Assembly (NCBI GenBank): GCA_030390025.1 | Contig: CM059432.1 | Coordinates: forward strand, 61,630,001-61,694,000 | Source of the DNA: Squalus acanthias | Lineage: Eukaryota | Direction of reading: 5' to 3' | DNA length: 64,000 nucleotides | Part shown: one piece after another, positions 1 to 64,000 of the stretch | Layout: each line of letters opens with the position of its first letter | How positions within the stretch are numbered: position 1 is the first letter of the stretch | Position numbers and translations under genes: made by a program | Notes under the pieces: model-generated | Told to the model about the DNA's origin: nothing | The model's database searches: none | The model's input: only the letters and a program-made list of their open reading frames with translations

Positions 1-791
1 TCATTGGGCATCAGATTCATGCTTCTCCTCTGCCGGTGCCACTTGCCTCTTGTCACCTATATACTCTGACTCACCTGGTGCTACCCCCTCAAGTTCACTA
101 ACTGCATCCTCCAGGATGTGTTTAATTATGTTGGTGCTTATATATGTTAAAGGGAAAGATGCAAGGTGCTGTCTTGTTCTGAGCCTCTGGCAGGTTGCTC
201 TTCCAAGCTCACAATGACAGAATGGTGAAGCCCTGAGCTTGCGGGAATCTTCATTAGTTTATTTTACTTTCCTTACTAATGAGCTTAAATTCAGCAGGTT
301 GCCACATCTGATCTGAGGTCGTAGGCAGAAAAGAGAAGACGCCAGATAGCTTAACTGACACAATTTTCCCTGGCCACCTGCAGCGGGGTGAGACCAGAGG
401 AAGGGCTGCACAAGAGCTGGGCTCAGCCAATACAGCTACAGAGTTGGTGGGCTGAGGAAAAGGGAGGAAGAAGAAGTGGTGGGGGGAGGGAGAGCAGGAG
501 AAGAAGTAGAAGGGATGGGCAGGTGGGACTGGCAGGCGAACAAACAGCAGAGATGGAGTGAGAGAAGAATAGGCATGGTATGGAGGGACATTAGGTGAAG
601 TACTTCTATCCGTCTGACACAACACGCAGCATCATGTCCTCAAACTGCAACCACTGATAGAAGCACAACAGCACAGCCGCGGTCAAACCACACAACAAAT
701 TAAGAGAAATGTTCCAATAAGAGGGCTGCAGTAGAGACAGCTTGCTAGGATGAATCATCCACCACTAACAGCTGCACTGAAAATCCAGCCC
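1..791. mobile_element. Probable end of a decayed Harbinger-type element
   Basis: Ends in AAAATCCAGCCC (780-791), the same terminal sequence as the TIR-bounded elements at 6301-7153 and 59466-60197. The other end is not in the window. Confidence 0.4.
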
Positions 792-2285
792 CAACCCGGT
801 CGACATGCCCTGAGACATCCCTAAAAGATGGGTCAGGCTTTTTGCGGTGAATTCTCCAAGTCTGTGCTTTGGGGGATGAAGAGGCCTCTGCAACACCCCA
901 CATGCCACCCCAATGAACCCTGTGTTTCAGCAGAGCAATTGATTGTCAAATGACCATCAGAAAGGTGTAATCCTCGGATGACCCTGGGACTGCAAAGTAC
1001 ATTCAAGGTCTTGATGACCAAGGTGACCTCTAAATCGCATGAATTCTCCCAGCTACTGCATTGTTCATTGATGACACACAAGCCGAGTTTTACACTTTGG
1101 TTTTGTTTGGAATCCACTGCGGTCTAAACATTTCAACTTGATCAGCAACTCTTTTCCCAGAGGAAGAAAGTGGCCGCGGTCTTGCAGCTGATGAGTTGTT
1201 TTTCAGACAATCAACAAGACAAAAAGAGGTTTTGTTGAATTTTTTGGCCAGGATGCTCGACTGGCACAGCTGGAGTGAAAATGGAGAGGGAAAAATCCAC
1301 CCATGGTTTATAGAGGCACTAGCCGAGAAATTCGAGTAGGTCAGAAACCTACCGGTAACAGCGAGGGCCAAGGCTAACGGCCACCCACAAAAAGAGCGCA
1401 GGCAGCACCAGTATTTTGGTGCTGCCTGCTAATTTACATGAGCGGAGCGGAGAATCTGTCGTGCAACGCGTTCTTTCCGGCGCTAACCTCAACAGGAGGC
1501 TGAAGGTTGCATCTGAATGATCAGTATAGCATTCTCGGGCAATGTGCTGTGTCAGACCATTTGGTGCCGACTCCTGGGTTTTGCTATTGAGTCCCCTGAT
1601 GGCCCTTGTAGGATTGGAACATTGTGCGCTATGGCATTTGTTTCTCCACGGCTCCCCTCTTACTTTCGCGGACATTTGTCTGGGTCTTGTGTGGGGTCAC
1701 AAATGGGTGCCAGACTGCCTGGTACTCCCACCTTTGCTGGCTGCCATAGCTCCACAGATCTTTCACCCAGATTGTTGCTGAGTGGAGGTTTGTGCTCCGC
1801 CATGGTGCGGGAGGGGGAGGGGGATGCACCGTCTTGCAGCTAGCAGTGACAGTGCACTAGCCTGCGTATCACACAGGGGATTCACTCGCTGGTGAGTGGG
1901 TCTTAAAGCACAGACTCAGATCTGGAGGGACTGACTGGAAACACCACATAAAGACTGTGGCACAGATATCCTTAAACTGTTGCATGAGACATCAATGGAA
2001 ATAAATTTTTAAAAAAAGGGGACATGGACTCTTGGTCAGGAGTTTACTGGTGTAAATGGTGCAGAAGAAAGTTTAATTACATTTTTAACACCAGCAGACT
2101 TTTGAAGAACTCTTGGTGAGAAAATGCTGTCAAGCCTTTTAAAAGCAGACTTCCAAACTTTGCATATCATTTTATCAGTACCTAAACTAGAAAACCCCAA
2201 TTGTATAAAATTTAAGTAAATGCAGCTTTGATTTTTCCTGAGATTATTACAACTGTAGTACAGTACAGTTTATTTTAAAAGTATT

Positions 2286-2829
2286 TACCTCCTATAATGT
2301 TTGACTGAACGGGGGGAGATTTGATGCATCTCATTGGAAGCAGTTTTCACTCCAATTACATGTTCTGAACTCTCCATAGTTAAAAGTTATCCCAGCAGCT
2401 GTTTACTGTACGGGTTCTAGCTCACCACTGCTTTCTCCCGCCTCTCCCCGTTGTCAATGGCTGCACAAATGGGCGTGCTTTGGAGAGGGCAGTAAGAGGA
2501 GCGACGAGCTTCAAAATGGAAGAGCATGCATCAATTTGGCGTTGCACGCTGATTTGACGTCACGTTCCTGCTAATTAAAACACTTGCCGCGAGCACAGGC
2601 AAAGGCAGCGCTGCTGACCTGCTGAAAATGGCAGCCGTCGCAGGACCCACTGGAAATGAGGTGGCCGCCATTTTTTCACCAAAACGGGCCTTAATGGCCA
2701 ACACGAACACCTCCAATTTCTAGGCCAATTTCTAGGCCAGTATCTCTGCTCTCGCTGCATAGAAAAGAGAGAGAGAGAGAGATAGTGGAACCACTTTGGG
2801 GAAATCCAAAGCCTCTGTCTCAACAATGA
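2286..2829 (+). repeat. ~540-bp segment duplicated at 18582-19113; includes a MITE end (AATTTCTAGGCC) and unique-looking flanks
   Basis: Direct colinear match to 18582-19113, differing mostly by transitions plus a 12-nt local duplication. Confidence 0.9.
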
Positions 2830-2967
2830 CAAATACACACGACTCTAAACCTCAGCAAAGAAAGCTGGATGTTAGAAAAGGGAGGGAGAGCGCTGGCTGG
2901 ATCAGGCAAACAAACGACCAGGGAAAGCTAGGGAGAGAATGGGAATGGTGTAACATGAAAGATGTAC

Positions 2968-4143
2968 GGCCTGGATTTTGCGGTAGAAATAACAGTGAGG
3001 CTATTGGCACTCACTGTTATTATGGAGTAAAACGGACAGCAACTTCTGGCATCCGAACGTGTGCAGTTAAACACAGCAATCAGGAACCTGCTGACCAAGT
3101 TGCCTTGCTCCTCCAGAAGCTGCGCTATAATAGTATTTCGCCAAGAGACTCAGCATTCAACTATATGGAAGGGTGCGATTTTGTGGTCCTTACCAATAAA
3201 CGGTGTGATAAATCTTAAATAGTGCCAAACAACCTCCCTGGCACTGAATATTACTTACAAGTGTGGAGTCTCATTCCTTCAGATTTTAATTATTGTTGGA
3301 GATTTAAAAAAATTAAAATAGCCTTTTTTTTACATTTTCTTTCTGTCTCTTTTATCTCGCTTAATTCCATCTTTCTTTCCCTCTCTTTATTTTGCTTTCT
3401 GTACATGATTTGACATTGAATTAAATATTCTAACTGACACTTCCTGGTTTAGACTCTGAGGGCAATTTTAAACCCAAAAACAATTGGTTTGGGTTGGGTG
3501 AGATGTCAAAAAAATTTTAAATCTCGAACCGAACCCAACCTGCCCACTTCCGGTTTTAACGGAGGTGAGGTGGGGGGGGGGGGCGGGCAACCCACCCCCA
3601 GGAGGTGGGTTGCTCATTTAAATATTTTAATGAGGCTGCGTGCCTCGGGTTTTATCTCTCTTCCGGGTTTAATGTTGGCCAGCCGGGCTTCCCGGGCCTC
3701 TGGAAACCTGACAGCTAAAGAGAGGCGAGGACTGCTGCATGGAAGAACTAAGTGCTTTTCCAGCACTGCTTGTGGGCAAGGAGGAGCAGGAGTGCTTCCA
3801 CCCGGCCCCCCCAAGCTAACCTGCTTCCCTACTTGCAATCGGACCCCCCCCCCTGCAATCACTCACCCCCTGATCTCTCTCCGACTCCTCGTGTTTGCCC
3901 CGACCCTCCAAACCATACTGTACCCACTTACCCTCCCCATCGTGATCTCAACCCAAGAAGCAGGGAACCTACCTGCTCCTGGGCTGCCGTCTCTCCTGCA
4001 GCGTTCCTCGCCCGACGGGGAGCCAAGCCTGTCAACTATGTTGGCTTCCTGCTTAAAAAAAAAACCACGCACGCTGTGGAGTTTAAAAACTCCACAGCGT
4101 TCGGGGGACGCTTGGAAATCCCGCCCCAGTAAATATCAGGGCC
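2968..4143. mobile_element. Cluster of GC-rich Harbinger-type MITE fragments
   Basis: GGCCTGGATTTT at 2968, GGGCAATTTT at 3460 and AAATATCAGGGCC at 4131-4143 resemble the TIRs of the other MITEs. No clean TSD. Confidence 0.5.
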
Positions 4144-5019
4144 TGTGTGTCTCAGTAAGGATTCTTCGATCTGATTTGTTAAGGAGACACACCATAGCTT
4201 GCCCTGTTCACACAGGTCCCAGATCACCTGTAGTGGGCGCTGTGCTGTTTTGGCTTTCTAATTATCGTGAGTTCCAGAGCAAAAGCCCACAGAAAGTCTG
4301 TGAGCACGTGTAAGTGTCACGAACGGCTACTCCCGTTTGTTTGCCGCTGACTGCAAAATCTGTCACTTTCTGTTGTGCCCAATCTGTCTGTGTGTACAGT
4401 TGCCCCAAAGCTGTTAAGATGTTTTTAAAGCTACTACCATGTACGACTCTCACGTTTGCAACTTTGTCTGTCTACTCCTCAGTATCAGAGGAAGGTCTGT
4501 ACTGGTACACCAAAAGCAGGTTGAGAGATCAACCCACTCGGAGCCAAATCCAACATTGACACACTAGATAGCTGGTAGAGCTGGAGCAAACTGTTTGTTG
4601 TTACTGGCACACTCAGTTGTAGGCAGGGACTAACATCTCAGTTCTGGGAAGGTGTAATTGCCTCTGGCAGCAAGAATGTTGTGTTGTTTATACTATAGCG
4701 TTGCTCCAATGGTGCTTTTACCATCGGATGTGACCCAATGAGATGGAGGTATGCAATGGGTGATTTAAAGTACAATGCTGTGGCAGAGTAGAGGGAGCTT
4801 TGTTCTTCATCTGGAAGTGAATGAATGCAAAGAAATAAGCAGAATAAATGTTCAATCCTTCTCACTGACAGCCCTCCCATCTATAATTTAAAAAAATAAC
4901 AAAAAGCCATAACCCTCTTTTTAGTAGTGAATTTGCTTTATGATTGCTTGACCGTGCACATATTAACTAGTATATAGCTACATGGGTGAGAAACTTGGAT
5001 CCGAAACTAGTGTCTTAAA

Positions 5020-8000
5020 CTTAAATAAAGGTAATTACAAAGCTTTAAGACACTAAAGTGGACCGGGAAAATAGATTAAAAAGTAAGATGGTACATAAGC
5101 AGTGGCAGACTTTTAAGGAGATATTTCATAACTCTCAACAAAGAAAGACTCTACGAGAAGGATGAACCATCCGTGGCTAACTAAGGAAGTTAAGGAGGGT
5201 ATCAAATTGAAAGAAAAGGCATACAATGTTGCGAAGATTAGTGGTAGGCCAGAAGATTGGGAAATTTTTAGAAACTTGCAAAGGATGACTAAAAAAAATA
5301 AAGAGGGAAAAAATAGATTTAGAGTAAACGAGCAAGAAAGATAAAAACAGACAGTAAGAGCTTCTACAAGTATATAAAAAGGAAGAGAATAGCTCAAGTA
5401 AACGTTGGCCCCTTAGAGGATGAGACTGGGCAATTAATAATGGGAAAAAAGGAAATGGCAGAAACTTTGAACAAATATTTTGTATCTGTCTTCAAGGTAG
5501 AAGACACAAAAAGCATCCCAATAATAGTGGAAAATCAAGGGGCAAAAGGGAGGGAGGAACTTAAAACTATCACTAGAGAAAAAGTACTAGGCAAACTAAT
5601 GGGACTAAAGGCTGACAAGTCCCCTGGACCTGATGGCCTGCATCCTCGGGTCTTAAATGAAGTGGCTGCAGAGATAGTGGATGCGTTGGTTGTAATCTTC
5701 CAAAATTCCCTAGATTCTGGAAAAGTCCCAGCGGATTGGAAAACCACAAATGTAACGCCCCTATTCAAGAAAGGAGGGAGACAAAAAGCAGGAAACTATA
5801 GGCCAGTTAGTCTACATCTGTCATTGGGAAAATACTGGAATCCATTATTAAGGAAGTAGTAGCAGGACATTTAGAAAAAAATAATACAATCAAACAGAGT
5901 CAACATAGTTTTATGAAAGGGAAATCGTATTTGATAAATTTATTAGAGTTCTTTGAGGATGTAACGAGCAGGGTGGATAAAGGGGAACCAGTAGATGTAG
6001 TGTATTTGGATTTTAAAAAGGCATTCGATAAGGTGCCACATTAAAAGAGTTCATGGTTTTGGGGGTAATATATTAGCATGGATAGAGGATTGGCTAACTA
6101 ACAGAAAAAAGAGTCGGGATAAATGGGTCATTTTCAGGTTGGCAAACTGTAACTAGTGGGGTGCCACAGGGATCAGTGCTGGGGCCTCAACTATTTACAA
6201 TCTATATTAATGACTTGGATGAAGGGACCGAGTGTACTGTAGCCAAATTTGCTGACGATACAAAGATAGGTGGGAAAGCAAGTCGTGAGGAGGACACAAA
6301 GGGCGGAATCTTACCTGGAAGGCCGAGTTCGAGGTGGGACTGCTGGTTTTCAGGTTCCAGTCCCGCCCCCAGCGACGTCTGATGAGCTGACGCTATTTTC
6401 CCCTGATTGGCCTTGTTAAGCCCGCCCTGCGGGCTTGCCGGCCAATTAAGGGAAAGCCGATGTCAGATGACGTCAGTTGATGACACTTCATCTGCCGGTT
6501 TTCTTAAAGGCATATGCACCACACTTGTTTGACATATGATTTGACAGTATTTGACAGCATTGAGGTGTTGTCAAACACTGACAATCACTGTACACAGGTG
6601 AGCCCTTTCACCAAGGCTCTCCAATTACTCTCTCCTTAGGATAAAACAGATGGCAGCTGCAGCTGAGATTGCAGAAGCCATCTGTCCCTTCTCCCGATGA
6701 GATGAGCCTACACAAACACTTCACAGCTTGTCACCTGCAGAAACATCTAATCACATTAAAAATTACTTTCCCAACATTTCCTTACCTCTGATACTAACCT
6801 ATGTCCCATTGCATGCTTCACACCACTTCTGCAGCTGTCATCCAAACACCAACAAAACAACAGACCCACAGCACGCCTCACTTACCCTGACGGGGTTCCC
6901 TGATGTCAGGAAGCCCGCAGCAGCAGTCGAAAAATTGGAAAAAGCCTCTTAACTGCCTGTTAACTATCTGTTAACAGGCAGTTAAGTGTCTATAATCCTC
7001 TTCCCGTCGTTGGAGTCAGATCTCTGCGCAAATCGGGGACCCGACTCCCGGGAAGATTGGTTGGAGGTGTGTTGGGAGCGGGTTTGGACCCGCTCCCATT
7101 TTGGGGGATTTTCCCAGCAGACCCGCCTCCTCAGGGCTGGTAAAATCCAGCCCAAAGAGTCTGCAAAGGGATGTAGACAGGTTAAGTGAGTGAGCAAAAA
7201 TTTGGCAGATGGAGTATAATGTGGGAAAATGTGAGGTTATCCACTTTGGTAGGAAGAATAGAAAAGCAAAATATTATTTAAATGGAGAGAGACTACAGAA
7301 TGCTGCGGTACAGAGGGATCTGGAGGTCCTTGTACATGAAACACAAAAAGTTAGCATGCAGGTACAGCAAGTAATTAGGAAGGCAAATGGAATGTTGGCC
7401 TTTATTGCAAGGGGGATGGAGTATAAAAGTAGGAAAATCTTGCTACAACTGTACAGGGCGTTGGTGAGACCACACCTAGAGTACCAGTTTTGGTCTCCTT
7501 ATTTAAGGAGGGATATACTTGCATTGGAGGCAGTTCAGAAAAGGTTCACTAGGTTGATTCCTGGGATGAAGGACTTGTCTTATGAGGAAAGATTGAGCGG
7601 GTTGGGCCTATACTCATTGGAGTTTAGAAGAATGAGAGGTGACCTTATTGAAACATACAAGATTCTGAGGGGGCTTGACAGGGTAGATGCTGAGAGGATG
7701 TTTCCACTCGTGGGGTAATCTAGAACTAGGGCCATAATTTTAGAATAAGGGGTCGCCCATTTAAGATGGAGATGAGGAGAAATTTCTTTCTGAGGGTCGT
7801 GAATCTTTGGAATTCTCTACCCCCGAGAGCTGTGGAGGCTGAGTCATTGAATAAATACAAGGCTGAGATAGACAGATTTTTGAACTACAGGGGAGTCAAG
7901 GGTTATGGGGAACAGGCAGAAAAGTGGAGTTGAGGCCAAGATCAGATCAGCCATGGTCTTATTGAATGGCGGAGCAGGCTCGAGGGGCCGAATGGCCAAC

Positions 8001-8027
8001 TCCTGCTCCTATTTCTTATGTTCTTTA
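5020..8027 (+). mobile_element. 5'-truncated CR1 LINE, split by a MITE
   Basis: Frameshifted ORF2 pieces ([33 protein letters not shown]), 3' hairpin tail and TTCTTATG-type end. Confidence 0.92.
6301..7153. mobile_element. Non-autonomous PIF/Harbinger-type element (853 bp)
   Basis: TIRs GGGCGGAATCTTACC / GGGCTGGATTTTACC and a 3-bp TSD (AAA). Removing it restores the CR1 text GACACAAAGAGTCTG. Confidence 0.85.
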
Positions 8028-8699
8028 CAATGGTATACATCTAATAATGACTAATGCTGAGAATTTTTATGTGTGTGTATCTGTATTAACGGTGTTTGGG
8101 AGTGAAAATGGTCTTCGCTAGAAGCGCTAAATTGGCTCACAGTGAATCGGCAACCTGTCTTACACTACACCTGATTTTCTTTTCCACAATTGAGGCCCTA
8201 ACTGGGCCAGTGTGTCCAATTCTGGGCACCACTCTTTAAGCCTTGGAGAGGGTGCAGAGGAGATTTACTAGAATGGTACCAGGGATGGTGGACTTCAGTT
8301 ATGAGGAGAAGCTGATATTGCTCTTATAAGAACATAAGAACATAAGAAATAGGAGCAGGAGTAGGCCAATTGGCCCCTCGAGCCTGCTCCGCCATTCAAT
8401 AAGATCATGGCTGATCTGATCCTAACCGCCAATCTACTATCACAGAACCATCTCCTGAACCTAACAGAATTGGACACACGAATTAGGAGCAGGATCAGAC
8501 TACATGGCCCCTGGGCCCACTACGCTACCCACAGGGCCATGACAGATCCGAACCTAGACTCATGTCCAAATTCCTGCCCGCTCCCCGTAACCCTTAATTC
8601 CCTTTACTTCTAGGAAACTGTCTATTTCTGTTTTAAATTTATGTAATGATGTAGCTTCTACAGCTTTTTGGGGCAGCATATTCCATGGACCTACCACCC

Positions 8700-11544
8700 T
8701 CTGAGTGAAGTAGTTCCTTCTCATCTCATTTGAAAGAGCAGCCCCTTATTCTAAGACTATGCCCCCTAGTTCTAGTTTCACCCATCATCGGGAACATCCT
8801 CCCTGCATCCACCCGATCCAACCCCTTCACAATCTTATATGTTTCAATAAGAGCGCCTCTCATTCTTCTGAACTCCAATGAGTAGAGTCCTAATCTACCC
8901 AACCTCTCTTCATATGTCCATCCCCTCATCCCCAGGATTAACCGAGTGAACCTTCTTTGTACTGACTCGAGAGCAAGTATGTCTTTTCTTAAGTATGGAC
9001 ACCGAAACTGTATGCAGTATTCCAGGTGCGGTCTCACCAATACCTTGTACAACTGAAGCAATACCTCCCTATTTTTATATTCTATCCCCCTAGCAATGAA
9101 AGCCAACATTCTATTGGCCTTCTTAATCACTTGCTGCACCTGCATACTAACCTTTTGAGTTTCGTGCACCAGGACCCCCAGATCCCTTTGTACTTCAGTA
9201 CTTTCCAGTTTCTTGCCATTAAGATAATAACTTGCTCTACTATTTTTCCTGCCAAAGTGCATAACCTCACACTTTCCAGTATTGTATTCCATCTGCCAAA
9301 TCTCTGCTCACTTACTTCGCCTGTCTATGTCCCCTTGCAGATTTTTTATGTCCTCCTCACTCACTACTTTCCCTCCCATCTTAGTATCATCTGCAAACTT
9401 TGATATGATACACTCGGTCCCCTCCTCCAAATCGTTAATATAGATTGTAAAGAGTTGGGGACCCAGCACTGACCCCTGCGGAACACCACTAGTTACTGAT
9501 TGCCAGTCTGAGAATGAACCATTTATCCCAACTCTCTGCCTTCTGTTAGATAGCCAATCCTCTATCCATGCCAGAATATTACCCCAATCCCGTGATTTTT
9601 TATCTTAAGCAATAATCTTTTGTGTGGCACCTTGTCAAATGCCTTTTGGAAGTCTAAATACACCACATCCACTGGTTCCCCTTTATCCACCCTGTATGTT
9701 ACTTCCTCAAAGAACTCCAGCAAATTTGTCAAACATGACTTCCCCTTCATAAAACCATGCTGACTTTGTCCTATTAAATTATGATTATCCAAATGTCCCG
9801 TTACTGTCTCCTTAATAATAGACTCCAAAATTTTACCTACCACAGATGTTAGGCTAACTGGTCTATAGTTTCCAGCCTTCTGTCTGCTGCCCTTTTTAAA
9901 TAAGGGTGTTACATTAGCAGTTTTCCAGACTGCCGGGATCTTTGCTGAGTCCAGGGAGTTTTGGAAAATTATTACCAATGCATCCACAATCCCTACCGCC
10001 ACTTCCCTCAAGACCCTAGGATGTAAGCCATCAGGTCCAGGTGATTTATCCGCCTTGAGTCCCATTATTTTACCGAGTACCACTTCCTTAGTGATTTTGA
10101 TCGTGTTTAGCTCCTCCCCCCCTATAGCCCCCTGTTTGTCCAGTGTTGGGATATTCTTAGTGTCCCTCTACTGTAAAGACTGATACAAAATATTCATTCA
10201 GTGTATTTGCCATCTCCATATTTCCCACCATTAATTTCCCGGTCTCATCCTCTAAGGGACCAACATTTACTTTAGCCACCCTTTTTCTTTTTATATAACT
10301 ATAAAAACTCTTACTATCTGTTTTTATATTTTTTGCTAATTTACTTTCATAATCTATCTTCCCTTTCTTAATCAATCTTTTTGTTATTTTTTGCTGTCTT
10401 TTAAAGTTTTCCCAATCCTCTATCCTCCCACTAGATTTGGCTACCTTATAAGCCCTTGTTTTTAGTCGAATACTATCCTTAATTTCTTTACTTAGCCACG
10501 GATGACTGTCTTTTCTTTTACACCCTTTTCTTCTCAGTGGAATATATTTTTTTTGGAAGTTGTAAAATAACTCCTTAAATGTACATCACTGATCATGTAT
10601 CGTCTTACCCTTCAATCTATTTTCCCAATCCACTCAAGTCAATTCCGCTCGCATACCTTCATAGTCTCCTTTATTCAAGCTTAGCATGCTTGTTTGAGAT
10701 CCAACCTTCTCACCCTCTAATTGAATATGGAATTCGACCATGTTATGGTCACTCATTCCAAGGGGATCCTTTACTAGGACATTTTTAATTAATCCTGTCT
10801 CGTTACACAGGACCAGATCTAAGGTTGCTTGGCCCCGGTCGGTTCAGTTACATACTGCTCAAGAAACCCATCCCTAATACATTCAATGAACTCATCCTCA
10901 AGGCAGCCCTGTCCAATTTGATTTGTCCAATTAATATGATAGTTAAAATCCCCCATAATTATAGATGTTCCCTTATTACAAGCCTCAACTATTTCCTGAT
11001 TGATACTCCGTCCAACAGAGTTGCAACTGTTCGGAGGCCTATAGACTACGCCCACTAGTGTTTTTTTCCCCTTATTATTCCTTATCTCCACCCAAACTGT
11101 TTCATTATCCTGATCTTTTGACCCAATATCATTTCTCTGTATTACAGTGATTCCTTCCTTTATTAACATAGCCACCCCACCTCCCCTTCCTTCCTGCCTG
11201 TCCTTCCTGATCGTTAAATAACCTGGTATGTTTAATTCCCAGGCATTGTCACCCTGCAGCCATGTTTCTGTAATGGCCACAAGATCATACCCATATGTAG
11301 TTATTTGTGCCATTAACTCGTCTATTTTGTTACGAATGCTACGTGCATTCAGATAGAGAACTTTCAAATATGTTTTGTGACACTTAGTTCCTGCTTTTGC
11401 CCTTTTTATTACTTTACCTTTTACTCCATACCTTCTGCCCCTTCCTGACACACTCTGGTTTTTAATTTCCCCACTGCTACCTAAGTCTATGACCTTCTCT
11501 GTTGTTATTTTTATTATTTGCTCTCTAGGAACCTCCCCCCCCAC
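8700..11544 (-). pseudogene. CR1 ORF2: APE endonuclease and reverse transcriptase, frameshifted
   Basis: YLNARSIRNK, ITETWL, GVVYRPP, MGDFN (10819..11544); YLDFQKAFD (9562..10083); RPHLEYC (8726..9292). Confidence 0.9.
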
Positions 11545-11547
11545 TAG

Positions 11548-12500
11548 TTAGTTTAAAGCCCTCTCTACAGCCCTAGTTATATGATCCGCCAGGACTCTAG
11601 TCCCAGCACTGGCCAAGTGAAGCCCGTCCCAACGGAACAGCTCCCTCCTGCCCCAGTACTGGTGCCAGTGTCCCAGGAAGCAAAACCCATTTCTCCCACA
11701 CCAGTCATTGAGCCACTCATTTAACTCTCTAATTTTATTTGTCCTAGCCAAATTCGCTCGTGCTCAGGTAATAATCCAGAGATTATTACCCTTGAGGTTC
11801 TGTTTTTTAATTTGACCCCTAGCTGCTCATACTCCTTTAACAGAACCGGCTTCCTTGTCCTATCTACGTCGTTTGTACCAACATGGACCACGACAACTGG
11901 ATCCACCCCCTCCCACTGCAAGTTTCTTTCCAGCCCAGAGGAGATGTCCTTAACCCTGGCACCGGGCAGGCAACACAGCCTACGGGACTCTCGCTCTCGG
12001 CTGCAGAGAACTCCATCTATCCCCCTAATAATACTATCCCCTACCACTACAACATTTCTATTTACTCCCCCCTCTTGAATGGCCCCCCATTCCACGGTGC
12101 TGTGACCAGGTTGCTCATCCTCCCTGCAGTCCCTGCTCCTGTCCCCACAGGGAGTAAGAACCTTGAACCTGTTGGACAAGAGCAAGGGCTGCGGCTCCTC
12201 CAACACTACCTCCTGGATCCCCGTACCTGCCTCACTCGTAGTCACACCATCCTGTCCCTGACCATGGGCTACATCTGAATTAATTAACTTCATAGGTGTG
12301 ACCACCTCCTGAAACACAGAGTCCAGGTACTTCTCCCCCTCCCTGATGTGTCGCAGTGTCTGAAGCTCAGACTCCAGCTCATCAACACGGAGCTGGAGTT
12401 CCTGTAGCAGCAAACACTTGTCACAGACGTAATCACCGTGAGCCTCAATGGGGTCCACCGGCTCCCACATCTCGCAACAGTAACACATCACCTGCTCCAT
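11548..12500 (-). pseudogene. CR1 ORF1: Cys-rich Zn finger, coiled coil and SGNH esterase; one frameshift
   Basis: ORFs 11721..12500 and 11548..11751 contain CYCC..CDKC, a leucine zipper, VVGDSIIR, LPGARVKD, HVGTND and DGLHL. Confidence 0.9.
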
Positions 12501-14091
12501 TCTATGTAATTAATTAAAAAAAATTATTGTTAGTTATGGACACTCTCTGCCCGATTATAGATGCAAGTATCCCCTCTAATTATTTGGATTTAAATTAAAT
12601 CAATCCCTCTAAATTACACCAGTTAAATGGTTTACCAACAGTCACTCTGCACCAGAAAGGCCTTATTAACTACAACCCGCAGAGTTAAAGTTTGAAAAGA
12701 ACACCCTACACCCCACTCACCCGAACTCACACTTACCCAAACTCAGCACTCTCTGCTGACTCTGCACTCTCTGCTGACTCAGTGCTTGCTCACACTAGCA
12801 CTAGTCTTTTTATACTGTTTGTTTGTTTACAGCCGAATGAGTCACCCCTGCTGATTGATTAGAAAACTGGTTTCCACTGCCTGCTGTGCCAATTTACTCC
12901 TACTGTAGTGTAACCTTGTTTTACTCTTCTTAAACCAACAGAATCCCAAATATTTAACTTTTCCCCTTCACTTAAACTGCTTAAGTACTCTTATCAAGAA
13001 TGATTTAAAGAGAACTAACAATTAAAGAACTCTCACTTACCCAAACTCAGCACTCTCTGCTGACTTGCACTTCTTAAAGCAGAGAAGGTTAAGGGGAGAT
13101 TTAATACAGATGATTAAAATTATGAAGGGTTTTGATAGTGTAAATAAGAAACTGTTCTACTGGCAGGAGGGTCAGTAACCAGAGGACACAGATTTTAGAG
13201 AATTGGCAAAATGAACCAGAGGGGAGATGAAAGGGTTTTTTTATGCAGCGAGTTGTTGTGACCTGGAATACACAGCCTGAAAGGGTAATGGGAAACAGAT
13301 TCAATAGTAACTTTCAAAAGGAAATTGAATATATACTTGAAAAGGAAAGAAATTGTAGGGCTATGGGGTAAGAGCGAGGGAGTGGAATAATTGGATAGCT
13401 CTTTCGAAGAGCTGGCACAGGCACGGGGGGCTGAATGGCCTCCTTCTGTTCTGCATGAGTCCAGGAAAATAAAATTCACTGAGCCTGTTTTGCGCTACTG
13501 GTGAAAACTAATTTCACCCCCTTAATGTTTTACAGCATATCTTACTTATTCTCTGCTGTATCTCTAAGTGTGTGCATATTAATAAAAAAAATTCTGTAAT
13601 TATACTTATCTTGTATCTATACAGTGCAAGCAATCTGTTATGTATTATATCAAATAGAGATTGTAATACAAAATGCAGGTTTACTATCCAAGTTCTAAAA
13701 GTGCACTATGTTCTTTAAAGTAATGTTGTTGATAGAAGTCCAATTCTAATGTTCTGTTCCTGTAATCCTTTGAGAAAATCCCTCCATTAGTGTCTGCTTA
13801 GCCGAGCTAATCCTATCTGACTACACTTTGTTTTTTAAACCAGCTTCCGGATTCCTTTAAGGCCTTCAATATCAACTCTCTCTGATGATCCGAACAGTTG
13901 AGCAAACTCTCTAGTGTTTTGTTTCCACCTCATGCAGTGGCATTTGGGATACGGTGGTTTATAATGATCCTTTGAGGAGTCACATTCATTTGTGCTGCCC
14001 GAATCATCTGGTGGTATTTAATTGCCAGTGTTCAGAATCTGATCATCTAAACATATGTTCTCAAAACTCTTTCCATTCCCCAATATCTCAT

Positions 14092-14145
14092 CCTCACAGA
14101 TGCTACCTGACCTACTGAGTGATTCCTGCATTTTCTGTTTTTATT
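14092..14145 (+). mobile_element. Short decayed PLE terminal-repeat fragment
   Basis: CACAGATGCTACCTGACCTACTGAGT...CATTTTCTGTTTTTATT matches the PLE 3' ends at 15738-15790 (-) and 31081-31122 (+). Confidence 0.65.
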
Positions 14146-14924
14146 ACCCCACTATCTCATAGTGGGAAGCAACAGTCATTAGAGCCTCCAGAACCTGTAG
14201 TTCTCACACCTAACTTTTGAATTCTTACAGTACAAGTACAGTAGCAGCGATCTCTTTGGTGACAATGAAGGGTAATTGTCAAACAGTCGAGGTAACTTGT
14301 ACAAAATTACTGATTCCTTATTTGAGGACACTGCCGGAGGCCATGTTCTTCCTGCTGTTGTATTATGAACTACTTCAACCAAGCATATATTTTTGGCATC
14401 ATTGTGCTTTTATGTGGACCATTTTATATTTGAACCAGCCTGAATCAGAAATAAAACTTTGTTCACTCTAATATTACTGAAACGCAGCCATGATCATATT
14501 GAATGGCGGAGCAGGCTCGAAGGGCCGAATGGCCTACTCCTGATCCTATTTTTCTGTTTCTGTGTTTCAAACACTGCTGCCAGATCTTTAGGTTTCAAAA
14601 CTCTGTTGATTGTTTTCATCTACCAGTCAATTTTCTTTTGACTTCAAAGACGTTACTTACTGTTGATATTTGAACTGATCTTCTGGAAGCGATTTTTGAC
14701 TTGCTACCACTTCAATTTTGGGCAGTAGAGAGATGGTAAAGGTATGGAGATCCAGCAGTAACTTCGGCAGGACAGTTAAAAAAAACTCCAGAGAAACAAA
14801 AACCGCATAAACACCATTTTTCAGGGGTTTCTGTGGTTCTTCCGCCAAAGTTACAGCAGACAAGCAGGAGAACCTCTGCAGAAATTCACCCTCACAATGT
14901 TGGCCGGATAACCTCCATCCATCA

Positions 14925-15290
14925 ACCGAGTAACTCCCTCAAAAGTTCAACCAGTTTGGTGAGACAAGACCTTCTTCTCCAGAAGCCATGTTGAGATTCT
15001 TTAATAACCCCTTCTCTGTCAAGTGTATCTTTAGCAACTTGCCTATAACCAAAATCAGATTAATGGGCAGGTAATTTCCTAGTTCTGATTTATTGCCCTT
15101 TTTAAATATTGGCACCACAGGATCCTCTTTCATGTCCATGGGAGCAATTTCAGACTCCAGCAAGCTGTTAAATTGCTCACCTGATGGTTGGTAACTCAGT
15201 ATCATCTTCGTTAGTAAAGACTGATGCAAAGTAACTATTTTAAACCTCAGCCATATTTGGGAGTCCATCTAGATCTGCCCTGTAGAATCT
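14925..15290 (-). mobile_element. Old CR1 RT fragment
   Basis: ORF 14939..15268 contains VVPIFKKGNKSELGNYLPINL. Confidence 0.7.
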
Positions 15291-15737
15291 GTCAATGAGA
15301 AGTTTAGGTGCGCTAAGGCTAGAAAAGGTGGAGACAATCATCAGAGCGCTGGCAAGGGGAGAGGAAACATATTTGAACCAGGGAGTGGAGAAATAATGGC
15401 TAACTTCCATGATCCTATGGGTTGAAGAATTCTGTTATAATGTTGTTGCCCAATCACTGACCCATGTTCCCTTTGAGCACAGTTTTCCCATTGGGAGAGG
15501 AGGAATGTAGAATTTATTCTAATCGGAATCTAGTGTCTGATTCCTAGAAAAAAGAAACAATGAGATATGGATTGGAACCCTAATTCAACGTATGCATCCA
15601 AGGCTACTGTGAAACTGTGAATGTAATTCATTGCATTATACTGGTAGCTGGTGCTGTTAACCCATTCACGTATGTTAATTGTACTAAAAGTTAACATTCT
15701 GAAATCTGTTATATAATACTATCAGAGCTCCCATGGT

Positions 15738-18700
15738 ATAAAAACAGAAAATGCTGGAAATACTCAGCAGGTCAGGCAGCATCTGTGGAGAGATAAAAAG
15801 AGTTAACATTTCAGGTCGATGACCCTTCGTCAGAACTGGAAAAAGTTGGAGATGGAACAGGTTTTTAAGCAAGTGTAGGGGCAGGGAAAGGGGGGAGGGG
15901 AGGAAAGAACAAAAGGGAAGGTCAGTGATAGCATGGAAGGCAGGAGAGATTAAATGACAAAAGGGATGATGGTGCAAGGCAAAAGGAGATGGTAATGGGA
16001 CAAGTTAAGAAACAAAAGATTACTCTAGATGAAGTGTAAATGGCAATGGCAGAATGATCGACAGCTGCCATGTGAGAGAAAACAAAATGAAAAAAAAGAT
16101 GGGGGCAGAGATTATGGTCTGAAGTTGTAAAACTCGATGTTGAGTCCAGAAGGTTGTAAAGTGCCTCATCAAAAGATGAGGTGCTGTTCCTCGAGCTTAC
16201 GTCGAGCTTCATTGGAACAGTGTAAGAGGCCGAGGACGGAGAGGTCAGAGTGGGAGTGGAGCGGAGAATTAAAGTGACAGGCGACCGAAAGCTTGGGGTC
16301 ACCCTTACGGACTGAACGGAGGTGTTCCGCAAAGCGGTCACCCAATCTGTGTTTGGTCTCCCCAATGTACAAGTAAATTGTTGTTTCACCTGGAAGGAGT
16401 GTTTGGGGCCTTGGACAGTGGGAAGGGAGGAGGTAAAAGGGCATGTGTTGCATCTCCTTCGCTTGCACATGAAGGTGCCAGGGGAAGGGGTGTTGTGGGT
16501 GATAGAGGAGTGGACCAGGGTGTCGCTGAGGGAGCGGTCCCTTCGGAATGCTGAAAGGGGAGGTGAGGGGAAGATGTGTTTGGTGGTGGGATCACGCTGG
16601 AGGTGGCGGAAATGGCGGAGGATGATCCGCTGAATGTGGAGGCTGGTGGGGTGAAAGGTGAGGACAAGGGGAACCCTATCATGGTTCCGGGAGGGAGGGG
16701 AAGGGGTGAGAGCAGAAGTGTGGGAAATAGAACGGACACGGTCAAGGGCCGTGTCAACCACAGTGGAGAGGAATCTTCGGTTGAGGAAAAAGGAAGACAC
16801 GTCGGAAGCACTGGTATGGAAGGTGGCATCGCCAGAACTGATGCGGCGGAGACGGAGAAACTGGGAGAATGGAATCGTGTCCTTACAAGAAGTGGGGTGG
16901 GAGGAAGTGTAGTCCAGGTAGCTGTGAGAGTCAGTGGGCTTATAGTGAATGTTTGTCAATAGCCTATCCTCAGAGATGGAGACAGAGAAGTCGAGGAAGG
17001 GAAGGGAAGAGTCGGAGATGGACCATGTGAAGATGAGGGAAGGGCGGAAATTGGAAGCAAAGTGAATGAAATTTTCTAGTTCAGGGCGAGAGCAGGATAC
17101 GGCACTGATACAGTCATCAATGCACCAGAAAAAGAGGTGAGGGAGGGGACCTGAGTAGGACTGGAACAAAGAATGTTCCACATATCCCACGAAAAGGCAG
17201 GCATAGCTAGGACCCATGCGGGTTCCCATAGCAACACCTTTAATTTGGAGGAAGTGAGTGGAGCCAAAGGAGAAGTTGTTCAATGTGAGAACAAGTTCAG
17301 CCAGGCGAAGGAGGGTGGTGGTGGAAGGGGACTGGTTGGGCCTCTGTTCAAGGAAGAAGCGGAGCGCCCTCAGGCCATCCTGGTGGGGGATGGAGGTGTA
17401 GGGGGATTGGACGTCCATAGTGAAAAGGAGACGGTTGGGGCCTGGAAACTGTTAAAGTGGCGGAGAGTGTCGGAAGAGTCACGGATGTAGGTGGGAAGAG
17501 ACTGGACAAGGGGAGAAAAAATAGAGTTGAGATAGGAAGAGATAAGTTCCGTGGGGCAAGAACAGGCTAAAACGATGGGTCTACCAGGGCAGTCCTGTTT
17601 GTGGATCTTGGGAAGGAGGTAGAAGCGGGCTGTGCGGGGTTGGGGAACTATGAGGTTGGCGGCCGTGGAGGGAAGATCTCCAGAGGAGATGAGGTCAGTG
17701 ACAGTCTTGGAAACGGTGGCTTGATGTTCGGTAGTGGGGTCATGGTCCAGGGGGAGGTAGTTGGAGGTGTCGGAGAGTTGGCGTTCAGCCTCCGTACGGT
17801 AGAGGTCAGTTCGCCAAACAACAACAGCGCCACCCTTGTCAGCAGGTTTAATGACAATGTTGGGGTTGAATCTGAGAGAATGGAGTGCTGCAAGTTCAGA
17901 GGGAGGTAGGTTGGAGTGGGTGAGGGGAGCAGAGAAATTGAGACGGCCGATGTCATGCCGCCAGTTTGCAATAAAAAGATCTAGAGAGGTTAAGAAGCCA
18001 GAGGGAGGGGTCCAGGCAGAACAAGAATTCTGAAAATGGGAGAAAGGGTCCGCTGTGCAGGTGGAAGACTGCTGGCCAAAGAAGTGGGCACGGAGATGAA
18101 GGCGACAGAAAAAGAGCTCTGTGTTGTGCCAAGCTCGAAATTCATTGAGGTGGGGGCGTAAAGGGATGAAGCTCAGGCCTTTGCTGAGGACTGATCGTTC
18201 GGGGTCAGAGAGGGGAAGGTCAGAGGGGATAGTGAAAACACGGCAGGGGGTGAGATTGGAAGAAGGGATGGGGTCAGAGGAGAGTGAAGAGGAGGAAGGT
18301 TCCGGGGGGGCGTTGGTGTCCAAGAGTTGTTGAAGCTTGCGATCCTTCACTTCTGAAAGGAAGAAAAAAACTTTTTTGTTAAAGCGCCGGATGAGGCGAA
18401 GGGTGAAATGGAACTGCGGACCAGGACAGCTTTGAGATAGAGTGAGTCGGTGCTGCTGAAGAGAGAGGTCGAGCGTGTTCATGTGGCGACGCATGGCATT
18501 CAGCGTGGATCTCAGGATAGGGCGAGAGCAGTGGTTTGAGGAACGCTGAATATCTCGGTGATATCTGTAATCCTGGGTGGATACCTCCTATAATGTTTGA
18601 CTGAACGGGGGGGGGAGATTTGATGCATCTCATTGGAAGCAGTTTTCACTCCAATTACATGTTCTGAACTCTCCATAGTTAACAGTTATCCCAGCAGCTG

Positions 18701-19233
18701 TTTACTGTACGGGTTCTAGCTTACCACCGCTTTCTCCCGCCTCTCCCCGCTGTCAATGGCTGCACAAATAGGCGTGCTTTGGAGAGGGCGGTAAGAGGAG
18801 CGATGAGCTTCAAAATGGATAAGCGTGCATCAATTTGGCATTGCATGCTGATTGATGTCACATTCCTGCTAATTAAAACACTTGCCGACAGCGCAGGTAA
18901 TGGCAGCGCTGCCAACCTGCCGAAAATGGCAGCCACCGCGGGACCCACTGGTAGTGAGGTGGCCGCCATTTTTTCACCAAAACGGGCCTTAATGGCCAGC
19001 GCAAACACCTCCAATTTGTAGGCCAGTATCTCTGCTCTCGCTGCATAGAAAAGAGAGAGAGGGAGATAGTGGACCCACTTTGGGGAAATCCAATGCTTCT
19101 GTCTCAACAATGAAGGGAAGGGATGAGTCGGAGATGGACCATGTGAAGGTGAGGGAAGGGTGGAAATTGGAAGCAAAGTGAATGCGTTTGGTCTCCCCAA
19201 TGCAGAGGAGCGAAAACAGTCTACTAAATTGTA
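15738..19233 (-). mobile_element. Penelope-like retroelement (Neptune-type) composite insertion with a 14-bp TSD; disrupted RT and GIY-YIG endonuclease
   Basis: KGLSFIP, KPADKGGAVVV, YLLPKIHK, GRPIV, GVAMGTRMGPSYA, YKPTD, CxxxRCxTC and YIGETKHRLGDRFAEH. AGAGCTCCCATGGT occurs at 15724-15737 and 19234-19247. Confidence 0.92.
15801..15837 (-). ncRNA. Minimal type I hammerhead ribozyme motif in the PLE terminal repeat (C>T change in stem III)
   Basis: Minus strand reads AGTT-CTGACGA-A-GGGTC-ATC-GACCT-GAAA-TG-TT-AACT. Confidence 0.7.
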
Positions 19234-20228
19234 AGAGCTCCCATGGTGTTGCTCATGGTGAGACAGTGGACCTGCTGTTTTATAACAGGAACTTTATACC
19301 AAGTAGTGCACAATGTGCTAAAGTGCAATTTTGTGTGTCCCCTTTAAGACCACCAAGTGTAATTGCTGTAGCTTACTGGATAAAATAGAGGCTAACTGTT
19401 CTCACACAGTTCCTCACTTCACCTCCAGGTTCCATTTTGTTTTAAGTGTAAAGCCTGAATTCAGTTAAAAGGTATTTTCTGTTGCCCAAATTTCTCTGTA
19501 CATTGGAAATGATTAGCTCACTTTTTTTGAGTGTGGAACAGAAAGTTGCATGTGTGCCAATGTGACACCAGAAGTGTTGTGGAGGTGTCTCTAATTTTTA
19601 TTAGTATACATTGTGTTAATTTATTATATATTAGAAATATAATTATATTTGATTAAACTAAGAAAAAACAATGATTCTAATTTTCCCCTGAATTAAATCT
19701 GTCCTGCTATCCCAAGTAAACATCTCCACAAGTGGCACTAATCCTTTCTTGCAATCAGTTTTCACTTCCTGCCCAAGCAATTTGGTGGAGACTAACAAAT
19801 TCTCTCCTCAGGGAAAGTGACTGCAAATGTCTCATTTACAAAGTCAAAGTGTTTTGTGTTTGTTTTGTCGGTGAACAGCATTTAAAAAATCCCAAAATGT
19901 ATTTGTGCAAAACTCATTAAGTGTGCAAAATTGGAGTCTGCAAAACTGCAGTCTCCAAGCTTAACAACCAGGGTACATTAGTAAAACATCAGCCTCTCGC
20001 CAACTTAATGGAATGTTGGCACAAAAATAATACAAAGAAGAACACTCTGTAAATACTTTACATGGTGCTCATATCGCTTCTCAAAACAAACACTACTGGA
20101 TACAGAAAGTTCTGGATGTGGAATGTGCTTTTGAATGTTAAAATGTACTTTTTGTAGATTTACATTGAAAAGTGAATATGAACAGTCAGATTAATGTGGA
20201 TTTTGGATAAAATTATGCCAGATTCAGT

Positions 20229-22723
20229 ATCATAGAATCATAGACTGGTTACAGCATGGAAGGAGGCCATTCGGCCCGTCAAGCCCGTGCCGGCTCTCTG
20301 CAAGAGCATTTCAGCTCGTCCCTCTCCCCCACCCTTTCCCCGTAGCCCTGCAAATTTCTTTCCTTCAGATAATTATCCAACTCCCTTTTGAAAGCCGTGA
20401 TTGAATCTGCTTCCACCACCCTTTCAGGCAGTGCATTCCAGATCATAACCACTCGCTGCGTAAAAAAGTTTTTCTTACGTCGCCTTTGGTTCTTTTGCCA
20501 ATCACCTTAAATCTGTGTCCTCTGGTTCTTAACCCTTCTGCCAATGGGAACAGTTTCTCTCTATCTACTCTGTCCAGACCCCTCATGATTTTGAACACCT
20601 CTATCAAATCTCCTCAATCTTCTCTGCTCCAAGGAGAACAACCCCAGCTTCTCCAGTCTGTCAAAGTAACTGAAGTCCCTCATTCCTGGAATCATTCTTG
20701 TAAATCTTTTCTGCACCATCTCTAAGGCCTTCACATCCTTCCTTGAGTGTGGTGCCCAGAATTGGACCCAGTACTCCAGTTGGGGCTGAACCAGTGTTTT
20801 ATACAGGTTCATCACAATTTCCACACTTTTATACTCTATACCTCTTCTCTATTCATGCAGCCCAGGATCCCGTAAGCCATTTTAACTGCTTTCTCAACCT
20901 GCCCTGCCACCTTCAACGATTTGTGCACACATACCCCCGGTCTTTCTGTTCGTGCACCTGCTTCAGGATTGTACCATTTAGTTTATATGTCCTCTCCTCA
21001 TTCTTTCTACCAAAATGTATCACTTCACACTTTTCTGTACCACTCATCTGCAATGTGTCCACCCATTTCACCAGCCTGTCTATGTCTTCCTGAAGTCTAT
21101 CACTCTCCTCCTCACTGTTCACTATACTTCCAAGTTTTGTGTCATCTGCAAATTTTGAAATTGTGCCCTGTGCACCCATGTCCAAGTCATTAATATATAT
21201 CAAGAAAATCAGTGGTCCTAGTACCGACCCCTGGGGAACACCACTGTATACCTTCCTCCAGTCCGAAAAACAACCGTTCACCACTACTCTCTGTTTCCTA
21301 TCACTTAGCCAATTCCGTATTCATGTTGCTACTGTCCCTTTTATTCCATGGGCTTCAACTTTGCTGGCAAGCCTATTATGTGGCACTTTGTCAAACGCCT
21401 TTTGGAAGTCCATGTACACTACGTCACCTCCATTACCCTCATCAACCCTCTCTGTTGCCTCATCAAAGAACTCGATCAAGTTAGTTCAACACGATTTGCC
21501 TTTAACAAATCCGTGCTGGCTTTCCTTAATTAATCCACACTTGTCCAAATGACTGTTAATTTTGTCCCTGATTACTGCTTCTAAAAGCTTCCCCACTACC
21601 GAGGTCAAACTGACTGGCCTGCAGTTGCTGGGTTTATCTTTACACCCATTTTTGAACAATGGTGTAACATTTGCAATTCTCCAGTCCTCTGGCACCACCC
21701 CCGTATCTAAGGAGGATTGGAATATTATGGCCAGTACCTCCCTCAATTCCCTCAGCATCCTAGGATGCATCCCATCCGCTCCTGGTGACTTATCTACTTT
21801 AAGTACAGCCAGCCTTTCTAATACCTCCTCTTTTATCAATTTTTATCCTATCAAGTATCTCCACTACCTCCTCCATTATTATGTCTATGGCAGCATCCTC
21901 TTCCTTGGTGAAGACAGATGCAAAGTACTCGTTTAGTACCTCAGCCATACCCTCTGCCTCCATGCATAGGTCTCCTTTTTGGTCCCTAATTGGCCCCACC
22001 CCTCCTCTTACTACTCTTTTACTATTTATATGCATATGGAAGACTTTTGGATTACCTTTTATGTTGACTGCCATTCTATTCTCATACCCTCTCTTTGCTC
22101 CTCTTATTTTCTTTTTCACTCCTCCTCTGACATTTCTATATATAGCCTGATTTTCAGATGTATTTGCAACCTGACATCTGTCATTCGCGCTCTTTTTCTG
22201 CTGCTTCATGTTCTCTATCTCTTTTGTCATCCAGGGAGCCCTGACTTTAGTTGCCCTGCCTTTCCCCCTAGTGGGAATGTACCTCAACTGTACCTGAACT
22301 ATTTCCTCTTTAAAGGCAGCCCATTGTTCTATTACAGTTTTGCCTGCCAATCTTTAATTCCAGTTTACCCGTTCTCATCCCACTGAAATTGGCCTTCCCC
22401 CAGTTAAACATTTTTACTCTAGGTTGCTCCCTGTCCTTTTCCATAGCTAATCTAAACCTTATGATACTATGATCACTGTTCCCTAAATGTTCACCGACTG
22501 ACACTTGCTCCACTTGACCTACCTCATTCCCCAGAACCAGATCCAGCAATGCCTCCTCCCTCATCGGGCCAGAAACAAACTGATCAAGAAAGTTCTCCTG
22601 AACACACTTCAGAAGTTCTTCCCCTTCTCTGCCCTTTACACTATTACGATCCCAGTCTACATTAGGATAGTTGAAGTCCCCCGTTATTACTACTCTATAG
22701 TTCTTGCACCTCTCTGTAATTTC
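20229..22723 (-). mobile_element. 5'-truncated CR1 LINE (second subfamily, TTCTATGA tail)
   Basis: ORF pieces [34 protein letters not shown] and FADDTK; ATCATAGAATCATAGA tail. Confidence 0.92.
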
Positions 22724-22861
22724 TGGAGGGCGGTGATATTACAGAGAGGGCAAAGTGTAAAAATAAAGGTCTGCTCAACTGATTCTACTGGGGGCTGAGT
22801 AGACAAAGGTTTTGTTTTCCTCTTTAAAAAAAACAACAAACTGCTTTGAGTTTTACCAGGA

Positions 22862-23345
22862 TAGCAGGCTTCCCCCAGGTGCAGGGCATAATTGACTGCA
22901 CTCACAGCCTTGTTTGCTCCATGTTAAGAATCTGAAGTATACATGAACAGGAAGGGCTTGCACTCACTCGATGTTCAGCTGGTGTGTGACAATAGGCAAT
23001 GCATCATGTATGTATGCCCGGTTTCCTGGCAGTTGTCATGATACCTATATCTTGCGGCAGTCCTCAAACCCCCGTCTCTTCCACCCAGACCATTGATTGT
23101 CAGGCTGCTGCTTTGAGTCAAGGGATATTCACCTGAGCACGTGGCTCATGATACCTGTTGGGAACCCAACCACAGAGGGAGAGGAGCCATGTCTCTACCA
23201 GAGCTCTGATTGAGCAAACCTTGGCATCCTGAATTAGAGGTTCTGCTGCTTAGATTGGTCTGCAGGCGTCCTGCAATAAAGGCCTGAGAGAATGTCCAGA
23301 TTCATTGTAGTTTCCTGCATGCTCCATTACTGTGCCCTGCAAAGG
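22862..23345 (+). pseudogene. Decayed PIF/Harbinger DDE transposase (HARBI1-like)
   Basis: Across frameshifts and stops: GFPQVQGIIDCTH, MNRKGLHSLDVQLVCD, RFPGSCHD, ALIEQTLGIL, RFCCLDWSAGVLQ and RFIVVSCMLH. Confidence 0.85.
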
Positions 23346-23641
23346 GGGAAACCCCGAGAGCCATCTGGGAAGAAAGAAGTGGTGCAGGAGCAGGAGAAAC
23401 AGCAGGATACCGAAGAAGAGCAAGGGCCACCAATCCTGCCAGCTGCCAGAGCTTTACAACACCAAATCATCAAGGGCGTGTTGGTTGAATCAACCCTCAC
23501 TACCCACCCACCACCCCCGCCCACTGGATTTGCAGTTCCTCCTACCATCAGACGCAGTCCTTATACACTCCAGAGAATTCCCTCAACTTCAACACCAGCA
23601 TGGCTTTGTTATCACTTCACTAGGCATGGTCAATCAGACAC

Positions 23642-24205
23642 TACTCCCCAAAGCCTTTCCACCATTTACAAGGCACAAGTAAGGAGTGTGATGGAATACT
23701 CTCCACTTGCCTGGATGAGTGCAGCTCCAACAGCACACAAGAAGCTCGACACCATCCAGGACAAAGCAGCCCGCTTGATTGGCACCCCATCCACCACCTT
23801 AAACATTCACTCCCTCCAGCACCAGCGTACCGTGGCTGCAGTGTGTACCATCTACAAGATGCACTGCAGCAACTCGCCAAAGGCTTCTTCAGCAGCACCT
23901 CCCAAACCCGCGACCTCTGCCACCTAGAAGGACGAGCAGCAGGCGCATGGGAACACCACCATCTCCAAGTTCCCCTCCAAGTCACACACCATCCTGACTT
24001 AGAAGTATATTGCCAATCCCTCATCGTCGCTGGGTCAAAATCCTGGAACTCCCTCCCTAACAGCACTGCCGGAGTACCTTCACCACACGGACTGCAGCAA
24101 TTGAAGAAGGTGGCTCACCACCACCTTCTCAAGGGCAATTAGGGATGGGCAATAAATGCTGGCCTTGCCAGCGATGCCCACATCCCAAAAACGAATTTAA
24201 AAAAA
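23642..24205 (+). mobile_element. 3' fragment of an RTE/RTEX-like LINE
   Basis: IYKAQVRSVMEYSPLAWM. Near-identical to 53073-53634, with a 3' stem-loop and A-rich tail. Confidence 0.85.
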
Positions 24206-25080
24206 ACACCACTGCACACCAAGAAACAGCTATTCATTTTAAAACTGGGAACAAATAAGTTGAAAACTAAAGGTTACTCTTGTGCAAACCCTTAGTGCCT
24301 GTCTTAAGTGCTCTTTTACCTAATCTGGTGTTCTTAGAAGGTGCTACTCCAGTGGCTACAACATGGAAGGTGGAAGGCCGCTGATTATCCACTGAAGGAC
24401 TTAGAGGGCCCAGCTGCAGATTGCGGTGGCTGGAGCAGTCGCACCAACACAGGCACTGGTGGGGGAGCAGGTGTGCTGTCCTCCTGAGAGAGGACAGCAT
24501 GTGACTCTCTCATGGCACCACTGCCACTCGCATGGGTCCCATGCACTGTGCGTAGATGTGACCTCACGCTCCACATTTGACTGCATTGTTTCCATGGCCT
24601 TCGTGATGATCCCACATAAGTTGGAGGTAGATCCCTGCACATTGCCTGACATTGTGCGCAGGCTCGTGAGCAGACAGTCCAGTGCACTGTGACAATAGTG
24701 ACGCACAGCTGTTAGTCTTCTGTGGGCTGATTCCTTGAAGTCAATATCTGTGCCCTTTGCAGCTGGTTCTTGGGCCATCCTACTGCTCCTACGCACTTGT
24801 GTTCAGTGGATCTCCCAGTGCAGACTCCTCAAACTGACCCTCTAAACTACGTGGGGTGCCAGTTTCTAAGCTGGTACCTGCAACGGTAAGGTCAAGTGAC
24901 TGTATGTCTTCAGGAAGTCTGTTATCCTCTTCCTCTGCTGCAGCTGGCCCTATTACTTGTAATGGGCCTGGAAAGAGGAGAGAGGGACAAGGGTTAGCAG
25001 TTAGTGGCAAGGGTTAGCAGAGCCAGATGAGTAGCAGCTCAAAGCAGCACCACTTTGTCATGTAGAGTGTGTGAGGGAGC
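24206..25080. mobile_element. Probable continuation of the Harbinger element (accessory ORF region)
   Basis: Follows the transposase remnant once the LINE insert is removed; decayed coding-like sequence without a diagnostic motif. Confidence 0.35.
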
Positions 25081-25528
25081 GAGTTCAGTGAGAAGATAAA
25101 AGGAGGATAAGGTGACCAAACTCCCTACGGAGCATATCCTCCCAGAATGCTGAGAGAGATTGGGGAGAGATTTGTGAGGCACTGACAATCATTATGAGGG
25201 AGTCACTGTACGTTGGGGAGGTACCAGAAGATTCGAAAAAGGCTAATGTGGTTCCCATATTCAAAACGGGTGACAAAATAGACCCGGGCAACTGCAAAGC
25301 CATTAGTGTTACTTCCATTCCATTTGTTAAATTATGTAATTGATTATCAAGAGTAAACCAATACAACAATGACCTGGATAACAGCAGTCAGCATAGATAA
25401 GAAAAAGGAAGAAAGAAGAATTAAAATGAGTAAATAAATCATTACAAGTCAAGTTAGAAAAGGGAAGATACTGCCTGACCAAGCTACTTTACCTCTCTGA
25501 GGAAGTAACAACCTAAGTGATCTGATGT

Positions 25529-27701
25529 GAAACATAGAAACATAGAAGATAGGAGCAGGTGTAGGCCATTCGGCCCCTTGAGCCTGCTCCGCCATTCAAT
25601 GCGATCATGGCTGATCATCCAAATTCAGTACCCTGTCCCTGCTTTCGCCCCATATCCCTTGATTCCTTTAGCCTTAAGAAATATATCTATCTCCTTCTTG
25701 AATATATTTAATGAATTGGCCTCAACTGCCTGATAGAGAATTCCACAGGTTCACCACTCTCTGGGTGAAGAAATTCCTCCTCATCTCAGTCCTAAATGGC
25801 TTACCCCTTATCCTTAGACTCTGACCCCTGGTTCTGGACTCCCCCGCCATCGGGAACATCCTTCCTGCATCTAGTCTGTCTAGTCCTGTTAGAATTTTAT
25901 AAGTTTCAATGAGATCCCCTCTCATTCTTCTAAACTCTAGCGAATACAAGCCCAATCGTCCCAATCTCTCTTCATACGTCATTCCTACCATCCCAGGTAT
26001 CAGTCTGGTGCATCTTCGCTGCACTCCCTCCATGGCAAGAACATCCTTCCTCAGATAAGGCGACCAAAACTGCACACAATACTCAAGGTGTGGTCTCACC
26101 AAGGCCTTGTACAACTGCAGCAAGACATCCTTGCTCCTGTACTCGAATCCTCTCGCTATGAAGGCCAACATACCATTTGCCTTCTTAACCGGCTGCTGCA
26201 CCTGCATGCTTACCTTCAACGACTGGTGCACAAGGACACCCAGGTCTCGCTGCACTTCCCCTTTTCCCAATCTATTGCCGTTCAGATAATAATCTGCCTT
26301 CCTGTTTTTGCCACCAAAGTGGATAACCTCGCATTTATCCACATTATACTGTATCTGCCATGCATCTGCCCAATCACCCAACTTGTCCAAATCATACTGG
26401 AGTTTCTCTGCATCCTCCTCACAACACACACGCCCACCCAGCTTTGTGTCGTCTGCAAACTTGGAGATATTACATCTAGTTCCCTCGTCTAGATCATTAA
26501 TATATATTGGCCCAAAAATTCGGCCGTTCTCGGGTGAGTACTCAGTGCGTACTCACCCGTATTCATTCCCGAAGTGCCGGTTTCCTGCATGCACTGCGCA
26601 TGCGTGGGAAACCGGCACTTCCGGTATGGTGAAGGGGGCGGTTCCTAGGTGAACCGCGTGCGCACTAGAGGCTGCGCGCACGCAGCACACTTAGATTTTT
26701 TTTCAGGTTTCAACGCGAGGGTAAGTATTGAAGATTCTACGCTAGTAAAAAGGAGGCGTAAGACTCCTTTTGAACAAGGTAAGTAGTTAATTAAGTATAA
26801 TTTTAAATTTTTTTCAACAGGTTTATCTTTTTTAGATACTTTAAAGAATGGTAAGTTTATTTTTATAACTTTTAAAAAGTATTTCAATTTTTTCAAAAAT
26901 TAAAATTTTTGTTTAAAGTGGTTAATTTATTTAACTATAGTTATTTTATAAATGTGATGTTTTTTTTAAATTTATTTGAGGTTTAGCTGTTCTTTTGGGG
27001 CCGATTTCAATTCACAGATTTGACAGGTCTCCTGTCAAATCTATGAATGAAAGATGGTCTGCTGCCATTGGCTCTCCATGGCCCACGTGATCCCAGGGGT
27101 CGCATCGCACTAACTGCGCCCCTGGAACACGCAAGCACTGCGCGCCAGCTCTTGGGAGAGGCCCGGGACCCAAAGTTCCTGTGGGCCCAAAACACAACGG
27201 CAGGCGCGGTGGGTAAGAGCGCGCGCGATCCTTACCCCCGCGGCAAGCCGGCCACGCGAATTTCTAGGCCATTGTGAATAACTGGGGTCCTTGGACCGAT
27301 CCCTGCGGTACCCCACTAGTCACTGCCTGCCACTCGGAAAAGGACCTGTTTATTCCAACTCTTTGCTTCCTGTCTGCCAACCAGTTCTCTATCCAAGTCA
27401 GTACCTTACCCCCAATCCCATGTGCTTTAACTTTGCACGCTAATCTCTTATGTGGGACCTTATCGAAAGCCTTCTGAAAGTCCAAATACACCACATCCAC
27501 TGGTTCTCCCTTATCTATTCTACCAGTTACATCCTCAAAAAATTCCAGTAGATTAGTCAAGCACGATTTACCTTTTGTAAATCCATGTTGACTTTGTCCG
27601 ATCCCGTCACTGTTTTCCAAGTGCTCTGCTATTACATCTTTTATAGTGGACTCTAGCATTTTCCCCACTACCAATGTCAGGCTTACCGGTCTATAATTCC
27701 C
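25529..27701 (-). mobile_element. Younger 5'-truncated CR1, split by a MITE
   Basis: ORFs 25722..26429 and 27264..27776 (RT); (TTTCTATG)n tail at 25529-25545. Confidence 0.92.
26509..27270 (+). mobile_element. Young 762-bp CpG-rich Harbinger-type MITE, copy 1
   Basis: Imperfect TIRs GGCCCAAAAATTCG / GGCCTAGAAATTCG and TSD ATT (26506-08, 27271-73). Near-identical inverted copy at 54605-55367. Confidence 0.9.
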
Positions 27702-28604
27702 CAATGACATTGTTTTCCTCAGCTTGCAAAAGGCTTTCGATAAAGTTCCACACACAAGGTCATTAATTAAACTCAAAGCTGTGGAGTTGGGCTGGGGGGT
27801 GCGGTTTCAGGGTAAACCCTGGAAATGGATACGAAACTGGGTGAAGAATGGGAAACAGAGTTCTAGTTAGAGGAATTATGTCATTGTTGGGGTGTCTCAG
27901 GACTTGGTGCTGGAGATTAAAAGTGCTCAACGTGTGGAATAAACTTCAAGACGGAGTAGTGGAGGCCAATTCATTTAAGAAACAATTAGATGCTACAATG
28001 GGGGAGGGGACATTAGGATCTCTCTGGATGGATGAACTAATGTGCTTCTTCATCCATAATTATCTTGTGATCTTATTCTTTTAGATCTTTTCCCCTCCCC
28101 CAAGTGAATATTTTACCTCAAATGGGCTCTGCCTGCATTACTGTTGTACACCAGAGGTGCATAAGAGTTGGATAGAGTGACTTGTAATGATTTATTTACT
28201 CACTTTAATTTTTCTTTTTTCTTTTTCCTTTTTCTTCTCTTCGATGAAGTGTTTTGTTTCACTTGGTAGCTCCCACTGATGATCGTGAAATCAATTTGTG
28301 GGATACCACAGTTGCAAGCCCACATCCGGCCACTTGATGAAGCAGCCTGTTGATGTACCAACCGGCTGTGTCACTGTATTGCCTGTATGTCAAATAGTCT
28401 GTAAGGATTAACACATTTTCTTGGAGATGTTTGGATTTCAAAAATCAATCAATGTTTTGGGTGTGGAGTTTTTCTCCGTTATAGCCTCAGTAGGGAATAA
28501 AATATACTATCTAAGAAGAAAGCCAGATTACATTCTGAAAAGACGTATCTGGGAATGGAAAGTGATGACTGATTCCTCATTTGTTTTGTTTTATGTCCTT
28601 TAGA

Positions 28605-28671
28605 ATGATTGAAGAACGTGGAAGGACAGAAAATACCATGGCAGAAAGAAGACAGTTGTTTGCAGAAATGC
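28605..28671 (+). CDS. DTNA: alpha-dystrobrevin, first coding exon (exon starts 28604; MIEERGRTENTMAERRQLFAEM+C)
   Basis: Polypyrimidine tract plus TAG acceptor (28601-28603), ATG at 28605, GTAAGT donor at 28672. The 67 coding nt translate to a match of the dystrobrevin N-terminus; AERRQLFAEM is alpha-type. Confidence 0.95.
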
Positions 28672-30668
28672 GTAAGTACTTTACATAACGAGTATTTTGT
28701 GGGTAGACTGAATATTGGTTAGCAATCTATATAACGGACAGTTTTTTTTTGAGGGAATGAATTAGCTGGTATTCCTTTTTATGTGGTCTTAACCACATTT
28801 GCATTATTCCCATGCAATTTCATCAGCGATTTAATACTTTCCCTGGCTGTGAAAACCTCTGATCTCTTGCCTTTTTTATTTAATACATAACTCAAGCTTA
28901 CTTTCCTTTTTTAAACAATTATATTCTTTTGGATTTTTTTTTTTAGCCAGCTGGATATCTGTCACGTGTTGAAACACATCACCATTAAGAGCCTTCAATT
29001 CAAGCTAGTGAGAAGTCTAAACCCATATGTAGAGTTTCTGTTGCAATATGAAGTGCGCACTCTCGCCCCGAGAGAAACATCCCATTTACCCAAGTCTTTC
29101 GAGCTTAGCTGCAGGTTGGCAGAACCAACGCTTAAGGTGAGCTAGGGTACTGCTGGAGCTTAACCAGCTAAAGCTGAAGTAGATCACTGATAAACTTTCC
29201 ACTGCAAGTTCAGCTAGGAAAATTTGCTGCTGCGTTTATAAAACATTAAAATTTTGGAGAAGAAACTCTAAATGCTTTATTATAAATGCTGCAAGATCTG
29301 GATCATGAACGGATAATATACAGAACAAGAGCAAAGCTTCTGTCACCTATTGTTAATCCCTCCCTTAATTTGTGGGATTGCCTCCAATAGCAAGTGCTTG
29401 CCACTACAGGCAACTCACAGTGTAAATGATTAAACACCAGTGCTGTTGACACCAAAGGTAAACGACAGCCAGCACTGGCACTTGTCAGTGAGTGTATTGT
29501 TTTGATTCTAGCTGCCTTTACAAGCTAACAATGTGCTTTTGGCATTGCTACCCTGTACAGACCTTTAAAGAAGCTCATCAGCCAAAAGAACAAAGTCGTG
29601 AATGTGACTTTGCAGTAACTGCAAATTTACAAATCTTGTCCATGTTTAATTGCTGAATCCTGCAGTATTGATGGGTTGACATGTTACAGAACCACTTCCA
29701 TTGGAAGAGGGCATAAAATATGTTAAAACAGATTTAGCTACTGAGATTTTATTTTCTAAATTTCTATTTAATTTCTTCATCTTTGCTTCCCTTTTATCAG
29801 GTCCCCTCCCCTCCCCTCCTTATAAGAGCACAGATGCAAAGGAATGAAGGAGAAGCATACAATTGCATAATGTAACTTATATTAGGTCTATACATTGACA
29901 TTCCAAAAATATTTACATTGCATTTCTAATATTAACGCAGGTTGATGCACTGAATATATGAATTTGACTGCATGATGTATTTTCTCTGAGGAAAAATAAT
30001 CCTTTTCTAATTTTAAACAGGACTGCTTAGTTCTACATTCTATTCAATTTACATATTTTCTCCTGTCTACTTACAAGACTTTCTTACAAATAATTTTACA
30101 ACCATGTTTAAATCATATCTTTATTACTGATTAATAGAGTAAAGCTTTCAGCGCTGCATATGGTCTCATTGTACACTATGTTGGCATACAACATAGTGGA
30201 AGGACTCAGGTTTACATCCTTGATTCCAAAGTTTCCAGGCCTGAGTATGTCAACAGGAAAAGGGGCCAGCCAGTGGTGAGGCCCATTCCCTAAAAAGGTG
30301 GCACAAAAGATTGAAGAGAAGTTTGCCTGGACAGTTCTGAAGTGTTTCCTACCAGGCATTTCCAGAGACACATTGACACGATTCAGAGACAGAGCCAAGA
30401 ACTTGAAAGATAAGGGCTGGAAAGTTGTCTTTGTTGGATTATCGCTAGTCTTCTGTAAAGACCCATTGAATACAATTACGGGATCAAATGAATACCTGGC
30501 AAATGGTGTTAGATTTATGTATAAATTCCCTAGATTCTAGAACAGTCCCCAAGGATTGGAAGGTAGCAAACATAACCCTGCTATTTAAGAAAGGAGGAAG
30601 AGAAAAAACAAGGAACTACAGGCTAGTTAGCCTGACATCAGTAGTAGGCAAAATGCTAGAATCTATTA

Positions 30669-31155
30669 AGCGGGGTGGGAGGAAGTGTAGTCCAGGTAGC
30701 TGTGGGAGTCAGTGGGCTTGTAGTGAATGCTTGTCAATAACTTATCCCCAGAGATGGAGACAGAAAAGTCGAGGAAGGGAAGGGAAGGGAAGAGTCGGAG
30801 ATGGACCATGTGAAGGTGAGGGAAGGGTGGAAACTGGAAGCAAAGTGAATGAAATTTGTTTCTTAACCTGTCCCATTACCATCTCCTTTTGCCTTGAATA
30901 TCTCTTAATGTCTCTTAACCTCTCCTGCCTTCTATCCTATCACAGACCTTCCCTTTTGTTCTTTCATCCCCTCCCCCTTTCCCAGCTCCTACACTTGCTT
31001 AAAAATCTGTTCCATTTGCTGCTTTTTTCCAGTTCTGACGAAAGGTCATCGACCTGAAACGTTAACTCTGTTTCTCTCTTCACAGATACCTGTTGAGTAT
31101 CTCCAGCATTTTCTGTTTTTATTTCAGATTTCCAGCATCTGCAGTATTTTTTTTG
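30669..31155. mobile_element. Short PLE insertion: inverted RT fragment (30669-30857, -) joined to a terminal repeat (30858-31155, +)
   Basis: Matches ~16890-17074 directly and ~15738-16012 as reverse complement. Flanked by TGCTAGAATCTATTA (30654-68) and TGCTCAAATCTATTA (31156-70). Confidence 0.85.
31031..31067 (+). ncRNA. Minimal type I hammerhead ribozyme, intact core, sense to DTNA
   Basis: AGTT-CTGACGA-A-AGGTC-ATC-GACCT-GAAA-CG-TT-AACT: CUGANGA and GAAA boxes, 5-bp stem II, palindromic AACGTT in place of stem III, GUU cleavage triplet. Confidence 0.78.
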
Positions 31156-32915
31156 TGCTCAAATCTATTATTAGGGACATGGTAACAGGGCACTTAGAAA
31201 ATCATAATATGATTAGGCAGAGTCAACATGGTTTTATGAAAGGGAAATCGTGTTTGACAAATCTGTTAAAGTTTTTTGAAGATGTAACTAGTAGGATGGA
31301 TAAGGGGGAACCAGTGGATGTAGTGTATTTGGATTTTCAAAACACATTCAATAAGGTGCCACACAAGAGGTTATTGCACAAAATTAGGACTCATGGTATT
31401 GGGGGTAATATATTAGCATGGATTGAGAATTGGTTAATGGACAGAAAACAGAGAGTAGGAATAAACAGGACTTTTTCAGGTTGGCAGGCTGTAACTAGCG
31501 GGGTGCTGTAACTAGCGGGGTACCGCAAGGATCAGTGCTTGGGCCTCAGCTATTTACAATCTATATTAATGACTTCGATGAAGGGACTGGGTGTAACGTA
31601 TCCAAGTTTGCTGATGATACAAAGTTAGGTGGGAAAGTAAGCTGTGAGGAGGATGCAAAGAGGCTGCAGAGAGATACAGACAGGTTGACCAAGTGGGCAA
31701 GAACATGGCAAATCGAATACAATGTGGGAAAGTGTGAAGTTATCCACTTTGGTAGGAAAAACAAAAATGCAGAATATTTTTTGAATGGAGAGACTGGGAA
31801 ATGTTTGCACTCAGAGGGACATGGGTGTCCTTGTACATGAATCACAGAAAGTTAACATACAGGTACAGCAAGCAATTAGGAAAGCAAATGGTATGTTAGC
31901 TTTTGTTACAAAGGGATTAGAGTATAAGAGTAAAGAAGTCTTACTACAATTATACAGGGCATGGGTGAGGCCACACCTGGAGTACTGTGTATAGTTCTGG
32001 TCTCCTTACCTAAGGAAAGACATACTTGCCTTAGAGGGAGTGCAGTGAAGGTTCACTGGACTGGTTCCTGGGATGAGGGGATTGCCCTATGAGGAGAGAT
32101 TGAGTAGACTAGGCCTATATTCCTTAGAGTTTAGAAGAATGAGAGGTGATCTAATTGAAACATATAAAATTCTTAAGGGGCTTGACAGGGTTAATGCTGG
32201 GAAAATGTTTCCCCTGGCTGGGGAATCTAGAACACGGGGCCACAGTCACAGAATGAGGGGTAGGCCATTTAGGATTGAGATGAGGAGAAATTTCTTCTCT
32301 CAAAGAGTTATGAATCTTTGGAATTCTCTACCCCAGAGAGCTGTGGGTGCTCAGTCGTTGAGTATATTCAAGACAGAGGTCGATAAATTTTTGGGAACAA
32401 CGGGATTTAAGGGCTATGGGATTGTGCGGGAAGGTGGAGTTGAGGTAGAAGATCAGCCATGATCTTGTTCGGAGCAGACTTGAGGGGCCAAATGGCCTAC
32501 TCCTGCTCCTATTTCATATGTTCATATGTTCATATAACTGGAACTGTTTTAAAAGAAGGTAAACAAGAGAAATGGACTTAAAGTTTAGCAGAGCTTGGAG
32601 AGTGGTCAACAGGATGGTAAGAATAACATAAAAGCAGCCAGAATCAAACGATCCAGAAGGGTAGGAAAGACATCTGCAATGGAATAAGTTAATGAGATTT
32701 TGAAAATTAAGGAACGTAAATTGATATTCTAGGATAAGACACAAAATTAAAGTGTTCAGTTGAGTCTCCATACAGGCAAAGGACATGATTAACAATAGGA
32801 TAGTAAAAGAATGATAATTTATTACATGATATAAAGATAATACTTTAATAATGGGTGACTTTATTCAACTGTTAATTCCTTAAACAATGTGGTACAGGAT
32901 TGCTTTTTGACCCAA

Positions 32916-33922
32916 GGGCCGGAATTTTCTTCGGGGAGGTGGGGAGTGGGGTCCGAGGCGGGCAGAAAACCCGGGAGGCCGGGTTTCCCGCAGGCCCTCC
33001 CGACTTTACCAGAAGGGCCTAATTTGAATGTGAAGCCTCGGTTTCCCGCCCGCAGCCAGCCAGCTTGAGAGACTGGCTGGCTGCGGGCAGGTAGGCCTCA
33101 GTTGCGAGGGGTCGGTCCGGGGAAGGGATCGCGGGAGGGGGATTGGGGATCGGCGGGGGGGAGGAAGGGTCTACAATTGGGAGGGGGAGAGAGGATCGGC
33201 GGGGGAGGTTTGCAGGATCGGCAGGGGATTGGTGATCGGCAGGCGATTGGGGGGTGGTCGGGGATCGGGGGGGGGGTCGGCAGGCGATTGGGGGGTGGTC
33301 GGGGATCGGGGAGGTTGGGGATCGGCAGGCGATTGGGGGGTGAGTGGGGGGGGGATCGGCAGGCGATTGGGGGGTGGTCGGGGATCGGGGTGGGGGGATC
33401 GGCAGGCGATTGGGAGGTGGTCGGGGATCGGGGGGGGGGGGTGTTGGAGGATCGGCAGGGGGGGCCAGAGGATCGGGGCCGGCCTCATCATCATCGTTGG
33501 GCGGGGAGGAGGCCTGGGAATGCGATCGGAGGCCTCGTTGTGGGGGGGGAAGGTGGTCTCCGATCACGGGGGGTGGGTATGGTCGGGACCCTGGATCGAG
33601 GAGGTAGGTATGAAGCCACTTACCTCCTGGATCCAGCAGATCCCGCCTCGGTTTAACTGCCGGGTTTCACGAATTGTGTGAAACCCGTCCCCAGGCAGTT
33701 AAATTCAAAATGGAGGTGAGAATAGAGGCTTCCAGCCTCATTATAATATTTAAATTGCGGTAAAGCCCCCTGGGAGTGGGTTGGTCGCCCACCCCCCGCC
33801 CCGCCTCCGGCAGAACGGGAAGTGGGTGGGTTGGAGGCGGGATCAGGTCGGGAATCCCATTTCTAACAATTTAACTGCCCCCATGCTTCAAACCCTCCAT
33901 TTTTTACGGGAAACATCCGGCC
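32916..33922. mobile_element. GC-rich Harbinger-type MITE with an internal G-rich tandem repeat (~33210-33460)
   Basis: Ends GGCCGGAATTTTC / GGCCGGATGTTTC; repeated GATCGGCAGGCGATTGGGGGGTGGTCGGG units. Confidence 0.7.
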
Positions 33923-34214
33923 AAACTGTCAAGGACCCTAGTAAGGTTAATACTCATTTAGAACAAGTTCTTACAAGTGACCAGAATAGCATCCATAATA
34001 AAAGTAAGAAATTGCATTTATATAATACCTTTCATGTCCTCAGGATGTCCCAAAGTGATTCATAGTCAATTAATTATTTCTGAAGTGTTTTGTCGGGAAA
34101 AACAATAGGCAGCAAGTGAGACAAATGACAAATTAATTTGTTTTGGTTGTGTAGAAGTATGGAAGTAGTAGAAGCTTTAGGAACTAATGAAAAGCTCTAG
34201 GGACTAGTGAACGA

Positions 34215-34590
34215 AAGATGGACTTGCATTTATATAATGCCAAATCACATTTCAGAAATGTCCCAAAGTGCTTCATATATAATTAATTACTTTGAAGTGA
34301 AGTAACTTGTCAAATGCAGCAGCCAATTTGCACACAGTAAAATCCCACAAACAGTGCTTGGATAAATAACCATTTAATCTGTTTCTGGTAGTGTTGGGTG
34401 AGGGAGAGGTGTTGGCTACAACACCAGGAGAACAGTGCCAAGGGATGTTGTCAGTTTCGCAACTCATCTGAAGGACAGCACTTCTGGAAGTCAGCACTGC
34501 AGTACAGTTTTAACCTGTTTTACACACTTAAGTCCCAGTGCTGGACTTGAACTCTCAACCTTCCTTGATTCAGAGGCAAGAGCCAAACTG
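34215..34590 (-). mobile_element. Decayed tRNA-derived SINE with an L2-type tail
   Basis: B-box-like GAGTTCAAGTCC on the - strand (~34543-34554); ACTTGCATTTATATA tail resembling the L2 3' end at 34820. Confidence 0.55.
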
Positions 34591-34810
34591 ATGTACTATA
34601 CCAGTTATCCAGCAATCAGCCCCACTAAGACATAGAATAAACATGTTATTTTTAAAAGGAAGTTACAAATGAATGTGGTACAAACAAAAATATATTGATT
34701 GGTACATATTGCTGAAAGATACTCAATGGAGCAATGGTGGTAAATTTAAAGTATTACACATAGATATTCTCTCCATCACCAAGACAGCTGACTTCCGCCT
34801 CTGTACTAAT

Positions 34811-37111
34811 ACAACAACAACTTGTATTTATATAGCGCCTTTAATGTAGTGAAACGTCCCAAGGCGCTTCACAGGAGTATTTTAAGACAAAAGATTTGAG
34901 ACCGAGCCACATGAGAAATTAGGGCAGATGACTTGGTCAAAGAGGTAGGTTTTAAGGAGCGTCTTAAAGGAGGAAAGAGCAGTAGAGAGGCAGAGAGGTT
35001 TAGGGAGGGAATTCCAGAGCTTAGGGCCTAGGCAACAGAAGGCACAGCCACCAATGGTTGAGCGATTATAATCAGGGATGCTCAAGAGGGCAGAGTTAGA
35101 GCAGCGCAGATATCTCAGGGGTGGGGTGGGGGGAGGTTGTGGGGCTGGCGGAGATTACAGAGATAGCAAGGGGCGAGGCCATGGAGGGATTTGAAAACAA
35201 GGATGAGAATTTTAAAATCGAGGCGTTGCTTAACCGGGAGCCAATGTAGGTCAGCGAGCACAGGGTGATGGGTGAACGGGACTTGGCGTGAGTTAGGACA
35301 TGGGCAGCCGAGTTTTGGATGACCTCAAGTTTATGTAGGGTAGGACGTGGGAGGCCAGCCAGGAGTCTAGAGGTAACAGAGGCATGGATGAGGGTTTCAG
35401 CAGCAGATGAGCTGAGGCAGGAGCGGAGACGGGCGATGTTACGAGGTGGAAATAGGCGGTCTTAGTTATGCCGTGGATATGTGGTCGGAAGCTCATTTCA
35501 GGGTCAAATATGACACCAAGGTTGCGAACAGTGTGGTTCAGCCTCAGACAGGGAGAGGGATGGAGTCGGTGGCTAGGGAAGGGGGTTTGTGGCGGGACCG
35601 AAAACGATGGCTTCGGTCTTCCCAATATTTAATTGGAGAAAATTTCTGCTCATCCAGTACTGGATGTCGGACAAGCAGTCTGACAATTTAGAGACCATGG
35701 AGGGGTCGAGAGAAGTGGTGGTGAGGTAGAGCTGGGTGTCGTCAGCGTACATGTGGAAACTGATGCTGTGTTTTCGAATGATGTCGCCAAGGGACAGCAT
35801 GTAGATGAGAAATAGAAGGGGGCCAAGGATAGATCCTTGGGGGGCACCAGAGGTAATGATGTGGGAGCGGGAAGAGAAGCCATTGCAGGTGAATCTCTGG
35901 CTACGATTAGATAGATAAGAATGGAACCAGGCGAGTGCAGTCCCATCCAGCTGGTCGACGATGGAGAGGTGTTGGAGGAGGATGGAGTGGTCAACCGTAT
36001 CAAAGGCTGCAGACAGGTCGAGAAGAACGAGGAGGGATAGTTTACCTTTGTCACAGTCACAAAGGATGTCATTTGTGACTTTGATGAGAGCTGTTTCGGT
36101 ACTGTGGTAAGGGCGGAAACCTGATTGGAGGGATTCAAGCATGGAGTTGTGGGAAAGATGGACACAGATTTGGGAGACAACAACATGTTCAAGGACTTTG
36201 GAGAGGAAAGGGAGGTTGGAGATGGGGCGGTAGTTTGCAAGGATTGATTTGTTGAGAGGGGTGATGACAGCAGATTTGAGGGAGAGGGGGACAGTACCTG
36301 AGGAGAGAGAACCGTTAACAATGTCAGCTAACATGGGAGCCAGAAAAGGAAGTGGTCAGCCGTTTGGTGGGAATAGGGTCGAGGGAGCAGGAAGTGGATC
36401 TCATGGACAAGATGTGCGCGGAGAGGTCATGAGGGCAGATCAGAGAGAAACTGGAGAAAGATTCGAGTTCAGGACTAAGACAGAGGGGAACCTTGGAGGA
36501 AGTTTGGCCCGGTGGGCTAGGGGAAGGAGGGGAAGTGGCAGAGGCAGCTGAATGGATGGTCTTAAACTTAGAGATGAAGAAGTCCATGAGCTCCTCACAC
36601 TTGTTGTCGGAGGTGAGGGTGGAGGAGACAGGGGAGAGGGGTTTAAGAAGACGGTTAGCAGTGAAGAATAGAAGCTGGGCTTTATCTTTGCATTACAGGA
36701 TGATACAGGAATAGTGAGCAGTTTTGGCAGACGAGAGCCGGACCCAATAGTGCTTTATGTGGTCCAGCCAGATCTGGCGGTGAATGGCTAAACCAGTTAT
36801 CCGCCATATCCATTCAAGTCTGCGTCCCTTGGACTTAAGGGAGCGAAGTTGAGCCCGGTACCAGGAGGAGCGGCCAGGGTGAGAGAGAGTAATTGTTTTA
36901 ATAGGGCTAGGGCGTCAAAGGTGGTGGTGAGGGTGTGGTTGAGCAGTTTTGGCAGACGAGAGCAGGACCCGATAATGCTGTATGTGGTCCAGCCAGATCT
37001 GGCGGTGAATGGCTAAACCAATTGTCCGGCATACCCATTCAAGTCTGCGTCCCTTGGACTTAAGGGAACGAAGATGAGGGCCGTACCAAGGGGAACGGGC
37101 AGGGCCCCTGG
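34811..37111 (-). mobile_element. 5'-truncated L2 LINE
   Basis: ORF 35573..36334 contains NYRPISNLPFLSKVLE, LLDLSAAFDTVDH and YADDTQLY; (TTG)n tail; TAAT duplicated at 34807-10 and 37112-15. Confidence 0.9.
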
Positions 37112-37368
37112 TAATGCCTGTCTCTGCCCCTGCCTCAGCCCATCTGCTACTGAAACCCTCATCCATGCCTTTATTCCCTCCAGATTCGACTACTCCAATG
37201 CTATCCTGGCCAATTCCCATCTTCCACACTCTGTAAACTTGACCTCATCCAAAACTGCTGCCCGTATCCTAATTCGCAATAAGTCCCATTCTCCCATCAT
37301 CATTGTGCATGCTAACCTACATTGGCTTCAGGTCCATCAATGTCTCAAATTTAAAATTCTCATCCTTC

Positions 37369-39206
37369 AATACCAAGAGGAAAAGACTGGTGAAAACCAA
37401 AGTTGGTCCATTGCAGTCAGATACGGGGGAATATATAATGGGAAATAAGGAAATGGCAGACCAACTAAATGCATACTTTGGGTCAGTCTTTACGAAGGAA
37501 GACACAAAAAACCTCCCTGGGATATCGGGAAAAATAGGGACATTGGCAAAGGAGGAACTGACGCAAATCAATATCTCTAAGGATATGGTGTTAAGGAAGC
37601 TAAAGGGATTGAAGGCGGACAAATCCCCAGGGCCTGATAACATGCATCCTAGGGTACTGAAGGAGGTGGCCCTAGAGATAGCGGATGCACTAAGCATGAT
37701 TTTTCAGAATTCATTAGACTCGGGAACAGTGCCCATGGATTGGAGGGTAGCTAACGTTACCCCACTATTCAAAAAGGGGGGTAGGGAAAAAGCAGGTAAT
37801 TACAGACCTGTAAGCCTTACATCAGTTGTGGGCAAAATGCTGGAGTCCATCATTAAGGATGAAATAGCCGAGCACTTAGCAAATGGGGACAGGATAGGAC
37901 AGAGTCAACATGGATTTACAAAGGGTAAATCGTGCTTGACTAATCTATTGGAATTTTTTGAGGGAGTAACTGGTAAAATAGATGGGGGAGAGCCAGTAGA
38001 TGTGGTGTACCTGGACTTCCAAAAGGCCTTCGATAAGGTCCCACATAAAAGATTAGCATGGAAAATTGAAGCTCATGGGATAAAGGGGAAAGTATTGACG
38101 TGGATAGAGAACTGGCTGTCAGATAGAAAACAGAGAGTTGGAATAAACGGCTCATTTTCTGAATGGCAGGCAGTAACAAGTGGGGTACCACAGGGATCTG
38201 TCCTGGGTCCCCAGCTGTTCACAATTTATATTAATGACCTGGATCAGGGAGTCGAATGCAGCATTTCCAAATTTGCAGACGACACTAAACTAGGAGGGGG
38301 GGTGGGCTCAGAGGAGGAGACCAGGAAGCTCCAGAGCGATTTGGACAGACTGGGTGATTGGGCGGATAAATGGCAGATGCACTATAATGTGGACAAGTGC
38401 GAAGTTATCCACCTTGGGTGCAGGAACGGGAGGGCAAATTATTATTTAAATGGCAATAAATTGGGAGAGGGGGAAGTACAGAGAGACCTGGGTGTTCTTG
38501 TACACCAGTCACTGAAGGCGAGCATGCAGGTGCAACAGGCGGTCAAGAAGGCAAACGGTATGCTGGCCTTCATAGCAAAAGGGTTGGAATACAGGAACAG
38601 GGATACCTTGCTGCAGCTGTACAGGGCACTGGTGAGACCACACCTCGAGTACTGTGTACAGTTTTGGTCGCCTCATCTGAGGAAAGATGTTCTTGCCATG
38701 GAGGGGGTGCAGCGGCGATTCACCAGGCTGATACCAGGAATGGCGGGATTGACCTATGAGGAGAGACTATGTAGTTTAGGGATGTACACACTGGAGTTTA
38801 GAAGATTGAGAGGGGACCTCATAGAAGTGTATAAAATTCTGACAGGTCTAGACAGATTAGATGCAGAAGGAATGTTTCCCTTGGCGGGTGAGAACAGAAC
38901 TAGAGGACATAATTTAAGGATAAGGGCTAAACCATTTAGGACAGAAATGAGGGGGAATTTCTTCACTCAGAGAGTGGTGAACCTGTGGAACTCATTGCCA
39001 CAGAGGGCAGTGTACGCCAGCTCATTAAATATATTTAAGAGGGAATTAGATATATTTCTACAGGCAAAAGGGGTTAAGGGTTACGGAGAGAAGGCGGGGA
39101 CGGGATACTGAATTGAAGGATCAGCCATGATCTCATTAAATGGCGGAGCAGGCTCGAAGGGCCGGATGGCCTACTCCTGCTCCTATCTTCTATGTATCTA
39201 TGTATA
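37369..39206 (+). mobile_element. Young 5'-truncated CR1 with an uninterrupted RT reading frame
   Basis: ORF 37303..39111 is open for about 580 CR1-derived codons to the natural stop; 3' hairpin and (TCTATGTA)n tail. Confidence 0.93.
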
Positions 39207-40709
39207 CCCTCCATGGCCTCGCCCCTCCCCATCTCTACAACCTCCTCCAGCCCTCCAACCCTTTGTGAGCTCTGCGCTCCTCCAATTCTGGCCTATTGTG
39301 CATCCCCGATTTCCTAAGCTCCACCATTGGTGACCGTGCCTTCATCTGTCTTAAGCTGCAAGCTCTGGAATTCCCTCCCTAAATCTCTCCACCTCTCTAT
39401 CTTTCTCTCCTTTTAAACACTCCTTAAAACCTACCTCTCTGACCAAGCTTTTGGTCAGCTGTCCTAAAATCTCCTTAAGTGGCTCGGTGTCAAATTTTGT
39501 CTGGAAACGCTGCTGTGAAGTTCCTTGGGACGTTTTACTATGTTAAAGGTGCTATATTAATGCAAATTGTTGTTGTTATAGATTAAAAGTATGGGACATG
39601 AATGGAATTGGATTAGTAGAGGAATACTTAGAAAAACACCAGGGAATATATCATTTTCAATGTCGAGATAATGTGACAAATGAATTAAAAAAGCTAGTAG
39701 AAAGCTAGGACATATAGCCAGAAAAGTTGGACACCTATCTACAGAGTTATGCTAAGGTTTTGAAATTCATTAGTCAGGCACAGTTTTGGTCAGTTTTGTT
39801 CAACATGTCATAAATAAGGATTTACTTTTATTTGAAAGGATACCGAAAAATGTAGTAACACCAGAGTAGCTTCTCCTTAAAGTCTTTGAATTCCCTTGAG
39901 GGTCTGCCATACTCTTGTTTTCACTCCAGCAGGACTCTGGCAGAACCAACTGGAAAATGGCAGGGATCCGGTTTTTGTCAGGTTTTCACCAATCCCTGAT
40001 TTCCCAGTTGGCCTTGTAAAAGGTGCTTTAGAAGGCCGGTGATGTTGGGGTGGTATGGGGTGGAGCTGGGGGCAGGGATTCTATGCGCCAGGAGTTCTCA
40101 CTTCATCGGCTCAGGCATGACCCAGCGTAGGAGTGGAGGCTGGTAGGCTGAGAGTGATGAGGTGTACACACCTCCAGATAGGTACAAGTGGGCCCTACTG
40201 GGCTGGGAGTAGCATTCAGTCCAGTCCAGTCCAGGGAAAATCTAGATCAGCCCTCTTACACAGGAGGCTGTGGGGATGGTAAATAGGCTCTTGAGTGGGG
40301 GGACTAGGCAACCACCCTGGAGGGTATCAGTGGGCATGATCCTGGCGTAACCGCCAAGATCGCTGTCCGCGGATTTTCGAGGCCATGGTGATTATGTGGG
40401 GACCACGTCAATGTGTGTGGAATATTATTAAATGGTATGGATTAATCAGGTTAAGAATTAATACTTCAAAGTAATCCAGAGGACATAATTGGAAGTTACT
40501 GCAAAGTAAATTTAAAATGGATATATATCAGAAACAACTTTGCTTAGTGATCAGTGTTTGGAATAATTTACCAAGCAAGATAACAGAGGCAAAAACATTG
40601 AGGTATTCAAAATACAGCTGGATATCTTGATAATGGAATTAATTTATTAATTAGAGGGCTGAGCTTAATTGGACTAAATGGACTTTTCGTATATCTGCCT
40701 TCTCCAAGA

Positions 40710-41363
40710 TCGCACAGAAAAGTACAGATGAGAAAGGCCATTCAGCTCAACCAGTTCATCCTTCCCGAGAAACCTATGGTCCCACCATCAGCACATCCAA
40801 CTGCCTCATGAATGATTCCAGAATTTTTGGCAACAATACCCTACCCAGAAGACCCTTCCAACTGTTAATCACTCTTTGTGTGAAAAATTGTTTCTTGACA
40901 TCAGTCCTGACCTTGGCTTTGTACCTACATCCTCTACACGCTGAAGATTAACCGCTTCTATTCAACTTTGTATCTTAGCTACCCGCATAAGGCTACTTCT
41001 CATTCACTAATTTCAAGGCTCAAGATTTGGGTTTCCCAACATTTCATTAAAACTGAGTCATCTGATTCTAGCAATCATTTTTGTGGCCTTTTTCTGCTTC
41101 CACGCATGGTTATTTCCCTTCTACTTTGGTGACCAGCACTGAACGAGTACTTCAGGTGCAGCCTGACCAGACACTAGACAGTTTTAGCATGACTGCCTCA
41201 GACATACTCTATGATTAGGCAATACAGCGCCACATTCTGTTTGCTTTGTTGATGGCTGCTCTATAATCATTGGATATAGTAAGCTTTTATTTCATATTAC
41301 TCCTAGAACTCTCTCCCTAGTATGTTCGACACCATTCATTGAGTAGGTATGCTCCCCATTGTA
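40710..41363 (-). mobile_element. Old CR1 3' fragment
   Basis: Degenerate LVRLHLKYSFSAG (RPHLEYC-like) and FFTQRVIN.W on the - strand. Confidence 0.65.
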
Positions 41364-42734
41364 TAATTGTTCACCATCATTCACGACTGGATGTGGCAGG
41401 ACTGCAGAGCTTTGATCTGATCCATTGATTGTGGGATCGCTTAGCTCTGTCTATAGCATGCTGCTTCCGCTGTTTAGCATGCATGTAGTCCTGTGTTGCA
41501 GCTTCCCCAGGTTGGCACCTCATTTTTAAGTACGCCTGGTGCTGCTCCTGGCATGCTCTTCCACACTCCTCATTGAACAAGGGTTGGTCCCCTGGCTTTT
41601 TGGTAATGGTACAGTGAGGGATATGAGGTTACAGATTGTGATGGAATACAATTCAGCTGCTGCTGATGGCCCACAGCACCTCATGGATGCCCAGTTTTGA
41701 GCTGCTAGATCTGTTCTGAATCTATCTCATTTGGCATGGTTATACACAACACGATAGAGAGTGTCCTCAGTGTGAGGACGGGACTTTGTCTCCACAAGGA
41801 CTGTGCGGTGGTCACTCCTACCAATACTGTCATGGACAGATGCATTTGTGACAGGTAGATTGGTGAGGACGAGGTCAAGTACGTTTTTCCCTCGTGTTGG
41901 TTCTCTCACCACCTGCTAAAGGCCCAGACTGGCAGTTATGTCCTTCAGGACTTGGCCAGCTCGGTCTGTAGTGGTGCTACCGAGCCACTCTTGGTGATGG
42001 GCATTGAAGTCCCCCACCCAGAGTGCATATTGTATACCACCGTGCTGCCACCTCTGGTGGCGGGACAGGACATACCCAGGGATGGTGATGGAGGAGCCTG
42101 GGACATTAGCTGAAAGGTATGATTCTGTGAATATGTCAGGCTGTTGCTTGACTAGTCTGTGGGACAGCTCTCCCAATTTTGGCACAAGTCCCCAGATGTT
42201 AGTGAGGAGTACTTCGCAGGGTCGACTGGGCTGAGTGTGCCTTTGTTGTGTTCGGTGCCTGGGTCGATGCCGGGTGGTGTGTCCGGTTTTATTGTTTGTA
42301 TACTTCTTTGTAGCGGCGTGGAAGCAGAAAAAGGCCACAAAATGATTGCTAGAATCAGATGACTCAGTTTTAAGGAAATGTTGGGAAACCCAAATCTTGA
42401 GCCTTGAAATTAGTGAATGAGAAGTAGGAGTGGCTTGCCAGACCATTTCAGAGGGCAGTTAAGAGTCAGCCACATTGCTGTGGATCTGGAGTCACATATA
42501 GGCCAGACCAGGTAAGGACGGCAGATTTCCTTCCCTAAAGGACATTAGTAAACCAGACGGGTTTTTATGACAATCCGGTAGTTTCATGGACTTGTGCCAA
42601 AATACTAGCTTTTCTTTATTCAAGACTCATTAATTAATTGAATTTAAATTCCCCAGCTGCCGTGGTGGGATTTGAACTCGTGTCCCCGGGTTACGATTAC
42701 GAGTTCAGTAACTAAACCATTATGCTGCCGTACC
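41364..42734 (-). mobile_element. 5' part of an RTE/RTEX-like LINE with a tRNA-like head
   Basis: APE motifs NIWGL..PDIFTESYL, VGDFNAHH, LDLVLTN and SDHRTV; A box CAGCATAATGG and B box GAGTTCAAATCC at the 5' end. Confidence 0.85.
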
Positions 42735-44025
42735 TACTAGGGTAGCTACTAATGTTGCCTCCAGTATTTTCTTATGGGAACAGTCATGTGTTTGCTCGTT
42801 CAGTCAGGAAATGGTTTGTGGTATGGGAAAGATCTAAAGATGGGGAGCAAATATTAAGAAACTGGAGTTACAACATATAAAGAAGAGGGCCAAAAAGCTG
42901 TGGTCCTTCTGACACACTCCTATTGTAAGTCCTGCCTTCCTCACTGGCTTCTGCGTGGACTTGTTTGGAGCACAGTTTCCATCCACCCCAGAAGTGGCAT
43001 GGCTAGGGGCGAGAGCTCCCAGGGCAGAGGTTTCCTTATCTCCAACCTGATGGACCAGTATGCCCAGTGAATGCAAGTGTACCAGCCTGTAGGCCAGTAT
43101 ATGTCAAACCTAACTCGGGGTCGTTGCCTGGACCCCAGAATATTTTAAAAAGTTTTCAAGTATTTTTCAGCTCTCTTTTAAAGCCGATGGGACATCTTTC
43201 TGCGAGGACCCCAGCAACCACTGCAGCCGCCCCCCCCCCCCCCCCCGCCACTCCCAGAGCAGGCTGCCATTGCTGCAGTTTATGGCCACCACGCACTGCC
43301 AGGTACCTGACATGTGGGGCAGGTGCCGACTCAGATTATTAAAATTAGGACACCACCTCTTGGTGGACTCCGGCGGAATCAGCACCAGAAGTTCCCTCTA
43401 GGGTTATCAACCCTCCCGGTTTGCCCAGGAGCGGACCCAAATGGAAGATTGATCTGCTGGGTACTGTTGCTAGCAACCCGGGAGAAAATAACTTCACATT
43501 CGCGCTTCGTGCACTTTCATTTCTCCAATTGCCTCCAGCAATACCTGAAGTAAGTCGGAATGCGGTCGACATGCTGCCGCCAACGACTGGACATACCTCC
43601 ACTTTATCAACAAGCAGGTGAGGCTGGTGCGGGTCTACCTGCCTAATGGCTCGTGCATTGACAGGCCATTCCTAAATTTCATCAAGGCAATGCTGACCTC
43701 CCTGTTGCTCAGAGACGAGAGGGTTCCGGGGGCTGGCCTTCCATCTACTCAATCTACATAAAGAAGAGTTTCAGTTCCTGACAAACAATAGGAACACTTC
43801 AGAAAGGCAACACAACTCTTCTTAAAGGGACAATGTATATGTAAATAGCCCAGTATTTAAAGGGAAATTCCTCTTCCCCCCCACTATAATAATACTCCTT
43901 CTCAAGAGAATTTTTATTTGTTTTTCATCTCCTGAAGTCATTGAGGTGTGGTTCCCCTGGTGTTGACTCTCACTGGGGTACGGTGGCCCCCAACCCGCTG
44001 AATATCGCTGGCCTATGGTTCTATT

Positions 44026-46007
44026 GGCGTTGACTCTCACTGGGGTACAGTTCCCCTGGCACTGACTCTCACTGGGGTACAGTCCCCTGGCACTGACTCT
44101 CACTGGGGTACAGTCCCCTGGCACTGACTCTCACTGGGGTACAGTTTCCAGGCACTGACTCTCACTGGGGTACAGTCCCCTGGCACTGACTCTCACTGGG
44201 GTACAGTTTCCCTGGCACTGACTCTCACTGGGGTACAGTTTCCAGGCACTGACTCTCACTGGGGTACAGTCCCCTGGCACTGACTCTCACTGGGGTACAG
44301 TTTCCCTGGCACTGACTCTCACTGGGGTACAGTTTCCAGGCACTGACTCTCACTGGGGTACAGTCCCCTGGCACTGACTCTCACTGGGGTACAGTTTCCC
44401 AGGCACTGACTCTCACTGGGGTACAGTTTCCCAAGCACTGACTCTCACTGGGGTACAGTTTCCCAGGCACTGACTCTCACTGGGGTACAGTTTCCCTGGC
44501 ACTGACTCTCACTGGGGTACAGTTACCCTGGCACTGACTCTCACTGGGGTACAATTACCCTGACACTGACTCTCACTGGGGTAGGGGTTCCCCTGGCACT
44601 GACTCTCACTGGGGTACAGTTTCCCTGGCACTGACTCTCACTGGGGTACAGTCCCCTGGCACTGACTCTCACTGGGGTACAGTTTCCCAGGCACTGACTC
44701 TCACTGGGGTACAGTTTCCCTGGCACTGACTCTCACTGGGGTACAGTTACCCTGGCACTGACTCTCACTGGGGTACAATTACCCTGACACTGACTCTCAC
44801 TGGGGTAGGGGTTCCCCTGGCACTGACTCTCACTGGGGTACAGTTTCCCTGGCACTGACTCTCACTGGGGTACAGTCCCCTGGCACTGACTCTCACTGGG
44901 GTACAGTTTCCAGGCACTGACTCTCACTGGGGTACAGTTTCCAGGCACTGACTCTCACTGGGGTACAGTTTCCAGGCACTGACTCTCACTGGGGTACAGT
45001 CCCCTGACACTGACTCTCACTGGGGTACAGTTTCCAGGCACTGACTCTCACTGGGGTACAGTTTCCAGGCACTGACTCTCACTGGGGTACAGTTTCCAGG
45101 CACTGACTCTCACTGGGGTACAGTTTCCAGGCACTGACTCTCACTGGGGTACAGTTTCCAGGCACTGACTCTCACTGGGGTACAGTCCCCTGGCACTGAC
45201 TCTCACTGGGGTACAGTTTCCCTGGCACTGACTCTCACTGGGGTACAGTTACCCTGGCACTGACTCTCACTGGGGTACAATTACCCTGACACTGACTCTC
45301 ACTGGGGTAGGGGTTCCCCTGGCACTGACTCTCTCTGGGGTACAGTTACCCTGACACTGACTCTCACTGGGGTAGGGGTTCCCCTGGCACTCACTCTCAC
45401 TGGGGTACAGTCCCCAGGCACTGACTCTCACTGGGATACAGTCCCCATGGCACTGACTCTCACTGGGGTACAGTCCCCAGGCACTGACTCTCACTGGGGT
45501 ACAGTTCCCCTGTCACTGAGTCTCACTGGGGTACAGTCCCCATGGCACTGACTCTCACTGGGGTACAGTCCCCAGGCACTGACTCTCACTGGGGTACAGT
45601 CCCCATGGCACTGACTCTCACTGGGGTACAGTCCCCTGGCACTGACTCTCACTGGGGTACAGTCCCCATGGCACTGACTCTCACTGGGGTACAGTCCCCT
45701 GGCACTGACTCTCACTGGGGTACAGTTTCCCAGGCACTGACTCTCACTGGGGTACAGTCCCCTGGCACTGACTCTCACTGGGGTACAGTCCCCTGGCACT
45801 GACTCTCACTGGGATACAGTTACCCTGACACTGACTCTCACTGGGGTACAGTCCCCTGGCACTGACTCTCACTGGTGTACAGTCCCCTGGCACTGAGTCT
45901 CACTGGGGTACAGTTCTCCTGGCACTGACTCTCACTGGGGTACAGTTCCCCTGTCACTGACTCTCACTGGGGTACAGTTCCCCTGTCACTGAGTCTCACT
46001 GGGGTAC
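44026..46007. repeat. Minisatellite, 31-33 bp unit (GGCACTGACTCTCACTGGGGTACAGTCCCCT and variants), about 60 copies
   Basis: Directly visible; one diverged outlying unit at ~43955-43981. Confidence 0.97.
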
Positions 46008-46061
46008 GATTCCACAGGCGCCAGCTGGCCCGAGTGGCCAGTCATGTGTGAGCCCAGGCAA

Positions 46062-46121
46062 TGTCACGTGATCAAATGACACGTGATTAAATGTCATGTA
46101 ATCACCTGTCATGTGATTGAA
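46062..46121. promoter_or_regulatory. Four tandem 15-bp E-box/M-box-like units
   Basis: TGTCACGTGATCAAA TGACACGTGATTAAA TGTCATGTAATCACC TGTCATGTGATTGAA. Function not shown. Confidence 0.35.
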
Positions 46122-46334
46122 TCTCCAGGAATACATTCAACTAGAGTTCGCTCCCAGCAAATGCATTCCTGCACCTATGCCAAGATGTTGCTCCCTGAAA
46201 AATCTTGGGGCAAAGTACTCCCAGAAAATTAACACCTTCTTAAAGCAGTCTTAAAAATTGAGAAAAAGAGGCCTGTGGTGATACCTGTGTTAGAACAGAT
46301 GTACATAATGTAATAAAATGCAGATTTGATCTCC

Positions 46335-46770
46335 CACTCAGGAAAGATTGAACAGGCTGAGGCTCTTTTCTCTAAGGAAGCGAGAACTGAGGGGTGACCT
46401 GATAGAGGTCTTTAAGATTATGGAAGAGTTTGATAGGGTAAACGTAGAGCTGATGTTTCCACTTGTGGGGGCGAGACCAGAACTAGGGGCCATAAATATA
46501 AGATAGTCACTAATAAATCCAATAGGGAATTCAGGAGAAACATCTTTACCCAGAGAGAGGTTAGAATGTGGAACTCGTTGCTGCAAGGAGTAATTGAGCC
46601 AAATAGCATAGATGCATTTAAGGGGAAGCTAGATAAACACATGAGGAGAAAGGAATAGAAGGATATGTTGATGTGGTTAGATGAAGAAGGGTGGGAAGAG
46701 GCTCGTGTGGAGCATAAACACTAGCACTGACCTGTTGGACCGAATGGCCTGTTTCTGTGCTGTAAAAATA
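46335..46770 (+). mobile_element. CR1 3' fragment
   Basis: LRGDLIEVFKIM...VRMWNSL and a 3' tail. Confidence 0.8.
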
Positions 46771-47517
46771 CTATTTAAAACCATAATGTTCTTAACCCCC
46801 ATCCAGAGGCAGCAACCTTCCTGTAGAATGCCATCTTGGATAACTATGATGCTTGATTATTCAAAACACCTGTTACTGTTTGAAGGAGGGGGGAACAGAG
46901 GACTGAGGGGCTGAAAGGTGCTTTCATGAAATGTAATTTAGTCATACAGCTGTGTTATATTGCTTCAACAATAGCAAATCAAACTTTGTGATGTTCGGAG
47001 AAATTGGACTGTGATCTCTAATTATATCAACAATTGGTCATATCCCAGATTTATTACACATTTTCAAATTTTGTATTTTCAAATGCAGAGTGATGCAATT
47101 CAGTACAAAAATGCCTTTCAATGGTACATCCCAGCTGCAGCTCTGTTCCTACAGTAGACAGACACGACAGATGCACTTTCTCCAAAGAGCTATCTGTAAA
47201 CATCAATAGTTCTCAATAATTAATCACTTTGGTTACAGCAGAAGCTTCTTTTGGCTAATTAAACTAAAACCATTCTCAAAATTCACACCAGACATCTGTG
47301 ACTTTGTTGCAACATTGGACAGCACCAGTTTGCACAGAATAGTTTTGTTACAGGATAATGTTTCTCCAGCCAGAGTTGCATAGGCGAATATAGTCTGGTC
47401 CCACACAGTTCACCTATCTGTTGGGGATACTTTACAATACCCTTAATGAATTCGCTTCGAAGTAAATAAAACAAGCTTGTGGAGTCTCAGTCGAGTGGTG
47501 AGTTTAAGCAGAACATA

Positions 47518-48252
47518 GGGTTAGCACCTCCCGTTATCACCTCCAGGGGGCAATAACAGGACGCTAACGACTTACCGACGAGGCGTAGCGAGATGAACAA
47601 CACCCCTTAACTTGGCCGAGAGGTTTGCGGCGGCGGTAACACTTTGCGCTACGATCTTCTGCGACCGGAGATTGTGACGTTATTGCCGTGCGTAGTTCCC
47701 TGGACCCGAACTTCAGTTCTAGCCCCCTGCAGCATCGCCGGCCGACAACACTGACAGCTGCAGGAGGCATTGTTCGGGAGGCCGGGAGCTTCGGAGGCGC
47801 AAATAAAAGGGGATGTTGGCGTGGGTAGGAGAAAAATTTTAACAACACTTCAAGTGATTTTTTTTCTATTGCTCCTGGGCTGCGATCGATCAGCCCGGCA
47901 CTCTGCTGGAGTGCATGGGGCTGAATGGGCCGGATCGTGGCTGCCGTCGGGGACCAGCTAACTGTTCCCAATGCAGAGCCTGCAGCGATGGCCCTTCCCT
48001 TTAAGGAAGGGAAGGAGCCTCGGATCGCGGCAGCGCTGCACGGGACATTGTGCAGCGCTACACCACTACTGGTCAGCCTGCGTTCTTTAGCACTCCAGGA
48101 AGGAAGTGGCGTGCTTGATTTAGCACTCCACTTCCTTCTTGCAGCACAAACTCCGAATTTTGTAAAAGCTGGAAATCATTACCGCCTGGCGCCAAGTTTC
48201 CCAGCTTTCAAAAGTTAGCGCCCCAAACAGGGCGATACTGTATTTCTCCGCC
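47518..48252. mobile_element. CpG-rich MITE-like element
   Basis: Abrupt GC/CpG-rich block with internal palindromes (GGCCCTTCCCTTTAAGGAAGGG), ending in a TIR-like ATTTCTCCGCC. Confidence 0.55.
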
Positions 48253-48934
48253 ATTTAGTTTCTGTAATTACCGATGAAGAAAAATAGTCCAGCAATGCAC
48301 ATCCACATGTCTAATTACATTTCCTAAAAGTATGTTAAAATCCCTATGCCCCCCTTTTCTCCAAACAATAACAGATGTTTGGATAATTGACCAGTGTAAA
48401 TAGCTCAAATAGTATTAATGTAATAAAGGATACTGCACAGTTGTTGGGGGCTAAGAACCTTTCTTTCCTTGCTCTGACTGGAAAACTAGTGTGCAACCGT
48501 TACAAAATTAGGTCCTCATTGAACTGAATGAGGGATAGAAAAGATAAGAAAGGAGGTGGAGTGGCAATATTAGGGAAAAATGGAATATATGATGTAGAGA
48601 GGGTTGAGGTAAACAAGAAAGGAGTATAGACAGACTCAATATAGTTGGAGCTGAAAGATTTTTTTAAAGGGCTTGTTACGTTAGTAGGGGAATATTACAG
48701 ACCTTCAAATTGTGGGAAAGAAGTGGAAGAGGAAATCTGTAGTCAGATTAGTCAGGTGAGTAAGAAGAACAAATTATTGCTCTGGGACATTTTAATTATC
48801 CATTTATCGATTGGGACAGAGAGGGAGTAAATCTAGAAAAGGGAATGGAATTCCTAAAATGTGTACAGGATTACCTTTCTCAAGTATGCTAGTAGGCCTA
48901 CAAGGGCGGAGGTGTTGCTAGATCTAGTTATGAA

Positions 48935-49087
48935 CAATGTTCCCTCTAATTTTTTTTTTGCATGCACGACCCATTCAAATTTTCGCACATGTGCAGTTTC
49001 TTCCATTTAAAAGCCGGTGAGCAGGCCTGCACGGGACCTCCAGACCGCTGCCCAGCTACATGGCTGCACAGCTTAGCAGGAACGTAG
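48935..49087. mobile_element. Small hAT-type MITE
   Basis: Ends CAATGTTCCCTCTAA / TTAGCAGGAACGTAG; degenerate 8-bp TSD GTTATGAA / ATTATGCA. A similar start occurs at 63962. Confidence 0.6.
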
Positions 49088-49876
49088 ATTATGCATAATG
49101 AAATAGATTGGGTTGACCATATAAATGTGGGTAAGCACCTTGAGAGTAATGACCACAATATGATGATATTTAAGATCCAAAGAGAAACGGAAAAAGTCAG
49201 TGCAAAAACTAGAACACCAGATTGCATCAGAGTTCAGATTTTAAGATGAGGTGAGGCGGAAGGAGGAATTGGTGCACAGGGCTGTAGAGCAACGGGATGC
49301 TTTTAAAAAGAAGCTTGCTTAAGTACAGAATAAGTATAATTAATTAAAAAGAAGAAAGCTACTAATAATTTTGGGATGCCATGAGTAAACAGAGGTTAGA
49401 AACTAATTAAAATTGAAGAAAAGTGCCAAAGAATAATAACGATGAAAAAAACTAAAGGAGAATGTGAGAAAATAAGAGAGTTAGAGTTGGAAAACAAAGA
49501 GAAAATACCAGGAAAAAAACTCAAAACATCAAAAGGAACAGTAAAATATTTTGTAAGCATATCATTAAAAAGAGTATTGTTAAAAGCGAGGTGGAACCCC
49601 TGAGCTGAGAAGATTGTCAATTTGTAGATGATGATCAAAAAATGGCAGATGTATTTAATAAGTACTTTGGATCAGTCTTTACTACAAAGAAGGAATTTGG
49701 AGAAGAGGTGAATCCTAAATAGTTGAGAGCTAGGAGAGCGATAGTCTGATGGATGAAAGGAAAACTTCAGTTAAGTTAGTCAAGCAAAGGGAGACAAAAT
49801 GCCAGGGCCTGACAGGATACACCCTAGGATCCTGAGGGAGATGAGGAAGGAAATTGCCATGGCCCCAGAAATGATG

Positions 49877-50010
49877 AGGGTGAAATTCAACCTCGGTGGG
49901 GGACGAAAAACGGACGGTAGCACATTGGCCATCCTTAATACACCACGTCCGATTGAAGTCCATGAACTTTCCATTGAAGTCCCCGCCCCACCAATGTTGA
50001 ATTTCACCCC
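49877..50010. mobile_element. 134-bp MITE
   Basis: 25-bp imperfect TIRs (GGGTGAAATTCAACctcGGTGGGG); GAT(G) target duplication. Confidence 0.8.
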
Positions 50011-50671
50011 GATGTTTCAGGGCTCTATTGAGTGTGGATGTGTGCCAGAGGACTCGAGAGTGGCCAATGTAGTACCCATTTTTTTAAAAAGGACACAGAG
50101 CTAATACAAGTAATTACAGACTAGTTCACTTAACATCTGTGGTTGGAAAAGTATTAAGTCTTTAATTAAAGATTAAATTACCACATATCTAGATAGATAA
50201 AATAGAAATAGCCAGCATAGGTTTCAAAGGGAATAATCGTGCTTGGCAAATGTCATAAAATTCTTTGAGAAGGTAACAGACCTGTTAAATTGGGGAAATG
50301 CAGTGGATATAGTGTACATGCCTTTAGGAAAGCCTTTTATAAAATACCACACGGGAGATTATAAAATACCACACGGGAGATTACCAGAGAAGATTAACAC
50401 AGGAGATTACCAGAGAAGATTAACGAGTATGGAATTAGGGGGAGGTTGGCAAACAGGATTCAAAATTGATTAGAAGGTAGAAAACAAGTGGAAGAAATTG
50501 GGCCCTGCTGTGCCTGGTTTTGGGTGCAAAATGGAGGCCAAAATTACCAATTTAAAGGTGCTGTCTCCCATGCTGCCTGAAATAAGTCCAACCCCGTACT
50601 GGGTCAGGCAATCTTTCAAATGTCCCTGGCGGTTGCCAAAAATAGGCGTTGGGTTCCTTATTAATACATGC

Positions 50672-53634
50672 GGGAACGGTAGTATCGTGGTTATGTTACT
50701 GGACGAGTAATCCAGAGGCCTGGACTAATGATCCAGAGATGTGAGTCCACGGCAGCTGGGGAATTTAAATTCAGTTAATTAAATAAACCTGGAATAAAAA
50801 GTTAGTATCATTAATGGTGACCAGGAAGCTATCATTGTAAAAACCCATCTGGTTCACTAATGTCCTTTAGGGAAGGAAATCTGCCGTCCTTACCTGGTCT
50901 GGCCTATATGTGACTGCAGACCCTCTGAAATAGCCTAGCAAGCCACTCAGTTGTAACAAACCGCTACGAAAAACAATAATAAAACTGAACGGACCACACG
51001 GCACTGGCTTCGGACACGACAACGCCACACCCAGCCTGGTCGACCCCGCAAAAGTCCTCAAACTCTCATTTGGGGACTTGTGCTAAAATTGAGAGAGCTG
51101 TCCCACAGACTCATCAAGCAACAACCTGACATAGTCATACTCACAGAATCATACCTTTCAGCCAATGTCCCAGACTCCTCCATCACCATCCCTGCGTATG
51201 TCCTGTCCCATCGGCAGGACAGACCCACCTGGGATGGAGGCACAGTGGTATACAGTCGGGAAGGAGTGGCGCTGGGAGTCCTCAAGATTGACTCCAGACC
51301 CCATAAAGTCTCATGGCTTCAGGTCAAGGCAAGGAAACCTCCTGCAGTACTCCTCCATGTTGAACGCCACTTGGAAGAAGCAAGTGCACACAATGTTCCT
51401 GTCGCAGATGCATCTGTCCATGACCGCATTGGTACAGTGACCACCGCACAGTCCTTGTGGAGACGAAGTCCCGTCTTCACACTGAGGACACCCTCCATCG
51501 TGTTGTGTGGCACTACCACCGTGCTAAATGGGATAGATTCAGAACAGATCTAGCAGCTCAAAACTGGGCATCCATGAGGCACTGTGGGCCATCAGCAGCA
51601 GCAGAATTGTATTCCACCACAATCTGTAACCTCATGGCCCAGGCATATCCCTCACTCTACCGTTACCATCAAACCAGGGGACCAACCCTGGTTCAATGAG
51701 GAGTGCAGAAGAGCATGCCATGAGCAGCACCAGGCATACCTAAAAATGAGGTGCCAAGCTGGGGAAGCTGCAACACAGGACTACATGCATGCTAAAAAGC
51801 AGAAGTAGCATGCTATAGACAGAGCTAAGCGATCCCACAATCAACGGATCAAATCATAGCTCTGCAGTCCTGCCACATCCAGTCGTGAATAATGGTGGAC
51901 AATTAAACAATTCACTGGAGGAGGGGGCTCCATGAATATCCCCATCCTCAATGATGGTGGAGCCCAGCAAGTGAGCGCAAAAGACAAGGCTGAAGCGTTT
52001 GCGACTATCTTTACCCAAAAGTGCCGAGTGGATGACCCTATCAGCCTCCTCCTGAGGTCCCCACCAATCCGATTCACTCCACGTGATATCAAGAAATGGC
52101 TGAGCGCACTGGATACAGCAAAGGCTATGGGCCCCGACAACATCCCAGCTGTAGTGCTGAAGACTTGTGCTCCAGAACTAGCAGCGCCTCTAGCCAATCT
52201 GTTCCAGTACAGCTACAACACTGGCATCTATCCGACAATTTGGGAAAACTGCCCAGGTATGTCCTGTCCGCAAAAGGCAGGACAAATCCAATCCTGCTAA
52301 TTACTGCCCCATCATTCTACTCTCAATCATCAGTGATAGAAGGTGTCAACGACAGTGCTATCAACTGGCACTTACTCAGCAATCACCTGCTCACCGATGC
52401 TCAGTTTGGGTTCCGCTCATTACAGCCTTGGTCCAAACATGAACAAAAGACCTGAATTCAAGAGGTGAGGTGAGAGTGACTGCCCTTGACATCAAGACAA
52501 CATTTGACCAAGTGTGGCATCTAGGAGCCCTAGTAAAATTGAAGTCAATGGGAATCAGGGGGAAAACTCTCCACTGGCTGGAGTCCTACTTAGCACAAAG
52601 GAAGATGGTTATGGTTGTTGGAGGTCAAACATCTCAGCCCCAGGGTGTCACTGCAGGAGTTCCTCAGGGCAGCATCGTAGGCCCAACCATCTTCAACTGC
52701 TTCATTAATGACCTTCCCTCCATCATAATATCAGAAGTGGGAATGTTCGCTGATGACTGCACAGTGTTCAGTTCCATTCGCAACTCCTCAGATAATGAAG
52801 CAGTCCATGCCCGCACGCAGCAAGACCTGGACAACTTTCAGGCTTGGCTGATAAGTGGCAGGTAACATTCGTGCCACACAAGTGCCAGGCAATGACTATC
52901 TCCAACAAGCGAGAGTCTAACCACTGCCCCTTGGCATTCAACGGCGTTATCATAGCCGAATTCCCCACCATCAACATCCTGGGGGTCACCATTGACCAGA
53001 AACTTAACTGGACCAGCCACATAAATACTGTGGCAACAAGAGCAGGTATTCTGCGGCGAGTGTCTCACCTCCTGACTCCCCAAAGCCTTTCCATCTACAA
53101 AGCACAAGTCAGGAGTGTGATGGAATACTCTCCACTTGCCTGAATGAGAGCAGCTCCAACAGCACTCAACAAGCTCGACACCATCCAGGACAAAGCAGCC
53201 CGCTTGATTGCCACCCCATCCACCACCTTAAACATTCACTCCCTCCACCATCGTTGTACCATGGCTGCAGTGTGTACCATCTACAAGATGCACTGCAGCA
53301 ACTCGCCAAGGCTTCTTCAGTAGCACCTCCCAAACCCGCGACCTCTACCTCCTAGAAGGACAAGGGCAGCAGGCGCATGGGAACACCACCACCTCCAAGT
53401 TCCCCTCCAAATCACACACCATCCTGACTTAGAAGTATATCACTGATCCTTCATCGTTGCTGGATCAAAATCCTGGAACTCCCTACCTAACAGCACTGTG
53501 GGAGTACCTTCACCACACGGACTGCAGCGGTTCAAGAAGGCAGCTCACCACCACCTTCTCAAGTACAATTAGGGATGAGCAATAAATGCTGGCCTTGCCA
53601 GCGACGCCCACATCCCAGGAACGAATATAAAAAA
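50672..53634 (+). mobile_element. Near full-length single-ORF RTE/RTEX-like LINE with a tRNA-like head, inserted in a MITE (~50488-50671 and 53635-54091)
   Basis: PDIVILTESYL, KAMGPDNIP, ALDIK.TFD.VWH, PQGSIVGP, FADDCT and MEYSPLA; 3' stem-loop and A tail; CATGC on both flanks. Confidence 0.88.
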
Positions 53635-54604
53635 CTCATGCAAGGGGCCTAATGCCTTTTTTGGGAAATTATGCACCCTGAGCAGACCAGGCACCAGCCC
53701 TGCTCCACTCAGAGTTTCCTGGCGTGAATCTAGCCTAGCAAGAGGCTGCCACCAAAAAGGTGAGCAATTTTTTTTTACAGTACTCCCGTACCTCCTGGTT
53801 CCACAGCACTCCTGAGAGCTGCTGCTGGACCTCTTCCTATTCTCATTCCTCTCTCCTCCCCCCCGCCCCTTCCCGGTTAGTTGCCTGAGGGCCACTGCTG
53901 GCGAGGCAGGTGGCCCAAACTAGAACGCAGGCAATGGGTGACCTGCCTTGGAGGCATGACAGGAGCCATAGCTTGTCCAAATTATTCAAATGAGGCTCTA
54001 GGCCCAATTTCGGGCGAGCCTTGAGCCTCACGTTTTGGAGTGTGTGCCGCCTGTTATGTGCCCAAAAACAGGCCATAACCAATTTTTATCCCAGAGAGTC
54101 AGAGTTAAGAGCAGGTTTCTGGAGTGGTTGGAATTGGGTAGTTCTTGGGCCTGCAGATCTGTTTACCTTATTTATTGATGACTTGGATATAGGCCTAGAG
54201 GGAGCGCTGTTGAAATTTGCAGTTGATCCCAAAGTAGGAGGTACATTTAATTATTTAGAAGACGAAAGGAAAATGCAAAGGGATATTGATAAGAAGGTGG
54301 CAGATGGAATTCAATGTTAGTAAGTGTGAGATGATGCATTTTAGTTTTTAAAAAAAGCAGCTGTAATTATACATGAATGGAAGTAAGCTCGGTGCTGTGG
54401 AAGAGCAGAGGGATTTGGGGTACAGGTTCACAAAACATTAAAGGTAGCACCTCAGGTTGATAAGGCCAATAAAAAGCGAATGAAATTCTATGTTTTATCT
54501 CAAGAGGTATAGAATATATAAGCAAAGAAGTAATCATGAGCCTATATACAACCATAACAAGACATCAATTAGAGTACTGTGTGCAGTGCTAGGCAGTACA
54601 CTAT

Positions 54605-55367
54605 GGCCTAGAAATTTGCGTGGCCGGCTTGCCGCGGGGGTAAGGATCGCGCGCGCTCCTACCCACCGCACCTGCCGTTGTGTTTTGGGCCCACAGGAAC
54701 TTCGGGTCCTGGGCCTCTCCCAAGAGCCGGCGCGCAGTGCTTGCGTGTCCCAGAGGCGCAGTTAGTGCGATGCAACCCCTGGGATCACGTGGGCCATGGA
54801 GAGCCAATGGCAGCAGACCATCTTTCATTCATAGATTTGACAGGAGACCTGTCAAATCTGTGAATTGAAATCGGCCCCAAAAGAACAGCTAAACTTAAAA
54901 TAATTTTTTTTTAAAAACCATCACATTTATAAAATAACTATAGTTAAATAAATTAACCACTTTAAAAAAAAATTACATTTTTGAAAAAATTAAAAAAAAA
55001 TTTAAAGTTATAAAAATAAACTTACCTTTCTTTAAAGTATCTAAAAAAGATAAACCTGTTGAAAAAAATTTAAAATTATACTTAATTAACTACTTACCTT
55101 GTTCAAAAGGGGTCTTACGCCTCCTTTTTATTAGCGTAGAATCTTCAATACTTACCCTCGCGTTGAAACCTGAAAAAAAATCTAAGTGTGCTGCGTGCGC
55201 GCAGCCTCTAGCGCGCACGCGGTTCACCTAGGAACCGCCCCCTTCACCATACCGGAAGTTCCGGTTTCCCGCGCATGCGCAGTGCATGCAGGAAACCGGC
55301 ACTTCGGGAATGAATACGGGTGAGTACACAGTCCGTACTCACCCGGGAACGGCCGAATTTTTGGGCC
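54605..55367 (-). mobile_element. Young Harbinger-type MITE, copy 2 (inverted relative to 26509-27270)
   Basis: Reverse-complement match over the full length; TSD TAT (54602-04, 55368-70). Confidence 0.9.
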
Positions 55368-55438
55368 TATATGTATGTTTCTGAGGCTTTAAAGAGAGTA
55401 CCGTGCAGATTCACTGTGTGCAATATTGGCCTCCACAA

Positions 55439-55860
55439 CAGTGTTCAATATGTTGGCCACTAGCCACATATGGCTAATTTGAGGATCCAGATGTGGCTAA
55501 TTGCATTTCTGATTAGTAAATAAAAATTGAGTAATATCACTATCATTGGGCACGTGATCTCAATACTCATATTCGCATGGCGTATGCATGTGTACTTTAA
55601 CCTTTTCTTTATTTGTTGGTAATATGGTGCAACAAAAAGCAGTGTTGTGAGTGTTTTTTGATCATTCTGAGTATTTTACTTCCTTGGTTACTGAATGGTG
55701 GTCATCATTTGGTAAGTGAATATACACATGTGAAATATATTTACCTAGATTGTGTGAGTGCATGTATGGCATTTTCTACTATAATTAGTGCATGTGGCTA
55801 AAACAGGTTCACCAGACGGCGCATTTGTGGCTAGTCGGCAATTTTTATTGGTCAATATTG
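55439..55860. mobile_element. hAT (Charlie/MER3-like) non-autonomous element
   Basis: 8-bp TSD CTCCACAA / CTCCACAC; CAGTGTT / AATATTG ends; repeated subterminal TAGCCACA / TGTGGCTA motifs. Confidence 0.7.
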
Positions 55861-56449
55861 CTCCACACTATGGGAAGGATATTGAGGCTTTAAATAGGTT
55901 ACAACACAGATTAACTCGGATACTGCCTGGTATAAGTAAATAGAAATATGAAAGAAGATTTGAAATATTGGATCTTTTTATATTGGAACATCACAGATTA
56001 TGGGGCGATAGGATAGGACTGTTTAAAATTATAAGAGGATGGGAAGGGTAGATAGAAGCAGACTATTTCCAGTATTTGAGGGTTCAAGAACAAGTGGCCA
56101 TAGATGCAAGATTAAATGTAAGAGATTTAGAACAGTGAGCAGGAGAAACTTCTTTACACTGAGAATTGTGAGGTTGTAGCATTCACTTCCAGGGTTGTTG
56201 GTTGAGGCAGAAAATATGCCACCATTGAAGATTAGATTGGATAGTTGGATGAAGGAAAAGGAGTAAAAGGCAAATGGGAATAGGTTGGGTAGATGTACTG
56301 GAGGGTGAACACTGATATGGACTGGTTGGACCAAATGGTTTTTCCATGTTGTAACTTCTATGTATTTCTATGAATGGCAACAGGCTGGAGATGAAGCTGT
56401 TGAATAGATTTGCCAAGCAGGCGTTTTGAAACTCTGAGACCCGACTCAG

Positions 56450-58305
56450 GAACATAAAAGCGGATTGTAAAAGCTTCTACAAGTATGTAAAAAGAAAAAG
56501 ATTAGTGAAGACAAATGTAGGTCCCTTACAGTCAGAAACGGGAGAATTTATAATGGGGAACAAGGAAATGGCAGAGTAATTAAACAAATACTGTGGTTCT
56601 GTCTTCACAGAAGAGGACACAAATAACTTCCCAGAAATGCTAGGGAACCAAGGGTCTAGTGAGAAGGAGGAATTAAAGGAAATTAGTATTAGTAAAAAAA
56701 TAGTGCTGGAGAAATCAATGGGACTGAAAGCTGATAAATCCCCAGGGCCTGATAATCTGCATCCCAGAGTACTAAAAGAGGTAGCCATGGAAATAATGGA
56801 TGCATTGGTTGTCGTCATCCAAAATTCTATAGATTATGGAACAGTTCCTGCAGATTGGAGGGTGGCAAATGTAACCCCACTATTTAAAAAAGGAGGGAGA
56901 GAGAAAAAAAAGGGAACTACAGACCGGTTAGCCTAACATCAGTAGTAGGGAAAATGCTAGAGTCTATTATAAAGGATGTGATAACAGGACAGTTAGAAAA
57001 TATCAACGGGATTAGACAAAGTCAACATGGATTTATGAAAGGGAAATCGTGGTTGACAAACCTACTGGAGCTTTTTGAGGATGTAACTGGTAGAATAGAT
57101 AAGGGAGAACCAGTGGGTGGTGTATTTGGATTTTCAGAAGGCCTTTGATAAATTCCCACATAAGAGGCTAGTGTACAAAATTAAGCACATGGGATTGGGG
57201 GTAATATACTGGCATGGATTGAAAATTGGTTAACGGACAGGAAACAGAGAGTAGGAATAATTGGGTCTTTTTCGGGGTGGCAGGCGGTGACTAGTGGGGT
57301 ACCACAGGGATCAGTGCTTGGACCCCAGCTATTCACAATATATATCAATAATTTGGATGAGGGAACCAAATGTAATATTTCCAAGTTTGCTGACGACACG
57401 AAACTAGGTGGGATTGTGAGTTGTGAGGAGGATGCAAAGGGGCTTCAAGGCGATTTAGACAAGTTGAGTCAGTGGGCAAATACATGGCAGATGCAGTATA
57501 ACGTGGATAAATGTGAAGTTATCCACTTCGGTAGGAAAAACAGAAAGGTAGAGTATTATTTAAATAGTGATAGATTGGGAAATGTTGATGTACAAAGGGA
57601 CCTGGGTGTCCTTGTACACCAGCCACTGAAAGCAAACATGCAGGTGCAGCAAGCAGTTAGGAAGGCAAATGGTATGTTGGCCTTCATTGCAAGAGGATTT
57701 GAGTACAGGAGCAAGGACGTCTTACTACAGTTGTACAGGGCCTTGGTGAGACCACACCTGGAGTACTGTGTGCAGTTTTGGTCTCCTTACCTAAGAAAGG
57801 ATATACTTGCCATAGAGGGAGTGCAGCGAAGGTTCACCAGACTGATTCCTGGGATGGCAGGACTGTCGTATGAGGAGAGATTGGGTCGACTAGGCCTGTA
57901 TTCACTCGAGTTTAGAAGAATGAGAGGGGATCTCATTGAAACGTATAAAATTCTGACAGGGCTAGACAGACTGGATGCAGGGAGGATGTTTCCCCTGGCT
58001 GGGGGGTCTAAAACGAGGGGTCACAGTCTCGGGATATGGGGTAGGACATTTAGGACTGAGATGAGGAGAAATTTCTTCACTCAGAGGGTGGTGAACCTGT
58101 GGAATTCTCTACCACATAAGGCTGTGGAGGCCAAGTCACTGAATATGTTTAAGAAGGAGATAGATAGATTTCTAGACACAAAAGGCGTCAAGGGGTATGG
58201 GGAGAGAGCGGGAATATGGTATTGAGATAGAGGATCAGCCATGATCGTATTGAATGGTGGAGCAGGCTTGAAGGGCCGAATGGCCTACTCCTGCTCCTAT
58301 TTTTT
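56450..58305 (+). mobile_element. 5'-truncated CR1
   Basis: RT ORFs 56637..56936, 56954..57148, 57287..58225 and a 3' hairpin. Confidence 0.92.
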
Positions 58306-58554
58306 TTTCTGAGTAGGATGTGAAATTCATCTTTGGTCACAGAGCAAAATGGCCAATAGCGAATCAGCAGCCTGTTTTACATTCCGCCCGATTTTCTTTT
58401 CCAATGGATACGCTGATTGCTCGTTTTGCATTACTGCCCAAGAATCTCAAACAGAAATATTTCATCTCTGATGGCAGATCTTTGTAACTATTTTGTAGTG
58501 TTTGAACGGTGGGGTTAGTACTTCAGATTACATTTTATTAAGTGTTGGCTACTT

Positions 58555-58830
58555 AGTTGAGAAAAGAACCAGGGAAGAAGATGAGGAGAATTATTTTACG
58601 CAGAGAGTTGTTATGATCTGGAATGCACTGCCTGAAAGGGTGGTGGAAGCAGATTCAATAGTAACTTTCAAAAGAGAATTGGATATATACTTGAAAAGGA
58701 AAAATATTGCAGGGCTGTGGGGAGAGGACAGGAGAATGGGACTAATTGGACGGCTCTTTCCAAGTGCCGGCACAGGCACGATGGGCCAAATGGCCTCCCT
58801 CTGTGCTGTAGGATTCAATGATTCTATGAT
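58555..58830 (+). mobile_element. CR1 3' fragment ending ~65 nt before the DTNA acceptor at 58896
   Basis: FTQRVVMIWNALP and a TTCTATGA tail. Confidence 0.8.
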
Positions 58831-58896
58831 AGTTTTTGTAAATGTGAGTACTGTGATTTTTTTTCCCAAAATATTTTTCATCTTTCTTTAAATCAG

Positions 58897-58977
58897 GGGC
58901 CCAAGACTTGGATCGCATTCGTTTATCCACCTATAGGACGGCATGTAAGCTCCGATTTGTACAGAAAAAGTGCAACT
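58897..58977 (+). CDS. DTNA: alpha-dystrobrevin, second coding exon ([27 protein letters not shown])
   Basis: CAG acceptor 58894-58896, GTAAGT donor at 58978. 81 nt, phase 1-1, in frame with the neighbouring exons. AQDLDRIRL and KKCN are alpha- rather than beta-type. Confidence 0.96.
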
Positions 58978-59465
58978 GTAAGTATGCCTCATTCCACAGG
59001 ACAATAAATGTGCAACATTGTTTGGTTGTCTGTTCCCAGGCCACCACCAAGCCACTCTTAAACTGATGAAGAGATGCAAGAGAGCAACTTGGGTTCATCC
59101 ACACTTAGATATATATTTTTTAATTTTTACTTCTGTTTGGTATCTGTCTCTGATGGTGTGGGCAAGATCAAAAACTTCATATACATGGAATCGTGGATAC
59201 AAAGCCATATCCTACTATTCTGTACCACAGTAACTTTCTACCTCAACACAACACTTAGATTTATATGGAGCCTTTAACATAGTAAACATCCCAAGGTGCA
59301 TCACAGAGGAGGAATGAATGCAAACCAATAATAGGCAAAGAGTCCAAGGAGGGGACTAAAGACATAGTCAAAGAGATATGTTTTGAGGGGACTTTAGAAG
59401 GTGAAGACAGAGTTGGTGAGGCCAGTAGGTTTAGAGGGAGATTTCCAGACTATAGCTAAGACATT

Positions 59466-60197
59466 GGGCTGGATTTTGATACTGGGGTGGGTTGGGGTCG
59501 TGTCATCCGCATTTCGTGTTATCTACCCGACTGCAATTGGATGTGGGAGATTGATGCAATTTTCACCTAATTGGGCAATTGAGTTCCAGCATGTGGGAAC
59601 CCATGAACCAATTAGTGTTTTCAGTCTGAAAGTCGCCTCTGATGATGTCATCATTGCTGCTGCATTGCAGGTCAGAGACTGCCTGGCCTTTGCTGTGAGA
59701 GGACCTGGATGCAAAATGAGCAGCATCTCAGAGAGAGAGAGAGAGAATTTTTTTTGCATCCAGGTCCTCTCATAGCAAAGGCCAGGCAGTCTCTGAAGAC
59801 ATTCAATGCAGCAGCATCAGAGGCGACTTTCAGACCTAATACTACTACTACCTTCATCACATCTCCGTTGTAATAGTGGACCTGCAGCTGATAGTCAGCT
59901 ATCCACTTGTGCTCCCGCCAGGTTTCACTGGCGTGTTTCAGATCAGGCGTGCTTCATGTGGGAAAAGGGTTAAACTAGCTAAAATGTTTCAAAATGGCAT
60001 TACAGAGCCAATTTAGGGCTTGTTAAGGGCTTTAATGGCCTCTCCCGCCTCTTGGAGGCGGGACGGAGACGAGACCACCGCACACGATTTCATCAAAATT
60101 GCGTGGAGGCGGGATCGGGTCCGCCCGCTACTTTTCGCAATTTTAACCCCCCACACGCCTCCAAACCCACCTCCACGGGTCTATGAAAATCCAGCCC
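59466..60197. mobile_element. Harbinger-type non-autonomous element containing a long fold-back
   Basis: Perfect 12-bp TIR GGGCTGGATTTT; TSD ATT (59463-65, 60198-200). Confidence 0.88.
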
Positions 60198-60389
60198 ATT
60201 GGGTCAGCAAAGGTGATGGGGAGGGTGCGCAAGAGGCCACAGTCAAAAGAGTAGAGAGTGTATGCTGGTGTATAGGGCTGGAGGAGCTTGCAGTGGTAGG
60301 GTGTGGTGAGGCTGTGGAGAAATTTGTAGAGAATTTTGAATTCAATGAAAGGCATTTGATAAAATTCCCCAGGAAAGCTGTTAGTTAAT

Positions 60390-61410
60390 CTCAAAGCCGT
60401 GGGGATTCAGCTGAGAATGGATAAGAAATTGGCTGAAGGTTATAAAACAACAAGCACTTGTTAGAGGAGCTTTGTCAGGGTAGGGGGAAGTACTCGGTTG
60501 GATTTCCCAACTAATTGGTACTACTACGTTTTCTAATTGACATAAATAACATGGATTCAGAAATTCAATGCAAAGTGGTCAAACTTGCAAACGGCACAAA
60601 ACTAGGAGGGGCAGCGGAATCTTGAGGAGGCAGAAGTTACAGAGTGAGTTGGATAAAATATGTAAGTGGGTAGAACAATTGCAGATGATTTTTAATGAAA
60701 GTACCACATGTAGGAAGGACAAATAGGCAACATATATATATATATCCTGTGAATGGTGTTGAATAGCTGAGGATAAAGCTGAAAAAGATCTAAGACTCTT
60801 TTGTAGACTCGACACTGAGCTTGCCTAACTGTGCAGAGCAGCAATCAACAAAGCCATAGAATATTGAACTCCATAGCCAAATCAGTAGAATGCAAATCAG
60901 AGGAAATTGTGACTAAGCTGATCGGACCACACCATGACCAAACTATGACTAGTTCTGGTTGATGAAATGCAAGGGAGACATTCAACCATTAGAGCCAGTA
61001 TGGAGAATTGGCATGGGGGTGACCCCTAGTGGTAAAGCTCTGAGTTATGAGGAATGACTGGAGAAACCTGGGCTTTTCAGCCTGGAAAGGAGTTGTCTGA
61101 GTGTTGACCTTTATAGAGGTATATAAGATAGTTAAGAGAATGGAGAAGGTAGATTTGAAACATTGCTTTAAACTAAATTACAACAAGGGAACACAGGTTC
61201 AAGCTAATGAAAGGCAGATTAGGACTGATGCCAGGAAATTCTTCTTCACACGAAGAGTGATTAACATATGACATAGACTTCCAAGAGTATTGGAGGCGAA
61301 TCTTTTAAGAAAAAATTGGATACTGAAATGGGGAATTGAAAATATCTCCGAATGAATTAATTGTGGTCGATGAAATTACCTTCCTTGTCTGTAATTATCT
61401 TGTGATCTTG
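60390..61410 (+). mobile_element. Old CR1 3' half
   Basis: Degenerate KLANGTKLG and FFFTRRVIN; TTATCTTGTGATCTT end shared with ~28060-28074. Confidence 0.65.
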
Positions 61411-62480
61411 TAGTAGTGGATAGGGTGATAGTTGAGGTCAGCAGTGATAGGCGAGTGGGACTTAGTGCGGGATAGAATGCAGGCAGATGAGTTTTGGATG
61501 CATTAAGTCTATACAGGGTGGAGCTCAGGTGGAGAGCAAAGGAGAAGTCAAGCTTGGAGGTGACAAAGTCGAGATGAGGGTTTCAGTGGAGATGGGGCTA
61601 AAGTAATGGAGAGGGTGAGTGATATTGCAGAGCTGAAAATTTGAGGTCTTGGTGCTGGCTTATCATTTGGTGTCTGAAGCTCAGCTCAGGGTCAAACAGA
61701 ACACCAAGGTTGTGCACTGTCAAGTTTAGCCTGAACAAACCGGTGAGGAAGAGGATGAAATTGGAGGCTTGGGTGTGGAGTCTTGGCAGAAGCCAAACAG
61801 AATGACTTGTTACCAGTGCCAAACTGGAGAAACTTCTGGTGCATCCATAAGCTGATGTCAGACAAATAGTACTTCATGTCAGACAAGCAGTACAGTAGTG
61901 GTCAAGGAGCCAAGGATAATGGTGGAATAATAGTGCTGGATGTTGTCAGGATACATATGCAAACAGACCCCATGTCCAGAGATAATGTTGCCAACGGCCT
62001 GCATGTATGTAAAGAATAGGAGAGGGCCAAGAATGGAACTCCCAAGGCGAACGTGCAAGAGGGCAGGAGGAAGCTATTTCAGGTGTGCTAATTGGAAGGA
62101 GGTCAAGAATGCAGGAGCTGTGTCTTGTGGAGGAGAATAGCCTGATAAAGGAGAATGGAACTCTGGGGCACTCCTGACCTGATCATACAAGGGGAGGGAG
62201 GAGGAGCTATTGGAGGTTATGTTGGCACAGGTAGGAGTGAAACTGAGTGAGGGCAGTGCTACAGGAGTGACAAACATTGAACACCACAGAAAGGTTGAGG
62301 AGTGCAAGAAAGGATAGTGCACCATAATTGCAGTCACAAGTTGAAGCCATTGGTGACTTTGACTAGTTCAATCATGGTGCTTTAGGCAGGGTGGAAACTG
62401 GTCATAATGGAGGAGAAGCTACAGAGTGATATAAATTTGGGGGACAGGTAAGAGGAGGTTTACGGATAGTCAAGAATGGA
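61411..62480 (-). mobile_element. Old L2 fragment
   Basis: ORF 61598..61822 contains VHNLGVLFDPELSF, homologous to 35293..35625. Confidence 0.65.
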
Positions 62481-62553
62481 GGATGAGGCAGCCAGGCTCA
62501 ACTGCCTCTGTTTTTATGAAACTTACCCATCTTTTTCTTTTTTACTTGTTTAG

Positions 62554-62767
62554 TGCACTTGGTAGATGTTTGGAATATTATAGAGGCATTCAGAGAAAAT
62601 GGGCTAAATACAATGGATCCGAATGCTGAACTCAGTGTGGCTCGCTTGGAAGCTATCATCTCCACAATACTTTACCAGCTGAACAAACGAATGCCAACCA
62701 CCCATCAAATAAATGTCGAACAGTCCATTAGTTTACTGCTGAACTTTCTGCTTGCTGCCTATGATGG
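62554..62767 (+). CDS. DTNA: alpha-dystrobrevin, third coding exon (EF-hand region, [17 protein letters not shown]...[26 protein letters not shown])
   Basis: Polypyrimidine tract plus TAG acceptor 62551-62553, GTACGT donor at 62768. 214 nt; overlaps ORF 62553..62801. The gene continues beyond the window. Confidence 0.96.
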
Positions 62768-64000
62768 GTACGTTTTAGAGCAGTTACTCTTTGCACATTG
62801 ATCTTAGTTTTTGAACTTTATTGGAGGTCTTAAACTTGACTGTAATTGTCCAGATCCAGTGGATCTTAACATTCACGTGAAAGCAAGGCCCTGAGCCTGA
62901 ATTGTTGTATTTTTTCATCCTGTTCCATCCTTCTACTGTTTATTTGTGGCATTCTACCTGAAGAAAATTGAGCATAGTTAATTTTTTTATTATGTATTAG
63001 TGATTTTTATTCTCTGTTCTGGGGGAAGAATAACCTGAACACTGGCAGAACTCCCAGACTTTGTGCAGTTTCTGTTAGTGCCAAATGGCATGAAATAACA
63101 CAGTGCCAAAAGCAGTGAACAATCTCTTTGTGCGATCATTGAATGGTTGCTGTCAGCGAGTGAAAAATATTCACTCTGAAATTGTGACAGTGAGTTTGTG
63201 GGAGAAAAGTTTTTCACAAGACACACTTGTGGTATGATGGAGAACCAGTCTATTGAATTCTCATTGTAACTTCCAAAATATTTTCTGTGATATAATGGTG
63301 CAACATTTTTTAATGCCAGCTGTTTCAAAGTAGATCAGAAGAATGCATAAAACCGTAGAACATTCTGAATGAGATGAAATGTGATTTATTTTTAAGGCAG
63401 AAATACAACTCATTTCTATGAAAATTCACAAGTCCTAAAACACAGTGTGGCCGATTTTCATATATACTGCACATTGAGTGGACGATGGGCGAAGTGATCT
63501 CACCACCCACTCAATGGCACTAGCGACGGTCCCAAACCATTTTCATGGTCAAACCTCATTTTAATTATCGGAAGTGTGTGCTTGAAGAAGGAAGAAGGCA
63601 TCCGGGGGTGGGCACAAGGGGCCGGCAGCGGGCTGAAACATTTCTGTGGGGAATGGAGGAGCATTCTCCTGGCCCCAGAAAAATCAGTGCACCAATGCCA
63701 CAGATTTTTCCTGCATTTTTAGAGCAGCTTGCAGCAGTCCCTTTAAGGATAGCTGTATGGCCAGTCAACGCACAGTTCCATTGGGTGTCGCGCATGCTAC
63801 TACAAATGGCGTTGGACCTGATTTAAATATTTCAATAAGGCTACCTGTTCTGGGTGGAAGCGCTGGCTACCAATTTTAATATCCCGCGTGAAAATCAAGT
63901 CTGTTGAGTTGCAGGCGGCCAGTGGGTGATAGATTTTTAAACAAAATTTTTGTCTGCCTACCAATGTTCCCTGAAATTTTTTGGGGGCTACATGGTCCCT

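Follow-up and report, generated by a model that had tools for sequence, protein, structure and literature searches.

Penelope-like elements (PLEs) of the Neptune/Nematis type have, according to the accessible text of the reports on them, one ORF with a reverse transcriptase (RT), a CX2-5CxxC linker and, at the C terminus, a GIY-YIG domain, and optionally a 30-40-nt tail that results from two RT start sites (PMC8557442, PMC11167929). Partial tandems are the usual layout of PLE copies (PMC8557442). A purified PLE protein extends both target strands, and the accessible part of that study does not report template jumping onto host templates (PMC11167929). For L1 insertions in human cells, templated host DNA and same-orientation template switches have been described (10.1101/2024.08.27.596794, PMC11702581, PMC10191854).

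The locus studied here holds, within one perfect 14-bp target-site duplication (TSD), a PLE body, a copy of DNA from elsewhere in the window (the whole 64-kb stretch that was analysed), an RT piece and a GIY-YIG piece, in this order:

15724-15737, no strand: left TSD, AGAGCTCCCATGGT; 14/14 match to 19234-19247
15738-18581, - strand: PLE body, from tblastn of relatives and tail comparison
16370-16371, - strand: 52-nt deletion in the GIY-YIG coding region, at the same offset against P0002, P0004 and P0017
18582-19024, + strand: copied segment part 1, end of a high-copy repeat, 443 bases, from contig depth and terminal motif
19025-19113, + strand: copied segment part 2, low-copy flank, 89 bases, 85/89 identity to 2739-2829
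19114-19183, - strand: PLE RT piece, 70 nt, oriented like the body, 70/73 identity to 16996-17068
19184-19233, - strand: PLE GIY-YIG piece, 50 nt, from its translation and the relatives' spacer
19234-19247, no strand: right TSD, 14/14 match to the left copy, with bridging contigs
2286-2829, + strand: donor, the same repeat end and flank, 544 bp, from alignment to the copied segment

The sequence AGAGCTCCCATGGT was found twice only in the window, at the two ends of the insertion, and in a chance test 2 of 2984 random pairs of 56-bp stretches shared a stretch of at least 14 letters. An earlier note on this DNA had described the TSD as well as the order and orientation of the four parts, and both were recovered. 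A simple deletion product of one PLE copy was rejected, because the RT-then-GIY-YIG order is wrong for one unit. Microhomology of 1-3 nt is present at all junctions: the inner ones share 1, 2 and 2 bases (T at 18582, GA at 19112-19113 and TG at 19183-19184) and the target about 3. The first 3 bases of the right TSD likely double as microhomology with the PLE, and the conserved Ser codon of the GIY-YIG piece is supplied in frame by TSD bases. The GIY-YIG piece, TSD and flank are joined by contigs of runs X2 and X5 that span 19185-19796; among the contigs listed, none bridges 18581/18582 or 19113/19114.

The ORF of the body is nearly whole, encoding an RT, a Cys linker and, at the C terminus, a GIY-YIG domain, and is disrupted by a 7-nt frameshift near 17440, the 52-nt deletion and stops. 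In tblastn, relatives with RVT_1 and GIY-YIG covered 18479-16130 collinearly at 42-69% identity; the disrupted frames of the window alone gave RVT_1 only (E 0.018, below the cut-off). The body contains C-K-R-R-R-C-N-T-C, which corresponds to the CX2-5CxxC motif of the RT-EN linker found in 84 of the 120 listed relatives. Both residues of the CCHH motif Cys pair between GIY and YIG are present in relatives; the Cys-bearing spacer is deleted in the body and one Cys of the motif survives in the terminal GIY-YIG piece. The predicted protein places the element among the endonuclease-bearing PLEs, with RT followed by a C-terminal GIY-YIG in a single ORF. When three copies were compared, the focal copy and that at 14095-14144 ended at the identical inner base. 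The copy at 30669-31161, which is 5'-inverted and has a 9-bp TSD, carries a 39-nt tail (31123-31161) that is missing from the focal body. This PLE family is very abundant. A search for a pseudo-LTR or partial tandem arrangement found no second PLE 3' end inside the TSD, and 15600-19400 gave no Rfam match up to E 1; minimal PLE hammerheads perhaps fall outside these models.

The 532 bases of the copied segment align to 2286-2829 over 529 columns, 35 of which are substitutions, with gaps of 3, 1, 12 and 2 bases, so that the copy claimed earlier is an inexact one. Over 18582-19031 contigs from 4/4 runs pile up to a summed depth of 910-14,348 per bin, compared with 3.4-15.5 in the single-copy right flank and 8-40 in the low-copy bin 19032-19076, values that give an order-of-magnitude contrast and no copy number. 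Depth in the bin 18582-18626 is raised artificially by PLE contigs that stop at 18582; at 18605-18608 it is 279-1,096. Judged by depth and terminal motif, 443 of the 532 copied bases form the end of a non-coding high-copy repeat, which is probably Harbinger-type, going by the terminal repeat and 3-bp TSD, and only 89 are low-copy. The repeat ends in a 12-mer that is also found at the ends of two MITEs in the window, which carry ATT and TAT duplications. In the donor the terminal motif has a 12-bp tandem copy, absent from the copied segment, and the other end of the donor repeat was not found in a search allowing up to 2 mismatches. The MITE end with unique-looking flanks of the earlier note holds for the right flank, which is low-copy, and fails for the left one, which is high-copy. 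That the segment is not a whole transposon unit was borne out, because it spans a transposon end into low-copy flank; a complete transposon was rejected, there being one terminal motif only, 89 bases inside the right end. It was also rejected as a part of the PLE consensus, since PLE contigs past 18582 and before 19112 carry other letters.

The match of the low-copy flank to 2739-2829 (85 of 89 bases) is accompanied by minority bases in the repeat: at 10 of 19 listed sites in 18582-19024 that depart from the family majority, the donor has the copy's letter, and the majority share at these 10 sites reaches 0.93-0.98. The 89 low-copy bases and the 10 shared minority bases support the proposal that 2286-2829, or its direct ancestor, was the source from which the segment was copied. 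The donor sequence runs on at both ends, whereas PLE sequence cuts off the copy on either side. The donor lies 12.9-13.4 kb from the target site; the 16 kb given in the earlier note is the present copy-to-copy distance (16.3 kb). As the contig sets amount to 2.0-4.5 Gb, a donor 13 kb off is not ascribed to chance. It might be argued that repeat end and flank form a low-copy composite copied from another locus, with 2286-2829 merely a sister copy, and the depth in run X5 at 19045 (54.1, with about 12-20 for single contigs) allows a third copy. Yet overlapping contig ends inflate summed depth, position 19062 occurs in two versions in run X2, each with roughly the depth of one locus (the donor letter accounts for 6.7 of 12.7), and it would be coincidental for a sister copy to lie 13 kb from the target; this source is quite improbable. 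The same two letters at 19062 bear on the assembly. PLE insertions are difficult to assemble, as the accessible text of PMC8557442 states, and the two inner junctions are unbridged among the contigs listed, but an artefact is hardly credible given both letters in run X2, the contigs of two runs bridging GIY-YIG piece, TSD and flank, and the 35 donor/copy differences (18 at CpG positions), which are spread over both copies.

The identity of the RT piece to the body at 16996-17068 (70/73) includes the shared junction bases. The deletion in the body is joined at a 3-nt repeat, has an identical 52-nt offset against the three relatives listed above and leaves the body without a 17-residue spacer that 75 of 81 relatives have. 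Most of the deleted stretch is held by the GIY-YIG piece, which has a 16-nt gap of its own and translates as S-Y-N-L-V-D-C-F-R and then, in a second frame, as L-L-C-I-G-E-T-K-R, matching the relatives' spacer. This implies that the piece was not copied from the body as it is now. Its start lies 1-7 nt from the edge of the body deletion, for which a post hoc simulation gave a chance of 0.9-4.2%. The 16-nt gap seems to have arisen later, in lineage A, because the contigs of two related species, organisms B and C, begin at 19209. If so, the locus is subject to small post-insertion deletions, and the body's 52-nt deletion may likewise be a late one.

At non-CpG sites donor and copy differ by 17/475 (3.6%, 95% interval 2.1-5.7). 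RT piece and body differ by 2/69 (2.9%), body and second PLE copy by 9/177 (5.1%). The contig comparison covered 18447-19796 and gave 17/573 and 19/576 differences between the right flank and organisms B and C, respectively. Within these wide intervals the donor-copy divergence fits the age of the insertion and is compatible with a later event. Along the segment divergence appears a little uneven for one event, with 1 differing site in the left 135 bases versus 12 of 255 non-CpG sites in its middle part. The right junction of the insertion, not an empty site, seems to be present in organisms B and C, and in each a single contig is seen across the low-copy flank (at depths of 7.67 and 12.8, roughly that of one locus). 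These ages allow a reading in which a canonical partial tandem was inserted first (body, truncated unit ending in RT, short GIY-YIG piece), after which a break led to the loss of about 1.4 kb spanning the tandem junction and was patched by host repair with a copy of the donor; the RT piece would then be a remnant and not the product of a jump. Partial tandems are usual in PLEs (PMC8557442, accessible text), one jump suffices at insertion, the flank is a single contig in each of organisms B and C, and the donor-copy interval overlaps the A-B/C flank divergence of 3.0-3.3%. However, two rare events are required at one locus and the point estimate of donor-copy divergence is not under the species divergence. 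Moreover, the alignment of organism C's flank contig breaks off at 19093, and the next base is a donor/copy difference; by contig logic this is a weak hint at two versions in this organism. Later repair is considered unlikely, though a serious contender.

The capture probably took place during insertion; that it was also the work of the PLE RT falls slightly short of an even chance. The reading that we prefer, with a probability of roughly 0.45, is that PLE body, donor copy and two out-of-order self pieces arose by repeated template switching in one insertion, probably driven by the element's own RT. The GIY-YIG nuclease would have cut both strands 14 bp apart, as suggested by the TSD and the known biology of PLEs, and the RT would have begun at the inner start site of the two that the element possesses. 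Each junction would represent a jump to a new nearby single-stranded template, one of which would be the locus 13 kb off, and the last template might, more tentatively, have been the element part skipped in the body. The 1-3-nt microhomology at all junctions agrees with template switching; R2 RT jumps involve 1-2-nt pairing. A first strand made from left to right would need - strand templates (PLE RNA, donor DNA or antisense RNA), and synthesis from right to left on the bottom target strand would need + strand templates (new cDNA, donor DNA or + strand host RNA). The earlier deduction of a - strand template that excluded DTNA pre-mRNA does not follow, since extension of the bottom target strand on + strand templates gives the same product.

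A host polymerase could have acted in a single event as well, if the cDNA or target end had invaded a nearby duplex at microhomology, been extended by 544 bases and returned. Synthesis-dependent strand annealing or microhomology-mediated switching would give such a product, and the model is cited, in the accessible text, for L1 templated insertions (10.1101/2024.08.27.596794). It agrees equally well with all the junctions and makes donor RNA unnecessary; the donor lies 26 kb upstream of the host gene's first coding exon. Among the runs listed for 18560-19900 none is of RNA, which speaks neither for nor against transcription. The L1 cases of that study, on the other hand, are described as typically <250 bp and lying beside the site, whereas here 544 bp came from 13 kb, and the two further jumps onto PLE sequence point to a template still in the RT complex. 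A host polymerase is considered rather unlikely.

Beyond repeated template switching, the PLE complex might scavenge nearby single-stranded nucleic acid, such as its own skipped template loop and nascent host RNA, an idea that we regard as doubtful. If it were true, the match between deletion and terminal piece would be a fossil of the reaction, and local duplications in sharks would repeatedly result from PLE-driven copying over kilobases. The local duplication mechanism proposed in the earlier note goes too far, one event being insufficient for a general mechanism. The locus itself is probably inert, a duplication made up largely of transposon DNA that shows no sign of function, because transposon sequence accounts for 83% of its cargo and the cargo is situated upstream of the host gene's first coding exon. 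The steps that finish a PLE insertion after the first cDNA strand are left open in the accessible text of PMC11167929, and an identifiable cis donor together with a piece complementing the body's own deletion provides a sharp test of this completion. Orthologous alleles could date each junction, and a survey of the family could tell whether captures follow transcription.

A search by title and abstract start, with most subscription papers outside it, found no paper on PLE template jumping with local capture, and the accessible text of PMC9977147 and PMC13174262 contains no closer case. Similar captures have already been described for human LINE-1, and rotifer Penelopes are known to capture host DNA. 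As in L1 templated insertions, a TSD-flanked retroelement holds non-element sequence copied from near the site, and as in L1 chimeras, same-orientation parts are read as template switches (one nearby expressed gene was co-inserted there). Here, in contrast, the element is a PLE, the event is germline and old, the capture is followed by two more element pieces, and 544 bp were taken from a site 13 kb off, compared with lengths described as typically <250 bp and distances within 15 bp in the 22 L1 cases. In the rotifer Adineta vaga, unrelated host sequence and Penelope likewise share one TSD, with 5'-junction microhomology and microhomology-mediated internal deletions; its cargo lies between terminal repeats and is read, in the accessible text, as mobilisation in trans (PMC3846280). 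In the present insertion the cargo is located between coding pieces, at the ORF's 5' end, and its donor is in cis and identifiable. With the Neptune/Nematis PLEs it shares the RT-linker-GIY-YIG ORF, the optional tail and the 5'-truncated and inverted copies. Their 5' structure, as described in the accessible text, is usually either a partial tandem in direct orientation or a truncated copy in inverted orientation (PMC8557442, PMC11167929), whereas that of the insertion studied here is a non-collinear direct mosaic with foreign DNA.

The 14-mer AGAGCTCCCATGGT is present at 15724-15737 and 19234-19247, and a search of the whole window revealed no third occurrence. As a control for this match, 2984 pairs of 56-bp stretches were drawn at random, and two of them had at least 14 letters in common. 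The earlier note had claimed that this target-site duplication (TSD) brackets four parts in order, which was borne out by the two occurrences of the 14-mer and by the sequence of the 3,496 bases that they enclose:

15724-15737, first TSD copy
15738-18581, - strand, retroelement body, a Penelope-like element (PLE)
18582-19113, + strand, direct copy of 2286-2829 (the donor)
19114-19183, - strand, piece from the RT region of the body, 70/73 letters identical to 16996-17068
19184-19233, - strand, piece from the endonuclease (GIY-YIG) region, last of the four enclosed parts
19234-19247, second TSD copy

This arrangement is tentatively ascribed, with a probability of about 0.45, to serial template switching within one insertion, probably by the RT of the element itself.

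The main frame of the PLE has 551 relatives among 8,000 candidates. The best named ones, among the matches listed (best 120 of 551), are from sharks and rays, with 60-73% identity. RVT_1 and GIY-YIG are present in two full-length relatives, both collinear with the focal body. The body has a CX2-5CxxC linker, a motif that PMC8557442 assigns to the Neptune and Nematis clades. The 3' ends of three PLE copies in the window comprise one with a 39-nt tail and two with a common inner stop base. This matches the pair of RT start sites reported for an anole PLE (PMC11167929). The second copy (30660-31170; 9-bp TSD, 5'-inverted, 39-nt tail) sits within a CR1-like LINE. In body-equivalent coordinates, its RT arm stops at 17074 and the focal RT piece at 17068, six bases apart; a common stop or break site is possible, from two cases only. 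A 50-bp PLE 3' end at 14095-14144 (within 14077-14160), with an imperfect target duplication of ~17 bp, stops at the inner base where the focal copy stops too.

Contigs of four public runs were aligned to 18447-19796 at 82% likeness: two of organism A, one of which may come from the window's own sample, and one each of the related species B and C. Summed contig depth per bin reached 910-14,348 across 18582-19031, fell to 8-40 across 19032-19076 and was 3.4-15.5 in the distal right flank. Therefore, what had been taken for a unique left flank of the segment belongs to a high-copy repeat. This repeat terminates at 19024 in a 12-mer found likewise at the ends of two MITEs in the window, both with 3-bp duplications; repeat and MITEs are putatively of Harbinger type. 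The two MITEs belong to one family and lie at 26509-27270 and 54605-55367 in opposite orientation (~95% identical, duplications ATT and TAT). Elsewhere, a 2-kb tandem array occupies 43938-46019 (shifted copies ~90% identical), and inverted repeats of 113 bp with 98% identity (40993-41105 and 42316-42427) flank a 1.4-kb element akin to 50747-51911.

Donor and copy differ in 35 of 529 columns, 18 of the 35 at CpG positions, with alignment gaps of 3, 1, 12 and 2 bases. The copy is tied to the donor by the 89-base low-copy flank (19025-19113 against 2739-2829), 85/89 identical, and by common minority letters: of 19 listed sites in 18582-19024 at which copy and family majority have different letters, 10 have the copy's letter in the donor and 9 that of the majority. 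A minor repeat subfamily could account for the common letters, but not for the flank. A third copy of the repeat-end/flank junction may exist, which a depth of 54.1 at 19045 in run X5 of organism A would allow, whereas run X2 of the same organism has two versions at 19062 of about equal depth. Because donor sequence continues past both ends and the copy is cut on both sides by PLE sequence, copying went from 2286-2829 to 18582-19113. The distance of 16 kb reported earlier holds for the present (16.3 kb), but at insertion donor and target were 12.9-13.4 kb apart. The donor repeat end (2715-2738) has its 12-bp terminal motif twice in tandem. The copy has a single motif, and the doubling is therefore likely to postdate copying.

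The body lacks 52 nt of the GIY-YIG region at 16370/16371, with equal offset against three relatives; this was not remarked upon in the earlier note. The 17-residue spacer absent from the body is present in 75 of 81 motif-bearing relatives (best 120 of 551). The terminal GIY-YIG piece encodes the deleted stretch and begins 1-7 nt from the deletion edge, which indicates that it is not templated by the body in its present form. In a simulation devised post hoc, a piece end that near a deletion edge arose by chance in 0.9-4.2%, and a piece covering the gap in 2.4%. The RT might have skipped a loop of its own RNA, the surviving loop serving as last template. Alternatively, the bottom target strand might have annealed to the cDNA at the deleted stretch and then wandered, and its own second-strand synthesis might later have been blocked by it there. 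The terminal piece has a 16-nt gap of its own, apparently a later change confined to lineage A. The region may therefore simply be deletion-prone, which counts against a link between deletion and terminal piece.

The PLE's own continuation at the junctions was read from loose ends of PLE contigs:

body/segment, shared letter T
segment/RT piece, shared letters GA
RT piece/GIY-YIG piece, shared letters TG

At the target junction, the first three TSD bases provide in frame a Ser codon placed as in relatives, so that about three letters are probably common to PLE and target at the GIY-YIG piece/TSD junction. R2 RT jumps templates via 1-2-nt pairing (PMC8857657). PLE transcripts carry several tandem units, and the PLE protein extends both cut strands (PMC11167929). 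These three properties would favour the RT as copier. Copying of the donor by a host polymerase within the one insertion event is considered improbable. If the RT had a tandem transcript as template, all of the jumps from PLE to PLE might have been skips in the forward direction. The exclusion of host pre-mRNA as template, claimed previously, is valid only if the + strand was made first; strand order is not decided by the sequence. The host gene, presumably alpha-dystrobrevin, is on the + strand, with its first coding exon (28605-28670) and an EF-hand_2 exon (58897-58977) 30 kb apart. Donor and insertion are both upstream of the first coding exon, so that either may lie outside the transcript.

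Both runs of organism A gave contigs across 19185-19796, with 4-5 letters different. In B and C the contigs cover 19209-19796 and start 25 letters within the GIY-YIG piece; 17/573 letters differ in B and 19/576 in C. As this overlap is below the bridge threshold of 31 letters, the insertion is likely, short of proof, to be common to A, B and C. Non-CpG divergence was 3.6% (2.1-5.7) between donor and copy, 2.9% (0.4-10.1) between RT piece and body and 5.1% (2.4-9.4) between body and second PLE copy. These values are compatible with a single old event that took place around the split of A from B and C or earlier, and their spread would also allow a somewhat later capture. The latter, in which a canonical partial tandem suffered a deletion that was patched with donor DNA, is considered rather unlikely. 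The low-copy flank is covered by a single contig each in B and C; of all results this one weighs most against a single event, or at least makes it uncertain.

In a literature search that covered subscription journals thinly, no paper turned up on a PLE whose coding-region junction carries DNA from a cis donor that could be identified. The locus is a real insertion accident of a type already known, probably one old event, and there is no sign of a function. L1 insertions are reported to duplicate near-site host DNA in 22 tumour cases (10.1101/2024.08.27.596794) and in three experimental clones (PMC11702581), and one nearby transcript was co-inserted with L1 (PMC10191854). In Adineta vaga, as PMC3846280 describes, host DNA was captured by Penelope inside a TSD.
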